DNA of 64,000 bases from Patescibacteria group bacterium. GTDB lineage: Bacteria > Patescibacteriota > Patescibacteriia > GWA2-46-9. Position numbers and translations under genes: made by a program. The DNA lies in contig JBAYUF010000001.1 in the NCBI GenBank assembly GCA_041675205.1, positions 20,863 to 84,862 on the forward strand, read 5' to 3'. Positions within the stretch are counted from its first letter, which is position 1; every line of letters begins with the position of its first letter. The notes under the pieces are model-generated. The model worked only from the letters and a program-made list of their open reading frames with translations. It was not told the DNA's origin and searched no databases. Shown in pieces: positions 1 to 64,000 of this stretch.

Positions 1-641
1 ATTTCGCTGTTAGGCTTTTTGAAGAGTGGGGCATTGGCGACAGTAAGAACGATAACGGCGTGCTGCTCCTCGTTAGTCGCGATGATCGCCAGGTGCGTAT
101 TGAGGTTGGCTACGGCCTAGAAGGCGCACTGACGGATATTCAGGCTAATGACATCATTCAAAACGACATCGTGCCAGCATTTCGGAATGAACTCTACGCA
201 GACGGTATCAACCGTGCGACGGACGACATCATGGCAGCGACGATTGGTGAATACCAGACCCAGGTAAAGCCGACCACGCTTTGGCAAGATATTGTGCAGT
301 ATGGAGAAGTCCTCTTCTTTTTTGGCTTCGTTCTTTTGCAGTGGTTAGCTGCAATTTTAGCGCGTTCAAAGTCGTGGCTGGGGGGCGGTATCGTTGGGGG
401 CTTACTCGGGGCACTCATCGGTTTCTTTCTCGGTTGGCTCTATTGGGGTCTCTTCGCCTTACTTTTCCTCGTTCCTTTGGGTTTACTGCTTGATTACGTT
501 GTTTCAAGTACGTATAAGAAAAAAGGGCGAGGTGAATCCTTGCCGTGGTGGACTGGTGGTGGTCGTGGTGGTTCAGGCTCAAGCTTTGGTGGTTTTGGCG
601 GAGGGAGTTCAGGCGGCGGCGGAGCCAGTGGCAGCTGGTAA
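1..641 (+). CDS. TPM-domain (TLP18.3/Psb32/MOLO-1 phosphatase-like) membrane protein, 5' end truncated by the window edge
   Basis: The reading frame is open from nt 3 (FAVRLFEEWGIGDSKNDNGVLLLVSRDDRQVRIEVGYGLEG), which matches the TPM-domain core. It is followed by a TM helix and a Gly-rich C-terminal tail (GGGRGGSGSSFGGFGGG) typical of YgcG-like proteins. Confidence 0.7.
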   Translation, partial: FAVRLFEEWGIGDSKNDNGVLLLVSRDDRQVRIEVGYGLEGALTDIQANDIIQNDIVPAFRNELYADGINRATDDIMAATIGEYQTQVKPTTLWQDIVQYGEVLFFFGFVLLQWLAAILARSKSWLGGGIVGGLLGALIGFFLGWLYWGLFALLFLVPLGLLLDYVVSSTYKKKGRGESLPWWTGGGRGGSGSSFGGFGGGSSGGGGASGSW

Positions 642-817
642 GTACCCATAACAAAATTATTTGCATGGAGTATGAAGTAAAGTTTTTTACTTCTGACCCG
701 GAAGTTATTGAAGTGAGTTGAGTAGGATTAAGCGCACGCATCATTTAGTCGGGCAGGGGCAGGACCTCTATTAAGAATGAGGTTCTGTGCTCGATGCTTA
801 GCCAGCCTACATTAAAA

Positions 818-850
818 GTGACCCCCACGAGGGGTCATTATTTTAATATT
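818..850 (+). terminator. Rho-independent terminator after the TPM gene
   Basis: Stem GTGACCCC / GGGGTCA with loop ACGA, followed by TTATTTTAATATTTT. Confidence 0.55.
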
Positions 851-886
851 TTAATTTGTGGCTGTACTGATTAAAAGCACGATTTT

Positions 887-1648
887 GTGTATGCTTACTT
901 TATGATTCCAATTATTGCCATCGCCAACTTAATAAATGGCATCCTTTCAGCATTTCTTACGTTGCGACTCTATATTCGCTATCGATTACGAGCGAGCGAA
1001 AACTATCCAACTGCGGGTGTCCGTTATTTTATAGCATTCTACGCTACATTAACCATTTTATGGTTGCTGTATGCTACTCCCGGTCTTGTCACAAATAATC
1101 TTACGCTCATAATGTTTTTTCAGTCGCTGGCAGACTTGGGCGTTCTCGTTGGTGCGATGATTGGCATTCAGATTGCCTGTTTTGCACTCAATAAAAAAAA
1201 TATAGGAATATTAGCCTCGATTGTTATCGTAACGTGTGGCCTGGTGTATGTTACTGGTCTGCTGTTTTCTCACCCGCCTTCAATTCAAGAGTTGGTTCCT
1301 CCATACGTCTATTGGCATCCAGCAACACCACAGTGGCTTCGCGTGATGAATGGAATCGTGGCAGCGTTTGGATCACTGACCTTCATTATTACCTTTGCAG
1401 TACTCGGTTTCAAAACAAAAACCAATGAACTTGTACGTCGTCGGTCTTTCTTGTTGGCGACTGGTATGTTCTTTTTATTTCTTGCGTCACTGGTATTTTT
1501 TGTTTTTGCGACGAGCGGATTCATGCTTACGTTTACAGCTTCAATATTGGGGATTGCTGGGCTGTTCTTCATGTTGCGGGGCATTCCATATCGTGATGAG
1601 TATAATGAACAGATGGCAACATACCGTAACGAAAACAGCATTAGGTAA
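887..1648 (+). CDS. Hypothetical polytopic membrane protein
   Basis: 253-aa ORF with a GTG start and about 7 predicted hydrophobic helices. No recognisable catalytic motif. Confidence 0.5.
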   Translation: MYAYFMIPIIAIANLINGILSAFLTLRLYIRYRLRASENYPTAGVRYFIAFYATLTILWLLYATPGLVTNNLTLIMFFQSLADLGVLVGAMIGIQIACFALNKKNIGILASIVIVTCGLVYVTGLLFSHPPSIQELVPPYVYWHPATPQWLRVMNGIVAAFGSLTFIITFAVLGFKTKTNELVRRRSFLLATGMFFLFLASLVFFVFATSGFMLTFTASILGIAGLFFMLRGIPYRDEYNEQMATYRNENSIR

Positions 1649-1711
1649 AACAGTCAGTCGTCGGTAAGCAGAAACGTACAGTATAAAAAATTCAGATTAA
1701 CAAAAGCCAGT

Positions 1712-2047
1712 ATGCTGAAAGAGTACAAAGCTTATTTGAAAGATAATCCGCAGGGATATTGGTTCAAAGCGAAGCTTTACGGCTGGGGTTGGACGCCTGC
1801 GAAGTGGCAGGGGTGGCTAACCATACTGGTGTTCACGGGACTCATTATTTTTAATGCGTACAGAATTGATTCTGATTTACGTTCGGCAAGCGATACATTT
1901 ATCAACTTTATTCTACAGACTGTCATTCTCGTTTTGTTGCTCATCCTCATTGGTTATAAGACAGGAGAGAAACCGCGGTGGCAGTGGGGCATTAAAAAAG
2001 AAAAGACGATTTTAGTTGAAAAGGCGGATACTGCAAAAGGCAACTGA
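1712..2047 (+). CDS. Small hypothetical membrane protein
   Basis: 111 aa with two hydrophobic segments (WLTILVFTGLIIF, ILVLLLILIGY). Confidence 0.4.
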   Translation: MLKEYKAYLKDNPQGYWFKAKLYGWGWTPAKWQGWLTILVFTGLIIFNAYRIDSDLRSASDTFINFILQTVILVLLLILIGYKTGEKPRWQWGIKKEKTILVEKADTAKGN

Positions 2048-2058
2048 GCAATACGACT

Positions 2059-3225
2059 TCATTCTTTAGAACCATTTCTAATTGAGTATCTCGGTTGAAC
2101 ATGAAGAAATTGTTTAATATCGTCTAAACTTTCTGGTTGTGAAATGGCTTTTTGTTCTAAGTAAAAGAATACTCGATCAATAGCATCTTCAGAGTTTCTT
2201 TGAAAGATGTCTTCAATTTCTTGATACGTAAACTGTTCAGCAACCTTTCGTACGTAGGGAACAATAAAAAGATTTTCGTTTGTTGCGTCCAGTATAGCTG
2301 TTCGAATAAGATGGCTCAGCATGGTTTCAAGTAGCGCTGAAGCAACAAGTTCTTTGCTGACACTCTTATGAAATAAAAAGCGACGTACGACTTCGTCATC
2401 ATAGCTATAAATTGTTGGCATTCCGGTGTGCGTCTGTTTCGTGTCTTGGTCTTTCCGTTTGAGTGCGTGAAAGATACCCGTGTGGAGCGAACCAATGGTT
2501 ATTAGCCCTCGGAGTGAAGGTTTTTCCTTTAAGTCTGGACGGTCAATAGTGGCATCTTCGATTGCCTCCTCAAGGTGGCTGAGCATATAGTCTTCACGAC
2601 GTTGTTGCAGGTCAGCAAGGGTTTTTAAGTGGGCCATTGCTTCAACAATTTTTTTATCAAAAGGCACTTCGCTCGTTGGACTGCAAGTCGATGCATCCAT
2701 TATGTTGTCATGGAGCTCCCACAGGTGCGGGTCGTCGTATGGATAGTCGGCAAATACAATAGGCTTATTTGAACCGTAGATTATTTTGAATAATTCAAGA
2801 AAGAATTCTTCAAAAGGAGTTTCGTCATCGTTTCCCATTGTTGAACGCAGCTCCGACAATGCTTGTTCGGGTGTAATACGCGCCAGAGACACATTTCGCC
2901 ACAAGCTCTTCAGGCTGGGTGTCCATCCAGCATTCTCAACTACAAATAGGTCGGCTTCATTGAATCGGTCTTGAACACCGTGTAAGTCTACCGCATTGAT
3001 ATGGGTAAGAAGAAACACCTCAAAATGGACAGGCGGAAGTTTTTTCTCTTTTCGTTCACTATTTATTGACTCTTCAATATTGTGCTGTATCTCTACTGCA
3101 TAGTTAACTTCGAGCTCGTCTACGCCAGCCGTGTCCTCCATTCTTCTAGGAGAAGCCTCTTCTTCCTGTCTTTGAGTGGTTTGTTGATTTATTTCTGGAT
3201 AAGTTTCTGGTCGTCGTTGAAGCAT
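2059..3225 (-). CDS. Hypothetical protein (388 aa), acidic, no firm family assignment
   Basis: Long ORF, divergent from the CYTH gene. No diagnostic motif recognised; TraB/erythromycin-esterase-like is only a guess. Confidence 0.45.
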   Translation of the reverse strand: MLQRRPETYPEINQQTTQRQEEEASPRRMEDTAGVDELEVNYAVEIQHNIEESINSERKEKKLPPVHFEVFLLTHINAVDLHGVQDRFNEADLFVVENAGWTPSLKSLWRNVSLARITPEQALSELRSTMGNDDETPFEEFFLELFKIIYGSNKPIVFADYPYDDPHLWELHDNIMDASTCSPTSEVPFDKKIVEAMAHLKTLADLQQRREDYMLSHLEEAIEDATIDRPDLKEKPSLRGLITIGSLHTGIFHALKRKDQDTKQTHTGMPTIYSYDDEVVRRFLFHKSVSKELVASALLETMLSHLIRTAILDATNENLFIVPYVRKVAEQFTYQEIEDIFQRNSEDAIDRVFFYLEQKAISQPESLDDIKQFLHVQPRYSIRNGSKE

Positions 3226-3280
3226 AGTAAGAGTATCCTAGCATCGAAATAGAGTACTGAAAATGTGAGTTTTTATGTTT

Positions 3281-3289
3281 TGCTATACT
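3281..3289 (+). promoter_or_regulatory. Extended -10 element TGcTATACT placed 6 nt before an ATG, consistent with a leaderless transcript
   Basis: TGCTATACT-gatgtt-ATG. The same TGCTATACT-N6-ATG arrangement recurs at 17762 and 56166. Confidence 0.5.
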
Positions 3290-3295
3290 GATGTT

Positions 3296-3868
3296 ATGGA
3301 ATACGAAGTGAAATTTCTCAATATTGACCCCGAGGCCATTCAAGAGAAACTGGCAGGAATTGGGGCAGAAAAGGTTGGTGAATTCTTTTATCGGCGCAGC
3401 GTGTTTGATTATCCAGATTGGCGACTTGATAAAGAAGCCTCATGGTTGCGGCTTCGCGACGAAGGCAATCAAGTTACTCTTACCTTCAAAAAACGCATTG
3501 GTGTCAAAGCGAGTGATGGCTCCACTCAAGATGAAGGTATGGAAGAGCTTGAGGTAGTGGTAAATGATTTTGCGGAAATGCATAACATACTTTTGCGTCT
3601 CGGCTTTATAGAGAAGCACTACGTTGAGAATCGGCGCATTCGGTGGCGCAAGGGCGATATAGAATTTGATATCGATACCTATCCCGCTATTGCTACGTAT
3701 TTAGAAATTGAAGGGAAGAGTTGGGAAGCAGTCGACGGTGCCATTCATGAACTTGGTCTTGACCCTAAAGACAAGAATATTTTTTCGGCGAACCAAGTAT
3801 ACGCATTGAATGGTATACAGGTTGCTGACTATACGCGGCTCACTTTTGACGAGCTTGTAAAGCGATAA
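3296..3868 (+). CDS. CYTH-domain protein (class IV adenylate cyclase / triphosphatase family)
   Basis: Begins MEYEVKFLNIDPEAIQEKL; the ExExK signature is the CYTH N-terminal motif. The ORF-track start at 3275 would overlap the -10 element, so the in-frame ATG at 3296 is preferred. Confidence 0.7.
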   Translation: MEYEVKFLNIDPEAIQEKLAGIGAEKVGEFFYRRSVFDYPDWRLDKEASWLRLRDEGNQVTLTFKKRIGVKASDGSTQDEGMEELEVVVNDFAEMHNILLRLGFIEKHYVENRRIRWRKGDIEFDIDTYPAIATYLEIEGKSWEAVDGAIHELGLDPKDKNIFSANQVYALNGIQVADYTRLTFDELVKR

Positions 3869-3941
3869 TTGGGTTACTTTTCAGTGGTACTTTTTTCGTT
3901 CTTAACAGTTGACACAGTGACACTACGGTAGTAGTGTACTT

Positions 3942-3970
3942 GAACCACGGCAGTTCGTGGTTTTTGTTTA
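3942..3970 (+). terminator. Rho-independent terminator after the CYTH gene
   Basis: AACCACG-gcagtt-CGTGGTT followed by TTTGTTTA. Confidence 0.6.
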
Positions 3971-3994
3971 CTTATTCATTATAGCGATAAAGCC

Positions 3995-4108
3995 ATGATG
4001 TATTCAGATGGTGACGAGACGACAGGAGACGAGAACGCAGTCGAGCCTGCTACTGAGGAAGTAACCGAAGCTGGTGCTGACTCAGCAGACGAAGCGGCAG
4101 CCGAGTAA
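3995..4108 (+). CDS. Possible 37-aa highly acidic small protein (MMYSDGDETTGDENAVEPATEEVTEAGADSADEAAAE)
   Basis: Short ORF absent from the 60-aa ORF track. It lies between two terminators and is followed at once by its own strong terminator. No Shine-Dalgarno sequence, so coding status is uncertain. Confidence 0.2.
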   Translation: MMYSDGDETTGDENAVEPATEEVTEAGADSADEAAAE

Positions 4109-4126
4109 AAGACTTTCAGTCTTGCA

Positions 4127-4161
4127 AAGACGGACCCATCGGGGTCCGTCTTTGTTTTATT
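4127..4161 (+). terminator. Rho-independent terminator
   Basis: AAGACGGACCC-atcg-GGGTCCGTCTT followed by TGTTTTATT. Confidence 0.7.
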
Positions 4162-4209
4162 GCTCGGCGAAGTTCAGCATGCTACGCTCTTCACTGCATG
4201 AATTAGTCT

Positions 4210-5229
4210 ATGGAAGAACGCCAAGTAGCCCCAGAAGAACACAATGAAGATGAATCTTTAGATAAGACGCTGCGACCTCGCGAGCTGAAGGATTATATTG
4301 GGCAAGAAAAGGTCAAAGATAATCTAGCGGTACTTATGGAGGCGGCCAAGAAGCGGCATGAGCCGGTTGAGCACATTCTTTTGTACGGTTCTCCCGGTTT
4401 GGGGAAGACAACGCTCGCCCACATTATTGCCCGAGAAATGTCGGCAGGCATTCGAGTAACCTCGGGTCCGGCGCTTACCAAAGCGGGTGACTTGGCTGCC
4501 ATTCTGACGAATCTTGAAGCCGGAGACATTCTTTTTATTGATGAAATACATCGACTAAATAAAACCATTGAGGAGGTGCTGTATCCAGCCATGGAGGAAT
4601 TTGCATTGGACGTTGTCCTCGGGAAAGGGCCAAGTGCGCGTACGCTACGATTAGATTTACCAAAGTTCACCATTGTTGGGGCTACGACGAAGGTTAGTTT
4701 ATTGTCTGCGCCCTTACGTGACCGGTTTGGAGCTACGTACCGACTTAATTTTTACGAACTCGGTGACATCGAACGCATAGTTGGTCGTTCTGCCCGGCTT
4801 TTGAATGTGGCCACTGACGACTTAGCGGTAACAGCAATTGCCGAGCGTTCACGCCGCACGCCCCGCATCGCAAATCGTTTATTAAAACGCGTGCGCGACG
4901 TCGCCGAGGTGCGTGGTACCGGCAGCATCACAGTGCCAATAACAGAAGTAACGTGGCAGATGCTCGACGTCGACCGCTATGGACTGGACGACGTTGACCG
5001 AAGAATTCTTCGAGCAATTATTGAAATATTTTCTGGTGGTCCGGTGGGGGTTACAACATTAGCAGCGGCCACAGCCGAAGAGGTCGCCACCATTGAGGAT
5101 GTCTATGAACCGTTCTTGATGCAAATGGGTTTTTTGCAGCGCACCCCTCGCGGTCGTGTTGCTACTGAACTTGCCTACAGGCATCTCAACCTTCCGCCGC
5201 CACCTGACCTACAGCAGCGACTTCTGTAG
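4210..5229 (+). CDS. ruvB: Holliday junction branch-migration ATPase RuvB
   Basis: [19 protein letters not shown], Walker [12 protein letters not shown], and the full RuvB N/C domain order. Confidence 0.95.
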
Positions 5230-5254
5230 CTATACGGCATACGCCGTAGGTTTA

Positions 5255-5340
5255 CGCCTTACGCAGTACGCTATACGGGGATAGAGGCTCGATAACACTA
5301 TGGGGCTGTACGGGAAGTCCCAGTCGTGCGTACTGCGTAC
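5255..5340. repeat. Palindromic MITE-like element: inverted copies of TACGCAGTACGC about 50 nt apart, between the convergent ruvB and SpoIID-like genes
   Basis: cttacgcagtacgctatacgggga ... gcgtactgcgtacg. The first arm closely resembles the left flank of the four-helix-bundle gene cassette at 46035-46060. Confidence 0.5.
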
Positions 5341-5344
5341 GTCT

Positions 5345-7300
5345 TTATTTATACCACTGCGCCACTTCAGTATTCACGTAGAAAAATTTTAGGATGTCGA
5401 TATATTTCCAGCCTTCTTTTGCCATATCATTTGCGGCAAGTTGTGAGAGGCCGACCGCATGGCCGAACTTTTGACGGTTTGCATCCCATGGCACTGCTTT
5501 CCGGGTGAGCCACGGTTTCGCACTTCCACCCCAAACATCTTCCCATGATTTAGTCATGCCACTGGTACTGGCTGAGTATGGTGTAACGACGACGTTGTTT
5601 TGGTAGGTGACAACCTGGCCACGAGTAGCGGCGACTGCTTCTGCAACTTTTGGTATACGTTTTTCCGATTCGTATCCTCGGTAGTACTGATCACCAACAG
5701 ACGCAACGACATCGAAGTAACGGGAACGATGTTTCGTGCCAGTGTCGTGGTGGTAGAGTGCGTAGCTTCTCGCTGCTACAATGAGCGCCTTTTGATACTC
5801 GGGTTGGGATGCATTTGAACTTTCGGCGAGACCCTTAAGGTAATCTTCCATGGGTAGTTCATTGATAATCCAGACCTTCTCATCCTTCTCAGACCAACGA
5901 ATTTCAATGACGCCACGGTAGGAATTATCATTCCAGCCAGCATTGTAAGCAACAGGATTTTTAAATGTAGGTAGCGTTATGATAGCTGCGGTATCGGCAC
6001 CACGGATACGAAGTGGTAATGGTGAACGCACCACTGGACCTAGCCCAATGGCCACGTACGTGCGGTCCGCTGGGCTGTAAGAGAAGTAGGTTGGTATTCC
6101 GGCCGTGAATCTGCCATAGCTGGTACCACCATTGTCTTCGACGATGTAATCAACATTCGCCGTGACACCAAGTTGTCCGTCAAGTTTTTCGATACCAACA
6201 CGCATAGTTGCCTCCTCGTGTTTCGGCTGACAAAATCCTGGTCCAACCCCTGGGTCTTGCACTTCATCAGCAGCAATGCAAACAATACTTGCTGCGGAGT
6301 TCGTAGGAGTTGTTGCTGGTAGTGCGGTTGGTGCTGGGCTAGCGACACCGACAGGAATACGGAAACGCCCACCATCCAGTAGTGTGGTTCCGTTCATGGC
6401 AAGGTAGAACTCTGGTTGGTACTGCCCACCTGTTTGTGGGGCCGTGATTCGAAAGGTAATGAAACTAATTTCACCAACGTTTACAAGGCTGGTTGCTTGC
6501 GTGCCGACAATGGTGTCACTTAACCATGATGGCGCACGAAATGTCGTCCCGCTAGTTGAAGCCGGGTCGAACATGAGCTGAACAAGACTGGGTGCAGTAT
6601 TTCTCCAACTTCTCTCGCCGGTATTTTTAAAACCGATAGTGAAGTCACTACTTTCCCCGGCCGCAAGCGTTAGTGATTGTGCGGATCGAATGAGGACGGT
6701 CGCTTTTAGTGAAGCGCTTCTTTGAGCTGTGGTGTTCGTGTTCGCCGCGCTCGTTATCGGAAGTATGGCTGGTGCGGGGGTGGGAGTGGTGGTTGAAACT
6801 TTCGTTTTGCCCGGAATAAATTTTTCTCCGGTAACGGTCGTAGAAATACTAAATTCGGTACCAGGAATCTTTTCTGCACCCGTGAATACCGCAAAGTACA
6901 TAGTAAATTTTGCCGCTCGCAGTGGTGCTTCGAGTGGTAAGTTGAAAAAACCAATTTCACCCGGGGCAACTGTACCAGGGGTTAGCGCCGTAACCGTGAG
7001 GCGGTCGAGCCATTTATCGCTCGTGAACCAGTGCTCGTACTTAATAGTCTCAGTTGTTTTGATTGTGACGTTACTTTTTCCAGTGCTGTACCAGACAGAT
7101 TTTCCCGCATTTTTAAAACCAATTCGATACGTCAGCGGCTCACCTTGTTTCAATGTCGTTGGTACTGCTGACACTAAGGTACGCTCACCTGCGTATTGTA
7201 TCGTTGGAGCAGCAGTGGCGATATTTGCGTACGAAAATACACCTGGTGACAGTAGCAAGAGAACCAACAAACGTATTACTATTTTTTTCATAGAGTTCAC
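5345..7300 (-). CDS. Secreted SpoIID/LytB-domain protein with N-terminal repeated beta-rich domains
   Basis: Signal peptide MNSMKKIVIRLLVLLLLSPGVFSYA. The C-terminal SpoIID region reads YYRGYESEKRIPKVAEAVAATRGQVVTYQNN...VPWDANRQKFGHAVGLSQLAANDMAKEGWKYIDILKFFY. Confidence 0.75.
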   Translation of the reverse strand: MNSMKKIVIRLLVLLLLSPGVFSYANIATAAPTIQYAGERTLVSAVPTTLKQGEPLTYRIGFKNAGKSVWYSTGKSNVTIKTTETIKYEHWFTSDKWLDRLTVTALTPGTVAPGEIGFFNLPLEAPLRAAKFTMYFAVFTGAEKIPGTEFSISTTVTGEKFIPGKTKVSTTTPTPAPAILPITSAANTNTTAQRSASLKATVLIRSAQSLTLAAGESSDFTIGFKNTGERSWRNTAPSLVQLMFDPASTSGTTFRAPSWLSDTIVGTQATSLVNVGEISFITFRITAPQTGGQYQPEFYLAMNGTTLLDGGRFRIPVGVASPAPTALPATTPTNSAASIVCIAADEVQDPGVGPGFCQPKHEEATMRVGIEKLDGQLGVTANVDYIVEDNGGTSYGRFTAGIPTYFSYSPADRTYVAIGLGPVVRSPLPLRIRGADTAAIITLPTFKNPVAYNAGWNDNSYRGVIEIRWSEKDEKVWIINELPMEDYLKGLAESSNASQPEYQKALIVAARSYALYHHDTGTKHRSRYFDVVASVGDQYYRGYESEKRIPKVAEAVAATRGQVVTYQNNVVVTPYSASTSGMTKSWEDVWGGSAKPWLTRKAVPWDANRQKFGHAVGLSQLAANDMAKEGWKYIDILKFFYVNTEVAQWYK

Positions 7301-7445
7301 AAAAACTAACTGAGACGAGTGAGAGATGAAGACGCCCCGTTCGTGCTAGTGCGTGAACAGGGCCTGAGAGCGAAAAATGAAATGTGGAATTGAACAATCT
7401 ACGTTTCTTTACTTGTCTCAGTATAGCATAAAAAATGCGCTTCGT

Positions 7446-8303
7446 CTATGCCGAATCACGCATTTTTTTTAAGAGTTTGAGTTCGCGAATAACTTCTGTT
7501 CCCTTTTCATCTCTCGGCGTTTCAAGAACACCAGGAATGGTGCGAAGACTCGGAGTTTTTAGTAATGCCGCAAAGGCAAGGCGGCCAAGTTTCCCTTGGC
7601 CAATATTTTCGTGTCGATCGACGTGCGAAGCAAAATCTGTTTTAGAGTCGTTGAGGTGTAAAAGTTTAATACGCCCCTTACCAATGGTTGCCGCACACAG
7701 TCGCAAGGTTTTAGTAATACCGGCAGTGGTGCGTACATCGTATCCTGAAGCAAAGGCGTGTTGCGTGTCCAGGCATACGCCAAGTCGGAGTGTTGGATGT
7801 GCCGCTTCAACAGCATGGATAATATCTCTTAGCTCCTCGAAGGTGTCGCCAATAGTTGCACCAGAGCCGGCGGAAAGCTCGAGGAGTAGCTGAGCCGTAC
7901 CCGTATAACCAGTCAGTAATTTTTTTATACCAGCGATAGTCATTGCTACACCAGCAGCTTCGCCAACCGCTTTCGCTGAACCAAGATGCGTTACAACACC
8001 CACGCACCCAAGCAAGCTGGCGCGCTCTAATTCTTCACGAATAATTGCTGACGAACCATTCGCAATGCGCGGTAGGGGTGAAGCGAAGTTGATGAAGTAA
8101 GGGCTGTGAATGTAGGCGGCACGAATGTTGTTTTCCTTCATTGCCTTCCGAAAGCTCGCAGCTAGTTCTGTTGTAATTTTTGGTGCTGGGCCACCTTGCG
8201 GCGGGCGAGAAAAAATTTGCATTACTTCGCACCCCCAAGCGGCCGCTCGAGCAGGCGCAAGCCCGACATTGCCAGCCGCGGAAACGTGCGCGCCCAGGTA
8301 CAT
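7446..8303 (-). CDS. nfo: Endonuclease IV (AP endonuclease, Nfo family)
   Basis: MYLGAHVSAAGNV start, TIM-barrel AP endonuclease 2 signature regions, 285 aa. Confidence 0.9.
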   Translation of the reverse strand: MYLGAHVSAAGNVGLAPARAAAWGCEVMQIFSRPPQGGPAPKITTELAASFRKAMKENNIRAAYIHSPYFINFASPLPRIANGSSAIIREELERASLLGCVGVVTHLGSAKAVGEAAGVAMTIAGIKKLLTGYTGTAQLLLELSAGSGATIGDTFEELRDIIHAVEAAHPTLRLGVCLDTQHAFASGYDVRTTAGITKTLRLCAATIGKGRIKLLHLNDSKTDFASHVDRHENIGQGKLGRLAFAALLKTPSLRTIPGVLETPRDEKGTEVIRELKLLKKMRDSA

Positions 8304-8308
8304 ACGTA

Positions 8309-9607
8309 TTATGTTTTTCCGCTGGCCAGTATCGACAGAAAGCTCATTACTTTGCGGGTGAGAATGAGGTGCTTCAAGTGGCTATCGTATTCAGGATTTT
8401 GAACCTCTTCTCGTAGGTGTGCTTCATCCTCATTTTTATAGTGCTCAAGAATAGTATTTCGCTCAGCCGAGATTTCTTCCTCACTGACGGTAATGTGTTC
8501 AGTGTCAGCAACAGCTCGGACAATTAAAGCGGCTTTGACTCGTATCTCCGCTTCGGGTAGCCACGTTTTTTTGAGCGCCTCAACGTTTGTGTTCAGGTGT
8601 TCTAGATAATTTGACCACTCAATACCCTGGGAAGCGGCGCGTTCTTTGGCACGAAATAATATTTTTTGTAATTCTGCTTCAACGAGCACATCCGGAATAT
8701 CACCAAAAGTTGTTTTTGTACTAATCGCTTCGATTATCGCTCGTTCTCGTCGGGTTGTTTCTTCGGTAGTTTTCATTTCACCAAGATTCATTCGCAGTTG
8801 GTCACGTAATGCGGCAATGGTTCCGAAATTGCCCAAAGATTTTACGAAAGCGTCATCAATTGGTGCTTTGACCCGTTCAATGACGGTCGTTATGGCGACG
8901 TCATAAGTGACGATTTGGCCAGCGAGGTTTTTATCAAAGTGGTCTTTTGGGAAAGGGAGTGAAAATGCTTTCTTTTCAGTTGCCTTGAGACCAACCAGCT
9001 CTTGGGTAAAGCCATCAATGAGGTACGGTTTGCCTAATTCAACACGGTGATCCTTAGCGCTGCCACCCTCAAGTGGAACGCCATCTTTGGAAATAGTTAA
9101 CGAGACGGTAACGATGTCGCCATCCTTCGCCGCTCGGTCGACGATTTTTTCTGTGGCGCGCATTTCTCGCAGATCTTCAATGACTTTGTCTACTTCTTCA
9201 TCAGTCACCGACGCATCCGTTTCGGGCACCCGAACAGCGTGGTAGTCGCCAAGCGTCACTGGCGGGAGAACAGCAACCGTCGCTGAGAAAATAATTGGCT
9301 GTCCTGGTATAAGCTTCGTTACCTGTATGTCAGGTTCGCCAATCGTTTGTAGATGTTCTGCGGCGACAATAGCCGCATACGAAATGGGTACTGCAAAACG
9401 AACTGCTCGCTCCAAGAGTGCCATTTCACCGTACGCATGGCGAACTTGTTCCACTGATGCCTTACCAGGTCGGAAGCCGGCTAGAGGACGACTTTGCTGC
9501 AGCTCTCTGGCAGCGCGTTCGAAGTGTGATGGTAATTCGTCAACGGGAATGAGAATGTCGAGCGTCAGTAGGCCCTTTGTTAATTGTTGTGAGTTTAGTG
9601 TTGCCAT
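8309..9607 (-). CDS. tig: Trigger factor
   Basis: N-terminal ribosome-binding region GFRPGKAS, central PPIase and C-terminal domain; 432 aa. Confidence 0.9.
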   Translation of the reverse strand: MATLNSQQLTKGLLTLDILIPVDELPSHFERAARELQQSRPLAGFRPGKASVEQVRHAYGEMALLERAVRFAVPISYAAIVAAEHLQTIGEPDIQVTKLIPGQPIIFSATVAVLPPVTLGDYHAVRVPETDASVTDEEVDKVIEDLREMRATEKIVDRAAKDGDIVTVSLTISKDGVPLEGGSAKDHRVELGKPYLIDGFTQELVGLKATEKKAFSLPFPKDHFDKNLAGQIVTYDVAITTVIERVKAPIDDAFVKSLGNFGTIAALRDQLRMNLGEMKTTEETTRRERAIIEAISTKTTFGDIPDVLVEAELQKILFRAKERAASQGIEWSNYLEHLNTNVEALKKTWLPEAEIRVKAALIVRAVADTEHITVSEEEISAERNTILEHYKNEDEAHLREEVQNPEYDSHLKHLILTRKVMSFLSILASGKT

Positions 9608-9837
9608 AATGAGTTGGTACTGTATAGAAAATTTATGTATTCCGCAACACTCCTTAATTTTTGCAATGCTCCATTTTTTACTGTGTGGTATACTCGCAAA
9701 TATAAATAAGTGCTACGTATATGCCGATTGTTATTGTTCCGAGCGCACCCGTTATTCTTTGTTTTCTTCTCTCGCTGGGGTCGGTTTGGCTGACCACGTT
9801 TCTTTACGCATTCTCATTCGCTTTTGTGTAGGTCAGT

Positions 9838-10554
9838 ATGTCCGGTCATTCGAAATGGGCGACAACCAGGCGTCAAAAAGCGGTGGTGGATGCGAAGCGA
9901 GGCATACAATTTACAAAATTATCACACGCCATCACTGTTGCTGCTAAGGAAGGCGGTGGTGATTTAGCTGCGAATACTCGATTACGCTTGGCAGTTGAAA
10001 CTGCCCGTGCGTCGAGTATGCCAAAAGATAATATTGAACGTGCCATTCATCGCGGCACCGGTGCACTCGCCGGCATGCATGTCGAATCGATTACCTATGA
10101 AGGTTTTGGACCAGGTAGCACGGCACTGTTTATTGAAGCGTTAACCGACAACAGAAATAGAACAGTTGCTGAAGTAAAAAATATTTTTTCAAAGCACTCA
10201 AGTACCCTAGGTAACCCCGGCAGCACGGCCTGGATGTTTTCGCGTTATGGCATGGTTACGTTGTCGCGACCCGAAGCCCTTATTGATGAGCTGGCCTTAA
10301 TCGACCTTGGGGCGGACGACCTCATGCTAGAAGACGAGGCAATTCTATTACTAACAACAGTCGAAGGTTTGGTGGCGCTTGCTGACCGAGCACGCTTAGC
10401 AGGATGGACCGTTACTGAGGCAACGTTGACCTACCTGCCAAAGATACCAACTGAGTTCCCAACCGGTAAAACAGGAGAGCAGTTACTTTCATTACTCACC
10501 ACCCTGGACGAGCATGACGATATTGTAAATGTCTACTGTGTCGCAACAGCGTAA
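9838..10554 (+). CDS. yebC: YebC/PmpR-family transcriptional regulator
   Basis: MSGHSKWATTRRQKAVVDAKRGIQFTKL is the canonical YebC N-terminus. Confidence 0.9.
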   Translation: MSGHSKWATTRRQKAVVDAKRGIQFTKLSHAITVAAKEGGGDLAANTRLRLAVETARASSMPKDNIERAIHRGTGALAGMHVESITYEGFGPGSTALFIEALTDNRNRTVAEVKNIFSKHSSTLGNPGSTAWMFSRYGMVTLSRPEALIDELALIDLGADDLMLEDEAILLLTTVEGLVALADRARLAGWTVTEATLTYLPKIPTEFPTGKTGEQLLSLLTTLDEHDDIVNVYCVATA

Positions 10555-11032
10555 CAACACAATTCTTGGCATAGACCCTGGCTATGGACGTTTGGGGTAC
10601 GCCGTTATTGCAGGGACAAGTAGTGCGCCCAGTTGTCAGATCTTTGGCTGTCTTGAAACCGACATGCACAGTAGTGTGCCCGAACGGTTACTTATGATTC
10701 AACAGCATTGTTTACACTTAATTAATCAGTATCAGCCGCGGGTACTTGCGATAGAAACATTAACCGCCAGAAAGAATGTGTCGACAGTTATCAATGTGGC
10801 AGCAGCTCGTGGCGTCGTTTTAGCAACGGCCGCTGCCGCCTCGCTGCTCGTTGTAGAGGTTACTCCAAATCAGGTAAAACAGGCGCTGACCGGTAATGGT
10901 GCTGCCAACAAATCACAAGTTCAGCGTATGGTGCAACGCATTCTAAAATTGCAACTGCCAATTACCTCAGATGATGCTGCTGACGCTCTCGCCGTTGCCT
11001 TAGCGGTGCAACCGCAGCTTCGTCGGTTGTAG
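10529..11032 (+). CDS. ruvC: Holliday junction resolvase RuvC
   Basis: ILGIDPGYGRLGYAVIA with catalytic Asp/Glu residues at conserved positions. Overlaps yebC by 26 nt in another frame, in the typical yebC-ruvC arrangement. Confidence 0.85.
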   Translation: MSTVSQQRNNTILGIDPGYGRLGYAVIAGTSSAPSCQIFGCLETDMHSSVPERLLMIQQHCLHLINQYQPRVLAIETLTARKNVSTVINVAAARGVVLATAAAASLLVVEVTPNQVKQALTGNGAANKSQVQRMVQRILKLQLPITSDDAADALAVALAVQPQLRRL

Positions 11033-11044
11033 GTAACGAACGCA

Positions 11045-12340
11045 CTAGCGAGTATACCCAAGAGGGTTCACTCGTTTACCTCGAGAAATTACTTCAAAGT
11101 GTAGGTGCGGGCCAGTAGAACGACCGGTTGAGCCCATGAGTGCAATAGTTTGCCCACGATCAACACGTTCGCCGGCTTTCACGAGATTCTTCGTGGCGTG
11201 TCCGTAGCGCGTAACGAGTCCGTTGTCGTGACGAATGAGCACCATGTTCCCGTACGCTCCTGCCCAACGTGATTCAATGACAACGCCACTTTCTGCTGCA
11301 TAAATAGGAACGCCGAGCTTCCCCTTAATATCGACGCCGGTATGACGGTAACCGAAGTATTGGTTGATGTGATGGTCGACAGTTGGCCAGAGGAGGTCAG
11401 CACCGTCGTCACTCGGCGCACGAGCGGGAACAGTGCCGGACGTTGTTGCTCGTGTTGTTGGTCGACGTACCACAACGGCTGCGGGTGGTGTGCCCCCGGG
11501 AATAATGAGTTGGTCACCCGGGCGCACGGTACTGGTGCTGGTAATGTTATTGAAAGAAAGTACCGCCTGTTCAGTTACGCTGTATTTTTTAGCAATGCCC
11601 GCCACCGTCTCTCCTTTTAGAACGGTGTGTGAAAGACCATCGACGGGTAGAATTGTAATTGTTTGGCCGGGTCGAATGAGAGAACGAGCGGTTAGAGAGT
11701 TTGTGTAGAGTAGGGTGGTTAATTTTAATCTAAATTTCGCGGCAATGCCTGCCAGCGTATCGCCATCAGCGACGGTGTACTTTTCTATGTGCGTACGGGT
11801 GGCAACGCTTTCTTCGGTGCCAACGATATATGGTTGAAAGATGGCTTCGCCAGTTGGGCTAGTGAATGTTCGGGCTGATGTTTCGTTTGTGTCGTCGCCG
11901 TCTGTTTCTAGTTCTGCAAGTAAGCTTTCTGGCAGCGCAGGGATACTGTTTAATTCTTCACCACTATCTGTTCCCACAATGTCGAGTATAATCCGTCCTT
12001 CACCATACTCAGCGGCGTTAGCAGAAGAGAAACGAAGATTACTATTTACTGCAGTAACGGCAATGAGCAGCAGTAAAGCATGGAGTAGGTAGCGGTGTGA
12101 AAATGGACGAAGCCAGCGCGAAGGGGCTGTGAGTAATACTCGTTCAACACCACGTCGTAAGCGACGATACCAACCATAGATTGGGGTGACGACGGTTAGG
12201 AAGCTCAAAAGGAGGCCTTCGGCAATCCTGGAAAAAGCGGGTAAGAGGAAAAAACTACTACTGCGACGACGAAAATAAACAAGGCTCTTGGTGGCCAAGA
12301 GCAGAAATCGCACGCCGAACGCTTTAAAGTTGCGGCTCAT
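11045..12340 (-). CDS. LysM-domain M23 family metallopeptidase
   Basis: N-terminal TM, two LysM motifs (GDTLAGIAAKF, GETVAGIAKKY), and the C-terminal M23 motif HTGVDI...GSTGRSTGPHLHFEV. Confidence 0.85.
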   Translation of the reverse strand: MSRNFKAFGVRFLLLATKSLVYFRRRSSSFFLLPAFSRIAEGLLLSFLTVVTPIYGWYRRLRRGVERVLLTAPSRWLRPFSHRYLLHALLLLIAVTAVNSNLRFSSANAAEYGEGRIILDIVGTDSGEELNSIPALPESLLAELETDGDDTNETSARTFTSPTGEAIFQPYIVGTEESVATRTHIEKYTVADGDTLAGIAAKFRLKLTTLLYTNSLTARSLIRPGQTITILPVDGLSHTVLKGETVAGIAKKYSVTEQAVLSFNNITSTSTVRPGDQLIIPGGTPPAAVVVRRPTTRATTSGTVPARAPSDDGADLLWPTVDHHINQYFGYRHTGVDIKGKLGVPIYAAESGVVIESRWAGAYGNMVLIRHDNGLVTRYGHATKNLVKAGERVDRGQTIALMGSTGRSTGPHLHFEVISRGKRVNPLGYTR

Positions 12341-12425
12341 ACTATTTCTGCAGTTTACATTGGCGAGAATTGAGGGTCAATGAAAACTGTTCGGTCCTAT
12401 ACGCTGATGCTACACTGTCCTGACT

Positions 12426-13373
12426 ATGGACCCACGCCTCGCACTCCTAATCATTGTCGTCGTTCTCGCCATCATCGGGCTCCTGCTTGATCGTCGATTA
12501 CGTTCGCTTGTGCAAACACAGAACAACGTCGCTGACCCAGCTATGATGCTGTTAAATCAAAATGTGCAAGGCATGCAGATGCGTATCGATGAATCGACTC
12601 GGGCGCTCAATACCCGGCTGGACCGTGCGGCCGAGGTTATTTCGGGTGTTGGCCAGGAGCTCGGTCATGTTAAAGAGATTGGTCGTTCAATGAAGGATCT
12701 GCAAGATTTTTTGCGATCACCGAAGTTACGCGGCAATATTGGCGAGCAGGTTATGAACGACCTGCTGGTACAATATTTTCCTAATGCTCATTTTGCGTTG
12801 CAGCATACGTTTCAAACAGGAGATCGGGTCGATGCTATTTTGAAGACAGCCAATGGACTCATCCCGCTTGATTCAAAGTTTCCTCTAGAAAATTTTCAAC
12901 GCATGCAACGAGCGCAGGAAGAAGTAGCGGCGGCAACATTTCGACGTGAATTTAGAAAAGATACAAAAAAACACATTTCAGACATCAGCCGTAAATATAT
13001 TCTACCGGCCGAAGGGACGACCGACTTTGCCATTATGTACGTTCCTTCCGAAGCTATTTACTATGAAATTATTCGAGACGACGAAGAGCTAAATGCGTTT
13101 GCTAATGAGAAACGAGTTTTTCTCGTTTCACCAAATAGCTTTTACTATTTTTTGAAAGTTATTTTGATTGGCTTAGAAGGAAAACGAGTGGAAGAGAACG
13201 CAAAACGTATTTTGGAAACAATGCGAGCGATTCAGCAGGATGCCGTTCGATTCGGGAGCGAGCTTCGAGTGCTCTCAACGCACGTGACGAACGCGAAGGC
13301 GACCATTGATCGAGCAAATATCGAGTACGGTAAATTGGCCGGTCGCATTGATGATGTTCGCCTGCTCAAGTAA
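12426..13373 (+). CDS. rmuC: DNA recombination protein RmuC
   Basis: N-terminal TM, coiled coil, and the RmuC C-terminal region LRGNIGEQVMNDLL...DAILKTANGLIPLDSKFPLE. Confidence 0.75.
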   Translation: MDPRLALLIIVVVLAIIGLLLDRRLRSLVQTQNNVADPAMMLLNQNVQGMQMRIDESTRALNTRLDRAAEVISGVGQELGHVKEIGRSMKDLQDFLRSPKLRGNIGEQVMNDLLVQYFPNAHFALQHTFQTGDRVDAILKTANGLIPLDSKFPLENFQRMQRAQEEVAAATFRREFRKDTKKHISDISRKYILPAEGTTDFAIMYVPSEAIYYEIIRDDEELNAFANEKRVFLVSPNSFYYFLKVILIGLEGKRVEENAKRILETMRAIQQDAVRFGSELRVLSTHVTNAKATIDRANIEYGKLAGRIDDVRLLK

Positions 13374-13375
13374 CT

Positions 13376-14293
13376 ATGATTGGCGAAACCAAGATAGCTC
13401 GTGCCGCCGTGCAGACGGTATCGTACTTACATCTATTCCACTATGCGCCAACCAGTACTGAAGTGTGGCAATTATTGTGGCGAACGCCGGCTGAACTTTC
13501 TGAGGTAGAGGCCGAACTATATGATCCAGCCACGGATCGTTTTTCTGTTGCGGGGGCTTTCGTGTCGCTCGTGGGTAATGAGTCTTTGCCTGCGATACGT
13601 TTGGCGCGCTACAGAATAGCAGAACTGAAGTTGGAACGCGCCCGACGGGCCGCTCGTTGGATTGGATTCCTCCCATGGGTCGAAGGAATTGCCGCTTGTA
13701 ATTCCTTGGGGTATCAAAACACAAAGAAAGAAAGTGATATTGATTTCTTTATCGTTGTTAAACCAGACGCATTGTGGTTGACGAGGTTCATTGTGGTCGG
13801 TATTGCAAAACTCATGGGGGTTCGTCCGACGGCGACACATGCGGCCGATACGCTCTGCTTTAGTTTTTGGACAACAACACGGCAATTAAATTTGTCGAAA
13901 CTGGCGCTACCGAGTGAGGACCCATACCTAACGTTTTGGGTTGCTCAGATAACCCCACTGTTCGGCCGAGGCGATATTTGGTCTCGATTTTGGCTGGCGA
14001 ATAATTGGGTAAAAGAATTGTTGCCGAACGCAAGTGGTTATACGACATTGCCGCATGCTCTTTATAGGGCTGCTGGCGTTACGCGGCCCGTGAGTCGTTT
14101 GGTGCAGTGGCTAAACGAAAAAGTAGGTGTGTGGCAACGACATCACCTTCCCGAGTCGATACGAACAGCGGTACCAGATGATTCGCATGGTGTTGTTATT
14201 GAGGATAATATACTTAAGTTCCATACACATGATCGCCGTGCGCAGTATCGAGATGAATGGCATAGTGAGCGGCAGGCGCTCGGTGTTGACTAG
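13376..14293 (+). CDS. Hypothetical protein with a possible nucleotidyltransferase-fold motif
   Basis: NSLGYQNTKKESDIDFFIV resembles the hG[GS]...DxD minimal NTase motif. Family unknown. Confidence 0.4.
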   Translation: MIGETKIARAAVQTVSYLHLFHYAPTSTEVWQLLWRTPAELSEVEAELYDPATDRFSVAGAFVSLVGNESLPAIRLARYRIAELKLERARRAARWIGFLPWVEGIAACNSLGYQNTKKESDIDFFIVVKPDALWLTRFIVVGIAKLMGVRPTATHAADTLCFSFWTTTRQLNLSKLALPSEDPYLTFWVAQITPLFGRGDIWSRFWLANNWVKELLPNASGYTTLPHALYRAAGVTRPVSRLVQWLNEKVGVWQRHHLPESIRTAVPDDSHGVVIEDNILKFHTHDRRAQYRDEWHSERQALGVD

Positions 14294-14298
14294 ATTTT

Positions 14299-15642
14299 AT
14301 GAAACTAAAAATGCAACAACTTGTCGCCGTCCTTACCGTACTGTTACTTCCTTGGCAGACAGTATGGCTGCTGTCGCCTGTCGTTTTTGGTGTCGGTTCG
14401 TCATTCATGACGCTCAGCATTTATCTGGTCGATGTACTTCTCTTTGTGTGTTGCCTACTGCTGCTTCGTCGAACTACTTTTTCGTTTGCTAGACCAGCGC
14501 AGGAACGTTGGTTATTCGGTATCGCCTTCATCGCTCTTTTTATCGGAACTTTCCTTTCACCCGTCCCTATACTTGCCGTGCAAAAATTTGTATCTTTTTT
14601 TCTTGTCGGATTCTTCACATGGTTTGCCATTCGAATTTTGCCTAGAAATCTTATATTCGTCACGGTCAGTGTCGCTGGCGTCGTCGCTGCGGTTCTCGGC
14701 ATTGGCCAATTTTTACTCCAGACAATTCCGGGCAGTAGTATTCTCGGCATCGCATCGCAGTCGGCGTCGATTCTTGGTACGGCAGTTGTTGAAACAGTGC
14801 AAGAAAGGTTTTTGCGAGCGTATGGTCCATTTCCTCACCCGAATATTCTTGGGGGGTACCTAGCCCTAACGCTCGTGTTTACAGTCGCATACTACTTTCA
14901 GTTGTATGAAAAATTTCAACCGTGGTGGAATACCATTGGTCAAACGGTATCGAAAAAAAAACTTTGGCATCAGCCGATAGTTCGACAAACTGCACTTGCA
15001 GCCGCGTTTAGCTTGGCGACGTTTGTGCTCCTTATCACCGGTTTACTTGTGTCGTTTTCTCGCTCGGCAATGCTCGGCGCGGTAGTGGGTGTTGGATCGT
15101 TTCTTAATAAAAAAATTCATCAGAACCCAATTCGTGGTGGCGTATTAAGCGGAAAGCTTTTTCTTATCGCCTGCCTCACTATTACGGTTTGGGTACTGAG
15201 CGTGCCAGGACTTTTCCAGGGTCGGTTAACGGCGAGTGGTCGACTGGAAGCGTATTCCGTTGCTAGCCGTTTAACGCAATATAAAGAAGCGAACACTTTA
15301 TTTATGAGCAATGCATTGTTTGGCGTTGGCGTTGGCAACTACGTTCCGGCACTCATGCAAACGTTTCCAGGTCGCGCGGTCTACGATTATGAACCAGTTC
15401 ATAATGTCCTCGTACTTGCTGTTGTAGAAGTTGGAGCAATTGGTAGTCTGGCTGTTTTGCTACTCCTTTATCGTAAACGAGAAATGCTGCGGCAATTGCT
15501 CCTAACACCAACTGGTGCTGGGGTGATGTATACCTTGCTTCCGCTTATGTTGCTCGACCATTATATATGGTCGCTCCATGCCGGTATTGTGCTCTTAGTT
15601 TTGGTCGGTCTGGGTCTTAGTAGTAAGGAAACGGTATCTTGA
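14299..15642 (+). CDS. O-antigen ligase (Wzy_C)-family polytopic membrane protein
   Basis: About 10-12 TM helices; central LVSFSRSAMLGAVVGVGSF loop typical of O-antigen ligase/WaaL-like proteins. Confidence 0.55.
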   Translation: MKLKMQQLVAVLTVLLLPWQTVWLLSPVVFGVGSSFMTLSIYLVDVLLFVCCLLLLRRTTFSFARPAQERWLFGIAFIALFIGTFLSPVPILAVQKFVSFFLVGFFTWFAIRILPRNLIFVTVSVAGVVAAVLGIGQFLLQTIPGSSILGIASQSASILGTAVVETVQERFLRAYGPFPHPNILGGYLALTLVFTVAYYFQLYEKFQPWWNTIGQTVSKKKLWHQPIVRQTALAAAFSLATFVLLITGLLVSFSRSAMLGAVVGVGSFLNKKIHQNPIRGGVLSGKLFLIACLTITVWVLSVPGLFQGRLTASGRLEAYSVASRLTQYKEANTLFMSNALFGVGVGNYVPALMQTFPGRAVYDYEPVHNVLVLAVVEVGAIGSLAVLLLLYRKREMLRQLLLTPTGAGVMYTLLPLMLLDHYIWSLHAGIVLLVLVGLGLSSKETVS

Positions 15643-15646
15643 CACG

Positions 15647-15673
15647 TTAGCACTCGCTTTTGTAGAGTGCTAT
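15647..15673 (+). promoter_or_regulatory. CIRCE operator (HrcA binding site) with an overlapping sigma70-like promoter for groESL
   Basis: TTAGCACTC-N9-GAGTGCTAT matches the TTAGCACTC-N9-GAGTGCTAA consensus. A TTGACA-N18-TAGAGT promoter at about 15639-15668 overlaps it. Confidence 0.7.
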
Positions 15674-15684
15674 CACGGTCGACG

Positions 15685-15709
15685 ACACCACATACCTGTG
15701 GTGTTTTCC
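15685..15709 (+). terminator. Hairpin plus U-tract between CIRCE and groES (terminator of the upstream gene or a 5'-UTR attenuator)
   Basis: ACACCACA-tacc-TGTGGTGT followed by TTTCC. Confidence 0.4.
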
Positions 15710-15746
15710 GACAGCCGTAACTATCGTTATTAATACATCATTCATT

Positions 15747-16040
15747 ATGAAGCTAAAACCATTAGCTGATCACGTAATAGTGAAACCAGCGAAGGAGGAA
15801 GAAGTAACCAAGTCGGGTATTGTTTTGCCAGATACCGCAAAAAGCGAAAAGCCAGAACAAGGTGAGGTGCTGGCGGTTGGTCCAGGGAAGCTTTTAGAAA
15901 ACGGTACTCGTGCACCGATGACTGTCAACGTTGGCGACAAAATTGTTTTTAAGAAATACAGCCCCGACGAAGTAAAGATTGATGGTGAAGAGTATTTGGT
16001 GGTCAGTGAGTCAGACATCATCGCCGTGGTAGCCGCGTAA
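15747..16040 (+). CDS. groES: Co-chaperonin GroES
   Basis: [29 protein letters not shown], 97 aa. Confidence 0.95.
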
Positions 16041-16058
16041 CATAACTCAATTCATTAA

Positions 16059-17699
<1,641 letters not shown>

Positions 17700-17717
17700 C
17701 GCGCACCGTTTTGTGCC

Positions 17718-17754
17718 AAAAAATCCTCCGCCCACACGGAGGATTTTTTGTTTA
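17718..17754 (+). terminator. Rho-independent terminator after groEL
   Basis: AAAATCCTCCG-cccaca-CGGAGGATTTT followed by TTGTTTA. Confidence 0.75.
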
Positions 17755-17761
17755 TGTGTCG

Positions 17762-17770
17762 TGCTATACT
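17762..17770 (+). promoter_or_regulatory. Extended -10 TGcTATACT placed 6 nt before an ATG (leaderless start)
   Basis: gTGCTATACT-ttttct-ATG. Confidence 0.45.
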
Positions 17771-17776
17771 TTTTCT

Positions 17777-18208
17777 ATGCGTTTTGTACCAAGGGTCCCA
17801 AAGATAATCATTCAAGATCTGGGAAGGTCGCGCATCGCGCCTGTGGTTATTTTGATAGTAGTGCTCTGTGCTGCTGAGTATGGCTTTCGGTATTACTTTT
17901 CAGTGCCGGCGATTATTGGCTACCTGACGTACTGGCTTGGCTTAAGTTTCTTTTTTTACGTTGTTACGAAAAATCTTGTCGTCAGAGAGCACGATGATAT
18001 GCTGCTCTTCGTTACCATAGGAATGACAGGTGCGGTGACGGGTCTTTTTTTGGCACTTTGGAAAGTGTATTTGTATCAAGAACTTTGGACAGCGTTTAAT
18101 TTGATCGCTGAACCTGTTCGTACTGGCCTCTATGGGTTTATGATTGCCTGGCTTTTCGTGCGAGCGCAATCAAACGTTCGGCAAGCAACATTTTCATCCC
18201 CGAATTAA
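17777..18208 (+). CDS. Hypothetical membrane protein
   Basis: Four predicted TM helices. The start is moved to the ATG at 17777, because the ORF-track start at 17711 lies inside the groEL terminator. Confidence 0.45.
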   Translation: MRFVPRVPKIIIQDLGRSRIAPVVILIVVLCAAEYGFRYYFSVPAIIGYLTYWLGLSFFFYVVTKNLVVREHDDMLLFVTIGMTGAVTGLFLALWKVYLYQELWTAFNLIAEPVRTGLYGFMIAWLFVRAQSNVRQATFSSPN

Positions 18209-18223
18209 TAGCATAATGCTTCT

Positions 18224-18580
18224 ATGACCAGTAAGACGTCCAAGCGTGAACAACGCGAAAAAATAACCGACGTAGCCCCAGCCCAGGCAGACAGAGTGTT
18301 GGCTGTCTTGTCGTACCTCTGGATTTTCTTTGTCGTTCCTTTGGTGTTGCGTCCGGAAAGTGCCTTTATACAGTTTCATGCTAAGCAAGGAATTGTTGTT
18401 GCGCTTGCCTGGTTCATGCTTTGGGTAATCGGTATTGTGCCACTCCTTGGTTGGCTACTATTCCCCGTTGGGAGTCTTCTTCTTTTGGCTGTTAACGTGC
18501 TTGCCATTGTAAAAGCATGGCAAGGCGAGATGTGGAGAATTCCTTATTTGCATCAATACGTTGCTAGACTTGGTTTATAA
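18224..18580 (+). CDS. DUF4870-like small membrane protein
   Basis: RVLAVLSYLWIFFVVPLV...HAKQGIVVALAWFML...IPYL matches the DUF4870/YvlC-like topology. Preceded by CATAAT-N6-ATG. Confidence 0.5.
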   Translation: MTSKTSKREQREKITDVAPAQADRVLAVLSYLWIFFVVPLVLRPESAFIQFHAKQGIVVALAWFMLWVIGIVPLLGWLLFPVGSLLLLAVNVLAIVKAWQGEMWRIPYLHQYVARLGL

Positions 18581-18678
18581 AAATTTTAACTTCAGATTTT
18601 GTCGTTTTTGTGTTATAAAATAGGTAGTAAATTTTAATTCGTCGTGGTTACGGCGTACGTACTGCAAGCATAGAAAAC

Positions 18679-21600
18679 GTGCATTTTTTTCTGATAAGAA
18701 AGCAAGCTGGTATAAGGAGAAGGATTTCGTCCTTTGTGATTGTTGTTGCGCTTGTGGTAACTGGTTTTACGCCAGGGAACATTCTTGCGGCAACAGGGGT
18801 ACCGAACATTATTAATCATCAAGGGAGGTTACTTGACGCAAGTAGCAACCTCATTGGCGGCTCGGGGACAAATTATTGTTTCCGCTTCTCTTTATATTCA
18901 GATACAACGGTTGGTGCGCCTGATACAAAATTGTGGCCATCCGGCACCCCCTCGACCATGACGGTTGAAGTAAAGAATGGCATTTTCAACGTTGGTATTG
19001 GCGACACGGCAGCCGGCGGCGACACGTTAGATTTTGATTTTCAGACAACAGACACAAGCTACTTGAACGTTGAGGTTGCGCCACAAGTTTCAAGTTCTTG
19101 TGTCGGTGTTAGTTTTGAAACGCTTAGCCCTCGGCAACGGGTGGTTGCTTCAGGCTACGCCATCAACGCAGAAACTGTTGGTGGTTTTACTCCCGCGCAG
19201 TCCGCCACAGGCAGTCAAATTCCTGTGCTCACCTCCGGCAATCTATTTCTTGGTGGCACAAACCCGCAATTAAATGTTACTGGTGCGAACACGCTCACGT
19301 TGCAAGGTGGTGCCGGGACTGGTGCCATTCAATTTTTTTCTTCCTCAAACGCCATCACGTCGGCTGGTGCGCTAACTATTGCGGGGGTCTTTGATACCGC
19401 GAGTACTCTGCAAGCCGGTTCCAGTAACGTAACACTTACCCTCGCAACCGGTTTTATCGATGCCGACGCATTAACACTGTTCGCCGGTGCAGATGGAGCA
19501 AGCGCAACAACGTCTACTGGTTCAGGCCTCGAAGCGGCTGCTGATGGGCTTAGCTTATTGCAAGGGTGTAGTGATTCTGAGGTATTGAAATGGAATGAGA
19601 CGACCGATGTCTGGGCGTGTGCGGTTGACGCTACTGGCGGTTCAGCGTCACTCCAAGGAGCGTACGATGGCGGTGCCGCCATTACCTCTTCAAACGCTCG
19701 TGACCTGGCCTTTACTCTGGCCAACACAGCAACTGATTCTAATTTTGCAATTTCTATTGCCGCCGATTCAACCTCAACCGTATCAATTAGCCGTGCCGAT
19801 GGTGGCGCCACAAGCCCCGCCCAGCTTTTCTTACTTGATAATCTTGACACCGATACCGCGCAACCCATTGCTCTTAAAATTCAGTCCTTGGCTGGAACTA
19901 TCACTACTGCCCTCGATGTATCTGACGCCGAGATTGGTACTGCTCTGGCAATTGGGTCAAATAGTATCACGACGAGTAGCGGCACTATTGCAGCAACCGA
20001 ACTTGATCGTCTAACAGGCAAAGACGCACCACTCGTTGACACCAATGATGCAGTTGCCACCGCCATCACTGGCACAGGCACCATCACTTCCGGCATCTGG
20101 AACGCCGGGGCGGTGACATCTTCGGGCGCCATTCAGGGCACCACGCTGACCGCCACTGCTGCTGGTGGCGTTATTCTGCAGAACGCAGAAACCATTACGA
20201 ACGCCATTGATGGCCTCATCACCTTCACTCGTACAGACGCCAACGCCGACACCATCAGCATTTCCCCAGCAACCGGTGGCGCCGCGACGTTTGCCGGTAT
20301 CTTCACCTCTGCCGACCTCACTGCTGACCGAACATGGACTCTGCCAAACGTTTCTGGCACGGTCATCACCACTGGCGACACCGGCTCAGTGACGAGCGCC
20401 ATGATTCTAGACGGCACCGTAGCAAACGGTGATCTCGCCGCTGGTACGTTCACCAACATCACTGGCACGGGCGCCTTAGATGCTGGTTCCATCACTGCTA
20501 ACTTTGGTGCCATTAACGTTGGTGCCGACAGCATCACCGGCGGCGCTATGCAAGGAACATTCCTCACCGCCACAACCGCTGCTTTCGGCCTCGTCATTGG
20601 CACTGGAGTGAACGCCACCACGCTTTCCTCCACCGCTAGCGCCGCCCGTGCCATCTCTTTCCCGGATGTGGCCGGCACACTCATTAGTACTGGTGACACC
20701 GGCACCGTCACGAGCACTATGATTCTGGATGGCACCGTGGCGAACGGCGACTTAGCCGGCTCCATTGCCGCTTCTAAACTTGTGGGTTCCGATATCGCCG
20801 CCGTTGGCACCATCACCTCCGGCATCTGGAACGCCGGGGCAGTGACATCTTCGGGTAACATTGATGCCACCGGCACACTGCAAGCTGGGTCATCGAACAT
20901 TACTATCACCGTTGCGGCTGGGTATCTTGATGGTGATGCTCTGCAACTTACCAATGCTGGTGCCGGTGCCACCTCCTCTAATTCAGGACTTGAAGTTATT
21001 TCTGATAAGATCGGGCTCCTCCAAGGTTGTTCTGACGGAGAGATATTAAAATGGACAGAAGGCACGGGGGTCTGGGCGTGCGCAGTGGATGGTGGTGGAG
21101 CTGCTGGAGATAGCGTTTCAATTAATGGTTCGGCAACGACCGACAGTAATTTTATTGATGTGGTTGCTTCAGCGACTGCCGCGGCTATCAATTGGAGTTT
21201 GAATACAGTACCAGCTCCAGACGAAATTTCTTTAGCGATTGGTGCTGCTTCCGGTACTGACGCTGGTATAGTAACCGCCAACGCTCAAACACTTGGTGGA
21301 ACAAAAACATTTGCTAATGGCCTCACCATCACTGCCGGCCAAACATTCACCATGAACAGTGATGCATTCACCGACCTCACTGGCACAAATCTTGAAGTTG
21401 CGTCAAACGCGCTTCGTGTCATTGCTAATCCTACGTTTTCAACCTCAGTTACAACTCCTCTACTGCAGTCGGCCGATAATGGTTCGACATTAACACTTAA
21501 CATGCCGGTAAGCGGGGCTGATGCTGGTGCACACACACTTGCTCTTCAAGTTGATGGGAACACCGCTATCTCGGTAGCGGCGACGGGGGACGGCGCCGGT

Positions 21601-24231
21601 GCAGTTGGTGCTCGAACGATTCAAGTTGGTGTTTCGTCTGCTGCGGACACCATTACCATTGGCGACGCCAATGCAGACGTTTCACTAACTGATGCCAACT
21701 GGTCGGTCAGCGCCGCTGGTGCCGCCAGTTTTACTTCGGCCCTCGTGAACGGCACGCTCACGCTGCAAAATAGTGAAACACTTTCTACCGGTACTGACGC
21801 CACATTCCTCTTTGGTCGAAATGATACCGGCACCGTAACCATAACTGCAGCTGACGACGACAGCACGGCTGCGCTCACCATTCTCTCTGGCGGCGCTGCC
21901 GCACTTGGACTCGACACTGGCGGCGCTGCTGCGGTGAATATTGGTAACACGAACGCTACATCAGTATCGCTCTGCAACAGTGCTGCTTGCGACACAATTG
22001 AAATTGGCACCAACACCGACGCCGATACCATTACCATTGGTGAGGCTAATGACAACGTTGCTATAACTGATGCCCAGTGGAGCATCAACGGGAGTGGCGC
22101 CGCGAGTCTCGTTACTGTAGTTGGCTCGACCTCAGTTAGCTCTCCAATTTTCACGTCAACCGGCTCCATCGCGATTAAGCCTGGCGCAAATGCCGTAACG
22201 GCAATCCAAATTCAGCAGACGGATGGTACGAATATTTTGAACGTTGACACCACCAATAAACGTATTGGCATCGGTAATGCGGCCCCTGATTCCGTGCTCC
22301 ACATTACTGGCTCAACGGCCGGCAATGGTGCCACAGCCATAGCGGGCATGAAGTCATCGCTCACCATTAACCCTTCGGGTGGCGGTTATCAATTTGGTAA
22401 TCGTATGGAAGTGTCGGTGGCGAACACCTCGACCGCCACAACTGCTGATGGTCAATTTATTCGTATGACCGACAATACGGGCCTCGCCAATACGGTTCGT
22501 GCCCTTGAAGTTCAAGCTGATGGCGGCACCAACACGACGGGCGTAAACACTGGTGTCATTGCCTTTGGAAAAACGTTTGGTATTCAGGGCGTTACCTACG
22601 GTTCAGCCGCCGGTGTTTCGGTGCCGGCCGGCGTGTATGCGGAAACCGCCGGGACGGCGAATGGAAATGCGCTCAGAGCCTATAGCGCCACCATTACTTC
22701 TGCCGATCTTGTTAGTTTTTATACCCAAAGCAGCGTGTTAACCGGCAATGGTTTAACCATGGACTTAGGGAATGTTGGAACTGGCTCAGGTAGCTTTTCC
22801 GGTAATTTTGTCAGCTTAAAAAATGCGAGTGTTAGTAAATTTACCGTTGATGACGACGGCAGCACTTTTGTTAGCTTGACCGGTACGGCTACCACGAATG
22901 GGCTTTGTCACACCTCTGCTGGTGACGCGACAAATGACGAAATCGTTGATTGCTCAGGCGCCCCTTCAGACTTAGCCGAAAATTTTGGTACCACTGACCC
23001 AACGATTACCGCCGGAGATGTCGTTGTCGTAACTGGTACGGCAACTGTCGCAACGGTTGACGGTCTGTTTACCACAAAGGCATGGGTGGAGAAGTCGACC
23101 GCTGCGTATGCCCGTTCGGTCATCGGCGTCATCTCGACACAACCAAACCAACTGTATGCAGACAATGTATTTTCGGAAGCAGAAAATCCACGCCCGGTAA
23201 CCTTGGCTGGTCGAGTGCCAGTTAAGGTGAGCACACAAAATGGGGCAATCCAAACTGGCGATCTCCTGACGTCTTCATCGATTCCCGGTGTGGCCATGAA
23301 AGCCACGCAACCGGGCATGGTGCTTGGGCAAGCGTTGTCAGGGTTTGACGGTAGCGACATCGGAACAGTCATTACTTTTATTGCTCCGTTCTATTTTGAC
23401 CCCACAACGGTTGTTGATCCGGATGGTAATGTGACCGTGCAGCGCGGTGCAGCAACGACAACGTTGTTGGTTGATGCAGTGACAACCGCTTCCATTATTA
23501 ATCAACAAGGAAGCGGGGACTTGCTGCAGTTGCAGACTGACGGGGTAAATCGCTTACTCGTACAAAATGATGGCGCGTTTTCGTTAAATGTTCTGACGAC
23601 CGATATGACCCTTCCGGTCTTTAGTGTTCAGAATGCCGACACAACGTTACTGACATTGAACGCCCAAGGGGATCTGGCACTCCGCGGCGTACTCGTTATC
23701 GAGAACGATAGTTTCGCTGGCAGCATTGACACCGATGCCACTGGCGAAGCTCGCATTGATTTTGAATACTCGCTTGGTACTGGTAAGCCAGTGGTGCAAT
23801 TAACCGCCGAGGGCGAAATGCCAGTTCACGCGCAGGTGCTTCGTTTACTGCAAGATGAACAGGAAAATTATACAGGGTTCGTACTACGCACTACGTCGCT
23901 TGACGGGGCATTAGTAAGCGGCGCCACGGTGCACTATTTGGTTATTGCTAAACCGGCTGACTATGCGCCCGTGGGCATAAATGAGAGTACGTCGATTGTT
24001 GTCTATGATGCGCCAGCGACTAGTCAAGAAATTACCAACGTCCCGCCAGTAGAAGAAAGTGTAGTGGTGGAGAATGAAGAGGCGGTTACCGATGTTGAAT
24101 CGGTCGAATCAGTAGAGGGTACGGATACTGTTACTCCCGAGAGTGTAGCGACAGTCGAACCAGAAGTTCCGAGTGCAGAAATTGTGGCACCAGCAGATGA
24201 ACCAGTTGTCGAAATAGTTCCCGAAAGTTGA
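18679..24231 (+). CDS. Giant secreted/surface protein (1850 aa): T/G/S/A-rich, N-terminal anchor, internal duplication, acidic C-terminus
   Basis: N-terminal hydrophobic segment ISSFVIVVALVVTGF. Repeated motifs GTITSGIWNAGAVTSSG (x2), GDTG(S/T)VTS(A/T)MILDGTVANGDLA (x2) and LLQGCSD(S/G)E(V/I)LKW.E.T.VWACAVD (x2). The C-terminal 60 aa are rich in E and V. The antisense ORFs inside are low-complexity artefacts. Confidence 0.7.
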   Translation: MHFFLIRKQAGIRRRISSFVIVVALVVTGFTPGNILAATGVPNIINHQGRLLDASSNLIGGSGTNYCFRFSLYSDTTVGAPDTKLWPSGTPSTMTVEVKNGIFNVGIGDTAAGGDTLDFDFQTTDTSYLNVEVAPQVSSSCVGVSFETLSPRQRVVASGYAINAETVGGFTPAQSATGSQIPVLTSGNLFLGGTNPQLNVTGANTLTLQGGAGTGAIQFFSSSNAITSAGALTIAGVFDTASTLQAGSSNVTLTLATGFIDADALTLFAGADGASATTSTGSGLEAAADGLSLLQGCSDSEVLKWNETTDVWACAVDATGGSASLQGAYDGGAAITSSNARDLAFTLANTATDSNFAISIAADSTSTVSISRADGGATSPAQLFLLDNLDTDTAQPIALKIQSLAGTITTALDVSDAEIGTALAIGSNSITTSSGTIAATELDRLTGKDAPLVDTNDAVATAITGTGTITSGIWNAGAVTSSGAIQGTTLTATAAGGVILQNAETITNAIDGLITFTRTDANADTISISPATGGAATFAGIFTSADLTADRTWTLPNVSGTVITTGDTGSVTSAMILDGTVANGDLAAGTFTNITGTGALDAGSITANFGAINVGADSITGGAMQGTFLTATTAAFGLVIGTGVNATTLSSTASAARAISFPDVAGTLISTGDTGTVTSTMILDGTVANGDLAGSIAASKLVGSDIAAVGTITSGIWNAGAVTSSGNIDATGTLQAGSSNITITVAAGYLDGDALQLTNAGAGATSSNSGLEVISDKIGLLQGCSDGEILKWTEGTGVWACAVDGGGAAGDSVSINGSATTDSNFIDVVASATAAAINWSLNTVPAPDEISLAIGAASGTDAGIVTANAQTLGGTKTFANGLTITAGQTFTMNSDAFTDLTGTNLEVASNALRVIANPTFSTSVTTPLLQSADNGSTLTLNMPVSGADAGAHTLALQVDGNTAISVAATGDGAGAVGARTIQVGVSSAADTITIGDANADVSLTDANWSVSAAGAASFTSALVNGTLTLQNSETLSTGTDATFLFGRNDTGTVTITAADDDSTAALTILSGGAAALGLDTGGAAAVNIGNTNATSVSLCNSAACDTIEIGTNTDADTITIGEANDNVAITDAQWSINGSGAASLVTVVGSTSVSSPIFTSTGSIAIKPGANAVTAIQIQQTDGTNILNVDTTNKRIGIGNAAPDSVLHITGSTAGNGATAIAGMKSSLTINPSGGGYQFGNRMEVSVANTSTATTADGQFIRMTDNTGLANTVRALEVQADGGTNTTGVNTGVIAFGKTFGIQGVTYGSAAGVSVPAGVYAETAGTANGNALRAYSATITSADLVSFYTQSSVLTGNGLTMDLGNVGTGSGSFSGNFVSLKNASVSKFTVDDDGSTFVSLTGTATTNGLCHTSAGDATNDEIVDCSGAPSDLAENFGTTDPTITAGDVVVVTGTATVATVDGLFTTKAWVEKSTAAYARSVIGVISTQPNQLYADNVFSEAENPRPVTLAGRVPVKVSTQNGAIQTGDLLTSSSIPGVAMKATQPGMVLGQALSGFDGSDIGTVITFIAPFYFDPTTVVDPDGNVTVQRGAATTTLLVDAVTTASIINQQGSGDLLQLQTDGVNRLLVQNDGAFSLNVLTTDMTLPVFSVQNADTTLLTLNAQGDLALRGVLVIENDSFAGSIDTDATGEARIDFEYSLGTGKPVVQLTAEGEMPVHAQVLRLLQDEQENYTGFVLRTTSLDGALVSGATVHYLVIAKPADYAPVGINESTSIVVYDAPATSQEITNVPPVEESVVVENEEAVTDVESVESVEGTDTVTPESVATVEPEVPSAEIVAPADEPVVEIVPES

Positions 24232-24263
24232 GTTTCGCCAGAGCGTATACTAGTTGCGTTAGA

Positions 24264-24288
24264 AAGACGGCAGCCAGCCGTCTTTTTT
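24264..24288 (+). terminator. Rho-independent terminator
   Basis: AGACGGC-agcca-GCCGTCT followed by TTTTTTG. Confidence 0.7.
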
Positions 24289-24370
24289 GCTATTGAAAAA
24301 AGTTGAGAAACGTGTTACAATGTATGCAGAAAATCAAAAAAATAAAGAAAAAATCAATATTATTACTTTT

Positions 24371-27300
24371 ATGATACAACGTTTTCTTGGCGGTCACCTT
24401 TTTCATACAGCAGAGGAGTTGGCGGTAGGCCGAAAAGTTTCGGCTAGAAATTTTGAAAATTCAGTAACGGCTAAATCTTACTTAGCTCGTTCGTTTTTTG
24501 TCGTTGGGTTACTTGTGGGTCTGGGTTTTATTTTTGCCGCGCCGACGCCAACCTATGCCGCAGCAAAAACATGGGATGGTGGCGGTGGTTGTGGCTCCGG
24601 CACGAACAGGTACGCATCCTGCGCAGGCAACTGGAATAGCAACACACTCCCAGTAGACGGGGATTCAATTAATTTTACCGATACAAATGGGTCGCAAGAA
24701 TTCTTATGGGACAATAATACATACGGGACCCTGCCAACAACGGTTGCCTCCTTTACTACCAACTACTATGGCTCAACAAACACCCTAACATTTCAGAAGT
24801 CATTAACAGTTACCGATGAATATCACGCCACGTCTAGTGCAGATAATGTAACGATTAATAGCGGGGTTACGCTAACGGCCGGTTATTTTTTTATAACAGA
24901 TGCAACGGTTACAAATAATGGAACGATTAAATTTACTTGTACCTACGGCACCACCTGTGGCGGGACTAGCCATGACGCTGCATTTTATGGTTCTGGCGCA
25001 CTTGCCTCATCAGCTTCAACTTCAATTGCTGAATATGCAGGTACAAATCAACCCGTATATAACGCCAATTATTACCATCTAAAAATATCTGGAACAGCCG
25101 TTAACTACGGTTTTCAAATTGCAAGTAATGGTCAAATATCAGGGAGCGGGACACTAACAGCTGGTACGGGGACAACCACGTTTAGTGGTAGCGGTACCAT
25201 CAATCTTCCTAACGCTGGATTTACAACGTTGTGGGTAGGTACCAGCGGTACGTTAACAGTTAATCAGAATATTTCAGTGTCAACTAGCATTGGTGCGGGT
25301 CCGTTTACTAGTGGGAATACAATCACCTACGGGGGTACTCCGACCCTCACTATGACCGGCGGTACAATTGCCGCAGCTTCTGTGGCAACCATGAATCTTT
25401 ATAATGTAACCATCGCTGGTGCCGGAGTGACCAGCACAGGGACCCCTAACATTGCAAACGCGTTTGTAGTTAATTCTGGAGCGACCTTTAGTGGTTCTAT
25501 GGCGAAGACCGGTGGTTCAATAACGAACAATGCTGCGACATCGAGCGCCCTAACGATTACGACCCTAGCGCTTACTTCAGGCACGATAACCACTGGTTCC
25601 AATTTTGATTTGTCGACGAGTATTTCTGGGGCGGGGAATTTCACTGCCTCGGCAGGTACCATTACCATGACCATGACAAGTGGCACGGCGATAGCAGCGG
25701 GTGCCGGCACACTGACATTCAATAGCGTTGCTATTGCTTCTGGCGCCACCGTTGCAACAGGTCGTAATTTTAGTGTGGCCGGTAACTGGACGAATAGCGG
25801 CGGAACATTTACGCCAAGCACGTATACCGTTACGTTGAGTGGGGCGGGCGGTTCTACCCAAGTCATCGCAGGTAATACAACCTTTTATAACCTTACGGCG
25901 ACAGCTGCTGCGGCTCGCACCATTCGATTTACCGCTGGCACTACCACTACAGTAACTGGCACGTGGACTGTCACTGGTTCAGCTTCTCAGTTAATAACTT
26001 TACAGTCTTCAACGACGAGTGCTTGGACTATTAACCCCACTGCGGCAAGCGTAAGTTACGCAAGCATTTCTTATTCGACCAATACCGGCGTGGCATTTTG
26101 CGCTACCTATTCTACCGACGGCGGCAATAACACAAGCTGGTCAATTGGAAGTGCCGCCAGTTGCGGCGCAACGATATCTGGTACGGTGTATTCGACCGAA
26201 GGTGGAGCAGGCATCACCGGCACACCAACGGTGCGTATTAAAGTAAATGGTGCTGGCACGTATAGCACAACGGCTAGTAGTGGCGTATTTAGCGTTTCTT
26301 CTGTCGTTGTAAATTCAGGCGATGTAATCACTGTCTATTTGGACACTAACGGTGGTAGCTCAGCAGCCCTCGTTACGGTTTCTGATGGTAGTAATACGTC
26401 GAGCCTCTCCCTCTATCAAAATCAGTTGGTCGTTCGTTATGAAACTGGTTCATCCATAACGAATACGAATCTTGGGCAATACGACAAGGATAACGATTCA
26501 GACATTCATTTTACTTCCAATGCCGGTGTACTGACCGTTGATAGCGATTACGAGTTGCATATTTGGACGGGTAAGACATTTGCACCAGGTGGCACCGTCA
26601 CGGCTAATGGCGATGTGCACATTATGGGTACCTATACCGCACCAGCGACTACGACCGTGGCTGGCAGCTTCACTAACGCTGGTACTTTTACTCCCGGCAC
26701 GGGAACACTGACCTTGTCTGGTACGAGTAAACAAATTACTGGTACCCCAACCAGTGAATCGTTCTATGACCTAACCATTTCAGGCACTGTAGCAAGTACT
26801 CGTAGTTTCACTGTTTCGCACACCATGACCGTAAACGGCACCTTTACACCAGGAGCAAGCGACGTTGTTACCTTAACGGGGGCAACGCTCACGGGGTCGG
26901 GGACAGTTAAAGTTACAAGAACGACAACTATCCCAGCATTCGTTAATCAATATGCCTACACCACCCCAGCGCCAACCTTAACAAATTTGACGGTTGACTA
27001 CAGTGGTACTAGTCAAATAGTAACGAACCTAACGTATTCGAACCTCATCGTTTCCGGAACTATTACAACAGGAACGCAAACAGCAACAGTGAGTGGACTC
27101 TTTACTGTTTCGGGTACGTTTACTCCATCAGCCGGAACGATAACGTTAAGTGGGACAAGCGGCACTGTTTTAACCGTCAGTGGTACACATGCACCAACCG
27201 GCACGGCTACGACCGTCTACAGTGGCGCCAATGCTGGCGGCAATACAAACGTTGCAGCGGCTACCTACAACAACCTTCAGGTGACCGGCGCTGACACCTA

Positions 27301-29998
27301 CGACCTCGCTGGGGACACAACTGTTTCGGGTGTCCTTACTATCGGCGGCTCAGCTACGCTCGACGGAAAGACTCGTACCATCACCCTCTCCGGCACTTCT
27401 GGTACACCCTTCGTCAAAACTGGTACCTTCACTCCTTCAACCTCAACCGTTGTCTACAGTGGTGCCAATGCTAGCAGTAACACCAACGTTGCAGCGGCCA
27501 CGTACAACAACCTCCAGGTTACTGGTAGCGACACCTACGACGTAGCAGGAGACACAACTGTTTCGGGGGTCCTTACTATTGGCGCAAACGCCACCCTAGA
27601 CGCCCAAACATACACAGTAACGCTATCTGGTTCTGGTACACCACTTGTAAAGACAGGTACATTTACCGCTTCAACCTCAACCGTAACGTATAGCGGTAGT
27701 TCACCTACCATTGCAGCGACTACGTATAACGTCTTGAATCTGTCTGGCTCTGGCACAGCAGTATTGCCGAGCGGTACCCTGGCAGTACTAGACTTAAATG
27801 TAACTACTGGAACAGTTTCTGCCGCGAGCAATAACCCAACCATTAACGTCAGTGGAAACATTGCATTGTCGAGTGGTGTTACCTATACAAAAGGTTCTGG
27901 TACTACGACGTTTTCTGGTGCCTCGAAGACAATTACTGACAGTACGGCTAGCGCACAGGATTTGGGTGTAGTTTCAATTTCTGGGACCTATGCTCTCTCG
28001 TCGAATGCTAAAATGACCAGCGTAGCCGGAGCCGGAGCATTAACAACGAATGCCAATACCCTAACGTTGACCGGTTCTGGTACCGTTTTGTCTGTTACGA
28101 CATTTACCGCTTCGACTGGTTCTACGGTTACCTATACCAGCGGAAGCGGTGCTTCTGTTGGTGCAAGGACCTACTACAATCTGACCATCAATGGTACGGG
28201 TACGTTCGCTGCGGCGGGTGCTATCATTGTGAATAACGATCTGACGGTGACCAGTGGAACCTTGGCCATGGATACGAGTAACCTACAAGTTGGTTTATCG
28301 AGTATCTCAAGTTCTGGTAGCGTTAAGGTTGCGGCAAGTCAATCGCTCACTCAATCAGCCAGTGGGACCACAACAATTCTTAGTTCGTCAGCCGGAGCAA
28401 ATTGTATTGGCTCCAATGGCTCCAATTGCAGTGGGACGGCAGGAACAATTACTCTTGGTGGCTTGTCGATTGGGGATGGAGTGTCAGGCAACTTCACAAC
28501 AACTCTTGCCGGAGATGTCACTATTGCTGGTGTCCTCACTATTGCTAGTACAAACACGCTCGACGGTTCGACTCGCACCATAACCCTCTCTGACACCTCT
28601 GGTACACCGTTCGTGAAAACCGGTACCTTCACCCCTTCAACCTCAACCGTTGTCTACAGTGGTGCCAATGCTGGCGGCAATACAAACGTTGCAGCGGCCA
28701 CGTACAACAACGTCCAGGTTACTGGTAGCGACACCTACGACGTAGCAGGAGACACAACTGTTTCGGGTGTCCTTACTATCGGCGCCTCGGCCACGCTCGA
28801 CGGTTCGACTCGCACTATCACTCTCTCCGGCACCTCCGGTACACCTCTTGTCAAAACCGGTACCTTCACCCCTTCAACTTCGACCGTTGTCTATAGTGGT
28901 GCCAATGCTAGCGGTAACACCAACGTTGCAGCGGCTACGTATAATAACCTCCAGGTTACTGGCAGCGACACTTACGACGTAGCAGGGGACACAACTGTTT
29001 CAGGGGTCCTTACCATTGGCGCCTCAGCCACGCTCGACGGTTCGACTCGCACTATCACTCTCTCCGGCACTTCTGGTACACCGCTTGTCAAAACCGGAAC
29101 CTTCACTCCTTCAACTTCGACCGTTGTATTTACTGGTGACAATGGTGGTGGAACAACAACCATTCCAACAGCAACCTACTACAATCTTACAGTGAACAAT
29201 GCGAGCGAAACGTATGCGCTTGGTTCGGGGAGTCCAGTGGTGAACAATGATTTAACTATTACTGCCGGTACCCTTGACCTCGACGCAAGTGACCCGTCGC
29301 TCTCAGTAAAGGGAGACGTGGTAATTGCCGGTACGCTCCTTGGTTCGGCTAGTAGCCCCCTCAATGTTGATGGTGACTGGACCAACAATGGTACATTCAC
29401 TCATTCAAACGGTACCGTTGCATTTACGAACAGTGCGGGGTTACTGGAAACGTCAAATATTGGTGGCTCAAACGGTACGAACTTCTACTCACTCAGCGTC
29501 ACTGCGAATGGAAAGTATCTTCGATTTGCGGCCGCCAAAACGTTTGGGGTTGCTGGTGTGCTGACGATTACGGGTGGTCAAGCTATTCCCGACAACATTC
29601 GTATTTTCTCAAGTACTGTCGGGGCTGGTTCAAGTAGTGATCAGTGGCTGCTTAATCTCACTGGTTCCTCGAATGTTCTCTTCGCGATTGTTCAGAACGC
29701 TGGCTGTGCGCCAGGGTCAAGTTCTGTGGCCTCGCACTCAACGAATACAAACGCCGGGAATAACAGTGCGTGTTGGCCCTTTGGTGTTCCTGGAGCGCCT
29801 GATGTGACTGGTGGTCGTTTTGATCAACCCGGCGGGGGTACGGCTACAACCGGCGGTACAAGCCTTAGTGGAGGTATTAGTGGTGGCGGAGGCGGTGGCG
29901 GAGCACCAAGTCCTGACCGACTTGATGAACCGGGTGGTGGCGCACCGACAACGGGTGGAACTGATCAAGGAAGTGGTGGTGGAGCACCTGCTCCGTAG
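24371..29998 (+). CDS. Giant surface repeat protein (about 1875 aa) with an N-terminal anchor and at least 5 copies of an 80-aa T/S/G-rich module
   Basis: Hydrophobic SFFVVGLLVGLGFIFAA. Repeated module TRTITLSGTSGTP(F/L)VKTGTFTPSTSTVVYSGANA..NTNVAAATYNN.QVTG.DTYD.AGDTTVSGVLTIG. Gly-rich C-terminus. The start is uncertain: the ORF-track 24287 and the ATG at 24320 both overlap the upstream terminator and a TGtTACAAT -10, so 24371 is plausible. Confidence 0.65.
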   Translation: MIQRFLGGHLFHTAEELAVGRKVSARNFENSVTAKSYLARSFFVVGLLVGLGFIFAAPTPTYAAAKTWDGGGGCGSGTNRYASCAGNWNSNTLPVDGDSINFTDTNGSQEFLWDNNTYGTLPTTVASFTTNYYGSTNTLTFQKSLTVTDEYHATSSADNVTINSGVTLTAGYFFITDATVTNNGTIKFTCTYGTTCGGTSHDAAFYGSGALASSASTSIAEYAGTNQPVYNANYYHLKISGTAVNYGFQIASNGQISGSGTLTAGTGTTTFSGSGTINLPNAGFTTLWVGTSGTLTVNQNISVSTSIGAGPFTSGNTITYGGTPTLTMTGGTIAAASVATMNLYNVTIAGAGVTSTGTPNIANAFVVNSGATFSGSMAKTGGSITNNAATSSALTITTLALTSGTITTGSNFDLSTSISGAGNFTASAGTITMTMTSGTAIAAGAGTLTFNSVAIASGATVATGRNFSVAGNWTNSGGTFTPSTYTVTLSGAGGSTQVIAGNTTFYNLTATAAAARTIRFTAGTTTTVTGTWTVTGSASQLITLQSSTTSAWTINPTAASVSYASISYSTNTGVAFCATYSTDGGNNTSWSIGSAASCGATISGTVYSTEGGAGITGTPTVRIKVNGAGTYSTTASSGVFSVSSVVVNSGDVITVYLDTNGGSSAALVTVSDGSNTSSLSLYQNQLVVRYETGSSITNTNLGQYDKDNDSDIHFTSNAGVLTVDSDYELHIWTGKTFAPGGTVTANGDVHIMGTYTAPATTTVAGSFTNAGTFTPGTGTLTLSGTSKQITGTPTSESFYDLTISGTVASTRSFTVSHTMTVNGTFTPGASDVVTLTGATLTGSGTVKVTRTTTIPAFVNQYAYTTPAPTLTNLTVDYSGTSQIVTNLTYSNLIVSGTITTGTQTATVSGLFTVSGTFTPSAGTITLSGTSGTVLTVSGTHAPTGTATTVYSGANAGGNTNVAAATYNNLQVTGADTYDLAGDTTVSGVLTIGGSATLDGKTRTITLSGTSGTPFVKTGTFTPSTSTVVYSGANASSNTNVAAATYNNLQVTGSDTYDVAGDTTVSGVLTIGANATLDAQTYTVTLSGSGTPLVKTGTFTASTSTVTYSGSSPTIAATTYNVLNLSGSGTAVLPSGTLAVLDLNVTTGTVSAASNNPTINVSGNIALSSGVTYTKGSGTTTFSGASKTITDSTASAQDLGVVSISGTYALSSNAKMTSVAGAGALTTNANTLTLTGSGTVLSVTTFTASTGSTVTYTSGSGASVGARTYYNLTINGTGTFAAAGAIIVNNDLTVTSGTLAMDTSNLQVGLSSISSSGSVKVAASQSLTQSASGTTTILSSSAGANCIGSNGSNCSGTAGTITLGGLSIGDGVSGNFTTTLAGDVTIAGVLTIASTNTLDGSTRTITLSDTSGTPFVKTGTFTPSTSTVVYSGANAGGNTNVAAATYNNVQVTGSDTYDVAGDTTVSGVLTIGASATLDGSTRTITLSGTSGTPLVKTGTFTPSTSTVVYSGANASGNTNVAAATYNNLQVTGSDTYDVAGDTTVSGVLTIGASATLDGSTRTITLSGTSGTPLVKTGTFTPSTSTVVFTGDNGGGTTTIPTATYYNLTVNNASETYALGSGSPVVNNDLTITAGTLDLDASDPSLSVKGDVVIAGTLLGSASSPLNVDGDWTNNGTFTHSNGTVAFTNSAGLLETSNIGGSNGTNFYSLSVTANGKYLRFAAAKTFGVAGVLTITGGQAIPDNIRIFSSTVGAGSSSDQWLLNLTGSSNVLFAIVQNAGCAPGSSSVASHSTNTNAGNNSACWPFGVPGAPDVTGGRFDQPGGGTATTGGTSLSGGISGGGGGGGAPSPDRLDEPGGGAPTTGGTDQGSGGGAPAP
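27211..27710. repeat. Tandem array of about 240-bp units (2+ copies) inside the giant gene
   Basis: Direct repeats at about 90% nucleotide identity that encode the 80-aa module. They are related to the second array at 28520-29140. Confidence 0.8.
28520..29140. repeat. Second tandem array of about 240-bp units (about 2.5 copies) inside the giant gene
   Basis: Near-identical units starting near 28560, 28800 and 29040. Confidence 0.8.
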
Positions 29999-30019
29999 AA
30001 GGTATAAAGAGTAGACGAA

Positions 30020-30056
30020 GAAGTTGGGTGCCAGTGGCACCCAACTTCGTTTTTTG
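30020..30056 (+). terminator. Rho-independent terminator
   Basis: GAAGTTGGGTGCC-agt-GGCACCCAACTTC followed by GTTTTTTG. Confidence 0.75.
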
Positions 30057-30108
30057 AAAAAGAAATGCTACACTTTCTTTACATTATTAATTTTTTGCTA
30101 CTTGAATT

Positions 30109-30582
30109 ATGCCGATTTTACGAACGGCGCCAATGAGCAGTGACGATAGTCAGCAGCGCCAATTATCGCGGCGAGGATTGCGTTCACTATTCACAACATT
30201 TTTACTCGTCATAGGTGTGTTGGTTGCTGGCTACGCCGCCTACGCAGTGAATGCAACGGGTCCATTCCCGAGTCGCGGCAAATGGCAAGCCGTCTTTTTG
30301 GCCAACGGCCAAGTGTATTTTGGAAAGTTGTCTGGGATAAATCGTCGTTACGTCACCCTTTCCGATATCTACTACTTACAGGTATCACAGGGGTTGCAGC
30401 AGGCAGCCACACCGGAAGGTGCGCCACCACAAGGACAGCCAAACATAAACTTGATTAAGCTTGGTCAGGAGCTTCACGGACCGGAAGATGCCATGCACAT
30501 TGAACGAAGTAAAGTTTTGTTTTGGGAGAATTTGAAAGACGACAGTCGGGTGGTCGAGGCAATTTCCCAGACCAAGCAGTAA
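30109..30582 (+). CDS. Hypothetical membrane-anchored protein (157 aa)
   Basis: Single N-terminal TM helix LFTTFLLVIGVLVAGYAAYAV followed by an extracytoplasmic domain with no recognised motif. Confidence 0.45.
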   Translation: MPILRTAPMSSDDSQQRQLSRRGLRSLFTTFLLVIGVLVAGYAAYAVNATGPFPSRGKWQAVFLANGQVYFGKLSGINRRYVTLSDIYYLQVSQGLQQAATPEGAPPQGQPNINLIKLGQELHGPEDAMHIERSKVLFWENLKDDSRVVEAISQTKQ

Positions 30583-30618
30583 GCGGTTTGCCAGAACGGC
30601 AGCCGGGGCTAAGGTAGT

Positions 30619-33600
30619 ATGAACAGGCAGTATGGTAAGCCGCTGTTTCTGTTGCTCTCAGCGGTGTTTACTGTCTGTACTACAAGTGCTGCCCTTGGGA
30701 TTGATTACAGTAGTACCAGTTTTATATTGCGCGATCCTGTCGTGAGTGTTGGTGGTGGATATTCCTCTTCTTCTAGTTTCCAGTACACCAGCGTTCTTGG
30801 CCAAACAGTTATTGGTGAAAGCACCGCCGCGTCTACGATTGGTCGGTTTGGTTTTTTGTACTTCCCTTCGTTTATAACCGCCCCTCTCGTAACGCCAGTG
30901 GCTGGAGTTGAAGAAGTGGTGCTCTCATGGACGGCAGCTTCAGGAACGGTGGCCGTAGACCACTATGAACTTGGCACAGGAACTATTTCCGGTAGTGAAA
31001 CGTATCAGAACGTAGGGAGTGTGCTTACGTTCACAAAAACTGGACTCACTGGTGGTACGCTCTACTATTTTACCGTTCGAGCAGTGGATGCTACGGGCGA
31101 GGTACTGCTTACCTCGTCTGAGGTAAGTGCCACGCCCACCGCAACGACGACTCCACCGCCTTCGACTCCGACCGGTGGTGGAGGCGGTATTATTCCGTCA
31201 ACAGTAGGTGATGCGGCGCTTCCAGCTGCACCCCGCGCACAATTTGGTGAAGCGTTGGATACGGAAACTATTCGTTGGTATTTTTTTGATAGAGCAAATA
31301 ACGAAACTGGTTTTCAAATTCGAGACAGTGACGCCAACATCCGTGCCACGACACCACCGTGGGTAACAGAAGACAGTACGTATCTTGATGAAACTAGTTT
31401 AGCGGCAAACGTCGTGGCGGCAGGTCGGCGAGCGTATGCTACCAATGTGGCTGGGGTATCCGCCCCCTCAGACGTCTATGCTCCAGTGTATACGGCAATA
31501 GAAAGACCAGTGGCGCTCGAAAGTATCCTTACTGACGGCGTCCTCTACCTACGAGCCTCTTCAGAAGGGTACAGTGGTGGGTTCAGTAATATGAGTAGCG
31601 GCCGTTCAGGGTTACTGTTTGAAGATGAGACGCACGGCATTGCTTCGGGCTGGGTAAAGGCTGAGACATTCGCCTTTGCAAGTTTACCGAGCGGTACGTA
31701 TCAGTTTCGGGTTCGAGCTCGGAATGGTGACGGCATAGAAACGAATACGAGCGCTTCCATTGCAGTAGTCGTGCCCCCGTATACTCCGCCAGTGGATGCC
31801 GAAAAACCAATCATAGAAATTGTATCGCCTGCGAACGGCGCAACGATTACCACCGATACGCTCACTATTACTGGACGAACAAAGCCCGGGGCACGAGTAA
31901 CGCTTCGGTATGGAAATGTGGAAACCTTTACTGTTGCAGGAAGTAACGGTATTTTCCGTTTCACTTTAGCGAATCTAAAAAATGGTACACAGCTGGTGCG
32001 TTTCATGGCACGAGCGCAGAATGGTGCAATGAGCGATAGTGTTTCTCTTACCTTTGTGGTAGCGCTCCTTGATGATGAACCGGAAGTACCAACGGTAGTT
32101 ACGCCTGAACCGCCAACAGAAGTACCCCCTGGTGTCATCATTCCGCCTCGTGTTCCAGTGGAGCTGCCTGGACTGCCAACCCTGCCGCGTATAGAAGGAT
32201 TGCCTGAAAATATTGTCGACGGTAGTAAGGTAGTTACTGGGGCTATTAAGGCGGTACGTGATTTTCTTAATGTCGAAGCTCCGGCCGCAGTCGCTCAGCT
32301 AGGTAGCGATGTTCGTTCCTTGGCGTCACGGGTAACAAGACCAACCTTGGCGCCGGTTGTTGCATTAGCTCGTTCTGTTGCTGCATCGGTCCGCGCTCGA
32401 GTGGCACTGGTGGCTGGTGAATTCCGTATTGGAGTTCGCTTGGTTACACGCGACGCGCCACGGGCATTCAGTAGTGCTTTCCGTACCTTTGCCGAGTCGA
32501 CAGCGAATATATCCTTCTTCAAGAGCACTCAACCACCATATCTTGCCCGACTTTTTTTCTTCGCTCGCGCCGAGACTATACGTTCTATCGCGCAGCTCCG
32601 CGCATTCCGAGGGGTCTTCGTCCAGGGACTGCCAACGTTCGGTCGTGAGGTGCGGCAGCTCATTGTCGCCGTCAGTAAGCGTCTCCCCCCTGAAGAAACT
32701 AGTGCTGACCCCCTTATTGTGATGGTAATGCGCACTATTCGTGAAGATGTGCTCGTTGCTAGTACTGTTGCTCGTATGGTCGGTTCTCGAGCGGTAGTGC
32801 AAGTACCGGTGGCGCTGTCTGTTGCGCAGACGACGGTGCGTTCACTCTCTCCCGCACCGTACCTTCGTCAGGCATTTGAGCAAGGAACCCAAGATTTCTT
32901 GGCTGTTATCAGTGCCGCATTGCGAGCTGGCGATACTGCTCGTGAACGGCTGATTCTTTTGGCACGAGCATTGTCACCAGTACCTGCCGTGCGGCAGACC
33001 GTGGCACAGCTGCGACTTGATGCCGTTGCCTTGGCAGATGCCTTTGCCGTTAGTACGCGTAGCATCGTTACTGATACGAGAACGACAATTGGAGAATATC
33101 AGACAGCCGCGCAAGCTTTGGCCGCCGCCGTCACCCTACCGGATGTCGTAATTGATACGGAACAATTCCAAACCATCATTGCTTCTTATCTGACTGCGGG
33201 CACGGAAGCAATCACTCGAACGGGTACCTTTTTCACTACCGACGTTCCGAATATTGCCCGTACCTTTGTGGGTGATGTGCGGGTAGCTATTCGTCCGCCA
33301 AGTCGGGAGTCAATTATCGGATCCGGGCCGGACTCAGCTTCGCCGTTGGTTGCCCTGGTTCGTCCTCGACCAACCGAGGTGCCGTCAGCGCTTCCCGTTG
33401 ACAGTGTCGTGGCAAAATCAAATTTTGGAAACGTGACGTTATTGGCAGCAGAAGATACGGCTTTGCGACTTCCGGCTGGGTATAGTTTTAAATTATTTGT
33501 TCGTCCGTCGAAGCCAGTTACGGAGATTACCGGTGAACTTATTTTGACCGCAGCGCAGGGGAGTACAGACGTAGAGGATGTACCAAGCAATCTATTCTTA

Positions 33601-34155
33601 CGTATTCCCGCTGCCCAAGCAGCGGTCATAGCCCCCGTTGAGGCCCTGGCTTTGTCGGTCGCAACGTTTCCATACCGCCGTACAGAAACGGGTATTTATG
33701 CCGCCTATGCGAGTGTCCCCCCGCTTATTGGTAGTTATCAACTACTGACGCATCTGGCGTATGCTGATGGCACAGAGCGGACCATTGCTCGTGAAATTGA
33801 AACCGAGAGTTCAGGGTATCTCTATGCCATAACCGATCGCGGTCAACAAGAACGTATTCGTGGGGCCGTCGTTTCACTTCGAGTTGAACGTGAAGATCAA
33901 TCAGGTTTTGTTTTGTGGCCCGGCCCACTGTTTGATCAAAAGAATCCAGTCAAAACTGATGAAACCGGTGCCTATCAGTTTTTGCCGCCACCAGGGACGT
34001 ATCAACTACGTATTGAGCATCCAGATTATGAGTCTTATGAATCGGAGGTTATTAGTCTCGAATTTACCTCGCCGATTGCTCGCCCGATTGCGCTTACCCC
34101 GAAGCCACGAGGTTTCCTTGAGATTATCTCAGGGGCCATTCGCGATAGTCGCTAG
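30619..34155 (+). CDS. Large secreted protein (1178 aa) with a fibronectin-III-like domain and a C-terminal carboxypeptidase-regulatory-like (CarboxypepD_reg) domain
   Basis: Signal peptide KPLFLLLSAVFTVCTTSAA. FN3-like region VLSWTAASGTVAVDHYELGTG...LYYFTVRAVD. C-terminal ETGAYQFLPPPGTYQLRIEHPDYESYESEV in a CarboxypepD_reg-like fold. Confidence 0.6.
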   Translation: MNRQYGKPLFLLLSAVFTVCTTSAALGIDYSSTSFILRDPVVSVGGGYSSSSSFQYTSVLGQTVIGESTAASTIGRFGFLYFPSFITAPLVTPVAGVEEVVLSWTAASGTVAVDHYELGTGTISGSETYQNVGSVLTFTKTGLTGGTLYYFTVRAVDATGEVLLTSSEVSATPTATTTPPPSTPTGGGGGIIPSTVGDAALPAAPRAQFGEALDTETIRWYFFDRANNETGFQIRDSDANIRATTPPWVTEDSTYLDETSLAANVVAAGRRAYATNVAGVSAPSDVYAPVYTAIERPVALESILTDGVLYLRASSEGYSGGFSNMSSGRSGLLFEDETHGIASGWVKAETFAFASLPSGTYQFRVRARNGDGIETNTSASIAVVVPPYTPPVDAEKPIIEIVSPANGATITTDTLTITGRTKPGARVTLRYGNVETFTVAGSNGIFRFTLANLKNGTQLVRFMARAQNGAMSDSVSLTFVVALLDDEPEVPTVVTPEPPTEVPPGVIIPPRVPVELPGLPTLPRIEGLPENIVDGSKVVTGAIKAVRDFLNVEAPAAVAQLGSDVRSLASRVTRPTLAPVVALARSVAASVRARVALVAGEFRIGVRLVTRDAPRAFSSAFRTFAESTANISFFKSTQPPYLARLFFFARAETIRSIAQLRAFRGVFVQGLPTFGREVRQLIVAVSKRLPPEETSADPLIVMVMRTIREDVLVASTVARMVGSRAVVQVPVALSVAQTTVRSLSPAPYLRQAFEQGTQDFLAVISAALRAGDTARERLILLARALSPVPAVRQTVAQLRLDAVALADAFAVSTRSIVTDTRTTIGEYQTAAQALAAAVTLPDVVIDTEQFQTIIASYLTAGTEAITRTGTFFTTDVPNIARTFVGDVRVAIRPPSRESIIGSGPDSASPLVALVRPRPTEVPSALPVDSVVAKSNFGNVTLLAAEDTALRLPAGYSFKLFVRPSKPVTEITGELILTAAQGSTDVEDVPSNLFLRIPAAQAAVIAPVEALALSVATFPYRRTETGIYAAYASVPPLIGSYQLLTHLAYADGTERTIAREIETESSGYLYAITDRGQQERIRGAVVSLRVEREDQSGFVLWPGPLFDQKNPVKTDETGAYQFLPPPGTYQLRIEHPDYESYESEVISLEFTSPIARPIALTPKPRGFLEIISGAIRDSR

Positions 34156-34158
34156 GAA

Positions 34159-35211
34159 CTAGGTTAGTTCTTCTCCTTCAGTTGTTTCAATGGCTGCAAC
34201 GAGGGCACGAACATCTTGAGTCGCATTAGCATCGCAAATCAGCAAGGCGTCACCAGTGTCGATGATGATGAGATTATCAACACCAACAGTTGTTACCAGA
34301 CGATTCGATCGATTGATAACAAGACTGCGTGTTGTATTAACGCCAATGTGGCGGCCTTCGATGGTGTTCGATTCAGTAGCTGTTCGTTGCCAATCGCGAA
34401 CCGCCTGCCAGTGCCCGATGTCAGTCCAGGTAATTGGTGTGGGAAGAACGGCGAGCTTTATGTCGCGCTCGAGCACTGCTTTATCAATAGACTCAACCGC
34501 CGCCGCAGCATACGTTTGAGCGGTTACTGTACCTTGGAGTGTTGCGGCGATAATAGCACCTAAGTCTGGATTACAAGCAGCGATTCTTTCTAAAATAGTT
34601 TCAGCATGCCAGAGAAACATGCCGCTATTCCAAAGTGCGTTTCCCGCAGTTACGTAGCCAATTGCTGCATCTTTGTCAGGCTTTTCGTGGAATCGTCGAA
34701 CAGATAGCACGCCAGGCGCTAGTTCAGCACCAACTTCAATGTAGCCGTAGCCTGTTTCTGGATAGGTGGGAACAATGCCTAGGGTGAGAAGATAGTCAGG
34801 ATACGTAGCAAGAAAATCAAGGCCAACGAGAATTTTTTCTGCCAAGATTTCTGGGTTACTAATCAAATGGTCGGCGGAGAGAACCAAAACTGATTCGTTC
34901 GCAGGTACGCCACCACGAACCATAGAAGCCACACCGAAGCTTATTGCAGCTGCGGTCCCCCGTCCTTCGGGTTCTTGAAAAATGTGTTCTGGCCGCAGCC
35001 GTGGGAGTTGCTCGCGCACTTCAGTAAGCTGAAACTCATTAGAAACAACTACAAATATATTCGCAGCAGAAGTAAAAAGTTCAGCTCGCTCCGCTGTTGC
35101 CTGTAGGAGGCTCTGGTCTGATAAAATTCGTTGTAGCTGCTTAGGACTCTTTTTTCTAGAGAGTGGCCATAGACGAGTCCCTTTTCCGCCAGCGAGAATG
35201 AGAATTTGCAT
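34159..35211 (-). CDS. Mannose-1-phosphate guanylyltransferase-type sugar nucleotidyltransferase
   Basis: MQILILAGGKGTRLWPLSRKKSPKQL is the G-loop of NTP-transferases, and the C-terminal left-handed beta-helix region is present. The ORF-track start at 35238 is probably 9 codons too long. Confidence 0.8.
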   Translation of the reverse strand: MQILILAGGKGTRLWPLSRKKSPKQLQRILSDQSLLQATAERAELFTSAANIFVVVSNEFQLTEVREQLPRLRPEHIFQEPEGRGTAAAISFGVASMVRGGVPANESVLVLSADHLISNPEILAEKILVGLDFLATYPDYLLTLGIVPTYPETGYGYIEVGAELAPGVLSVRRFHEKPDKDAAIGYVTAGNALWNSGMFLWHAETILERIAACNPDLGAIIAATLQGTVTAQTYAAAAVESIDKAVLERDIKLAVLPTPITWTDIGHWQAVRDWQRTATESNTIEGRHIGVNTTRSLVINRSNRLVTTVGVDNLIIIDTGDALLICDANATQDVRALVAAIETTEGEELT

Positions 35212-35350
35212 AGATATGCAAGAGTATAACATAGCCATTAGAATTGCCGATGTGATACTAATGACGTATAGTTTTGGGGCTTACAATAGTCCGGTTTGTT
35301 CCGATAATTGGCAGTTACTGTACTGCCCTACACCGAGGAAGTGACACCAC

Positions 35351-35425
35351 GGCGCCGTGGTGAAGTGGTAACACTGCGGTCTGCAAAACCGCGATGCGGG
35401 GGTTCGATTCCCCCCGGCGCCTCCA
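35351..35425 (+). tRNA. tRNA-Cys (GCA)
   Basis: Acceptor GGCGCCG/CGGCGCC, anticodon stem GCGGT/ACCGC with loop CTGCAAA, T-arm GGGGG-TTCGATT-CCCCC, CCA encoded. Confidence 0.85.
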
Positions 35426-35449
35426 GCTAATAATTCCAACAAAATAGGT

Positions 35450-38164
35450 ATGTCATTTGAGAAGCCGCGTAGTCTAGTTATTTTTGACGGTAACGCGCTC
35501 TTACATCGGGCGTGGCACGCTTTGCCGCCACTCATGACTACCGACGGTCGCCTTGTGAACGCCGTTTACGGCTTCCTCCTCGTCTATTTGAAAGTCATAC
35601 GGGAGTTAAAACCAAGTCATCTGGTTGTGGCATTTGATCGGCCTGAACCAACTTTTCGACACGAGGCCTACGAGGCCTATAAAGCAACTCGCGAAAAGCA
35701 GCCGGATGAGCTGTATGACCAATTGCCAATTTTGAAACAGGTGTTAGCGGCGATGCGAGTTACGGTACTTGACGCAGTCGGTTTTGAGGCAGATGACGTG
35801 ATTGGTACTGTGGTAACGACGGCAAAGCGAGCAGGGTTAGCGAGTATCATTGTAACGGGAGATATGGACGAACTGCAGCTCGTTGACGAGCAGGTGCGTG
35901 TTTACACACTGCGTCATGGTTTGAGCGATACAATCCTCTATGACGTGCCAACAGTTCAGAGGCGCTACGGATTAGCGCCCAGTCAGCTTATTGATTATCG
36001 GGGATTAAAGGGAGACCCGTCGGACAATTTGCCAGGGGTGAAGGGTGTTGGTGAAAAAACAGCCACGTTACTTATTCAGAAGTTTCAAACCTTGGAAGGT
36101 TTATATGATGCACTAGAACGTGGTGAGCATGATGCGCCACTAAAACCAAAATTGATTGAACGTTTAGTCGAGCATAAGGCTGACGCTTTAATGACTCGTA
36201 AACTCTCAATTATTCGTTGTGATGTACCAGTTTCTTTTTCACTTGACGAGCTTGTTGTAGAAGCGCCTGATACAGCAACTGTTGTGGCGCTCTTTCAAGA
36301 GTTACAATTTTCTTCCCTCATCGCCAAATTACCAGGAGTGAATGATGCAGTTGTGATGGCGGCAGCGCGCGACAGCAAAGCCACTATCCCTGTCCAGTAT
36401 AAAACAATAACCGATGACCAATCGTTGCAAACGTTAGTAGCAGTACTCTGCCAGGAGTCTTGTTTAGCCATTGCCACAGTTACTAGTGGTGATGAGGATG
36501 ACTCAATTTTGCTTGGCATAAGTTTTTCCTGGGGGCCTGGTCTGGCGGCATATGTGGTGCTCCACGATGCGGCTCATCGGCTCGATGCATTGGCACCACT
36601 GTTAACAAATTCTGCACTTGCAAAGTGGGGTCATAATGTGAAGGATCAGTATAAAGTTTTAGAGCGGGCGGGGGTAACGTTGGCGGGCTTGGCTGGCGAT
36701 ACCATGCTGGCGGCATACCTTATTAATCCAGGCGTACGTGCCTACGACCTCAGTGCTCTGAGTTTTACTGAATTTGGTCATCGTCGAAGTCGAGCAGCTA
36801 TAGCCAAGAAGAGCAAAGCGTCCGTTGTGCCAGAAGTTTCACTGGCCGAGCTCTCAATAAATGCGTGTGAAGACGCTGACTATACCTGGCGTCTTCAGGA
36901 GCAATTTTTGCCAAAGTTGAAAGCGCATAATTTACAGGCTTTGTTTGATACCATCGAAGTGCCACTCGTTCCGGTGTTAGTTTCTATGGAGCAAGCAGGC
37001 GTTAAAATTGATGTGGCAGTCTTAAAAGCATTAGAAGATAGAGTAGCTGCGCAGATAGGAAAACGAGAAAAAGAAATATTCGCACTAACGAAAACAACGT
37101 TTAATATTGATTCTCCGCGTCAACTTGCAACAGTCTTGTTTGAAACTCTTAAACTGCCAACGGCTGGCATTGGTCGAACGAAGTCTGGTTACTCAACTGC
37201 GGCGCCAGAGTTAGAAAAATTAAAAGGGACGCACGAAGTTATTGCAGCGCTACTAGATTATCGCGAGCTTACGAAGTTGCAGTCTACGTATATCACCGCC
37301 TTACCTAAAATGGTGTCTCCTAAGAGTGGCCGGTTGCACACGACGTTCAGTCAAGTAGTCGCTGCTACTGGTCGATTGTCTTCTTTAAATCCGAATTTAC
37401 AAAATATTCCTGTGCGGAGTCCCTTGGGGGCACAGGTGCGTTCAGCGTTTGTTGCTGAGCCAGGAAATATACTTATTTCGGCTGACTATTCCCAAATTGA
37501 ATTACGTATTGCAGCGTCATTGTCTAAAGATCCAGTCATGCTTGCTATTTTTCAGGACGGAAAGGATATTCACCAGGCAACAGCGGCACGTATCCATGGC
37601 ATATCGGAAGCTGAGGTAACGAAAGAAATTCGTGCCACAGCGAAAGAGGTGAATTTTGGCGTGCTGTATGGTATGGGGGCGTGGGGGTTGGCAGCCCGAA
37701 CAGGGTTGTCGCCCGCCGCAGCTCGGGAGTTCATTGATCGCTACTTCACAACCTTCGCAGGATTACGAACCTACCTAGACGAGTTACTGGTGACAGCCAA
37801 GAAGCAAGGGTTTGTTGAAACACTGTACGGTCGTCGGCGATACGTACCTGAATTGTCTTCGGGTGCCGTCATGGTGCGGCAGGCCGGTGAACGAATAGCG
37901 GTCAATATGCCTATTCAAGGGACCGCAGCTGACATGATGAAACTGGCTATGATTGCCGTGTGGAAAGGGCTACCCAGTATTTCCCCGGCAGCGCGTCTGG
38001 TACTCCAAGTGCACGACGAATTAATTATTGAAGCACCTATTGCAAGTGTTGGAGCCGTTGGAGCGTTTCTTCATGATGAAATGATTGCTGCGGCCAAGCT
38101 CAGTGTGCCGGTGGTTGTTAACGTGGCCGCCGGACATTCCTGGGGGTCGCTAGAGGCGCAGTAA
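35450..38164 (+). CDS. polA: DNA polymerase I
   Basis: 5'-3' exonuclease N-terminus LVIFDGNALLHRAWHA, 3'-5' exonuclease-like middle region, and polymerase motifs RRxxKxxNFGxxYG (KEVNFGVLYG) and QVHDELIIE. Confidence 0.95.
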   Translation: MSFEKPRSLVIFDGNALLHRAWHALPPLMTTDGRLVNAVYGFLLVYLKVIRELKPSHLVVAFDRPEPTFRHEAYEAYKATREKQPDELYDQLPILKQVLAAMRVTVLDAVGFEADDVIGTVVTTAKRAGLASIIVTGDMDELQLVDEQVRVYTLRHGLSDTILYDVPTVQRRYGLAPSQLIDYRGLKGDPSDNLPGVKGVGEKTATLLIQKFQTLEGLYDALERGEHDAPLKPKLIERLVEHKADALMTRKLSIIRCDVPVSFSLDELVVEAPDTATVVALFQELQFSSLIAKLPGVNDAVVMAAARDSKATIPVQYKTITDDQSLQTLVAVLCQESCLAIATVTSGDEDDSILLGISFSWGPGLAAYVVLHDAAHRLDALAPLLTNSALAKWGHNVKDQYKVLERAGVTLAGLAGDTMLAAYLINPGVRAYDLSALSFTEFGHRRSRAAIAKKSKASVVPEVSLAELSINACEDADYTWRLQEQFLPKLKAHNLQALFDTIEVPLVPVLVSMEQAGVKIDVAVLKALEDRVAAQIGKREKEIFALTKTTFNIDSPRQLATVLFETLKLPTAGIGRTKSGYSTAAPELEKLKGTHEVIAALLDYRELTKLQSTYITALPKMVSPKSGRLHTTFSQVVAATGRLSSLNPNLQNIPVRSPLGAQVRSAFVAEPGNILISADYSQIELRIAASLSKDPVMLAIFQDGKDIHQATAARIHGISEAEVTKEIRATAKEVNFGVLYGMGAWGLAARTGLSPAAAREFIDRYFTTFAGLRTYLDELLVTAKKQGFVETLYGRRRYVPELSSGAVMVRQAGERIAVNMPIQGTAADMMKLAMIAVWKGLPSISPAARLVLQVHDELIIEAPIASVGAVGAFLHDEMIAAAKLSVPVVVNVAAGHSWGSLEAQ

Positions 38165-38167
38165 TTT

Positions 38168-39106
38168 ATGGTGTTTCTCATTAGCGGTCCTGATACATTG
38201 CGAGCCCGCCGTAAGGTGTCAGAGATAAAGGCGAAATTTATACATGATGTTCCGAATGGCGCCGTCACCCGTATTGCTGGTGAGGGTATTACTGTTCGCA
38301 GTGTCCAAGAAAACTTTGGGGCTGCGCCGCTTCTCGCCCGTCGGCAACTCGTCATTGTGTCGGACCTCCTGCTCGTGAAAGAAGTAGCCGTTCATAGTGC
38401 GGTTGCTGCGTTTTTGGAGCGATTACAGCAAGCGAATGACAGCAATGTCATTGTTTTTTTTGAAACTGAAATAAAACAGGCCGGGCCACTCCTCAATTGG
38501 TTGAAAGCGAATGCGCTGTGCCAGGCGTTCCCAGTGCTAGATAGTCGGCAGATTGCTGCGTGGGTCGTGGCAGCCTGCAAAGAACGAGGACGAGCAATTA
38601 CCCCTGGTGCTGTGGCGCAACTTGTTACCGGTAGTGGTGGTGACAATTGGCGGTTGCTGAATGAAATAGAAAAATTGCATGCCTATGTACCAGTCAACGC
38701 GCCGATTACGGAAGACGTTGTTGCAATTCTCTTTACGCCTACGGGCGAAGACAAAATTTTTGCAATGATTGACGCCGTCATCCGAGGAGAAACCGATACC
38801 GCAAGCTCGCTCCTCAATCGGCTCCTCGCCGATGGCGCCGCCGCAGAGAACATCGTAAGCCTGCTCGAGCAGCAGTTACGTACCGTGCTTCTCTTGCAGC
38901 TTGATGCCTCTGGGTCGGCATTACGTGGTGTGCATCCGTATGTAATACAAAAACTTCTTCCCGTCGCTCGACGGTCAGGAATGCTGGAAATTAGAAACGC
39001 CTACGCGGCATTAGCCGAGGTAGACGTTTCTATTAAGCAGGGGACAGTTGACGCAAAGACAGGATTGCTGCAGTTCGCTATGACGTCTTTTGCCAAAGTT
39101 TCATAA
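38168..39106 (+). CDS. holA: DNA polymerase III delta subunit (HolA-like)
   Basis: Size, position directly after polA, and delta-subunit-like N-terminal region. Moderate sequence signal only. Confidence 0.65.
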   Translation: MVFLISGPDTLRARRKVSEIKAKFIHDVPNGAVTRIAGEGITVRSVQENFGAAPLLARRQLVIVSDLLLVKEVAVHSAVAAFLERLQQANDSNVIVFFETEIKQAGPLLNWLKANALCQAFPVLDSRQIAAWVVAACKERGRAITPGAVAQLVTGSGGDNWRLLNEIEKLHAYVPVNAPITEDVVAILFTPTGEDKIFAMIDAVIRGETDTASSLLNRLLADGAAAENIVSLLEQQLRTVLLLQLDASGSALRGVHPYVIQKLLPVARRSGMLEIRNAYAALAEVDVSIKQGTVDAKTGLLQFAMTSFAKVS

Positions 39107-39338
39107 GGCGAGATTTTGTTCTCGCTGCCGCATTTTTTTTGAGCACCTTTTTCTTCACTGATTTATCAAGCATTTGAACAGTTGCTTTCAGCAGACTTTC
39201 TGCCTCGGCACTTTTTGTGCTCGCCGCTTTGCGTGCATTTTTCAACGTACGCTTTAGGGTCTCTCGAACAATCTTATTTTGTGCGGTGCGCTTCTTCGTT
39301 TGTCGCAACGCCTTCATTGCATTCGGTTTTCGAGGCAT
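39078..39338 (-). CDS. rpsT: 30S ribosomal protein S20
   Basis: MPRKPNAMKALRQTKKRTAQNKIVRETLKRTLK. Its 3' end overlaps the holA 3' end in a convergent arrangement. Confidence 0.9.
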   Translation of the reverse strand: MPRKPNAMKALRQTKKRTAQNKIVRETLKRTLKNARKAASTKSAEAESLLKATVQMLDKSVKKKVLKKNAAARTKSRLMKLWQKTS

Positions 39339-39398
39339 GTGTTTGTTGGGAAGTAAGATTCAATAAGTAGCGCTAGCATAGCAGTTTCCTTTGGAACG

Positions 39399-40151
39399 TC
39401 AACACTTTTTCTTATCTAACGTCCCTCGTTCGTTTTGAACGGCTGTTGTTGGGAGTAATCGTTCCAGAATGGTTCGCTCCGTCAGTTCAGTCACAGTAAC
39501 CGCATTTTTCACTGAAAAAGGTCCAATTTCTGTACGACGAAGCTCTATAATGTAGCCACCCGTGCCAAGCGCTACCCCCAGATCGCGCCCTACTGCTCGT
39601 ACGTATGTTCCAGATGAGCACGTCAGACTGATTTTTACGTCGTTATTGCTGTAGGTAATAAGTGCCAAGGCAGTAATCGTAACCGGCACGGGTCGAAGTG
39701 TCACTGGTTTACCTTGGCGTGCGTGAATGTAACTTGCGACCCCGTTAATTTTCTTAGCAGAAAATGGCGGCGGAAGCTGCATGGTGGTGCCGATAAATTT
39801 TTCGAGCGCTTTACGGACGGTTTCTTCCTTTGGTGGGGTAAACCCAGCCGTTGGTATTGGCGTCGCCTCGGCGTCGTCGGTGGCTGTAGTTGCCCCAAGC
39901 CGGATAGTTGTTTCGTAAGATTTAGTAAGTCCCAAAAGTTGTCCGAGTGCTTTTGTTGACGAACCAATACCGAGGATGAGGAGACCACTCGCATAGGGAT
40001 CAAGCGTGCCAGCGTGACCAACCTTTATTTTTTTCCCATATGGGCGGAGCAGGCGTCGTACCGTGGCGACAACATCATGCGACGTCGGCCCGACCGGCTT
40101 ATCGACCAGCAAGAATCCACTCGGTTGATTGTTTGAGGTCATGGTAGTCAT
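39399..40151 (-). CDS. truB: tRNA pseudouridine(55) synthase TruB
   Basis: GFLLVDKPVGPTSHDVV...KVGHAGTLDPYASGLLILGIG. The start is trimmed to MTTMTSNNQ, because the longer ORF-track N-terminus overlaps infB on the opposite strand. Confidence 0.85.
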   Translation of the reverse strand: MTTMTSNNQPSGFLLVDKPVGPTSHDVVATVRRLLRPYGKKIKVGHAGTLDPYASGLLILGIGSSTKALGQLLGLTKSYETTIRLGATTATDDAEATPIPTAGFTPPKEETVRKALEKFIGTTMQLPPPFSAKKINGVASYIHARQGKPVTLRPVPVTITALALITYSNNDVKISLTCSSGTYVRAVGRDLGVALGTGGYIIELRRTEIGPFSVKNAVTVTELTERTILERLLPTTAVQNERGTLDKKKC

Positions 40152-40191
40152 TGTTGACGAAAAGGGTAATTTCTCGTATATTGAAGACCCT

Positions 40192-42177
40192 ATGAACTTA
40201 TCAGAGCTGGCTCGCCGCCTCAAGGTCTCTCCTAACGAGCTTCGGGAAAATTTACCCAGGCTCGGTTTTGATATTGGGCGGAAAGCAATTAAAGTTGACG
40301 ATCGTGTTGCCACAAAAATTTTGCGCTCCTACGCACAGGCAAAACGGGAAATGGAGCAGCGCGACAAAGAGAATCGTAAGCAGCAAGAACTACAGACGGC
40401 AGTGGCCGCCGCCAGCACTGGCGTGGAGTTACCAGCCGAGGTAACGGTTCGCGAATTGGCGCAGATGCTTGGTATTAGTGTGCCGTTACTCATGACTGAA
40501 CTTTTGAAGAACGGCATACTTTCATCATTGAATGATCGGCTTGATTTCTCTACCGCGGCAGTGGTCGCAGAAGATCTCGGTTTCACGGTAAAAGCAAAAG
40601 GTGAGAGTGGCTCAGGCGAGGGTACGGTTGGTGCCGCTGAAATGCTAAAAGAGGCGCTTTTGAATATCGAAACGCAGCCTCGCCCGCCGGTGGTTGTTGT
40701 CATGGGGCACGTTGATCACGGCAAAACAACACTGCTCGATACCATACGAAACACCAGCGTTGCCAAGAGTGAAAGTGGTGGAATTACGCAACACATTGGA
40801 GCCTACCAAGTAGAGCATAATGGTAAGTTGCTGACCTTCATTGATACCCCGGGCCACGAAGCGTTTCGAACCATGCGTTCTCGTGGCGCCAAGGTGGCCG
40901 ACATTGCCGTACTTGTTGTAGCGGCCGATGATAGTTTGAAACCACAAACCCACGAAGCGCTCGCCATGATTCGTGGTGCCAATCTACCGTTTATCGTGGC
41001 TATAAATAAAATAGATAAGCCGGAGGCCAACATTGAACGGGTGAAACAGGATTTGGCTTCGATTAGTTTGCTGCCAGAAGATTGGGGCGGTAGTACTATT
41101 TGTGTACCAATCTCAGCAAAAAGTGGTGAGCATATTGATAAATTGCTTGAGATGGTGCTCCTTGTTGCCGATGTGAATGCCGAGCGGATTGTGGCGAACC
41201 CTGATGGTCGCGCTTTGGGCTCAGTTATTGAAGCTCGGGTTGATACCAGTGAGGGGCCAATTGCCACACTACTCGTGCAGAATGGCACCTTACGTCGCGA
41301 TGACGTACTTGTGCACGGTGACACGTTAATTGGTAAGGCTCGACTATTAAAGTCTCACCTAGGCGTCACCATTGAGTCGGCAGGACCATCAACTCCTGTG
41401 CGAATTCTTGGGCTGAAAGAGGCTCCTGAGGTGGGGGATGTTTTAGAGGTTGCTGATAGCGACACGGAATATCGTACAGCGAAAAAGGTAAAACGGCAGC
41501 GTCAAATCATGGATGCCTTGCCAGCCATGCGCTCAGAAAATCAAGAAACACCAACCATTCTTCTGCCAGTGCTTCTTAAGGCTGACGTTTTGGGCTCGCT
41601 GGAGGCCATTGTTGAGGCGATTGAAAAAATGAGCACGAGTCAGGCTCGGGTTCAGGTGATTGGTCGCGGGTTGGGTCACATTACTGAGGGGGATATTGCT
41701 CGCGCGGCCGCTACCTCAGAAACGCTGGTGGCAGGTTTTCGTGTTCAGGCAACTCGTGAGGCTCGCGATGCCGCTGACGAACAGGGTGTTGCGGTCAAAA
41801 CCTATGAAGTAATTTATGACCTCATTCGTGACATTAAAGAGCAGCTTTCGGGCAAGTTAAAACCTGAGATTGTTCGTAGCGATGTTGGTCTGGGCATGAT
41901 TTTAAAGATTTTCCGCCAAGAGCCGAAACGGCAGGTTGTTGGTATGCGTATCACCGCAGGTCTTGTTACCGCTGGCGCGCTTTTTGAACTTGTTCGTGGT
42001 GGTGAAATTGTTGGGCGCGGTACGGTGAGCCGCCTGCAAGCGGGTAAGGAAGAAATTCGAGAAGCGGCCAGTGTTACAGAGTGTGGCGCAGAATTAACCG
42101 GTAGTGTGCCAAAATTTGTCGAACAAGATGCGTTGCGGTTTTACACTGAAGTTGAAGAGCGGCGTGCTATTGCCTAG
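40192..42177 (+). CDS. infB: Translation initiation factor IF-2
   Basis: G-domain VVVVMGHVDHGKTTLLD, DTPGHEAF, NKIDK. The start is set at MNLSELARRL; the ORF-track start at 40129 would overlap truB. Confidence 0.95.
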   Translation: MNLSELARRLKVSPNELRENLPRLGFDIGRKAIKVDDRVATKILRSYAQAKREMEQRDKENRKQQELQTAVAAASTGVELPAEVTVRELAQMLGISVPLLMTELLKNGILSSLNDRLDFSTAAVVAEDLGFTVKAKGESGSGEGTVGAAEMLKEALLNIETQPRPPVVVVMGHVDHGKTTLLDTIRNTSVAKSESGGITQHIGAYQVEHNGKLLTFIDTPGHEAFRTMRSRGAKVADIAVLVVAADDSLKPQTHEALAMIRGANLPFIVAINKIDKPEANIERVKQDLASISLLPEDWGGSTICVPISAKSGEHIDKLLEMVLLVADVNAERIVANPDGRALGSVIEARVDTSEGPIATLLVQNGTLRRDDVLVHGDTLIGKARLLKSHLGVTIESAGPSTPVRILGLKEAPEVGDVLEVADSDTEYRTAKKVKRQRQIMDALPAMRSENQETPTILLPVLLKADVLGSLEAIVEAIEKMSTSQARVQVIGRGLGHITEGDIARAAATSETLVAGFRVQATREARDAADEQGVAVKTYEVIYDLIRDIKEQLSGKLKPEIVRSDVGLGMILKIFRQEPKRQVVGMRITAGLVTAGALFELVRGGEIVGRGTVSRLQAGKEEIREAASVTECGAELTGSVPKFVEQDALRFYTEVEERRAIA

Positions 42178-42194
42178 CCGCTTATAAAGTTGTT

Positions 42195-42566
42195 ATGACT
42201 CGTCGGACTGAGCAAGTAAGTGCAGAGTTAGCAACACTTATTGGTCGCTACCTCCTTGAGCAACCCGACGAATTAGATGGGGCATTGTGCACTATTACAC
42301 GGGTGGAAACCACGCCGGACTTAGCGCATGCACTCGTTTTTGTGAGCATTTTACCGGATCAGCGGCGAGGAAGTGCGTTGGCGGTACTACGGCATTTTCA
42401 GCGACCATTTGCGAAACGACTCTTTCATGATTTGACCATGAAAGTAATTCCACGAATTCATTTTCATATTGACGACGTCTTCGTGCGAGCGAATGCAATG
42501 GAGACGTTACTAAATCAAGTAGCGGCTGAGCTTCCTCCACTTGAAGATGTCGCAGAGAAGCCATGA
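42195..42566 (+). CDS. rbfA: Ribosome-binding factor A
   Basis: RTEQVSAELATLIGRYL and a KH-like fold, in the conserved position after infB. A TATAAA-N6-ATG lies directly upstream. Confidence 0.8.
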   Translation: MTRRTEQVSAELATLIGRYLLEQPDELDGALCTITRVETTPDLAHALVFVSILPDQRRGSALAVLRHFQRPFAKRLFHDLTMKVIPRIHFHIDDVFVRANAMETLLNQVAAELPPLEDVAEKP

Positions 42567-43534
42567 CCTTTAATGCTTTTCGAGAAGCGGCCGATACCCT
42601 TCGCGCCTCGCGTAATCCGCTTATCATTCTTTTGCGGGATGTCGATGCGGATGCGCTCGGCACCAGTATGGCGGTGGCCCGGGCAGTTGCCCAGCAGGGT
42701 GCCCACGTTACGCTCTACTGTGGTGAACCTATCCCGGCCAATTTAGCTTTTCTGTTAGACGCTGCATTCCCTATTTCGACGACGTTGTCGCAGAGTGTCT
42801 TGGCGGCAACTGATGCGATAGTCGTTGCTGATGCCGGCGCTTTAGAAAGAACGGGTGTGGCCGAGGAAGTACGCGCATGTGTTGCACGGGGGGTTCCACT
42901 AATCAATATCGATCACCACCAAGTCGCGGCTGCGTTTGGCACCATCAATCTCGTTGATGCTGGCGCGTCTGCCGCTGCGGTTTTAGCCTACGACCTCATT
43001 AAACTTGGTGGGTGGATTATTGATCGTGATATGGCCACGGCAATATTGGCTGGAATCGTTGCTGACACCGGTAATTTTTCGAATGGCGGCACCACTATCC
43101 GCGCATTGGAAGTGGCGGCGCACTGTTACGCAACTGGTGCCGAATCACGATTAGTCATTCGCGCGCTCTACAATTCAAAACCGGTGAATGCTTTGAAGCT
43201 GTGGGGAGAAATTCTCTCACGGCTGACAAAGCATGAACGTCTTGGCATAGCGAGCACGGTAATTCTTGATGACGACTTTGAAAAGTACGCTATTGATGAA
43301 GAGTCTACCGAAGGGCTCGCTAATTTTTTGAATGGTCTTAGTGACGTGAAAGCCGCACTTATTTTAAAGCAGCTACCGAATAACGAGATTCGTGGCAGCC
43401 TGCGTACAACCAGAGACGATGTTAATGTGGGTAAATTAGCACAGGCCCTTGGTGGTGGCGGTCATCGAAAGGCTGCCGGATTTACTATACCAGGTCGCAT
43501 AGTTCGTTTTAAAAATGGTTGGAAAGTTGTTTAA
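42563..43534 (+). CDS. DHH/DHHA1 phosphoesterase (NrnA-like oligoribonuclease / pAp phosphatase)
   Basis: DHH N-domain (DVDADALGTSMAV, IDHH) and DHHA1 GGGHRKAAGF. ATGA overlap with rbfA. Confidence 0.8.
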   Translation: MTFNAFREAADTLRASRNPLIILLRDVDADALGTSMAVARAVAQQGAHVTLYCGEPIPANLAFLLDAAFPISTTLSQSVLAATDAIVVADAGALERTGVAEEVRACVARGVPLINIDHHQVAAAFGTINLVDAGASAAAVLAYDLIKLGGWIIDRDMATAILAGIVADTGNFSNGGTTIRALEVAAHCYATGAESRLVIRALYNSKPVNALKLWGEILSRLTKHERLGIASTVILDDDFEKYAIDEESTEGLANFLNGLSDVKAALILKQLPNNEIRGSLRTTRDDVNVGKLAQALGGGGHRKAAGFTIPGRIVRFKNGWKVV

Positions 43535-43569
43535 AAGTTGCCACGGGCAGAAGAGCGGACTATCCTAGT

Positions 43570-43632
43570 AGCCATTAGCCATTAGCCATTAGCCATTAGC
43601 CATTAGCCATTAGCCATTAGCCATTAGCCATT
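43570..43632. repeat. Perfect heptanucleotide microsatellite (AGCCATT)x9 that ends 5 nt before the clpP ATG
   Basis: Nine uninterrupted copies, 63 bp, in the nrnA-clpP intergenic region. Confidence 0.9.
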
Positions 43633-43637
43633 CTATT

Positions 43638-44228
43638 ATGGTTCTTATTCCAACGGTCATAGAAAAATCAAATTTTGGTGAGCGAGCATATGATATTTAC
43701 TCTCGTTTACTAAAAGAGCGAATTATATTTCTTGGAGATGTTATTGATGATCACGTTGCCAATACGGTCATCGCGCAACTTTTATTTCTAGATTCGGATA
43801 ATTCAAAGAAGGATATAAAATTGTATATCAATTCACCTGGTGGCTCGGTAACGGCTGGGCTCGCAATATACGACACGATGCAGTACGTCAAAGCAGATGT
43901 CTCCACCATTTGTATAGGGTTGGCGGCGAGTATGGGGGCGGTACTGCTTGCGTCAGGCGCTAAAGGGAAGCGTTACATTTTACCTAATGCCGAAGTGATG
44001 ATTCATCAAGTGATGGGGGGTGCTGAAGGTCAGGCATCGGACGTTAAAATTCGAGCTGAGCATATCGTCCGAATCAAAGATCGTCTCAACGCTATTTTGG
44101 CAGGCCACACGAATCAACCAGTAAAGAAGGTGGAGCAAGATACGGATCGTGATCGATTCATGACAGCCAAGGATGCACATCAGTATGGCATTGTCGACAA
44201 AATAATTACTTCATCGCCGAAAGCGTAG
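43638..44228 (+). CDS. clpP: ATP-dependent Clp protease proteolytic subunit
   Basis: [19 protein letters not shown]...[19 protein letters not shown] with the catalytic Ser/His/Asp context. Confidence 0.95.
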
Positions 44229-44497
44229 AGTGGCTAGTAGGGTGTATTGTTAAGGCATCTGGAGCACTTGGGGCCTTGCGATAATGGTATTTTGGTGGTA
44301 TAGTTTCGCCGCAACGTTTCCTTTACCTATCCTCGAACATTCATTCGTTCCGAAACGGAATTGGTGATCGGCAGATTCATTTTCATGGCTTCTATTCCTG
44401 TTGTACGTGATTGATTGCCACCGACGCATCGTGCGCTTCGGTCTTGTGTGCACCAACTAAAAAGTTCGGTACGGGGGTGTTCGTTTACGAACACACT

Positions 44498-46024
44498 ATG
44501 TCTGTAACTGTGGTTATTATTTCGTCTATCCTCGCGCTTGGCGTTGGGGCTGCTTTTGGTTACCTGGCTCGTCGTTTAGTTGGGTCGCGGACCGTTAATT
44601 CAGCTGAAGCTCGTGCGGAAAGTATTCTCGAAGAAGCGAAACGTCGAGAGAAGGATACTGTCCTTGGGGCAAAGCAAGAAGCTTTAAAAATTTTAGACGA
44701 AGCGAAGCAAGAGATTGCAGGTGAGCGACGGGAGCTAAAAGAACAAGCCCAAAAAGTAGAGAAGCGAGAAGGGTTGTTTGAGAAGAAGTTACTAGAAGTT
44801 GACGACCATGAAAAACAGATTGAAAAGGACAAGCAACGGGTCGAAGAACAGTTGAAGCAGGCAACGGAAGCGCACGCCGCAGCCGTAACGAAGCTTGAGT
44901 TGTCAGCCGGTTTGAATCGTGACCAGGCTCGCACTGAGCTTTTTGCCGCTGTTGAAGCAGATGCCAAAGAAGATATCGTATCTCGAATTCGTAAAGTACA
45001 AGATGAGGGGGCGACTGAAATCGAAGAAAAGGCCAAGCGAGTGTTGGCCATGGTCATTCAGCGCTGCGCCATATCACACGCCGCTGACACCATGACGACA
45101 ACCGTTGATTTGCCGTCTGACGACATGAAGGGTCGCATCATTGGAAAAGAAGGTCGTAACATCAAAGCCCTCGAGCAACTTACCGGTGTTGAAATTGTTG
45201 TTGATGAGACGCCCGGGAGCATCATGATTACGGGTTTTAATCTGGTGCGTCGTCACTTAGCGAAGCGAGCCCTAGAGCGGTTAATGCTTGATGGTCGGAT
45301 TCATCCGACCCGAATTGAAGAATCAGTGCTGGAAGCAAAAAGAGAGTTAGCCCTTGAAATGAAAAAAGAAGGTGAGGCTGCTATGTATCAGCTCGGGCTC
45401 ACCGGGGTGGATCCTAAATTAGTGCAGATTCTTGGTCGGCTAAAATTTCGTACCAGCTTCGGACAGAACGTACTCCAGCACTCATTGGAAGTCGGTACAC
45501 TGGCCGGATTATTAGCAGAAGAATTAGGGGCAGATGTTCCAGCGTGTAAGAAGGGCGGGCTTTTCCACGATATTGGAAAAGCGGTTGACCACGAAGTGCA
45601 GGGTGCCCATACAGAACTTGGTTACCGACTGATGAAGAAGTACGGCATGCCAGAGCATATCGCCTACATGGCAATTGCCCACCATGAAGATCGCCCTTCT
45701 ACGTTAGAGGGTGTCATCGTTCGCACAGCTGATGCTATTTCTGGTTCTCGGCCAGGAGCGAGACGGGACAGCGTGGAGCGGTACATTCAGCGACTAGAAG
45801 AAATTGAAAAAGTTTCTTTGGCGGTTCCTGGTGTCACAAAAGCGTACGCCATTCAAGCTGGCCGCGAAGTGCGGGTCTTCGTGACGCCGACTGAAGTAGA
45901 CGACCTTGGCATGATTAAAGTTGCGCAGCTCATTGCTAGAAACATTGAGAAGGAACTCAATTACCCAGGTGAAATTAAAGTGAATTGTATTCGGGAAAGT
46001 CGTGTTATCGAGTACGCTCGTTAG
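44498..46024 (+). CDS. rny: Ribonuclease Y
   Basis: N-terminal TM (VVIISSILALGVGAAFGYL), coiled coil, KH domain (IIGKEGRNIKALE), HD domain (HSLEV...HDIGK). The ORF-track start at 44411 is probably too far upstream. Confidence 0.9.
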   Translation: MSVTVVIISSILALGVGAAFGYLARRLVGSRTVNSAEARAESILEEAKRREKDTVLGAKQEALKILDEAKQEIAGERRELKEQAQKVEKREGLFEKKLLEVDDHEKQIEKDKQRVEEQLKQATEAHAAAVTKLELSAGLNRDQARTELFAAVEADAKEDIVSRIRKVQDEGATEIEEKAKRVLAMVIQRCAISHAADTMTTTVDLPSDDMKGRIIGKEGRNIKALEQLTGVEIVVDETPGSIMITGFNLVRRHLAKRALERLMLDGRIHPTRIEESVLEAKRELALEMKKEGEAAMYQLGLTGVDPKLVQILGRLKFRTSFGQNVLQHSLEVGTLAGLLAEELGADVPACKKGGLFHDIGKAVDHEVQGAHTELGYRLMKKYGMPEHIAYMAIAHHEDRPSTLEGVIVRTADAISGSRPGARRDSVERYIQRLEEIEKVSLAVPGVTKAYAIQAGREVRVFVTPTEVDDLGMIKVAQLIARNIEKELNYPGEIKVNCIRESRVIEYAR

Positions 46025-46029
46025 GCTGC

Positions 46030-46062
46030 TTGCCATACGCAGTACGCTTTACGATATACGGG
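46030..46062. repeat. Left inverted repeat of the four-helix-bundle gene cassette
   Basis: CATACGCAGTACGCTTTACGATATACGGGG. Its imperfect reverse complement lies at 46495-46525. Confidence 0.5.
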
Positions 46063-46114
46063 GGAGGTGATAGTGGGTAGTGGAAGAAATGTTACTCAGT
46101 GTAGCTTATAGAAT

Positions 46115-46498
46115 ATGAACGCGACGCATCTTGCAACAGAGGAAAAATTTAAAGATTTGCGGGTGTGGCAGCAAGCCCACGAGTTAACACTTTTGGTGTA
46201 TAAGATAACAAAAAGTTTCCCTGACACGGAGCGTTTTGCCTTAGTAAGCCAAATGCGTCGTGCAGCAATCTCAGTGGTTGCCAATATTGTCGAAGGGTCT
46301 AAACATCGTACAACGAAGGATCGTATTCATTTTCACGTTATAGCAAATGGCTCGCTCGAAGAGTTAAAATACTACTTCATTTTATCGTTAGATCTCGGAT
46401 TCATTAACCAGAAAGAGCAGGAAGACTTACTTGATTTGGCGAGAGGCGTTGGTGCTATGTTACATGGTCTTACTAATGCTCTGCGCAGTGGCGTATAG
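46115..46498 (+). CDS. Four-helix-bundle protein of the TIGR02436 family (23S rRNA intervening-sequence protein type)
   Basis: LRVWQQAHELTLLVYKITKSFPDTERFALVSQMRRAAISVVANIVEGS is the family signature; 127 aa. Confidence 0.85.
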   Translation: MNATHLATEEKFKDLRVWQQAHELTLLVYKITKSFPDTERFALVSQMRRAAISVVANIVEGSKHRTTKDRIHFHVIANGSLEELKYYFILSLDLGFINQKEQEDLLDLARGVGAMLHGLTNALRSGV

Positions 46499-46525
46499 CG
46501 TAAAGCATATAGCGTATGGGTTTAG
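46495..46525. repeat. Right inverted repeat of the four-helix-bundle gene cassette
   Basis: GGCGTATAGCGTAAAGCATATAGCGTATG. Its reverse complement matches the left repeat at about 24 of 30 positions. Confidence 0.5.
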
Positions 46526-47316
46526 CCATTCTTTTCCTGGGTGACGTTGTAGGGCGAGTTGGCCGTACTGGTGTTGCGAAAGTTTTAAAGCACTGGAAGA
46601 CCCAACTGCAGCCAGATGTCATTATCGCGAACGCTGAAAATATTGCGCATGGGAAGGGCATTACCCGGGCGACCATCGAGGAATTACGTGTCGCTGGTGT
46701 CGATGCTTTTACTAGTGGGAACCATGTTTTCCGAAAGCCAGAGATTTACGATTTTATTGAGGACCCGAAATTGCACATTACTCGGCCGGCGAATTATCCG
46801 CCCGGCGTCGCTGGTAGTGGCGCCACCTTGGTGCCCACCCCACATGGTGACCTACTCCTCATAAACACGATGGGACGAGTTTTCATGCATGAAACATTGG
46901 ATTGCCCGTTTCAGGCGGTCGATTCGGTTCTGGCGGATTACCAAAATCGCCCGCACGTCGCCACCTTTGTTGATATGCATGCTGAAGCGACCAGCGAAAA
47001 GATAGCCTTCGGTCACTACCTTGATGGTCGGGTTAGTGCTGTTGTTGGCACCCACACGCACGTAGCGACGGCTGACGCAGAGATTTTACCTGGTGGCACG
47101 GCGTACATTACTGATGTTGGTATGTGCGGCTATAAAGGTGGTGTGCTTGGCGTTGATAAAGCTAACGTACTACATGCCTTTTTAACGCAAGAGCCAGTTC
47201 GTCATGAAATTCCAGAAGCTGGTTTGTGTGCTGTAAACGGCGTGCTCGTTGTTATTGATGCCTCTAACGGCAAGGCAATTTCTATTCGGCAACTGCACGA
47301 AGAAGTGATGGTGTAG
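46516..47316 (+). CDS. ymdB: YmdB-family metallophosphoesterase (2',3'-cyclic-nucleotide phosphodiesterase, TIGR00282)
   Basis: MGLAILFLGDVVGRVGRTGV...DVIIANAENIAHGKGIT...GNHVF. Confidence 0.85.
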   Translation: MGLAILFLGDVVGRVGRTGVAKVLKHWKTQLQPDVIIANAENIAHGKGITRATIEELRVAGVDAFTSGNHVFRKPEIYDFIEDPKLHITRPANYPPGVAGSGATLVPTPHGDLLLINTMGRVFMHETLDCPFQAVDSVLADYQNRPHVATFVDMHAEATSEKIAFGHYLDGRVSAVVGTHTHVATADAEILPGGTAYITDVGMCGYKGGVLGVDKANVLHAFLTQEPVRHEIPEAGLCAVNGVLVVIDASNGKAISIRQLHEEVMV

Positions 47317-47340
47317 TGCCTGGGGGGTGCGACATTTAGC

Positions 47341-47369
47341 AAAAACCCAGCCTGGCGGCTGGGTTTTTT
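47341..47369 (+). terminator. Rho-independent terminator after the ymdB-like gene
   Basis: AAAA-CCCAGCC-tggc-GGCTGGG followed by TTTTTTG. Confidence 0.8.
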
Positions 47370-47376
47370 GTACTCT

Positions 47377-48480
47377 CATGGGGCACGCAGGAGGAGAGAG
47401 ATTTTCTCGCGGCAAACGCTTCTTTTTGAAGAGAGGCGTCTACGTTTGAGATCTGCGTACCCCATGAGAGTGGGCGAGGGTGAAGAGGAAAACGGTTGAA
47501 GATACAATTTTCTTTCTTCACCCTCGCCCGGCGCTGAAGGAGGCTCTTCGGCGCCCTTTGAAGATAATGCAAAGTCGCAGTATCGGCAAAGGGCAACGCA
47601 CCTCATTATTATATGGGAAGAGGCGGAAAACGAGTGCTGTCGTTTTTCCGCCCCGAAGAACGTGGAGTGGGTGCATTTAGGTGCACAACCACTCCGCATC
47701 GACCGGGTTGACGCTCATTGATGAGCCTTTTTCCACGGTCTGGAGAAAGACGGAGGGGGTAGAAGGAAAGTACCACCACACCTCCGCAGCGCGCACAAAT
47801 GAGCCAAAGAGTGACCGGACGGTTTTTTCCGTAGTCGTTTTCTCTTTTTGTGCACATTCCGCGCGCTAAAGAAACTAGGGTGGGAGAATCGTGGAGCGTT
47901 GCGCTCCGGAAGGAATTCTCTTGGTGGACATCCACCCTAGGGTCCACAAGGGACCAGTTCTTTGTGAGTATTTTTACCCACGGACCTTGGGATTAGAAGC
48001 TGGAAGTATTGATCCAAGGGATCACTTCCGAAAGAGTAGTTTCAAAGAAGTGGCGCAGGATAAGCCGAACCAAATCTTTTCTCTACCGCCTTGGCTCTAT
48101 AGCGAGCACAAGTCTAACCCCGAAGTCCGTAGGCAGCTCTGATAACAGAGCACCCACGGATGTTGGCCTTGTTAGAGACTCCCACCACCCTCCGGGCTAA
48201 GCGCTGGCGTGACCCGAAGGTTGCCGGCGTAATGATCTTTTAGCAGGGACTCGCGAGTTTGCACCAGCGAAAGCCTTGCTTTGAAATCTGCCCGTCCACG
48301 AAACGTGGAACAGGTTTAGCCCTTAAGGGTGGTAGGAACCTCACGCGATAACAAAACGGCGCAGCCGCTTTTGAAAGAGACTGCGCCGTTTTGGCGTACA
48401 CCAACTAACCCTAACGGGTTTGTTGGCGAGTCTCTCTCCTCGCGTTTTGACTGAGGTTAAATTCAAAGAGCACGGTTTGT
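47377..48480. ncRNA. Candidate large structured non-coding RNA of unknown family (or an array of structured elements)
   Basis: 1.1 kb at GC of about 55% with no ORF above 112 aa in any frame, in an otherwise 90%-coding genome. Several perfect stem-loops: a 15-16 bp stem at 47472-47487 / 47515-47529; an 11-bp stem at 47622-47632 / 47641-47652; nested helices at 47875-47940 (CTAGGGTGG...CCACCCTAG enclosing GGAGCGttGCGCTCC); and long-range pairing 47377-47390 with 47453-47466. Confidence 0.3.
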
Positions 48481-48677
48481 TCCATTTAAGGAACTAAGTA
48501 GCATAGCGCAGCTTAGGGAATATGTCAAGACTTAACAAGAAAAGAGCTGTATTTACTAAGAAAATAGGAGTTTTTGGTCATTTGTGGAAACTAAATCTAT
48601 CGGTTAGAGTACTTGTGTATAGAGTAAAAGCACGTTTTTTGAGGCCTTAATAGAATCATCCTTGAACCAGGAACGCC

Positions 48678-50231
48678 TTGAATTTTAAGTATAGGAAGAG
48701 AAGTAAATTGGTACGATTTATGACACCACATTATTTAAATGACAAAGATCCCTGGTTACTGGGAGAGAATATTCCTGACTCAGATATTTTCTTTTTTCAA
48801 ATTGTCTTCTCGTCATTTACAAACGACAGAAGTTACTCGTTCATTAAAAAGTACAAGAAAGTAATAGCTCCGTACGATAAATTTAATATGAGTTTCTATT
48901 TTGGAGAGAGAGATTCGTATCTTGTTGCGGAGAGCGTATTAAGGGCTTTGATAGAGCGTCCAAAGTTTGCCACAGAGCTAAATCGTAATATTGTTGCCTG
49001 GTCCAAAAAACTTATGCTATTTGCGCGTAGGGTAGCAAGAAAACCTTTGCATAAATTTTCAAATACGGCATTGTGGCGGTTATATGATGAACATGATCGT
49101 GTGCATACCAAGCTATACACGTATGGATGGTTGCCAGTGTCGGTCGATATGTTTCACAACAATATGACCACTGAGCTAAAGCGACGCTTGGCAAAAGTCT
49201 GTACATCGAGTCAAGAAGTCAACGAAGCTTTTGTTTTACTTACGACTCCTTCACAAAAAACAATTATTGCCAAAGAGCGTGAAGAGTTTTTGGCGATTTA
49301 TACTAAAGCAAAACCATATCTAAGAAAGAGTGTTACTGCTGTTGCATTTCCGCTAAGCCTTCAGAGACTCTGTCGTCGACATCAGCAGCGCTGGGGGCAT
49401 CTTGGATATATTTACGCCGGTAATGTAGAGCCGTTTTCGGTGCAATATTATATTCAAGAGATGGTTGATCTTAAGCGAAGCAACATAGAGGTAAGTAGTT
49501 TATTGATAAAAGAAAAAAGCCAATTGCTGGAAGCAGTGCGTAAGCAAAAAGCATTTTATAAAAAAAATAAGATGTCTCCTGAAGATGTGCGTTTATTTGC
49601 CGCCGCGAGAGATTTTTCAATAAGTAAACTTTTTCGCCGCCACGCCCAGCTGCTTGATCTTTATCTTCTGCACAAAAGCTTATTATCAGAAATTGCTCAG
49701 CGCCTTAGCCTGACACGTTTTCAGGTCCAGTTTATGTTGAAAGACGAAATAAAGGCGGCGCTTATCAATGGCAAAGTTGATGACTCCTTGTTGTCTGAGC
49801 GTTTAAAACAGGGCGTTTATTATACGGAGCCGGGTCTTGAAACTGTTTACACGGGCCGCAAGGCACGAGTCTTGGCTAAGGCGCTTGCTAGTGTTGGCAT
49901 TGGTGAAGGGGACGAAGTTACTGGTCAAACGGCCCAACCGGGTTATGCAAAAGGTGTTGTGAAAATTATTATTCGGGCGAAGGATATCGCAAAGATGAAT
50001 AAAGGTGACATTTTGGTGTCTATCGCTACTGACCCTGATATTGTGCCAGCCATGAAAAAAGCCGGAGCGATTGTTACTGATCAGGGCGGCATAACGTCGC
50101 ATGCCGCAATTGTAAGTCGAGAGCTAAATAAGCCGTGCGTGATAGGAACTAAATATGGCAGTAAGATTTTTAAAGACGGCGATATTGTTGAAGTAGATGC
50201 AACGAACGGGATTGTAAGAAAAGTTACTTAA
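48678..50231 (+). CDS. PEP-utilizing-enzyme swivel (phospho-His) domain protein, paralog A: unknown 400-aa N-terminal domain plus C-terminal mobile His domain
   Basis: C-terminal GDILVSIATDPDIVPAMKKAGAIVTDQGGITSHAAIVSRELNKPCVIGT is the PEP-utilizers (PF00391) signature with the catalytic His. TTG start (alternative ATG at 48720). AT-rich. Confidence 0.65.
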   Translation: MNFKYRKRSKLVRFMTPHYLNDKDPWLLGENIPDSDIFFFQIVFSSFTNDRSYSFIKKYKKVIAPYDKFNMSFYFGERDSYLVAESVLRALIERPKFATELNRNIVAWSKKLMLFARRVARKPLHKFSNTALWRLYDEHDRVHTKLYTYGWLPVSVDMFHNNMTTELKRRLAKVCTSSQEVNEAFVLLTTPSQKTIIAKEREEFLAIYTKAKPYLRKSVTAVAFPLSLQRLCRRHQQRWGHLGYIYAGNVEPFSVQYYIQEMVDLKRSNIEVSSLLIKEKSQLLEAVRKQKAFYKKNKMSPEDVRLFAAARDFSISKLFRRHAQLLDLYLLHKSLLSEIAQRLSLTRFQVQFMLKDEIKAALINGKVDDSLLSERLKQGVYYTEPGLETVYTGRKARVLAKALASVGIGEGDEVTGQTAQPGYAKGVVKIIIRAKDIAKMNKGDILVSIATDPDIVPAMKKAGAIVTDQGGITSHAAIVSRELNKPCVIGTKYGSKIFKDGDIVEVDATNGIVRKVT

Positions 50232-50236
50232 ATAAT

Positions 50237-51709
50237 GTGACTCAAAAAGGAAAACAAGAGTGGATACTAGGAAACGAGGAGGAGGGCGTTAGCCCGTGGT
50301 CCTTGGGTGTTTTTACGCCAGCCTTTCGTTTTGGTGTTGCTCGTCGCGCTCAATATTCCATCCCACACTTCATTGTGTTTGAAGGTACTCATATGCGTTG
50401 GATACCTAGTAAAAAAGATACAGAACAACTCTCAGAAAGGTTATTGAAGAAACAAATAAAAAATCAAAATTACCTTACGTTTGTGAGCCATCAATCGGTC
50501 AAATCTTGTGATAGATTGTATGACTTTTCTGATAAATGTTTAGAATATAATTACAGCCCTCTTAGCAATAAAGAGTTCGCCAACTTTTTTATCAATCACG
50601 AAAAGTTAGTTAGGGATGTTCTTGGTTGGGGCGTACTCCCGGCCTTAATGGATATTCCGCGCCCGGTGCTTTCCGATTACGCTACAGAGCTGCTATCTAA
50701 AAGAATTCGCCAGTTAAAGTTAATGGATTCTTCGGCCGATTGTTTTGCCAGCTTAACTGCGGATATTGATAATAATATTCAACGGCAAGAACGGTTAGCT
50801 TTAAAACGATTGGCCGTTGTGATTTACAAAAATCAGAAAAATGTAGAGGAGCGAATAAAAAAACATATAGCCAAATTTTCTTGGGCTTACTACGGATATA
50901 TTGGGCCAATACTTAATGCTGGCCATGTAAAAAAGGAACTTAAAAGGTTGTTTAAAGAAATTAAAAAAACAGAAAAAGAATTAAAACAATTGCCACACGA
51001 AAAAAGACAAATCAAAAAAAAGCGATTGGAAATGGAACGTAAGTTAAAATTGACCACAGCCGAGCGTAAACTTTTTGAAGGAATGAGAGAAGTGATGATT
51101 ATGAAGGCTGCTCGTCGTGATGCCTTGTCTTATTCTTTTTATGCTATGCAAGGCGCACTTCAAGAGCTTGCTCGGCGGTCTGGTGTGTCAATTAATCATA
51201 TTCAAAACGTAGCTCCTTGGGAGCCGTCGTTACTGCTTCAAGGTAATTCTGATTTAAAAAAGGAATTACCAAAACGAAGTAAGATTTGTATTCTCGATGG
51301 AACTACTGTTAAACTTCGCGTTTTGTCTGGTGTCAAAGCAAAACAGTTTTTAAAGCAAAATTATAAGTCTGAAGTAGTAAAAAACAGTAAGGAGTTAAAA
51401 GGTCAGGTTGCCTGTGTAGGTATGGCTAGAGGTAAGGTAAAAATTGTTAATACGCCGTCTGACATGGTCAAGATGAAGCAAGGGGACATTCTTGTTTCTA
51501 TTGCCACCACACCGGATATTGTGAGTGCTATGCGTAAAGCGGGAGCCATTGTAACGAATACTGGGGGTATTACCTCTCATGCGGCAATTGTGTCTCGGGA
51601 GCTTAATGTTCCCTGCGTGATAGGTACGAAGTTTGCAACCCAGGTATTTAAAGATGGTGATATGGTTGACGTGGATGCAAACAAGGGAATCGTGAGACGG
51701 ATTAAATAA
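50237..51709 (+). CDS. PEP-utilizing-enzyme swivel-domain protein, paralog B
   Basis: C-terminal GDILVSIATTPDIVSAMRKAGAIVTNTGGITSHAAIVSRELNVPCVIGT. The N-terminus aligns with paralogs A and C (K.EWILGNEEEG..PW.LGVF). GTG start. Confidence 0.65.
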   Translation: MTQKGKQEWILGNEEEGVSPWSLGVFTPAFRFGVARRAQYSIPHFIVFEGTHMRWIPSKKDTEQLSERLLKKQIKNQNYLTFVSHQSVKSCDRLYDFSDKCLEYNYSPLSNKEFANFFINHEKLVRDVLGWGVLPALMDIPRPVLSDYATELLSKRIRQLKLMDSSADCFASLTADIDNNIQRQERLALKRLAVVIYKNQKNVEERIKKHIAKFSWAYYGYIGPILNAGHVKKELKRLFKEIKKTEKELKQLPHEKRQIKKKRLEMERKLKLTTAERKLFEGMREVMIMKAARRDALSYSFYAMQGALQELARRSGVSINHIQNVAPWEPSLLLQGNSDLKKELPKRSKICILDGTTVKLRVLSGVKAKQFLKQNYKSEVVKNSKELKGQVACVGMARGKVKIVNTPSDMVKMKQGDILVSIATTPDIVSAMRKAGAIVTNTGGITSHAAIVSRELNVPCVIGTKFATQVFKDGDMVDVDANKGIVRRIK

Positions 51710-51719
51710 CTAGCAGTTT

Positions 51720-53240
51720 ATGGCATCAAAAAAAGATTGGTATGTTTGGGGTGAGTGGCCAGGAATTCCCTGGTTCAATAGTTGTTATATGTACACTCTT
51801 TCGTTAGATCTTTCAAAACGTACTGGTATACCAATTACACATTTTGCGACTGATTATAAAGAAGGGGTTCAACGCGTTTATTTGTTACGGCATGAATGGG
51901 AAAATGGTGGATTTTTGTATCTCAAAAAAATTCTCAGGAATCCTAATAGTTTAATCAAAGCGTTGGAGTCTATTGAGAGTAATGCAAAGAAATTAAAAGA
52001 GTTTAATAGCGAGGTACGGAAAATTGCAGTGGAAGCTTGCACATTGAATGAGTTGGCAACATTGTGTCATCGGTTTCACAAAATTAACCATGAATTATGG
52101 TCTGCGGGGATGGTTCCCAATTTATTAGAATTAAACCAAGCGCACCTTTCGGGTTATTTGCGCGGGTATATTAACAAACAAACTAAATCAGATATTTCTG
52201 CAGATGACTGGCAAATTTTGATTACGCCAACTAAAAAGTCGGCGGCCCAACAGGAAGAACTTTCGTTACTCTTGCTTGCTAATAAGATTTCAAAGAACAT
52301 CAAGTTGAGACAGTTGTTTGAACGCAAGCAAAATGACGTTTCTGAAGCAATCGAGCTTTTACATTTTCCAAAGATTAAACAAGAAATTCGTCAGCATTAC
52401 CAGAAATATAAATGGTTACAATTTGGATGGACTGGCCCAGATTCTACTCCTGAACAACTAATCGGACGATTGGCGGCCCTACTTCACGAAGGTTATGTTT
52501 CAACCTGCCTTCAGGACAAAATTCAGGCGGAACAAGTAGTAGCAAGGAAACAAAAATCATTGCTGTCGTCGATTGGCGTTGATAGAGAACATCGACAGTT
52601 GTTACAGTTACTTCAACGAATATTATTTGTAAAGACAGTACGCATGGATGCGCTTTACGAAGGTTACTCAGCCTTTCATCCGGTAGTACAGGAGATTGCT
52701 AAGCGTTTTTCACTTTCCTTGAATCAGCTTTATATGGTGTACCTTGGTGATTTAGAACATGCGGTGAGAACAAAATCCTTTGACCATGAAAAATTAAATG
52801 CACGTTCCCGTTATTCTGCGTGTATTAAACAGAACGATCGTCTTGTATTTTACAGTGGTGAGCAAGCCCATAAGAAAATGAGCTTAATAATTTCAAGTTT
52901 ACCCAAGGTTAAAAAAACCCATACAGTTAGTGGTGAGTGTGGGTATCCGGGGAAGATCAGTGGTGTAATTAGGTTCGTTCCGACATCGAAGGATATGTAT
53001 AAAGTAAAAAAGGGAGATATTTTATTATCCCAAGCAACTGACCCGTCTTTTTTGCCGGCCATGGAAAAGGCTGCTGGCTTTGTTACGGATTTGGGTGGCT
53101 TAACAGCTCATGCCGCTATTGTCGCTCGTGAAATGAAAAAACCTTGCGTGGTTGGTACAAAAATTGCCACAAAGATTTTTAAGGATGGCGATATAGTTGA
53201 AGTGGACGCAAGTAGGGGGATTGTTAAGAGAATAAAGTAG
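51720..53240 (+). CDS. PEP-utilizing-enzyme swivel-domain protein, paralog C
   Basis: C-terminal GDILLSQATDPSFLPAMEKAAGFVTDLGGLTAHAAIVAREMKKPCVVGT. Confidence 0.65.
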   Translation: MASKKDWYVWGEWPGIPWFNSCYMYTLSLDLSKRTGIPITHFATDYKEGVQRVYLLRHEWENGGFLYLKKILRNPNSLIKALESIESNAKKLKEFNSEVRKIAVEACTLNELATLCHRFHKINHELWSAGMVPNLLELNQAHLSGYLRGYINKQTKSDISADDWQILITPTKKSAAQQEELSLLLLANKISKNIKLRQLFERKQNDVSEAIELLHFPKIKQEIRQHYQKYKWLQFGWTGPDSTPEQLIGRLAALLHEGYVSTCLQDKIQAEQVVARKQKSLLSSIGVDREHRQLLQLLQRILFVKTVRMDALYEGYSAFHPVVQEIAKRFSLSLNQLYMVYLGDLEHAVRTKSFDHEKLNARSRYSACIKQNDRLVFYSGEQAHKKMSLIISSLPKVKKTHTVSGECGYPGKISGVIRFVPTSKDMYKVKKGDILLSQATDPSFLPAMEKAAGFVTDLGGLTAHAAIVAREMKKPCVVGTKIATKIFKDGDIVEVDASRGIVKRIK

Positions 53241-53248
53241 TATTTAGT

Positions 53249-53277
53249 TTGACAAATCACTAATAAAAGGGTATAAT
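53249..53277 (+). promoter_or_regulatory. Perfect-consensus sigma70 promoter TTGACA-N17-TATAAT upstream of the histidine-phosphatase-like gene
   Basis: TTGACA aatcactaataaaaggg TATAAT, 29 nt before the ATG at 53306. Confidence 0.6.
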
Positions 53278-53305
53278 TGCTTTATTAAATTTAAATAAGA
53301 TTATT

Positions 53306-54193
53306 ATGTTTCACGAAAATTCATTTTCCGAGGCGCACAGAGAAGCAAAAGATGAAGGGAGAGAAAAAGGGAAAAATGTTTCTGTACAGTTTGTTTTTAG
53401 ACGTCATGAGGAGCCAGGAAAGACTCCAACAGGTATGTCAGCAGATTTTTTAACTGAGAAAGGAATCGCTGGTGCGAAGCAGCGTGGACATGACTTAGCA
53501 AACAGTGGTGAGTACGTAATGTTTTTTGGTAGTAAAGGTGTTCAACGGGCACGTGAGACCGCGGGGCATATGATTGGCACATTTCGTGATGAAGCAGGGG
53601 CTGCTGCACTTATTAATAAGCCAATGACAGCAGAGGATCAGCAACGTGCAGGTCATGGTGAATTACCGCCCGGAGACGTTGCTATTTATCGATCGAGTGA
53701 TCTTAATCCTGTTCCTAATTTTGCCAAAATAAATGAAGCAGCAAAAGCTGAGGGGGCAAAGACGATAGATGAGAGCGTGCAGTACTGGTTGGATAATCCT
53801 GAAAAGGCAAAAGAGTTGGCTGCGGGAACCCCAGAGGAAACGGCTGCTGAGTTGGCACACCGATTGGGTCTTGGTATAAAAATGTCGGGGAAATTATACG
53901 AAGACACGAACTTAAGAGTGGAGAATTTGACTCATGGTCCGAAGCTCGAAGCGTTACTACATGAAGTAATGATTGATGATACTGGCAAACGGGGGTTTGG
54001 CCGACTCGAAGAGATGGGAGGAATGTTTCAACCAGGTGAAGATGTAAATTTGGCAATTCATCGTAATGATGAAGGGGAACTAGATCTAGGTGGTATAGAC
54101 TTTCGTGGAAAACACTATGGTGTAGATATGGAGCGTCTTGATGAGTTGCGAGACCTTTACAGGAAAATGCAGGAAGAAAAACGTAAAAAGTAA
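53306..54193 (+). CDS. Histidine phosphatase superfamily (PGM/SixA-like branch) protein, divergent
   Basis: FVFRRHEEPGKT resembles the RHG[EQ] catalytic motif with G replaced by E. FFGSKGVQRARETAG resembles the SPLxRAxQTA motif, and a later AGHGE region is present. Confidence 0.45.
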   Translation: MFHENSFSEAHREAKDEGREKGKNVSVQFVFRRHEEPGKTPTGMSADFLTEKGIAGAKQRGHDLANSGEYVMFFGSKGVQRARETAGHMIGTFRDEAGAAALINKPMTAEDQQRAGHGELPPGDVAIYRSSDLNPVPNFAKINEAAKAEGAKTIDESVQYWLDNPEKAKELAAGTPEETAAELAHRLGLGIKMSGKLYEDTNLRVENLTHGPKLEALLHEVMIDDTGKRGFGRLEEMGGMFQPGEDVNLAIHRNDEGELDLGGIDFRGKHYGVDMERLDELRDLYRKMQEEKRKK

Positions 54194-54209
54194 CAATTAA
54201 TTTCGAATC

Positions 54210-55181
54210 ATGTTCAGTAAGGTATTTGAGGAGATAACAAAAAAAAACGTTAAAGAAGCCGGAGGCAAAGGTGCATCATTGGGTGAAATGACCCACCTTC
54301 TCCAAGGATTCGGCGGGCAAGCCCACGGAGTGGTGCCGCCGGGTTTTGTTGTTCTGGCCGGTGCCTTTGATAGATTTCTGAAAGAAACTAATCTGAATCT
54401 TAAGATTGAAGCTGTTCTCAAAAAAGTAAAATCTAAGGATTTAAATTCAGTTGAAGTTGCCTCAGAAAAAATCAGAGCTCTGATGGAACGGGAGAAAATA
54501 CCAAAAGATATTCAGGTAGAAATTAAGGAATCATATCAAACGTTGAGCAAAGGAAGGGCTATGTTTGTGGCAGTTCGCTCGTCTGCCACCGCGGAAGATT
54601 CTAAGGCTGCTTCTTGGGCAGGGGAACTCGAAACGTATTTGAACGTCACAGAGAAAAATCTCATGCAGTCGGTCATGAAATGCTGGTCGTCATTATTTAC
54701 GCCGCGAGCTATTTTTTATCGCTTTGAGAAAAAGCTTCATCGTACCCCTGTTTCAGTCGCTGTTGTGGTGCAGCAAATGGTTCAGTCTGAAGTGTCAGGC
54801 ATTGCGTTTACTGTTCATCCAGTAACAAAGGATTACAACCAAATGGTTATAGAAGCGGGGTTTGGTCTTGGTGAGGCAATTGTATCTGGGCAAGTAACGC
54901 CAGATACGTATGTCATAGACAAAAAGAAATTTGGTCTTCTTGATATCAATGTATCAACACAAAAATTTAAAATTGTGAGAGGGCCGAAAGGCAACAGTGA
55001 TAAAAAATTGAGTGAGGCCGCGGGTAGTAAACAAAAACTAACTGGTAAAGAAATTATTGAGTTAGCTAAACTGTGTGTAGCTATTGAGAAGCATTATAAA
55101 CATCCGCAAGACATCGAGTGGGCTTTTGTAAAAGGAAAATTTTACATTACGCAGTCGAGGCCGATTACGACGCTCGGTTAA
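54210..55181 (+). CDS. Stand-alone PPDK_N (PEP synthase / rifampin phosphotransferase-type ATP-binding) domain protein
   Basis: KEAGGKGASLGEMTHLL...VPPGFVVLAGAFDRFLKE and later AVRSSATAEDSKAASWAGELETYLNV match Pfam PPDK_N (PF01326). There is no fused His or PEP-binding domain. Confidence 0.75.
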   Translation: MFSKVFEEITKKNVKEAGGKGASLGEMTHLLQGFGGQAHGVVPPGFVVLAGAFDRFLKETNLNLKIEAVLKKVKSKDLNSVEVASEKIRALMEREKIPKDIQVEIKESYQTLSKGRAMFVAVRSSATAEDSKAASWAGELETYLNVTEKNLMQSVMKCWSSLFTPRAIFYRFEKKLHRTPVSVAVVVQQMVQSEVSGIAFTVHPVTKDYNQMVIEAGFGLGEAIVSGQVTPDTYVIDKKKFGLLDINVSTQKFKIVRGPKGNSDKKLSEAAGSKQKLTGKEIIELAKLCVAIEKHYKHPQDIEWAFVKGKFYITQSRPITTLG

Positions 55182-55196
55182 TTGTCAGTAAACGTT

Positions 55197-55243
55197 AACG
55201 ACCCCCTTGCTTCTCCTTGCAAGGGGGTCGTTCGTTATTTCTT
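55197..55243 (+). terminator. Rho-independent terminator after the PPDK_N gene (end of the island operon)
   Basis: AACGACCCCCTTGC-ttctcctt-GCAAGGGGGTCGTT followed by CGTTATTTCTT. Confidence 0.75.
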
Positions 55244-55268
55244 GCCAGTTGGTTGAGGCGCAGCCGTT

Positions 55269-55808
55269 TCAGCTGAGCAAGGACCACGCTTCGCGAAATT
55301 TCGCGTATTTCCCGCGATACGGTCGTTCTCTGGTCGACCGCGTGATGTAGGCACTCTTTTTCCCTGCAAGTGCATCCCAGGGTATAACGTATATCCGGTC
55401 TATGATTCGACCCTGGTTATTGGTCGGCACACAGACGAAGAAGTCGGTATACTCCTTCAGATGTTTTCTTGTTCTTCTCCTGCATGGGCCGAGGTTGAAG
55501 AAAGCGGCTTCATAGTGGTATCGGTATTCCCAGTTACCACTTTTCGTCCAACTAGACCGCTTTTTCATCCAGCCCGTTCGAACTGCTATGCGCTGAGTTC
55601 GTCCACCTACCTGGACAGTAAAATCGTAGCAGCATTGCCAGTCGCTATATCCGTAGACCTGATGGTACGAAATACCCAGGTCAGCGAACAATGTTGCCAT
55701 CCTCGCGACGGTCGCCGCGTGCACCATATGAGGTGCTTTTTTATTTTTCATCGGTGACACCCTCTTCAGTTGCTGGCCGTATCTTAGTTGATGCTCGTTT
55801 TGTGTCAA
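55269..55808 (-). CDS. Hypothetical protein (179 aa), possibly nuclease-like, next to tRNA-His
   Basis: GC-normal ORF. Weak resemblance to restriction-endonuclease-like folds (YDF...EYRYHYE...FFVCVP) is speculative. Confidence 0.35.
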   Translation of the reverse strand: MTQNEHQLRYGQQLKRVSPMKNKKAPHMVHAATVARMATLFADLGISYHQVYGYSDWQCCYDFTVQVGGRTQRIAVRTGWMKKRSSWTKSGNWEYRYHYEAAFFNLGPCRRRTRKHLKEYTDFFVCVPTNNQGRIIDRIYVIPWDALAGKKSAYITRSTRERPYRGKYAKFREAWSLLS

Positions 55809-55867
55809 TCTTTACATACTAACGCCCGAAACGTTATGATGAGCGCACTTCCAAAAGGCACTAGTGG

Positions 55868-55943
55868 GGCGGCCATGGTGTAGTGGTTAGCACAAGAGGT
55901 TGTGGACCTCTCGGTGAGGGTTCAATTCCCTCTGGCCGCCCCA
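55868..55943 (+). tRNA. tRNA-His (GTG) with encoded G-1 and CCA
   Basis: G-1 pairs with C73. Acceptor GCGGCCA/TGGCCGC, D-stem GTGT/GCAC, anticodon stem AGAGG/CCTCT with loop TTGTGGA (anticodon GTG), T-arm GAGGG-TTCAATT-CCCTC, CCA encoded. Confidence 0.85.
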
Positions 55944-56165
55944 GTGGTGCTTTTTGTACTTTAAGGACAACCCTTCGGGTTTTCCTTAATATTCCTTTCC
56001 TTCAGCAAAGGCCGTTCGTTTCTTCTTCCGCGCGACAACGAGCAGAGCTCTACGGTCGCCGTGCTCAGAAGAAACTCACTATGATTTGATAAAAGCTAGC
56101 TGAGAAAGACTTACATCGAGTAAAGAGGCGACTAGAGATTTTTTTGAATACAGGTTTGGTCAATT

Positions 56166-56174
56166 TGCTATACT
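56166..56174 (+). promoter_or_regulatory. Extended -10 TGcTATACT placed 6 nt before the ATG (leaderless), with TTGAAT at -35 (N18)
   Basis: TTGAAT-N18-(tgc)TATACT-gacggt-ATG. Confidence 0.5.
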
Positions 56175-56180
56175 GACGGT

Positions 56181-58820
56181 ATGCAAGATACGAAACATAT
56201 TGCCTGGCATGCTGAGCCGGTTCGATTAGTGCTTGAACATTTTAATGTAGTGCCAGCGACCGGCTTACCAGTCGGGGCGGTTTCAAAACAGCGGTTGGTC
56301 GATGGTATGAATGAGTTGCCATTTCGTTCTGGCCCACGATGGTGGCAACTTGCCCTCCATCAGCTGACGAGCCCGCTCATTTTTATTTTATTATTGGCCG
56401 CTATTTTGACGGCATGGCTCGGCGAGACGGTTGATACAACCGTCATTCTCACCGTTGTTACTATCAATGCCGCCATTGGTTTTTTCCAAGAGTATCGATC
56501 ACAGCGAATGATGGAAGCGCTGCGACGAATCGTTCGCGTGACGACGATTGTTTTGCGCGATGGTACGCCGAAGCAGGTAGATGCGAGTGAGCTTGTGTGC
56601 GGGGATATCGTACTTTTGAAGACGGGGAGCAAGGTGCCAGCTGACGTTCGTCTTATTGAGACTACGGACTTTGCCGTAAATGAGGCACTGCTGACAGGTG
56701 AATCCGTTGCCGTGAAGAAACATACCGACCCAGTTGTTGAAGCGGCTGTTTTGGCAGACAGAACCAGCATGGTATGGATGGGAACAACCGTCGAACGCGG
56801 CGCAGCTAGTGGTGTTGTGGTGGCTACGGGATTGTTAACTGAAATGGGCAGAATTGCGGCGCTTTCCTCTTCGGAGGTGAATAGCAAAACACCACTGCAG
56901 CAACGGTTGCAGCAATTGGCTCGTACTATCGGTTGGGTCGTCTTTGCGGTTGGTGGCTTACTCATGGTGCTTGGGGTCATTAACGACATTCCTTTTACCA
57001 TTGCCTTTAAAACCGCTGTGGCTGTGGCAGTTGCTGCAATTCCGGAGGGCCTGGTGGCAGCACTCTCCGTTGTATTGGCCGTTGCGACGACGCGTATTTT
57101 GCGACAGCGCGGTCTTGTACGAACACCGTTGGCTGCTGAAACCTTGGGTTCTACAACGGTCGTGTGCACAGACAAGACCGGAACATTGACGGAAGGCATA
57201 ATGCAAGTACAAAGCGCCCATATTGTAGGTTCAAATACAGTGCCGCTTCTTACTTTGGCACTTGCGAACGAAGCCGTTATTGAACAGCAAGAAGTCGGTA
57301 CGGTTATTCGTGGTGAATCGACAGATCAAGCAAAACTGAATTACGCAATTTCTCAAAATAGTGAATTGACGAATGCACGATTACACTATCTTGAGCAATT
57401 TTTTTTACCTTTTGATTCAACCGCTAAATACATTGCCACGTTTGTGACTGATCCGGCTGACCCTGGTGTTTTGCGGATACTTGTTTGTGGGGCACCCGAA
57501 GTACTGCTCGCTTCGTCATCGGTACTTGGAAACGGTGAGGTATTAGGTACTTCTCAGCAGATTTCATTAAAAGCCGAGCACGATACGCTTGCGAGAAAAG
57601 GGTTGCGGGTAATCGCAGTCGCTGACCGTACAGTTTCGATCAAAGAAGCGCCTCATGACATTGCGGCCGCACGTGTGCTGATTCACGACTTAACGTTCCG
57701 TGGGGTATATACGTTGGCTGACCCAATTCGGTCAGACGTTATCGAGACATTACAAGAAACACGGGCTGCTGGACTGCGAGTGGTCATGGTGACTGGAGAT
57801 CATCTCCTTACCGCCAGTGCGATTGGTGCAACTTTAGGGTTTCGAACAGCGCATGAGTTTATTGCCGATGGATTATATCTTGATACGTTGGATGATGACG
57901 CATTGCGTCGTGCGGTGTCTCGCATTGAAATTTATTGCCGCGTTACACCAGAGCATAAAATGCGAATCGTGCAGGCTTTTCTGGCAAATGGCGAATCAGT
58001 CGCCATGACCGGGGACGGCATCAATGATGCCCCTGCATTACGTGCGGCGGATATTGGTATCGCCACAGTTTCCGCGACGGACGTAACAAAGGAGGCGGCT
58101 GACCTCGTGCTGCTTACGAATGGACTGGGTACGATTGCCGCGGCCATTCGTGAAGGGCGAATTGCTTTTGATAATATCAAGAAGGTGGCACTGTTTCTTT
58201 TTTCGGCGTCGTTTACTGAGCTTATCTTGATTTTAGCCGCAATTTTCGTTGCTGCACCACTACCACTAACGCCCGTCATGATTCTTTGGGCAAATGTTAT
58301 TCAGGATGGGCTGCCGACTTTTTCATTGGCGTTTGAGCGAGGCGAACAGGATGTTATGCGTCGTCCACCCGTGCCTCGTCGTGCGCCAATCTTAGATTCT
58401 GACGGTCGTATTATCATATTCGGCACTGCGGTTATTCGCGACGGGCTGCTGGTTGGCGTCTACTTCTTCTTTCTTTGGGGGTTGTCGTATCCCTTACTGT
58501 ACGCCCAGACGATCATGTTTGCCGCTATTGCCATTAATCCACTCCTGTATATTTTTGCTCTGCGCTCTTTCCGCCAACCCATTTGGCGGACGGGCCTCCG
58601 GGGTAATTGGTTCCTATTGGTGGCGAGCGCATTCGGTCTGCTTCTGGCTGGCGTTGCCATCTATCATCCTCTGTTCCAGCGTTATCTTGGTACAACAGCG
58701 CTTCTGCCACGTCATCTCGGTGTCATCCTTGTAGTTGCACTTTTTAATGTCGTGGTGATTGAACTTGTAAAGTACGTCGCTCGTAATCGCACCAATCCGT
58801 TGCGCACGGCAAGTGCCTAG
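56181..58820 (+). CDS. P-type cation-transporting ATPase (type II, Ca2+/Mg2+-like)
   Basis: CTDKTGTLTEG phosphorylation motif, TGDH, MTGDGINDAPAL, and 10 TM helices; 879 aa. Confidence 0.9.
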   Translation: MQDTKHIAWHAEPVRLVLEHFNVVPATGLPVGAVSKQRLVDGMNELPFRSGPRWWQLALHQLTSPLIFILLLAAILTAWLGETVDTTVILTVVTINAAIGFFQEYRSQRMMEALRRIVRVTTIVLRDGTPKQVDASELVCGDIVLLKTGSKVPADVRLIETTDFAVNEALLTGESVAVKKHTDPVVEAAVLADRTSMVWMGTTVERGAASGVVVATGLLTEMGRIAALSSSEVNSKTPLQQRLQQLARTIGWVVFAVGGLLMVLGVINDIPFTIAFKTAVAVAVAAIPEGLVAALSVVLAVATTRILRQRGLVRTPLAAETLGSTTVVCTDKTGTLTEGIMQVQSAHIVGSNTVPLLTLALANEAVIEQQEVGTVIRGESTDQAKLNYAISQNSELTNARLHYLEQFFLPFDSTAKYIATFVTDPADPGVLRILVCGAPEVLLASSSVLGNGEVLGTSQQISLKAEHDTLARKGLRVIAVADRTVSIKEAPHDIAAARVLIHDLTFRGVYTLADPIRSDVIETLQETRAAGLRVVMVTGDHLLTASAIGATLGFRTAHEFIADGLYLDTLDDDALRRAVSRIEIYCRVTPEHKMRIVQAFLANGESVAMTGDGINDAPALRAADIGIATVSATDVTKEAADLVLLTNGLGTIAAAIREGRIAFDNIKKVALFLFSASFTELILILAAIFVAAPLPLTPVMILWANVIQDGLPTFSLAFERGEQDVMRRPPVPRRAPILDSDGRIIIFGTAVIRDGLLVGVYFFFLWGLSYPLLYAQTIMFAAIAINPLLYIFALRSFRQPIWRTGLRGNWFLLVASAFGLLLAGVAIYHPLFQRYLGTTALLPRHLGVILVVALFNVVVIELVKYVARNRTNPLRTASA

Positions 58821-60073
58821 AGTCCACCAACAAACTCTTCGAACGTTGTTTCCTTTTGAGGAATTTTTTCAGCCGATAATGGTAGGGTAAAAATCATTCG
58901 AGTTCCTTTTCCTTCGTCTGACTCGGCATGGATGTCGCCGCCGTGGTTCTTGACGATGTTTTTCACAATGAAAAGTCCTAAGCCAGAACCCTCTGTTTGC
59001 ATTCGCACGACGTTGTCACCTCGAAAGAATTTGGTGAAAAGTCGATGCATCTGGTGTTTCGGAACCCCAACGCCGTGGTCTTCAATCGTAATCTCCGCAT
59101 GATCGGTATACTTCTTTACGCGGACATCAATTAATCCGCCCGGCTGAGAGTATTTGATTGCGTTCTCAATGAGGTTTTGCAGTACGAGCTCCATTTTTGC
59201 TGGATCAATCTGTAGGGGCGGGAGGGTGAAGTTCGGCTTGTCGTAGGCAAGGCTTACCCCGTGCGCGGCTGCCTCAACACGGAACCGCTCAATAGCCTTT
59301 TCGAGGTAGTCGAGCATATCAGTTGCTTGGAAAACATAACCGAAACGTCCTTCTTCAATACGGGCGACGTTGAGTAGATCACCAACGAGCCGAATCATTC
59401 GCTCATTTACTTTGTATCCACGATCGAGAAAGTCACGCTGTTCTTGACTAAGTGGGCCAATATCTCCATCACCGAGCATTTTCATTGTCCATTTTACTGC
59501 TGACAGTGGGGTGCGCAATTGGTGAGCCGCAATCGAGATGAATTCTGATTTCATTTGGCTAATGAGCTGTTCGCGTCGACGTTGGACTTCCAGTCGATCA
59601 ATCATGACGTTAAAGGCCTCGGTTAATTCAGCGATTTCATCTCGCGACGTCGGCTTTAGTCGATACTGCAGATCGCCCTCACCAACCAGGTGCGTCAGAC
59701 GGACGAGTCGTTTGAGTGGGCGAACGAGAGAAGCAGAAATAATACTTCCAGCAAAAATGACCATAATAACCACAAGCACCAGAATAAGTATGTTCTGGGC
59801 CAAGAGTACTTGTTCGATTTGGCTGACACTGCTCTCTGGCAAGAATTGGCGAATGGAGCTTTGGTAGATGGTAACGGTTAACCCCGCAGAAATTGCGATT
59901 GGTGTTACCGATAGCATGAAAAAAGTTATGAGGATGCGCAAAAAAACAGAGCGTCGGCTCACGCCGAGCGTTGGCGTTGCCGGTAGTTTGGGCAGCGGTA
60001 CTTCTGCGCTCAGGTCAACCGTGAACGGGTTTTTTAGTGCTTCCGTTTTTGGTATCACTTCATTGGTTGGCAT
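58817..60073 (-). CDS. Sensor histidine kinase (2 TM, HAMP, HisKA, HATPase_c)
   Basis: H-box SIAAHQLRTPLSAV. N, G1 and G2 boxes (NLIENAIKYS, DHGVGV, GSGLGLFIVKNIV). No response regulator gene in the window. Confidence 0.9.
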   Translation of the reverse strand: MPTNEVIPKTEALKNPFTVDLSAEVPLPKLPATPTLGVSRRSVFLRILITFFMLSVTPIAISAGLTVTIYQSSIRQFLPESSVSQIEQVLLAQNILILVLVVIMVIFAGSIISASLVRPLKRLVRLTHLVGEGDLQYRLKPTSRDEIAELTEAFNVMIDRLEVQRRREQLISQMKSEFISIAAHQLRTPLSAVKWTMKMLGDGDIGPLSQEQRDFLDRGYKVNERMIRLVGDLLNVARIEEGRFGYVFQATDMLDYLEKAIERFRVEAAAHGVSLAYDKPNFTLPPLQIDPAKMELVLQNLIENAIKYSQPGGLIDVRVKKYTDHAEITIEDHGVGVPKHQMHRLFTKFFRGDNVVRMQTEGSGLGLFIVKNIVKNHGGDIHAESDEGKGTRMIFTLPLSAEKIPQKETTFEEFVGGL

Positions 60074-60821
60074 ATGACCCTTCAGACTGTGTTACAAAAA
60101 GTTGGCTTTCATCCTTCGCCTCGTCATGAGTGATGATAATGTACACAAACAGGAAACCAGCAACGTATAACAGCCGGAAAACAACAAGTGGCCAACTAGT
60201 GATGACTTTTGATTCGTCTATACTGCCCAGGAGTAAGTAAAGCAGTAGAGGAGCAGCTAGCAGTGCTTGATAGACGTCGCCATTTGTTGCCCGGTTTCTT
60301 AAGCGATGAACGATATCATAGATGGCAAGCGCAGCGAGTATTATTACTTCAATGCCGAAAATGCGAAATGAGTATATATTCACCGTTGCCTCGGCAGAAA
60401 AGCTCGTCACGTCATTTAAAGGGATTCCGCCTGGCCGTAACACGAAAGCCAAAGCGGCAATACCCATACAGAACGAAAGTAACGCCGCTATAGTGCTGAA
60501 CAATTGAGAGTTTGTCACTCGTAAAACAAGAAAAGCGAACAAGGCAGGACCACCAAAAAAAACAGATGCTTGCACAAGCATGTCGGCGTAACCAATCCAT
60601 TCCCCAGCGTATCCTAAACCTGCCGCCACATAGCGCACCGCAGAGCAGCCCCACACAAGGGTTGTAAACCACCAGAACCACGTATACGACTCAAGCGCCG
60701 GTGTAGACCAGGTGTGCCGGCGGGTCAAACGTATCGTTAGAGCCAATGATGCTAATGCAACCGTGGCGCTTACAAATGCGTTCACCATTATGCCGATGTT
60801 GACGATAGTCCCTGAAAGCAT
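60060..60821 (-). CDS. Hypothetical 7-TM membrane protein, translationally coupled upstream of the histidine kinase
   Basis: 253 aa, about 7 hydrophobic helices, 14-nt overlap with the kinase start. Confidence 0.5.
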   Translation of the reverse strand: MLSGTIVNIGIMVNAFVSATVALASLALTIRLTRRHTWSTPALESYTWFWWFTTLVWGCSAVRYVAAGLGYAGEWIGYADMLVQASVFFGGPALFAFLVLRVTNSQLFSTIAALLSFCMGIAALAFVLRPGGIPLNDVTSFSAEATVNIYSFRIFGIEVIILAALAIYDIVHRLRNRATNGDVYQALLAAPLLLYLLLGSIDESKVITSWPLVVFRLLYVAGFLFVYIIITHDEAKDESQLFVTQSEGSYANQ

Positions 60822-60939
60822 GAGGAAATTGTACCATAGCTGGCTTAAAATATAGCCGTAGATTCCTCGACGAGACTCTGAGCATTCTTTATACTGACAG
60901 CTAGTTAAGGTGCGCTCGCTTCATACTAGTTAATAACGC

Positions 60940-63147
60940 ATGTACCTCGAGAAATTAGAAATTCAAGGATTTAAAACCTTCGTTCGTAAAACTACCCTTA
61001 CGTTCCCTCAGCCAAAAACTGGTGAGCGTCGTGGCGTTGCTGGAATTGTCGGCCCTAATGGTTCCGGTAAGTCAAACTTTGCCGATGCCTTGCGATGGGT
61101 GATGGGAGAGCAAAGTTTAAAATCTCTACGGGGTAAAAAGTCTGAGGATGTTATTTTTTCTGGAACCGAGAAACTGCCGCGGGTTGGCATGGCCGAGGTG
61201 TCTCTTTTTTTGAATAACGAGGATCGACAAGCGCCAATCGATTTTAGTGAAGTCGTAATTACTCGACGATTGTATAGGAGCGGTGAATCTGACTACCTCA
61301 TTAATAATAAAAAAGTTCGTTTGCAAGATGTCACCCTCCTGCTCGCTGAGGCCAGCTGCGGACAGAAAACCTACAGTATTATAGGGCAGGGTATGGTCGA
61401 CGCCATTTTAATGGCCACACCACTTGAACGGAAGGCCTATTTTGACGAAGCATCTGGTACCCGACCCCTACAGTTAAAACGTGAAGAAGCAGAGCATAAG
61501 TTGCGACAAACTGAAGATAATTTGCGACAGGGCGACGTACTCATTGAGGAAATTGCTCCACGACTTCGTTCATTAACAAGACAGGTTCGAAGATTAGAGC
61601 GGCGGGAGGAGGTTGAAAAAGAACTTATCGAGCTGCGACATCATTTTTATGGTTCCGCCTTGTTCCAGAGTCAGCAAGCTATGCGCAGAAGTGAAGCAGA
61701 GCTGAATGCAGCTGCGGCACTGAGAGAAACAGCCACAAAGACGTTACAAACACTTGAAGAACAATTTGGCACACTGGAACGAACTGTTGGGGACGGCGAA
61801 GGATACCAACGCTTAACAGCCGAGTATCAACGTATTTGGGATGCCCGAGCGGCGGTTAGTGAGAATATTTTACGGTTGAAAAGTCAACTGGCGGCGAGTA
61901 GCGCAGCCGTAAACCAGGCAGTATCGGTGCCAGCATTAACTGAAGTTTACCATGCGCTGGAACGAACGGTGGGTGCTTTACTCGATGCAGTAGAGGGACA
62001 AAAGCAACTAGATAGCGTAGCTATTCAAGCGCACAGCAATTCGCTGCGAGAGCATCTTGTTGTTTTTCGAGGCCATTTATTTGGGGCTACAGAGGACGAT
62101 ACAGAAAACACTACGTTTACTGCTGAATTAGAACAGTTTGAGAATGAGGCCACACATCTCGCTAAGTCGCTTGATGCGGCTCAGCAGCAAATGCAGCAGT
62201 TCCACGAAAAAGAGCGAGAGAAAAATAAAACTATTTTTGACCTCGAACGCAGTGTTCGCACGGCTCGTGAACACGTAAGTGGTTGCGTTGAGAAAGAACA
62301 TGAACATCAAATTACACTCGCTCGATTAAGTGCGACTCGTGAAGCGTTGAATCGAGAAATTGCGGAAGAGTTGAATGGCGCAACACCACGACCCGAGACA
62401 ACACTATTTTCTGAACCAGAGCAAAGTGAGATGCGGCACCGCATGGAGGGGCTAAAGCGCCGCCTGGCAGAAATTGGAACGATAGACGAAGAAACAGCAA
62501 AAGAGTACGAAGAGACAAAGACACGGTTTGAATTTTTAACTGGTGAAGCCGAGGATCTTCGCAAGGCAACGCATGACCTTCGGCGTGTGGTGCGGGAGCT
62601 TGATGAAACGATTGCCCGACAATTTACAGAGTCTTTTCAACGCATCAGCAAAGATTTTGAAAAGTTTTTTACCGTACTTTTTAATGGTGGTACGGCAAAA
62701 TTAGTGGCGGTGGCGGTTGACGACCCTGGGGTGAGCGACGAGGGTGGTATGGACTCGACCGGGTTTGAAGCGTCACGAGAACGAACCGGCATTGATATTC
62801 AGGTGACCCCGCCAGGGAAGCGATTGAAACACATTAGTATGCTTTCGGGTGGTGAACGTGCGCTGACATCTCTCGCGTTAATTTGTGCCATTATCTCTTC
62901 CAATCCATCGCCGTTTGTGGTGCTTGATGAAGTTGATGCTGCGCTTGATGAAGCGAACTCTGTGCGGTTCGCAGAAATCATTGATCAACTTTCTCATCGA
63001 ACGCAGTTTGTCGTTATCACCCATAACCGAGCCTCCATGCATCAGGCAAATATTCTCTATGGCATTACCATGAGTGATGATGGGGCATCAAAAGTACTAT
63101 CATTGAAGCTAGAGGATATTGAACGAACACTGCCCGAGACGGCTTGA
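60940..63147 (+). CDS. smc: SMC-family ATPase, unusually short (735 aa)
   Basis: N-terminus MYLEKLEIQGFKTF and Walker A GPNGSGKSNFADAL. C-terminus LSGGERALTSLALICAI and Walker B/D-loop FVVLDEVDAALD. Long coiled coil in between, with no obvious hinge. Confidence 0.7.
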   Translation: MYLEKLEIQGFKTFVRKTTLTFPQPKTGERRGVAGIVGPNGSGKSNFADALRWVMGEQSLKSLRGKKSEDVIFSGTEKLPRVGMAEVSLFLNNEDRQAPIDFSEVVITRRLYRSGESDYLINNKKVRLQDVTLLLAEASCGQKTYSIIGQGMVDAILMATPLERKAYFDEASGTRPLQLKREEAEHKLRQTEDNLRQGDVLIEEIAPRLRSLTRQVRRLERREEVEKELIELRHHFYGSALFQSQQAMRRSEAELNAAAALRETATKTLQTLEEQFGTLERTVGDGEGYQRLTAEYQRIWDARAAVSENILRLKSQLAASSAAVNQAVSVPALTEVYHALERTVGALLDAVEGQKQLDSVAIQAHSNSLREHLVVFRGHLFGATEDDTENTTFTAELEQFENEATHLAKSLDAAQQQMQQFHEKEREKNKTIFDLERSVRTAREHVSGCVEKEHEHQITLARLSATREALNREIAEELNGATPRPETTLFSEPEQSEMRHRMEGLKRRLAEIGTIDEETAKEYEETKTRFEFLTGEAEDLRKATHDLRRVVRELDETIARQFTESFQRISKDFEKFFTVLFNGGTAKLVAVAVDDPGVSDEGGMDSTGFEASRERTGIDIQVTPPGKRLKHISMLSGGERALTSLALICAIISSNPSPFVVLDEVDAALDEANSVRFAEIIDQLSHRTQFVVITHNRASMHQANILYGITMSDDGASKVLSLKLEDIERTLPETA

Positions 63148-63223
63148 CGTGGCCAGTCTTTTTACCTATACTCAGTCGACGCTCTGAATGGGGCGCAATT
63201 AAATTTACTTTTGTCATTTTGCC

Positions 63224-63649
63224 ATGGTAACTATTCGTTTAAGTCGTGTCGGCAAGCGCAAGCAGCCAACGTACCGATTTGTCGTTCAAGAAAAAGGCCG
63301 AGATCCGTGGGGAAGCCACATTGAAATTGTTGGTCATTGTAACCTGCGCTCTACCCCAACATCGGTAGTATTAAAGACCGATCGTGTGCAGTACTGGCTG
63401 TCGCAGGGAGCGCAACCATCAGATACAGTTTGGAACATGCTTCTTGACCAGAAGCTTGTGACGGGTGACAAGCGGAAGACAGTTGTGGTGAGTAAAAAGA
63501 AGAAGGCCAAGATGGCCGAAGTGGTTGCCAAGGCTGCCGCCGAGAAGAGTAAGGAAGAAGAGAAGGTAAAAGCCGCAGAAGCAGCGAACGCAGCTGAGGC
63601 AACTCCTGAAGTAACTTCTGAAGCCCCAACAGAGCCGGTTGCGGAGTAA
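63224..63649 (+). CDS. rpsP: 30S ribosomal protein S16 with a Lys/Ala/Glu-rich C-terminal extension
   Basis: MVTIRLSRVGKRKQPTYRFVV...GHCNLR, then a 60-aa low-complexity tail. Confidence 0.9.
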   Translation: MVTIRLSRVGKRKQPTYRFVVQEKGRDPWGSHIEIVGHCNLRSTPTSVVLKTDRVQYWLSQGAQPSDTVWNMLLDQKLVTGDKRKTVVVSKKKKAKMAEVVAKAAAEKSKEEEKVKAAEAANAAEATPEVTSEAPTEPVAE

Positions 63650-63676
63650 CAGTTGCTCGTACATTTAAAGGCCAAC

Positions 63677-63709
63677 AAAACCCTCACGAGCGTGAGGGTT
63701 TTGTTATTA
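63677..63709 (+). terminator. Rho-independent terminator after rpsP
   Basis: AAAACCCTCA-cgagcg-TGAGGGTTTT followed by GTTATT. Confidence 0.7.
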
Positions 63710-63837
63710 AGATTCGTTGACAGGCCGTGCGGAGGTTGCTACCTTTCAGCAAAGCCCCATAAGGGGTTCCAGGCTGCAATTAATACCCAAGGTCGACAGT
63801 ACTGGATGTAATGAAGTAAAGATAGTAACTAAAAACA

Positions 63838-64000
63838 ATGGAAAAAGATCAAGAGTTTGTTGAGTATGTTGTTCGTGGTTTAGTGAATAGTCCTGACGAA
63901 GTTCGCACTGAGCGAACCGTTGACGAAATGGGTGTGCTCATTACCGTTTTTGTCGCACAGGACGATAAGCGATATGTGATTGGTCGAAAGGGTCAGAACG
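63838..64000 (+). CDS. KH-domain RNA-binding protein (KhpA/YlqC-like), 3' end truncated by the window edge
   Basis: MEKDQEFVEYVVRGLVNSPDEVRTERTVDEMGVLITVFVAQDDKRYVIGRKGQN, a canonical KH GxxG core, in the conserved position after rpsP. Missing from the ORF track because it runs off the end. Confidence 0.7.
   Translation, partial: MEKDQEFVEYVVRGLVNSPDEVRTERTVDEMGVLITVFVAQDDKRYVIGRKGQN

Follow-up and report, generated by a model that had tools for sequence, protein, structure and literature searches.

RPH-like enzymes form a large family, at least some members of which act on antibiotics (PMC4844700, PMC12167813), and rph-like matches have been reported from CPR genomes (PMC8651080). The roles of the RPH residues have been described (PMC4844700), as have the mechanism of a split RPH and a route that phosphorylates, carboxylates and dephosphorylates its substrate (PMC12167813). 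The window analysed here is a 64-kb stretch of DNA from a member of the Patescibacteria, an ultra-small bacterium. We read an AT-rich block within it, with a probability of roughly 0.6, as a five-gene cassette for a split, RPH-like small-molecule dikinase of the HpeHI/PpsAB type that was laterally replaced at an ancestral locus.

Composition and boundaries of the block

GC content in 1-kb windows between 48501 and 55000 is 0.373-0.438, against a mean of 0.482 for the whole window, and in 200-nt windows it falls from about 48450 and is back up by about 55200; the limits of 48480-55250 given to an AT-rich island in the initial annotation are thus correct within about 50 nt, and the drop is real. 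The five cassette genes span 48720-55181, all lie on one strand, as had been noted (the plus strand), and have GC contents of 0.412, 0.394, 0.393, 0.445 and 0.418 in gene order. Compared with the 37 other genes in the window (GC 0.486±0.029), they have z scores of -1.4 to -3.2, and their GC3 is similarly low (0.33-0.38 vs 0.453±0.040; z -1.8 to -3.0; Mann-Whitney p ~1e-5). The deficit extends to four-fold sites (0.27-0.44 vs 0.471±0.047), so that the AT shift is partly synonymous and amino-acid content is not its sole cause. It is Lys content that sets the cassette apart (7-12%, compared with a typical 2-7%); the preference for AAA among Lys codons, previously put forward as a mark of the island, is not distinctive, since the AAA fraction of 0.62-0.76 lies inside the background range of 0.38-1.0. 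The tetranucleotide deviation of the cassette is moderate (z ~1.9) and is exceeded by that of two giant genes at 18.7-30 kb, and GC is low (0.42-0.44) in the genes at 887-3868 as well.

On its left, the cassette is bordered by a conserved, GC-rich gene for a structured non-coding RNA (47372-48531, minus strand), which has no ORF and no Rfam match and in which about 60 pairs show compensatory changes across three sequences, namely the window and homologous stretches in two related loci, L002 and L036. The likely promoter of this RNA gene, with an invariant TTGACA, runs from 48528 to 48500 on the minus strand. It falls within the coordinates first assigned to the island.

Within the cassette, a sigma-70-type promoter, TTGACA-N17-TATAAT (53249-53277, plus strand), precedes the last two genes; it agrees with the consensus at 12/12 positions, as first described, and is kept at the homologous place in L002 (12/12) and L036 (11/12). 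An intrinsic terminator (55197-55232, plus strand; 14-bp stem with 9 GC pairs and a T-rich tail) closes the cassette where the initial annotation had put it. The right anchor is tRNA-His (GTG; 55869-55943, plus strand), placed by ARAGORN and Rfam at its previously reported position and conserved in the relatives. Between terminator and tRNA, and outside the cassette, lies orf179 (55269-55808, minus strand), the 179-aa ORF already described as GC-normal. It is an ORFan in a window-specific segment of ~600 bp: a search of 5.8e9 proteins returned only the query itself, and no Pfam, NCBIfam or PADLOC model matched it. In L002 and L036 the segment is absent, and the stop codon of the ATP-grasp gene leads directly into the tRNA-His promoter.

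Domain content of the cassette proteins

The first three genes code for acceptor proteins. Paralog 1 (48720-50231; 503 aa, or 517 aa with the TTG at 48678 as start codon) consists of a helical RIF-binding-like domain of ~400 aa followed by a C-terminal phosphohistidine swivel (PF00391, E 4.5e-24, residues 441-511 as numbered on the 517-aa form); the TxxGGxxxH motif, K305 and R308 are conserved, and its orthologs in L005 and L006 are 39-41% identical. Paralog 2 (50237-51709; 490 aa; PF00391 E 2.3e-24) is 81% identical to the product of L002 5036-6508. Paralog 3 (51720-53240; 506 aa; PF00391 E 3.6e-26) carries the catalytic His464. Its AF2 model (pLDDT 94.2) predicts an N-domain that is mostly helical with two small beta elements, and its best whole-length fold match in the PDB is rifampin phosphotransferase (RPH; 5fbt, E 2.8e-14), a match to be taken as moderate at a TMq of 0.58 and an identity of just 17-18%; the remaining PDB matches are restricted to the swivel. 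RPH is likewise the only solved structure that matches HpeH over its whole length (PMC12167813). A phmmer alignment of query residues 335-503 with RPH 701-864 extends past the swivel into the RIF-binding domain.

The swivel motif TDLGGLTAH464 is conserved in 65/65 sequences, T456, G459, G460, H464, R470 and E471 being invariant or almost so, and H226, K305 and R308 of the N-domain are nearly invariant and occur in 3/3 paralogs. Pairwise identity among the three is 17-21% for the N-domains and 52-65% for the swivels, and each has orthologs of its own elsewhere (38-81% identity). The acceptors are three ancient paralogs that combine a RIF-binding-like domain with a His swivel. The PpsA-like and RPH models of NCBIfam extend no further than the swivel or the closing part of the N-domain, with scores far under their cut-offs: PRK08296 models (PpsA/HpeH-like) align with the swivel region alone (57-92 bits vs 578-730), and the RPH models NF041857 and NF000283 give 35-67 bits against 999-1700, of which NF041857 accounts for 50-67 bits against its cut-off of 999.

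The last gene (54210-55181) codes for a 323-aa protein that covers positions 2-312 of the 328 of PF01326 (PPDK_N; E 9e-95) and contains no other domain; it is a stand-alone ATP-grasp subunit, with neither swivel nor substrate domain. It matches the ATP-grasp of RPH (5fbs, 1e-62) and HpeI (9goj, 1.2e-45; PMC12167813) at full length, and RPH NCBIfam models score 189-272 bits on it (NF041857, 272) against cut-offs of 999-1700.

Between the acceptors and the ATP-grasp gene lies p295 (53306-54193; 295 aa), which has no Pfam or NCBIfam match, PF00300 included. With its AF2 model (pLDDT 91.5) as query, the top 50 Foldseek matches all belong to the histidine phosphatase superfamily (best E 9.5e-07), PGM 3r7a, RosC 9emu, TIGAR and PhoE among the top ones, and R33, H34, R81 and H210 are invariant across 17 homologs. 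On the evidence of this model, p295 is a histidine phosphatase superfamily protein, with the predicted fold, the RH of the RHG motif, the second Arg and the second His. In 6/6 distinct loci, a PEP-utilizers gene or fragment lies within two called genes of the p295 homolog. PADLOC defence models returned nothing meaningful on the cassette, with a single AbiEii match of E 0.0029 over 25 residues.

Related loci

Related loci hold from 1 to >12 acceptor genes each, and exactly one PPDK_N gene can be seen at L002, L006, L036, L038 and L041. In Patescibacteria, arrays of 3 to >12 acceptor paralogs are a recurrent feature, and those in which an ATP-grasp gene is visible usually have just one. The window has three acceptor modules and some Patescibacteria >12, some modules being fused in tandem. 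Neighbouring genes in related loci have metabolic functions (NAPRTase, RibBA, riboflavin genes, peptidases, HAD phosphatases), and one related cassette includes a gene for an MBL-fold hydrolase.

The same cassette occupies the same locus in two related lineages. On the left, the locus is anchored in L036 by a GC-rich structured non-coding region that follows rny-YmdB; the L002 sequence, a metagenomic contig of 13.6 kb that could be chimeric, begins within its copy of this region. On the right, both lineages have tRNA-His at the corresponding position behind the cassette, followed by a histidine kinase. Between the window and L036, cassette proteins are 65-78% identical and flanking proteins 49-88%; the one flank gene common to the window and L002 is 76% identical. 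The cassette is degraded in L036 and in L037, the L036 copy contains an rve-family transposase gene, and in L002 a stretch of 17 nt from the tRNA-His leader and 5' end occurs a second time.

Origin of the AT-richness

The initial annotation regarded the block as probably horizontally acquired, a view to which relatives carrying the same genes at syntenic positions with the same composition would be opposed; L002 and L036 are, by the letter, such relatives. Lateral origin still appears the best reading of the AT-richness, and what falls is a strain-specific insertion by tRNA-His, the cassette being syntenic in both. Specifically, the GC offset between cassette and neighbours varies from +0.03 to -0.10 across eight loci, with family GC as high as 0.54 in L040, which shows that the family as such is not AT-rich. 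In L036, whose flanks are GC-normal, the cassette contrasts with them in AT content just as it does in the window. Moreover, the L002 and L036 cassettes are closer to each other (p295, 88% amino-acid and 85% nucleotide identity; ATP-grasp, 86%) than their flanking kinase (77% amino acid, 70% nucleotide), a comparison for which L002 supplies a single flanking protein (the kinase, over 356 aa), its tRNA and its non-coding region, the latter two being roughly equidistant among the three lineages. Since low GC is not intrinsic and the cassettes are closer than the flank, lateral origin is favoured.

The strongest competing explanation, which we regard as somewhat unlikely, is a vertically inherited native operon whose AT-richness stems from Lys-rich proteins and from weak codon selection in weakly expressed genes. 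Synteny across three lineages agrees with it, as do the equal extents to which cassette and flanks of the window have diverged from L036, a Lys content that depresses GC1 and GC2, the further low-GC genes elsewhere in the window and the decay in L036, a state that relaxed selection would fit. What weighs against vertical inheritance is that the GC deficit reaches four-fold sites, that the family has a GC at least equal to that of its neighbours in L040, L041 and L032, and that the 86-88% identity between the L002 and L036 cassettes contrasts with 77% for the kinase and with a trichotomy for tRNA and non-coding region.

The locus is better described as a replaceable cassette at an ancestral site between a structured-RNA gene and tRNA-His. 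In lateral replacement, the cassette copy of an AT-richer related patescibacterium would have displaced the resident one, likely by recombination in the conserved flanks and without integrase-mediated insertion. A search for a donor close to the window cassette found none, the best match having 66-81% amino-acid identity. For the window itself, the roughly equal divergence of cassette and flanks from L036 is as compatible with vertical descent as with an old exchange.

Proposed mechanism and role

The mode of action proposed here is modelled, by homology, on that of RPH and of the two-component dikinases HpeHI, CreHI and PpsAB. ATP would be bound by the 323-aa ATP-grasp protein, and its beta-phosphate would be moved from there to the swivel histidine (TxxGGxxxH; His464 in paralog 3) on the C-terminal domain of all three ~500-aa acceptors, with the conserved swivel presumably serving as the shared surface at which the single ATP-grasp docks. 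Each swivel would then return to its own helical RIF-binding-like domain and phosphorylate the hydroxyl-bearing small molecule bound there, with AMP, Pi and the phospho-compound as products. The N-domains are only 17-21% identical, and therefore each acceptor most likely handles a different substrate; rifamycin is an unlikely one. Lastly, the co-transcribed p295 would strip the phosphate in a phosphorylate-modify-dephosphorylate route comparable to the Hpe pathway. By this analogy p295 most likely dephosphorylates the product later in the route; alternatively, it could act like SixA and remove the phosphate from the swivel histidine.

Gene counts suggest that one ATP-grasp serves three acceptors. 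Its generalization, a one-to-many battery in which one ATP-grasp "engine" would load phosphate onto the swivel histidines of numerous divergent acceptors, each with a different small-molecule substrate, is offered tentatively, as a possible but not the expected outcome. If true, ultra-small symbionts with tiny genomes would gain a modular, laterally exchangeable kit for many host-derived compounds, which could be trapped, activated or neutralised, and lineages would exchange the module as a cassette between conserved RNA-gene anchors.

As to role, we prefer the trapping or activation of small molecules from the host or the environment. With the same enzymology, the RPH-like battery might instead phosphorylate and thereby inactivate antibiotics or toxins of the host or of competitors, which seems unlikely: the only solved structure that matches a whole acceptor is an antibiotic-inactivating kinase, the RPH-like family includes members acting on antibiotics (PMC4844700, PMC12167813), CPR genomes have rph-like matches (PMC8651080) and one related cassette holds the MBL-fold hydrolase gene, but an operon with a phosphatase of its own would reverse an inactivating phosphorylation, the neighbours in related loci are metabolic, from NAPRTase to HAD phosphatases, and the scores with the NCBIfam models of RPH are 47-67 bits, where the cut-offs lie at 999-1700.

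Less probable readings

A classical genomic island, that is, a recent, strain-specific and site-specific insertion by an integrase next to tRNA-His, is very improbable. The AT-rich block adjoins a tRNA gene and has all its genes on one strand, the L036 cassette contains the rve-family transposase gene and L002 has the 17-nt tRNA-His duplicate; however, the window contains no integrase domain, no repeat of the tRNA-His 3' 25-mer (3 mismatches allowed) and no flanking direct repeats, in line with the initial annotation, which had seen neither an integrase nor a direct repeat of the tRNA 3' end. The same locus with both anchors is found in L002 and L036, and the cassette proteins have diverged from L036 like the flanks. 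An island of the integrase type is thus largely refuted, as neither an integrase with its repeat nor, in L002, L036 and L037, an empty site was found.

That the genes are misannotated central metabolism, a PEP synthase or pyruvate phosphate dikinase in pieces, is hardly tenable and is refuted by domain content: database names such as "PEP-utilizing enzyme" (paralog-3 clusters) and "phosphoenolpyruvate synthase" (a more distant match) point that way and PEP synthase models are the best partial NCBIfam matches, but these match the swivel or the ATP-grasp only (92-338 bits vs cut-offs of 598-740), the N-domain is helical and RIF-binding-like, and no cassette protein matches the PEP/pyruvate TIM-barrel PF02896.

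Comparison with known systems

The proposed replaceable dikinase cassette shares with tRNA-linked islands an AT-rich block by a tRNA gene and evidence of lateral exchange among relatives. In contrast to them, it has no integrase or att repeats, its locus is occupied in 3/3 related lineages examined, and its exchange resembles replacement between conserved anchors. With PEP synthase and PPDK it has in common the ATP-grasp and swivel domains and, as predicted, phosphohistidine dikinase chemistry, but it lacks the TIM-barrel, its swivel is C-terminal rather than central, and its modules are split into separate genes.

RPH (5FBS, 5FBT, 5HV1) contains the same three modules, with the RIF-binding-like domain and the His swivel in the same order; it is a single polypeptide of ~865 aa, whereas the cassette ATP-grasp is a separate gene after the acceptors. 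The closest likeness is to HpeHI, CreHI and PpsAB (phenylphosphate synthase), which likewise have a separate ATP-grasp subunit in adjacent genes (PMC12167813). As in the HpeHI type, the second subunit joins a RIF-binding-like domain to a C-terminal swivel with T/SxxGGxxxH, and the dephosphorylation step of the Hpe pathway has a likely counterpart in the linked p295, although the histidine-phosphatase fold of the latter is a difference. The acceptors are also shorter (~500 aa; HpeH is 71 kDa), PRK08296 models see only their swivel, far under cut-off, and the host is a Patescibacteria genome without sign of aromatic catabolism genes nearby. Lastly, HpeHI, CreHI and PpsAB as described have, to our knowledge, one acceptor each, whereas the cassette has three, and its relatives up to >12, per one ATP-grasp gene.

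Composition and outline of the AT-rich block

The AT-rich block, in a metagenome-assembled Patescibacteria (CPR) genome, corresponds to a cassette of five plus-strand genes (48720-55181) that code for three acceptor paralogs, a 295-aa protein (p295), and an ATP-grasp protein. The initial annotation had described this block as a probable horizontally acquired island, and its observation is confirmed while its interpretation is partly supported. Specifically, 1-kb windows across 48501-55000 have GC contents of 0.373-0.438 versus 0.482 for the whole window, and 200-nt windows reproduce the proposed edges, with GC decreasing from 0.485 to 0.39 near 48450 and recovering near 55200. The five cassette genes show GC contents of 0.39-0.445 (z from -1.4 to -3.2) and GC3 values of 0.33-0.38 (z from -1.8 to -3.0), versus 0.486±0.029 and 0.453±0.040, respectively, in the 37 other genes of the window (Mann-Whitney p of about 1e-5 on per-gene composition), and four-fold sites are likewise poorer in GC (0.27-0.44 versus a background of 0.471±0.047). 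Conversely, the suggested enrichment of AAA among the Lys codons is not sustained, as the AAA share (0.62-0.76) lies inside the background range, and the real difference is in the Lys content itself (7-12%). The tetranucleotide deviation of the cassette is moderate (z of about 1.9) and is exceeded by that of two giant genes at 18.7-30 kb. These neighboring ORFs (18679-29998; 1850 and 1903 aa) deviate more in tetranucleotide usage than any other gene of the window and are characterized by GC2 values of 0.54-0.60 and a Lys content of 1.2-1.6%. Low GC is also found in the window genes at 887-3868.

The sequence signals named in the initial annotation are found where it had placed them, including the promoter internal to the cassette (53249-53277; 12/12 match), which is kept in the relatives, the terminator (55197-55232; 14-bp stem), and tRNA-His (55869-55943). 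Moreover, in agreement with that reading, an integrase domain is absent from the window, and a search for a second copy of the tRNA-His 3' end has found none.

Proteins encoded by the cassette

Each acceptor paralog of about 500 aa consists of an N-terminal portion of about 400 aa without a Pfam match, followed by a C-terminal PEP-utilizers “mobile” (phosphohistidine swivel) domain, and the T/SxxGGxxxH catalytic motif is intact in all three proteins. The AlphaFold2 model of paralog 3 (pLDDT 94.2; 65 homologs in the alignment) is matched over its whole length in the PDB only by structures of rifampin phosphotransferase (RPH; 5fbt, 5fbu, and 5hv1, E of about 3e-14, TMq 0.58), while PPDK, enzyme I, and pyruvate kinase match the swivel alone (TMq ≤0.2). 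The ATP-grasp protein (323 aa) comprises a PPDK_N domain and nothing besides (E 9e-95), with full-length matches to the ATP-grasp part of RPH (1e-62) and to HpeI (PDB 9GOJ; 1.2e-45). The p295 protein has no match in Pfam or NCBIfam; its predicted fold (pLDDT 91.5) is that of the histidine-phosphatase superfamily, with phosphoglycerate mutase, RosC, TIGAR, and PhoE as top matches and R33, H34, R81, and H210 as invariant residues, and a phosphatase role may be proposed for it.

None of the cassette proteins scores above the cut-off in NCBIfam; the PpsA-type and RPH models of this collection align with the paralogs solely in the swivel or at the N-domain end, far under their cut-offs. A PADLOC search returns no defence match for the cassette. 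The database name of a protein identical to one of the cassette is “PEP-utilizing enzyme”.

Acceptor diversity and related arrays

The swivels of the three paralogs are 52-65% identical to one another, versus only 17-21% for their substrate domains. Paralog 2 is 81% identical to its ortholog in L002, a related locus of 13.6 kb (JGI 3300013125); the orthologs of paralog 3 in L002 and in two further loci, L005 and L006, are 71%, 49%, and 38% identical, and those of paralog 1 in L005 and L006 are 39-41% identical. Because other genomes contain separate orthologs for each paralog, the paralogs are old and presumably differ in substrate.

The number of acceptors at related loci reaches 4 in L002, about 9 in L005, 5 in L006, and more than 12 across 21 kb in a further array (L034), and some Patescibacteria give more than 20 kb to this family. 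These arrays contain a single PPDK_N gene wherever one is in view, with HAD and histidine-phosphatase genes alongside, so that one ATP-grasp protein would be common to all acceptors. All loci that carry a p295 homolog also have a PEP-utilizers gene, or a fragment of one, at most two called genes away. Scattered neighbors in the arrays have metabolic functions (NAPRTase, RibBA, riboflavin genes, peptidases).

Searched by itself against a library with one representative per 50%-identity cluster, the N-domain retrieves 736 representatives at E ≤1e-3; most matches are about 500 aa long, and some correspond to tandem fusions (1000-2300 aa), with two to four N-domain copies per polypeptide (P0141, P0143, and P0147). 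The named sources of relatives are Patescibacteria and DPANN archaea. A His_Phos_1 gene lies on the opposite strand inside the cassette in L002 (8218-8904, minus) and L006 (17198-17827, minus); it is very GC-rich (GC 0.60 and 0.65, GC3 0.73 and 0.85, respectively) at loci with a GC content of 0.39-0.40, and the window cassette has no counterpart of it.

The locus in relatives

Relatives were reached through protein matches and then through the contigs encoding them. A search of genome contigs with YmdB retrieved only distant non-Patescibacteria genomes and no syntenic relative, and a search of metagenome contigs with paralog 2 retrieved one distant locus (40% identity). In L036, a 112-kb JGI contig (JGI 3300025150), the gene order is the same as in the window: infB, rbfA, DHH, ClpP, rny, YmdB, a GC-rich non-coding stretch, a cassette remnant, and tRNA-His, followed by the P-type ATPase, a histidine kinase (minus), a 255-aa gene (minus), and an SMC-like gene; a shorter contig, L037, repeats this arrangement from the cassette remnant rightward. 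Identity to the window is 49-88% for the flanking proteins and 65-78% for the cassette proteins. The L036 cassette is decaying, with fragmented paralogs, a truncated ATP-grasp gene interrupted by a stop codon, and an inserted rve-family transposase (minus); the interval 7489-9921 also contains a very AT-rich 273-aa ORF (GC 0.30) and a 103-aa swivel fragment. L002 carries the GC-rich non-coding stretch, four paralogs, p295, the ATP-grasp gene, tRNA-His, and a kinase 76% identical to that of the window. As L002 and L036 carry the cassette at the same place, the locus is ancestral to the three lineages. Between rny and YmdB, the window has a gene for a 23S_rRNA_IVP/bAvd-like four-helix-bundle protein (46115-46498; GC 0.43), and in L036 rny directly adjoins YmdB.

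On the left, the AT-rich block begins directly after the GC-rich structured region, which spans about 1.15 kb between YmdB and the cassette (window 47372-48531, likely on the minus strand; L002 200-1100; L036 5866-7315), contains no ORF, and is about 60% identical across the three lineages. The minus strand folds better (-187 versus -140 kcal/mol) and has cUUCGg loops, and, in a covariation analysis of three sequences only, pairing is maintained through two-sided changes at about 60 of 152-170 predicted base pairs. A TTGACA-N17-TATGCT element (48528 to 48500, minus), whose TTGACA is invariant in the three lineages, precedes the region and is its probable promoter, inside the coordinates first assigned to the island. 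Rfam searches at gathering thresholds (window, L002, and L036) and at E ≤1 (window 47250-48750) returned only tRNAs and microRNA-type noise and no family for this region, which, judging from sequence and predicted folding, is probably an undescribed large structured RNA. A blastx comparison of the region with the cassette proteins detects no pseudogene remnant in the window and a 37-aa swivel remnant in L002 (1226-1336).

On the right, a window-specific segment of about 600 bp (55182-55810) between the ATP-grasp stop codon and the tRNA-His promoter holds the terminator and orf179, a minus-strand ORF of 179 aa (GC3 0.57) with no homolog among 5.8e9 proteins. In L002 and L036, the ATP-grasp stop codon runs straight to the tRNA-His promoter with no intervening segment. 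In L002, the tRNA-His leader and 5' end are duplicated over 17 nt (GCATTAGTGGGGCGGCC) at about 12100-12190, about 50 nt upstream of the tRNA, and this duplicate may be the trace of a recombination event where the cassette meets the tRNA.

Origin of the cassette

The three lineages are equally distant from one another in the kinase (76.4, 75.9, and 77.0% amino-acid and 69-70% nucleotide identity), and likewise in the tRNA and the non-coding region, while L002 and L036 share 88% amino-acid and 85% nucleotide identity in p295, 86% in the ATP-grasp protein, and 89% nucleotide identity in a paralog-2 fragment. In L036, the cassette remnants (GC 0.30-0.42, GC3 0.27-0.33) contrast with flanks of GC 0.47-0.51; in L002, the cassette composition matches that of the kinase flank (GC 0.37, GC3 0.27). 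On these sequence comparisons, the resident cassette of the L036 lineage would most simply have been replaced, between conserved anchors, by an AT-rich one of the L002 type. As the window shows an L036-like contrast (ΔGC -0.07 and ΔGC3 -0.09), an analogous but older replacement is favored for its cassette.

Vertical descent, combined with AT drift particular to these genes, is a plausible, if less favored, alternative: the incongruence speaks against it, but this signal comes from a single flanking protein on a short metagenomic contig. A classical inserted island is strongly disfavored by the syntenic cassette in L002 and, degraded, in L036, and what stands of the initial annotation is a probable lateral origin of the content. 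An AT-richness intrinsic to the gene family is rejected, as the cassette-minus-neighbor GC offset varies from +0.03 to -0.10 over eight loci; GC in the family is as high as 0.54 (in L040, a related locus). Under the favored replacement, AT-rich DNA next to a tRNA gene need not be an inserted island but can represent a replaceable cassette at a locus of ancestral origin.

Significance and comparison with known dikinases

The genomes of Patescibacteria measure about 1 Mb and are devoid of many pathways, and the cassette would bear on how these bacteria obtain and process host metabolites. If one ATP-grasp protein indeed serves many substrate-specific acceptors, this would represent a new mode of organisation among dikinases of the RPH/HpeHI class and a tractable way, by in-vitro screening, into the chemistry of Patescibacteria on outside compounds. 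Moreover, the assignment corrects the labels “PEP synthase” and “PEP-utilizing enzyme”, a misannotation that is likely widespread where the metabolism of organisms of this type has been reconstructed.

HpeHI has been characterised as a two-component dikinase in 2025, in which HpeH is the counterpart of the RIF-binding domain plus swivel, with CreHI and the phenylphosphate synthase PpsAB as homologs (PMC12167813). In RPH, Arg666, Glu667, and Lys670 hold the transferred phosphate (PMC4844700), and the phmmer register (query 335-503 against RPH 701-864) would place the nearly invariant K305 and R308 near these residues. An interface on the swivel has been modelled for HpeH:HpeI. For the window cassette, the observed part comprises the domain architecture, folds, conserved catalytic residues, recurrence, synteny, and composition statistics, and the inferred part comprises the phosphotransfer route, the use of one ATP-grasp protein by all acceptors, the phosphatase role, the physiological role, and the replacement scenario. 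The split architecture is common to HpeHI and the window cassette, whereas the cassette has three acceptors per one ATP-grasp gene. Because of this architecture and of the divergences in acceptor number, N-domains, arrays, and NCBIfam scores, the cassette is classified as working like a two-component RPH/HpeHI-type dikinase, yet as a distinct, expanded sequence family, and is rated as a Patescibacteria-type one-to-many split dikinase cassette, a variant of a known enzyme system.

Follow-up and report, generated by a model that had tools for sequence, protein, structure and literature searches.

What is encoded by the kilobase of DNA that lies between ymdB and an AT-rich stretch in this Patescibacteria genome? 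The sequence-only reading of the window (the whole 64-kb stretch of DNA analysed here) had singled out 47377-48480 as a hairpin-rich region and had proposed, as its first option, an unclassified large structured RNA. That option is supported here by conservation, by covariation and by the absence of Rfam matches and of protein matches to the ORFs searched. At a probability of about 0.6, the region appears from its sequence to be the gene for a large, densely folded noncoding RNA of ~1,155 nt, encoded on the minus strand and belonging to an undescribed family confined to a narrow Uhrbacteria-like clade of Patescibacteria.

Composition and coding content of the region

GC content is ~0.52 (range 0.50-0.55) over 47300-48500 and drops to 0.31-0.42 from ~48500. 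The region is therefore not AT-rich and ends at an AT-rich edge, as had been stated. The claim that it holds no ORF above 112 aa was borne out by the six-frame ORF list, in which the longest ORF within the region is 112 aa (47609-47947, minus strand). It overlaps a second minus-strand ORF of 107 aa in a different frame. None of the ten ORFs tested from the region contains a Pfam domain. The 112-aa ORF gave 0 matches in a HMMER search of 1.84 billion representative proteins, and an 83-aa called ORF matched only itself in a word-indexed protein database search; the 107-aa ORF and most short ORFs were compared with Pfam at most. The check for a protein pseudogene that had been suggested was thus negative within this scope (Pfam on ten ORFs, database searches with the 112-aa and 83-aa ORFs).

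No credible ORF was found in 47341-48528 of the window, and no conserved small ORF with a Shine-Dalgarno (SD) sequence was found in the window copy or in the relative L027 (L0xx labels denote relatives' loci). The window copy does have one weak SD followed by a GTG ORF of 55 aa, which is non-hydrophobic and whose frame is broken in L025. Interior indels relative to L025 are not multiples of three and so break reading frames. A peptide, KISLLLRAP, that is held in common with L032 derives from the conserved 3' domain of the RNA.

Folding and strand

Folding was compared with that of dinucleotide shuffles in 200-nt windows. MFE z-scores were -3 to -13 across 47300-48500, as against ~-3 to +3.5, mostly within +/-1.5, in flanking coding sequence. 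When the whole 64 kb was scanned with GC correction, the 300-nt windows in 47301-48500 were the top outliers on both strands. Long perfect stems, which had been described by eye, are present, for example at 47472-47486 with 47515-47529 (15/15) and at 48352-48371 with 48374-48393 (20 nt). The predicted transcript has an MFE of -546.5 kcal/mol, with 70.6% of bases paired and 22 hairpins; long-range pairs in the MFE fold, such as that of the purine motif (below) with nt ~745-754, were not trusted.

The minus-strand fold lies 27 kcal/mol below that of the plus strand, which also folds far better than its shuffles. In the alignments, many helix cells are G-U, which the plus strand would read as A-C mismatches; the opposite holds for a few C-A cells towards the outside of the 3'-domain helix, where the plus strand would form G-U pairs. 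Taken together, the motifs, the G-U asymmetry and the covariation suggest that the RNA is encoded on the minus strand.

A predicted transcription unit

The elements that delimit the predicted transcript, and two hairpins in its 5' part, are as follows.

47341-48494, minus strand: whole predicted transcript, ~1,155 nt, from the predicted transcription start site (TSS) at ~48494 to the end of the terminator U-run
48500-48528, minus strand: predicted sigma-70-type promoter, TTGACA-17 nt-TATGCT (10/12 in a consensus scan)
48479-48494, minus strand: 5'-terminal stem-loop GUUCC-UUAAAU-GGAAC, placed by its sequence position at or next to the predicted +1
48347-48393, minus strand: T1, a long A/U-clamped hairpin with a CU-rich loop (inverted repeat I2), followed by UUUUGUU
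47341-47369, both strands: bidirectional intrinsic terminator (A-run, 12-bp stem, U-run UUUUU), shared with convergent ymdB

The window, L027, L031 and L040 all have the promoter elements CTTGACA and GCTAT unchanged, while the spacer and flanks vary. A conserved -35/-10 pair with 16-18 nt spacing, combined with an intrinsic terminator, has the appearance of an independent transcription unit. Downstream of this promoter, from 48500 to 47341, the minus strand has no other promoter-like site in the scan; a weak (9/12) site is present on the plus strand inside the region. The 5'-terminal stem-loop is identical in L027 and has the same stem in L040, and L031 carries UUCUG/CAGAA instead. A terminator-like hairpin follows the 3' domain in 8/8 homologs, with a U-run in most that is weak or absent in L032 and L040. 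Judging from the motifs at both ends, transcription probably starts at the conserved promoter and ends at the terminator shared with ymdB.

These ends modify the bounds given earlier. A terminator hairpin does lie at 47341-47368, where the region had been said to start after the ymdB terminator, but it belongs to the unit. The unit accordingly runs from 47341 to ~48494, with the promoter extending to 48528, rather than from 47377 to 48480. No minus-strand gene lies downstream of the transcript, as the terminator faces the 3' end of convergent ymdB; a cis-regulatory leader or riboswitch was ruled out for lack of a same-strand gene downstream.

T1 resembles an intrinsic terminator and lies ~100-147 nt past the predicted TSS. 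It is kept in four lineages, with 5 of its 16 predicted pairs changed on both sides. T1 could terminate most transcripts, in which case the product would be a short sRNA rather than one large RNA.

Homologs and family architecture

Homologs were found through relatives of YmdB and through one metagenome pattern scan, in which L042-L044 were chance matches. Eight distinct homologs including the window were available, of which four are full length (window, L027, L031 and L040); L026, L049, L058 and L059 were left out because their sequence ends too early at the locus. All seven Uhrbacteria-like lineages whose sequence context is long enough have the element at one and the same site, convergent to rny-ymdB, and in L040 the neighbouring gene is a different one, on the other strand. 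It is missing from YmdB relatives at <=55% identity (L046, L048, L050). A scan of genome contigs with YmdB returned only distant phyla (39-48% identity), all without the element, and 2.9 million viral contigs gave seven chance matches, none of which fits the 3'-domain model.

Nucleotide identity to L025, the closest relative, is 81% over 473 nt, whereas the adjacent ymdB is only 73% identical. The proposed comparison with relatives thus showed a conserved region, and one whose helices covary. With L027, whose YmdB is 62% identical, the window has ~12 collinear blocks in common. Full-length E-INS-i alignments were partly wrong in the interior, and helices were therefore analysed block by block.

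Across the family, the same 5' and 3' modules enclose ~0.2-2.7 kb. The interior of the window copy and of L027 is structured RNA only. Between the same modules, small ORFs that have strong SDs and a predicted TM helix are present in L031, L032 and L040. These cargo ORFs are orphans without Pfam domains and are mutually dissimilar (a 201-aa ORF in L040 is likewise an orphan), and tblastn found no trace of them in the window or L027. The 3' domain of L039 seems to make up a unit of only ~0.2 kb, which an IS interrupts.

The 3' domain

47372-47471, minus strand: 3' domain built from a 21-bp closing helix, a hairpin inside it and a large internal loop, compared in eight distinct homologs

The closing helix had been recognized earlier as 47377-47390 with 47453-47466; it is real and longer, pairing 47372-47390 with 47453-47471 (19 nt, 95% complementary). 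Across the eight homologs, 93.3% of cells in the domain's helices are paired. Changes on both sides were seen in 13/30 pairs, compared with 6.2+/-1.5 in shuffles (0/500 reach 13) and 1-6 in slid controls, so that compensatory pairs exceed the controls as expected of a structured RNA. The large internal loop displays an invariant element, GAAAAUCUCUCUCCUCCU (47389-47406), which is the 18-nt pyrimidine strand GAAAAUCUCUCUCCUYCU. A covariance model of the domain has a single hit in the window, on the minus strand at 104 bits, and the domain is single copy per locus among the homologs. It is far more conserved than the rest of the RNA. As only eight homologs, four of them full length, were available, the covariation is convincing in statistical terms for no more than the 3' domain and a few hairpins.

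Proposed pairing between the 5' and 3' ends

48426-48443, minus strand: purine-motif hairpin GCGAG-GAGAGAGA-CUCGC, whose stem covaries with L027 (CAGAG/CUCUG)

The purine motif GAGGAGAGAGA (48431-48441) is an 11-nt perfect complement of the pyrimidine strand of the 3' domain, and the sole 11-nt complement of that strand in 64 kb on both strands. It is also the best duplex partner of the strand, at -21.1 kcal/mol in the window and -20.7 in L027. All full-length lineages have the complementarity: the window and L027 could form 11 bp, L040 10 bp and L031 9 bp; manual comparison of the sequences showed one G-C to A-U covariation in L040. The long-range helices, this 5'-3' clamp included, have at most one covarying pair each. 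Since purine motif and pyrimidine strand are complementary in every full-length lineage, the two most simply belong to one molecule. A search of the 64 kb for trans targets of the strand gave only the 5' motif of the RNA itself. For the strand of L031 and L040, the SD-like CAGGGGAGGGAA is about as good a partner as the 5' motif.

Interior domains

Between the two end modules, the following structures were distinguished.

48175-48342, minus strand: domain whose closing helix, long-range and 17 bp in length, pairs 48326-48342 with 48175-48191 (inverted repeat I6; MFE)
48089-48159, minus strand: core with a UUAUC-loop hairpin, the strand (C)GAC.U.G.GGGUUAGAC and the next hairpin (alignment with L027 and L031)
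47960-47999, minus strand: core block UCUAAUCCC-AGGUC-GGG...CACAAAG, conserved in the window, L027, L031 and L040
47875-47940, minus strand: domain closed by CUAGGGUGG/CCACCCUAG, with a GCAA-loop apical hairpin (inverted repeat I16)
47530-47867, minus strand: variable interior with six further hairpins (collinear blocks with L025 and L027)
47472-47529, minus strand: long near-perfect hairpin directly upstream of the 3' domain (inverted repeat I4, 15/15)

The first of these domains contains GGGCUAA/UUAGCCC, a CCACG hairpin and a UUCG-loop hairpin. It is common to L027, where GGGCUAA/UUAGCCC becomes GGGCUAG/CUAGCCC, and is absent from L031 and L040. Of 21 predicted pairs in the core at 48089-48159, 3 are changed on both sides among the window, L027 and L031, and the strand (C)GAC.U.G.GGGUUAGAC is conserved in these three and in L040. 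The block UCUAAUCCC was proposed from sequence as a possible partner of GGGGUUAGA; this core helix shows no covariation and competes with a local hairpin.

The apical hairpin of 47875-47940 has 3/6 pairs fully compensatory relative to L027, with a conserved loop. The variable interior, which includes GCGGAGUGG...CCACUCC, GCCCUUUG...CAAAGGGC and a GCCUCCUUC loop, shows both covariation and G-U changes. Compared with L025, the hairpin next to the 3' domain carries, as read on the minus strand, two changes from G-C or A-U to G-U and one compensatory change. Double-changed pairs in interior hairpins number 6, 3 and 3, counts from 2-4 sequences that are supportive without statistics. The interior is also plastic: L025 is unalignable beyond ~480 nt upstream of the 3' end. 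Given this plasticity, the 0.2-2.7 kb size range and the ORFs in some relatives, much of the 1.1 kb could be dispensable or neutral.

Comparison with known RNA families

Cmscan with Rfam (4227 models, gathering thresholds) detected two tRNAs only in the whole window, and a permissive cmscan of 47200-48700 (E up to 10) returned only chance hairpins such as miRNA precursors. Rfam matched nothing in the seven homologous loci. The models of GOLLD, ROOL, OLE, HEARO and raiA, which the sequence-only reading had named for this check, have no match in the window, the region or those seven loci. Nor was there an Rfam match to RNase P RNA, tmRNA, SRP RNA, 6S RNA, group I or II introns, riboswitches or, in the region, any sRNA model. 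ARAGORN reported 0 tmRNA or tRNA genes in 47000-48800. Earlier negatives obtained by eye for RNase P RNA, tmRNA, SRP RNA, group II introns and the cobalamin riboswitch agree with these cmscan and ARAGORN results. No tandem repeats or CRISPR were found in the region, and the literature search found no description of this RNA.

Alternative explanations

The small ORFs in relatives' interiors keep partly alive the option that the window copy is a decayed or ORF-less derivative, that is, the relic of a structured small-membrane-protein mRNA with a hok-like 5'-3' fold-back and little or no function of its own. L031, L032 and L040 have SD-led TM ORFs between the same modules, the pyrimidine strand of L031 and L040 has in CAGGGGAGGGAA a partner about equal to the 5' motif, and the interior evolves fast. 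However, no remnant of the cargo ORFs is detectable by tblastn in the window or L027, and these ORFs are orphans unlike one another. The ORF-free interior is collinear between these two copies despite a YmdB identity of 62%, and its hairpins carry compensatory changes. Conservation is higher in the 3' half than in ymdB, and the promoter, the 5' hairpin, the purine motif, the 3' domain and the terminator each remain intact, which makes a relic rather unlikely. We regard as similarly improbable a cluster of separate minus-strand elements, in which a ~147-nt sRNA ending at T1 and an independent 3' sRNA would be joined by structured filler. Such a cluster would agree with the terminator features of T1 in all four lineages, with the apparently short, IS-interrupted 3'-domain unit of L039 and with the far greater conservation of the 3' domain. 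Yet an independent 3' sRNA has no promoter-like site of its own on the minus strand from 48500 to 47341, and the interior blocks are conserved, collinear and covarying. Furthermore, the purine motif lies upstream of T1 and complements the strand at the 3' end in every full-length lineage.

The remaining alternatives carry far less weight. Many palindromes, an 11-bp inverted repeat (I9) near both ends, a nearby bAvd-like gene (46115-46498) and the IS in L039 could point to selfish or repetitive DNA, be it REP/MITE-like palindromes, a decayed mobile element or the DGR template of the bAvd-like gene. This is very unlikely, as no part of the region recurs in 64 kb (neither a VR-like copy nor a multi-copy palindrome), tandem repeats are absent, each locus has one 3' domain at always the same syntenic site, and the viral contigs hold no true match. 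A REP/MITE repeat was rejected on the lack of a second copy of any part within 64 kb, and a DGR template on the lack of similar sequence elsewhere in the window and on the absence of the bAvd-like gene from L027, L031 and L040, which retain the RNA. Slighter still is the chance of a plus-strand feature, either an extended, structured 3' UTR belonging to ymdB or the 5' leader of PEP-utiliser-domain genes from 48678 onward. Flanking genes on both sides are on the plus strand, which itself folds well, but ymdB is cut off from the region by a strong terminator, inside which the plus strand offers only the weak 9/12 site while the minus strand has the conserved promoter, and G-U pairs and one-sided changes fit the minus strand. 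The different, oppositely oriented neighbour in L040 also argues against it. A frame-shifted pseudogene of a protein-coding gene could be read from the overlapping 112- and 107-aa frames and is barely credible; the Pfam search of ten ORFs and the protein searches with the 112- and 83-aa ORFs were negative, substitutions in stems are compensatory rather than synonymous, and the peptide shared with L032 is explained by the 3' domain.

Proposed function and relation to known systems

The preferred reading remains one large noncoding RNA, which would be self-clamped, stable and regulatory or a scaffold. Patescibacteria genomes are generally described as very small and gene-dense. Retention of ~1.15 kb of folded RNA in such a genome, with a sequence better conserved than that of the protein gene next to it, therefore argues for a real function. 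The 3' domain would be the functional core, displaying its invariant 18-nt pyrimidine strand, which resembles an anti-Shine-Dalgarno sequence. This strand would dock on the purine loop GAGGAGAGAGA near the 5' end and so clamp both ends into a compact RNA; together with the 5' stem-loop, docking should confer nuclease resistance. Pairing of the same kind could let the strand mask purine tracts that resemble SDs, in cis in the ORF-bearing relatives. The ORF-free window copy might act by masking in trans, or the RNA might serve as a scaffold.

A broader proposal, which we put forward tentatively and consider doubtful, is that this RNA is the founding member of a new class: a large ornate CPR RNA built as a self-clamping chassis, with fixed docking modules, an expandable interior and a role in assembly. 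The interior of 0.2-2.7 kb would then hold either structured RNA or small membrane-protein genes, and a part in RNA turnover could explain the fixed site beside rny (RNase Y). We know of no described analogue in which fixed RNA end-modules enclose an interchangeable RNA-only or small-protein interior. The family is well suited to two questions, namely how large RNAs gain length and how structured RNA and small ORFs turn into one another.

Among known systems, the C- or CU-rich seed sRNAs of Gram-positive bacteria (RsaE/RoxS type) pair with Shine-Dalgarno regions. Like them, the RNA described here has a conserved unpaired pyrimidine-rich strand adjoining an intrinsic terminator; the strand is perfectly complementary to the extended SD-like AGGAGGAGAGAGA, and the 3' domain of L039 is seemingly an sRNA-sized unit. 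In contrast to those sRNAs, the strand occupies the large internal loop of the 100-nt domain that ends this 1.15-kb RNA, and its best partner is inside the same RNA, with no trans target in 64 kb. Judged by sequence, the proposed arrangement also resembles that of hok-type type I toxin mRNAs, in which the 5' end is complementary to a segment just upstream of the 3' terminator (the fbi/tac pairing) and folds back on it to close a compact RNA, and the relatives' enclosed ORFs are, as in hok, small hydrophobic proteins with maskable SD-like sequences. However, the present RNA is three to seven times larger, has no sequence similarity to hok and carries no toxin-like ORF in the window copy or in L027.

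Large structured bacterial RNAs with no known function are rare and comprise OLE, GOLLD, ROOL, raiA and few others; GOLLD and ROOL are often phage-associated. With GOLLD, ROOL and raiA, this RNA has in common its size class, its own (here predicted) transcription unit and dense conserved structure. It differs from GOLLD and ROOL in its fixed chromosomal locus and its absence from viral contigs, and from all three in a far more variable interior that holds ORFs in some relatives. OLE, like the present RNA, is a noncoding RNA of large size and extensive structure, rich in conserved hairpins (PMC3413148, PMC12286853). OLE of Firmicutes extremophiles is genetically linked to the small membrane protein OapA, and here relatives' predicted transcripts encode small single-pass membrane proteins. 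Unlike OLE, this RNA is about twice the size, occurs in another phylum, neither matches the OLE model nor has motifs in common with it, and lacks a linked membrane-protein ORF in the window copy. By analogy with OLE, its putative role would be unlike that of a classical sRNA. Large structured bacterial RNAs have repeatedly revealed unexpected biology, most recently RNA-only multimeric complexes, which GOLLD and ROOL are described as forming (PMC12286853). Under the broader proposal above, the RNA beside ymdB may take part in a higher-order RNA or RNA-membrane-protein assembly, as do OLE, GOLLD and ROOL, rather than act as a conventional base-pairing regulator.

Folding of the gene-free kilobase

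The gene-free kilobase at window positions 47341-48528 is, with a probability of about 0.85, a real and conserved gene for a structured RNA, predicted to lie on the minus strand. The sequence-only reading had described an ORF-free interval of normal base composition, and this was confirmed: between the end of ymdB and the first gene with a PEP-utiliser domain, no ORF in any frame exceeds 112 aa. GC content is 0.50-0.55, equal to that of the left coding flanks, and drops to 0.31-0.42 only past ~48500. The long stems of that reading were recovered as real by an inverted-repeat search, and the long-range closing helix exists, pairing 47372-47390 with 47453-47471 (19 nt, 95% complementary).

Features of the region (window positions)
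46516-47316, plus strand: ymdB, left neighbour of the gene-free region
47341-47369: hairpin between an A-run and a U-run, predicted terminator
47472-47486/47515-47529: perfect 15-bp stem (inverted repeats)
48175-48191 with 48326-48342: 17-nt long-range helix (inverted repeats)
48352-48393: 20-nt stem (inverted repeats)
48494-48479, minus strand: 5'-terminal stem-loop GUUCC-UUAAAU-GGAAC at the predicted start (~48494)
48528-48500, minus strand: sigma-70-type promoter TTGACA-17-TATGCT, predicted from sequence
48678 onward, plus strand: first PEP-utiliser-domain gene, right neighbour of the gene-free region

Folding of 47300-48500 is well past the chance level. Measured against dinucleotide shuffles, the z-scores of its 200-nt windows run from -3 to -13, compared with about -3 to +3.5, mostly within +/-1.5, for adjacent coding windows in the same test. 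In a GC-corrected scan of both strands, the top folding outliers of the 64 kb fall in this kilobase.

Strand and ends of the predicted transcript

Several independent lines of evidence favour the minus strand as the RNA strand: fold energy, G-U pairs, the predicted promoter, the 5' stem-loop and the terminator. The minus strand of 47369-48480 folds at -519.7 versus -492.7 kcal/mol for the plus strand, making it 27 kcal/mol more stable. The lone closing-helix mismatch, C-A on the plus strand, becomes G-U on the minus strand, and minus-strand G-U occurs in many cells across the homologs. Within the promoter region, four lineages that differ in spacer and flanks all keep CTTGACA and GCTAT unchanged. 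Because the hairpin at 47341-47369 is flanked by both an A-run and a U-run, it is predicted to terminate the minus-strand RNA as well as ymdB. At the same place past the 3' domain (47471-47372), each of the eight homologs has a hairpin, followed in most by a U-run that is weak or absent in loci L032 and L040 of two relatives. The predicted RNA is 1,155 nt long (MFE -546.5 kcal/mol), with 70.6% of bases paired and 22 hairpins.

Distribution and genomic context

By its YmdB, the source is a Patescibacteria MAG whose closest named relatives are Candidatus Uhrbacteria. Relatives of YmdB, together with one exact-pattern scan of JGI metagenomes, yielded seven further distinct lineages with a homologous region.

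Loci of relatives bearing homologs, with YmdB identity to the window
L025: 80%
L027 (= L028 = L045): 62%
L032 (= L033 = L034): 62%
L031: 58%
L036 (= L041), L037 (= L040), L038 (= L039): further lineages

At every locus with enough context the RNA element is convergent to rny-ymdB, sometimes with an HU gene between. Among the loci examined, it was absent where YmdB identity was 55% or lower and in other phyla; viral contigs gave chance matches only. The RNA region is more conserved than the adjacent ymdB, at 81% identity to L025 over 473 nt versus 73%.

The neighbourhood holds other features. A bAvd-like gene (46115-46498, plus strand; 127 aa, four-helix bundle; Pfam 23S_rRNA_IVP and bAvd-like) sits as an insertion between rny and ymdB; the window, L025 and L058 carry it, and L027, L031, L039 and L040 lack it. 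Three tandem paralogs of 517, 490 and 506 aa (48678-53240, plus strand), recognisable solely by a C-terminal PEP-utilising-enzyme mobile domain, occupy the AT-rich island (GC 0.31-0.45). In L027 and L031, but not in L040, the RNA locus is likewise flanked by genes of this kind or by fragments of them. Elsewhere in the window, two giant ORFs of 1,850 and 1,903 aa are adjacent (18679-24231 and 24287-29998, plus strand). In L027 (Uhrbacteria CG10), ymdB and the RNA terminator are separated by ~700 extra nucleotides (6802-7500) that are poor in ORFs. A run of N occurs in this stretch, as does a long inverted repeat (~6935-7065), and it may represent a further structured element or a fault of the assembly.

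Covariation

The 100-nt 3' domain aligned cleanly across all eight lineages, and RNAalifold placed in it a 21-bp closing helix and an inner hairpin, with 93.3% of cells paired. Double-sided changes were seen in 13 of 30 pairs; column shuffles gave 6.2+/-1.5 (none of 500 reached 13), and slid-register controls gave 1-6. The other helices were compared in only 2-4 sequences each. Among these, the A/U-clamped hairpin at 48393-48347 has double changes in 5/16 pairs (four lineages), and the hairpins at 47594-47472 have six against L025, along with G-C or A-U to G-U changes. Three double-changed pairs were found in the UUAUC-loop hairpin and the next one, and a GCAA-loop hairpin has three of its six pairs fully exchanged with the loop kept. 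About twelve collinear blocks are common to the window and L027 over their full length (1,131 versus 1,389 nt, L027 having extra insertions). The homolog set numbers eight, four of them full length, from a narrow clade.

Alternative readings

Known RNA families, several of which the sequence-only reading had looked for by eye without a convincing match, were rejected: Rfam gave no match for the region or seven homologous loci at gathering or permissive thresholds, and ARAGORN found no gene in the region. A protein-coding region was also rejected, as far as Pfam, protein databases, tblastn and frame-breaking indels can tell. Ten ORFs from the region had no Pfam match, the 112-aa ORF had no hit among 1.84 billion protein representatives, and tblastn with the interior ORFs of the relatives found no remnant of them in the window or L027. 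The sole candidate with an SD and a start codon in the window (55 aa) has its frame broken in L025, and indels against L025 are not in multiples of three. On the opposite strand inside the RNA gene, public (Logan) annotation calls an 83-aa ORF (47891-48142, plus strand); its sole match is itself, and it is almost certainly spurious.

Repetitive or mobile DNA would be expected to recur. No second copy of any part was found in the 64 kb and there are no tandem repeats in the region, while the 3' domain occurs once per locus at a fixed site; this reading was rejected. So was a DGR template for the bAvd-like gene, with no VR-like copy in the 64 kb and the RNA kept in relatives that lack the gene. 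A leader was rejected since the minus strand has no downstream gene.

Modular architecture of the RNA family

Conserved parts
(i) promoter and 5' hairpin
(ii) purine motif, partly exposed in a hairpin loop
(iii) A/U-clamped hairpin, then a U-run, with a CU-rich loop, ~147 nt past the start
(iv) core strands CGAC.UGGAGGGUUAGRC ... UCUAAYCCC-AGRUC-GGG ... CACAAA
(v) 3' domain, its large internal loop carrying the invariant strand GAAAAUCUCUCUCCUYCU
(vi) terminator

The purine motif reads GAGGAGAGAGA in the window and L027, GGGAGAGAG in L031 and AAGGAGAGAG in L040. Part (iii) looks like an intrinsic terminator and could truncate many transcripts. Content between the core strands and the 3' domain differs radically among lineages. 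The window and L027 contain hairpins alone. L031 carries a pair of small ORFs, of 41 and 76 aa, both with a strong SD and both encoding a hydrophobic helix; L032 encodes such a helix in one ORF of 79 aa. The L040 member reaches 2.7 kb with a 201-aa orphan ORF and ORFs of 65 and 79 aa; in L039 only ~0.2 kb lies between promoter and 3' domain once an IS1595-like insertion is discounted. This hypervariable interior may be partly neutral.

The 201-aa ORF (L040:3766-4371, plus strand; Ca. Uhrbacteria RIFCSPLOWO2_12_FULL_46_10) has a strong SD and is a complete orphan in a 5.8-billion-protein database. The L039 insertion (6674-7450, minus strand) encodes an IS1595-like transposase with an N-terminal zinc ribbon, located between a promoter-like site and the 3' domain; the insertion ends in inverted repeats (GTTGGAACAGG / CCTGTTCCAAC) similar to the two arms of the 5' hairpin of the RNA family.

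A separate ~95-nt multi-stem element, absent from the window, occurs at L031:5715-5835 (minus), L040:4845-4965 (plus) and L041:815-935 (minus). Three small hairpins lie inside a closing helix (CCCCCGAACUCAUUA/UAGUGAGUUCAGGGGAGGG), and the element is 88-89% identical between lineages in which the flanking sequence hardly aligns. Its 3' arm holds an SD-like GGGGAGGG, which in L031 immediately precedes the 41-aa ORF. The element matches no Rfam family and could act as a regulator, either riboswitch-like or by sequestering an SD.

Proposed pairing of the two ends and possible function

The invariant pyrimidine strand of the 3' domain perfectly complements the purine motif, which lies 1,030 nt upstream; the 11 bp would pair 47391-47401 with 48431-48441. 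This motif is the only complement of that length in 128 kb of two-strand sequence. As a duplex partner it is by far the strongest both in the window (-21.1 kcal/mol, against -15.2 for the runner-up) and in L027 (-20.7 kcal/mol). By manual comparison, 10 bp are retained in L040 through a G-C to A-U exchange and 9 bp in L031.

From this complementarity and a single covariation, we propose a clamp that joins the two ends of the RNA, formed when the 5' purine loop docks on the internal loop of the 3' domain. Together with the 5'-terminal and terminator hairpins, the clamp would make the RNA a compact particle resistant to nucleases. An SD-like CAGGGGAGGGAA is an about equally good partner for the pyrimidine strand in L031 and L040, and in L031 it is located 3 nt upstream of the 41-aa ORF start; in these two relatives the module may therefore act in cis to mask ribosome-binding sites. 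The ORF-free window copy might mask in trans, or have a scaffold or assembly role. This functional reading is a hypothesis to which we give a probability of roughly one in three.

Comparison with known systems

Because no Rfam family and no description in the literature searched was found for this RNA, it is by elimination a new RNA class. Several known groups resemble it and none is a membership. The ornate large RNAs OLE, GOLLD, ROOL and raiA are closest in appearance, but the window RNA fails all their covariance models, is found in a different phylum and is unusually plastic in its interior. The pairing of OLE, a large RNA, with the small membrane protein OapA parallels the small membrane-protein ORFs of the relatives, without homology. 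C-rich seeds of RsaE/RoxS-type sRNAs resemble the pyrimidine strand. Closest in working is hok-type mRNA, which has the 5'-3' fold-back closure proposed here, although the window RNA is 3-7 times larger and carries no ORF.
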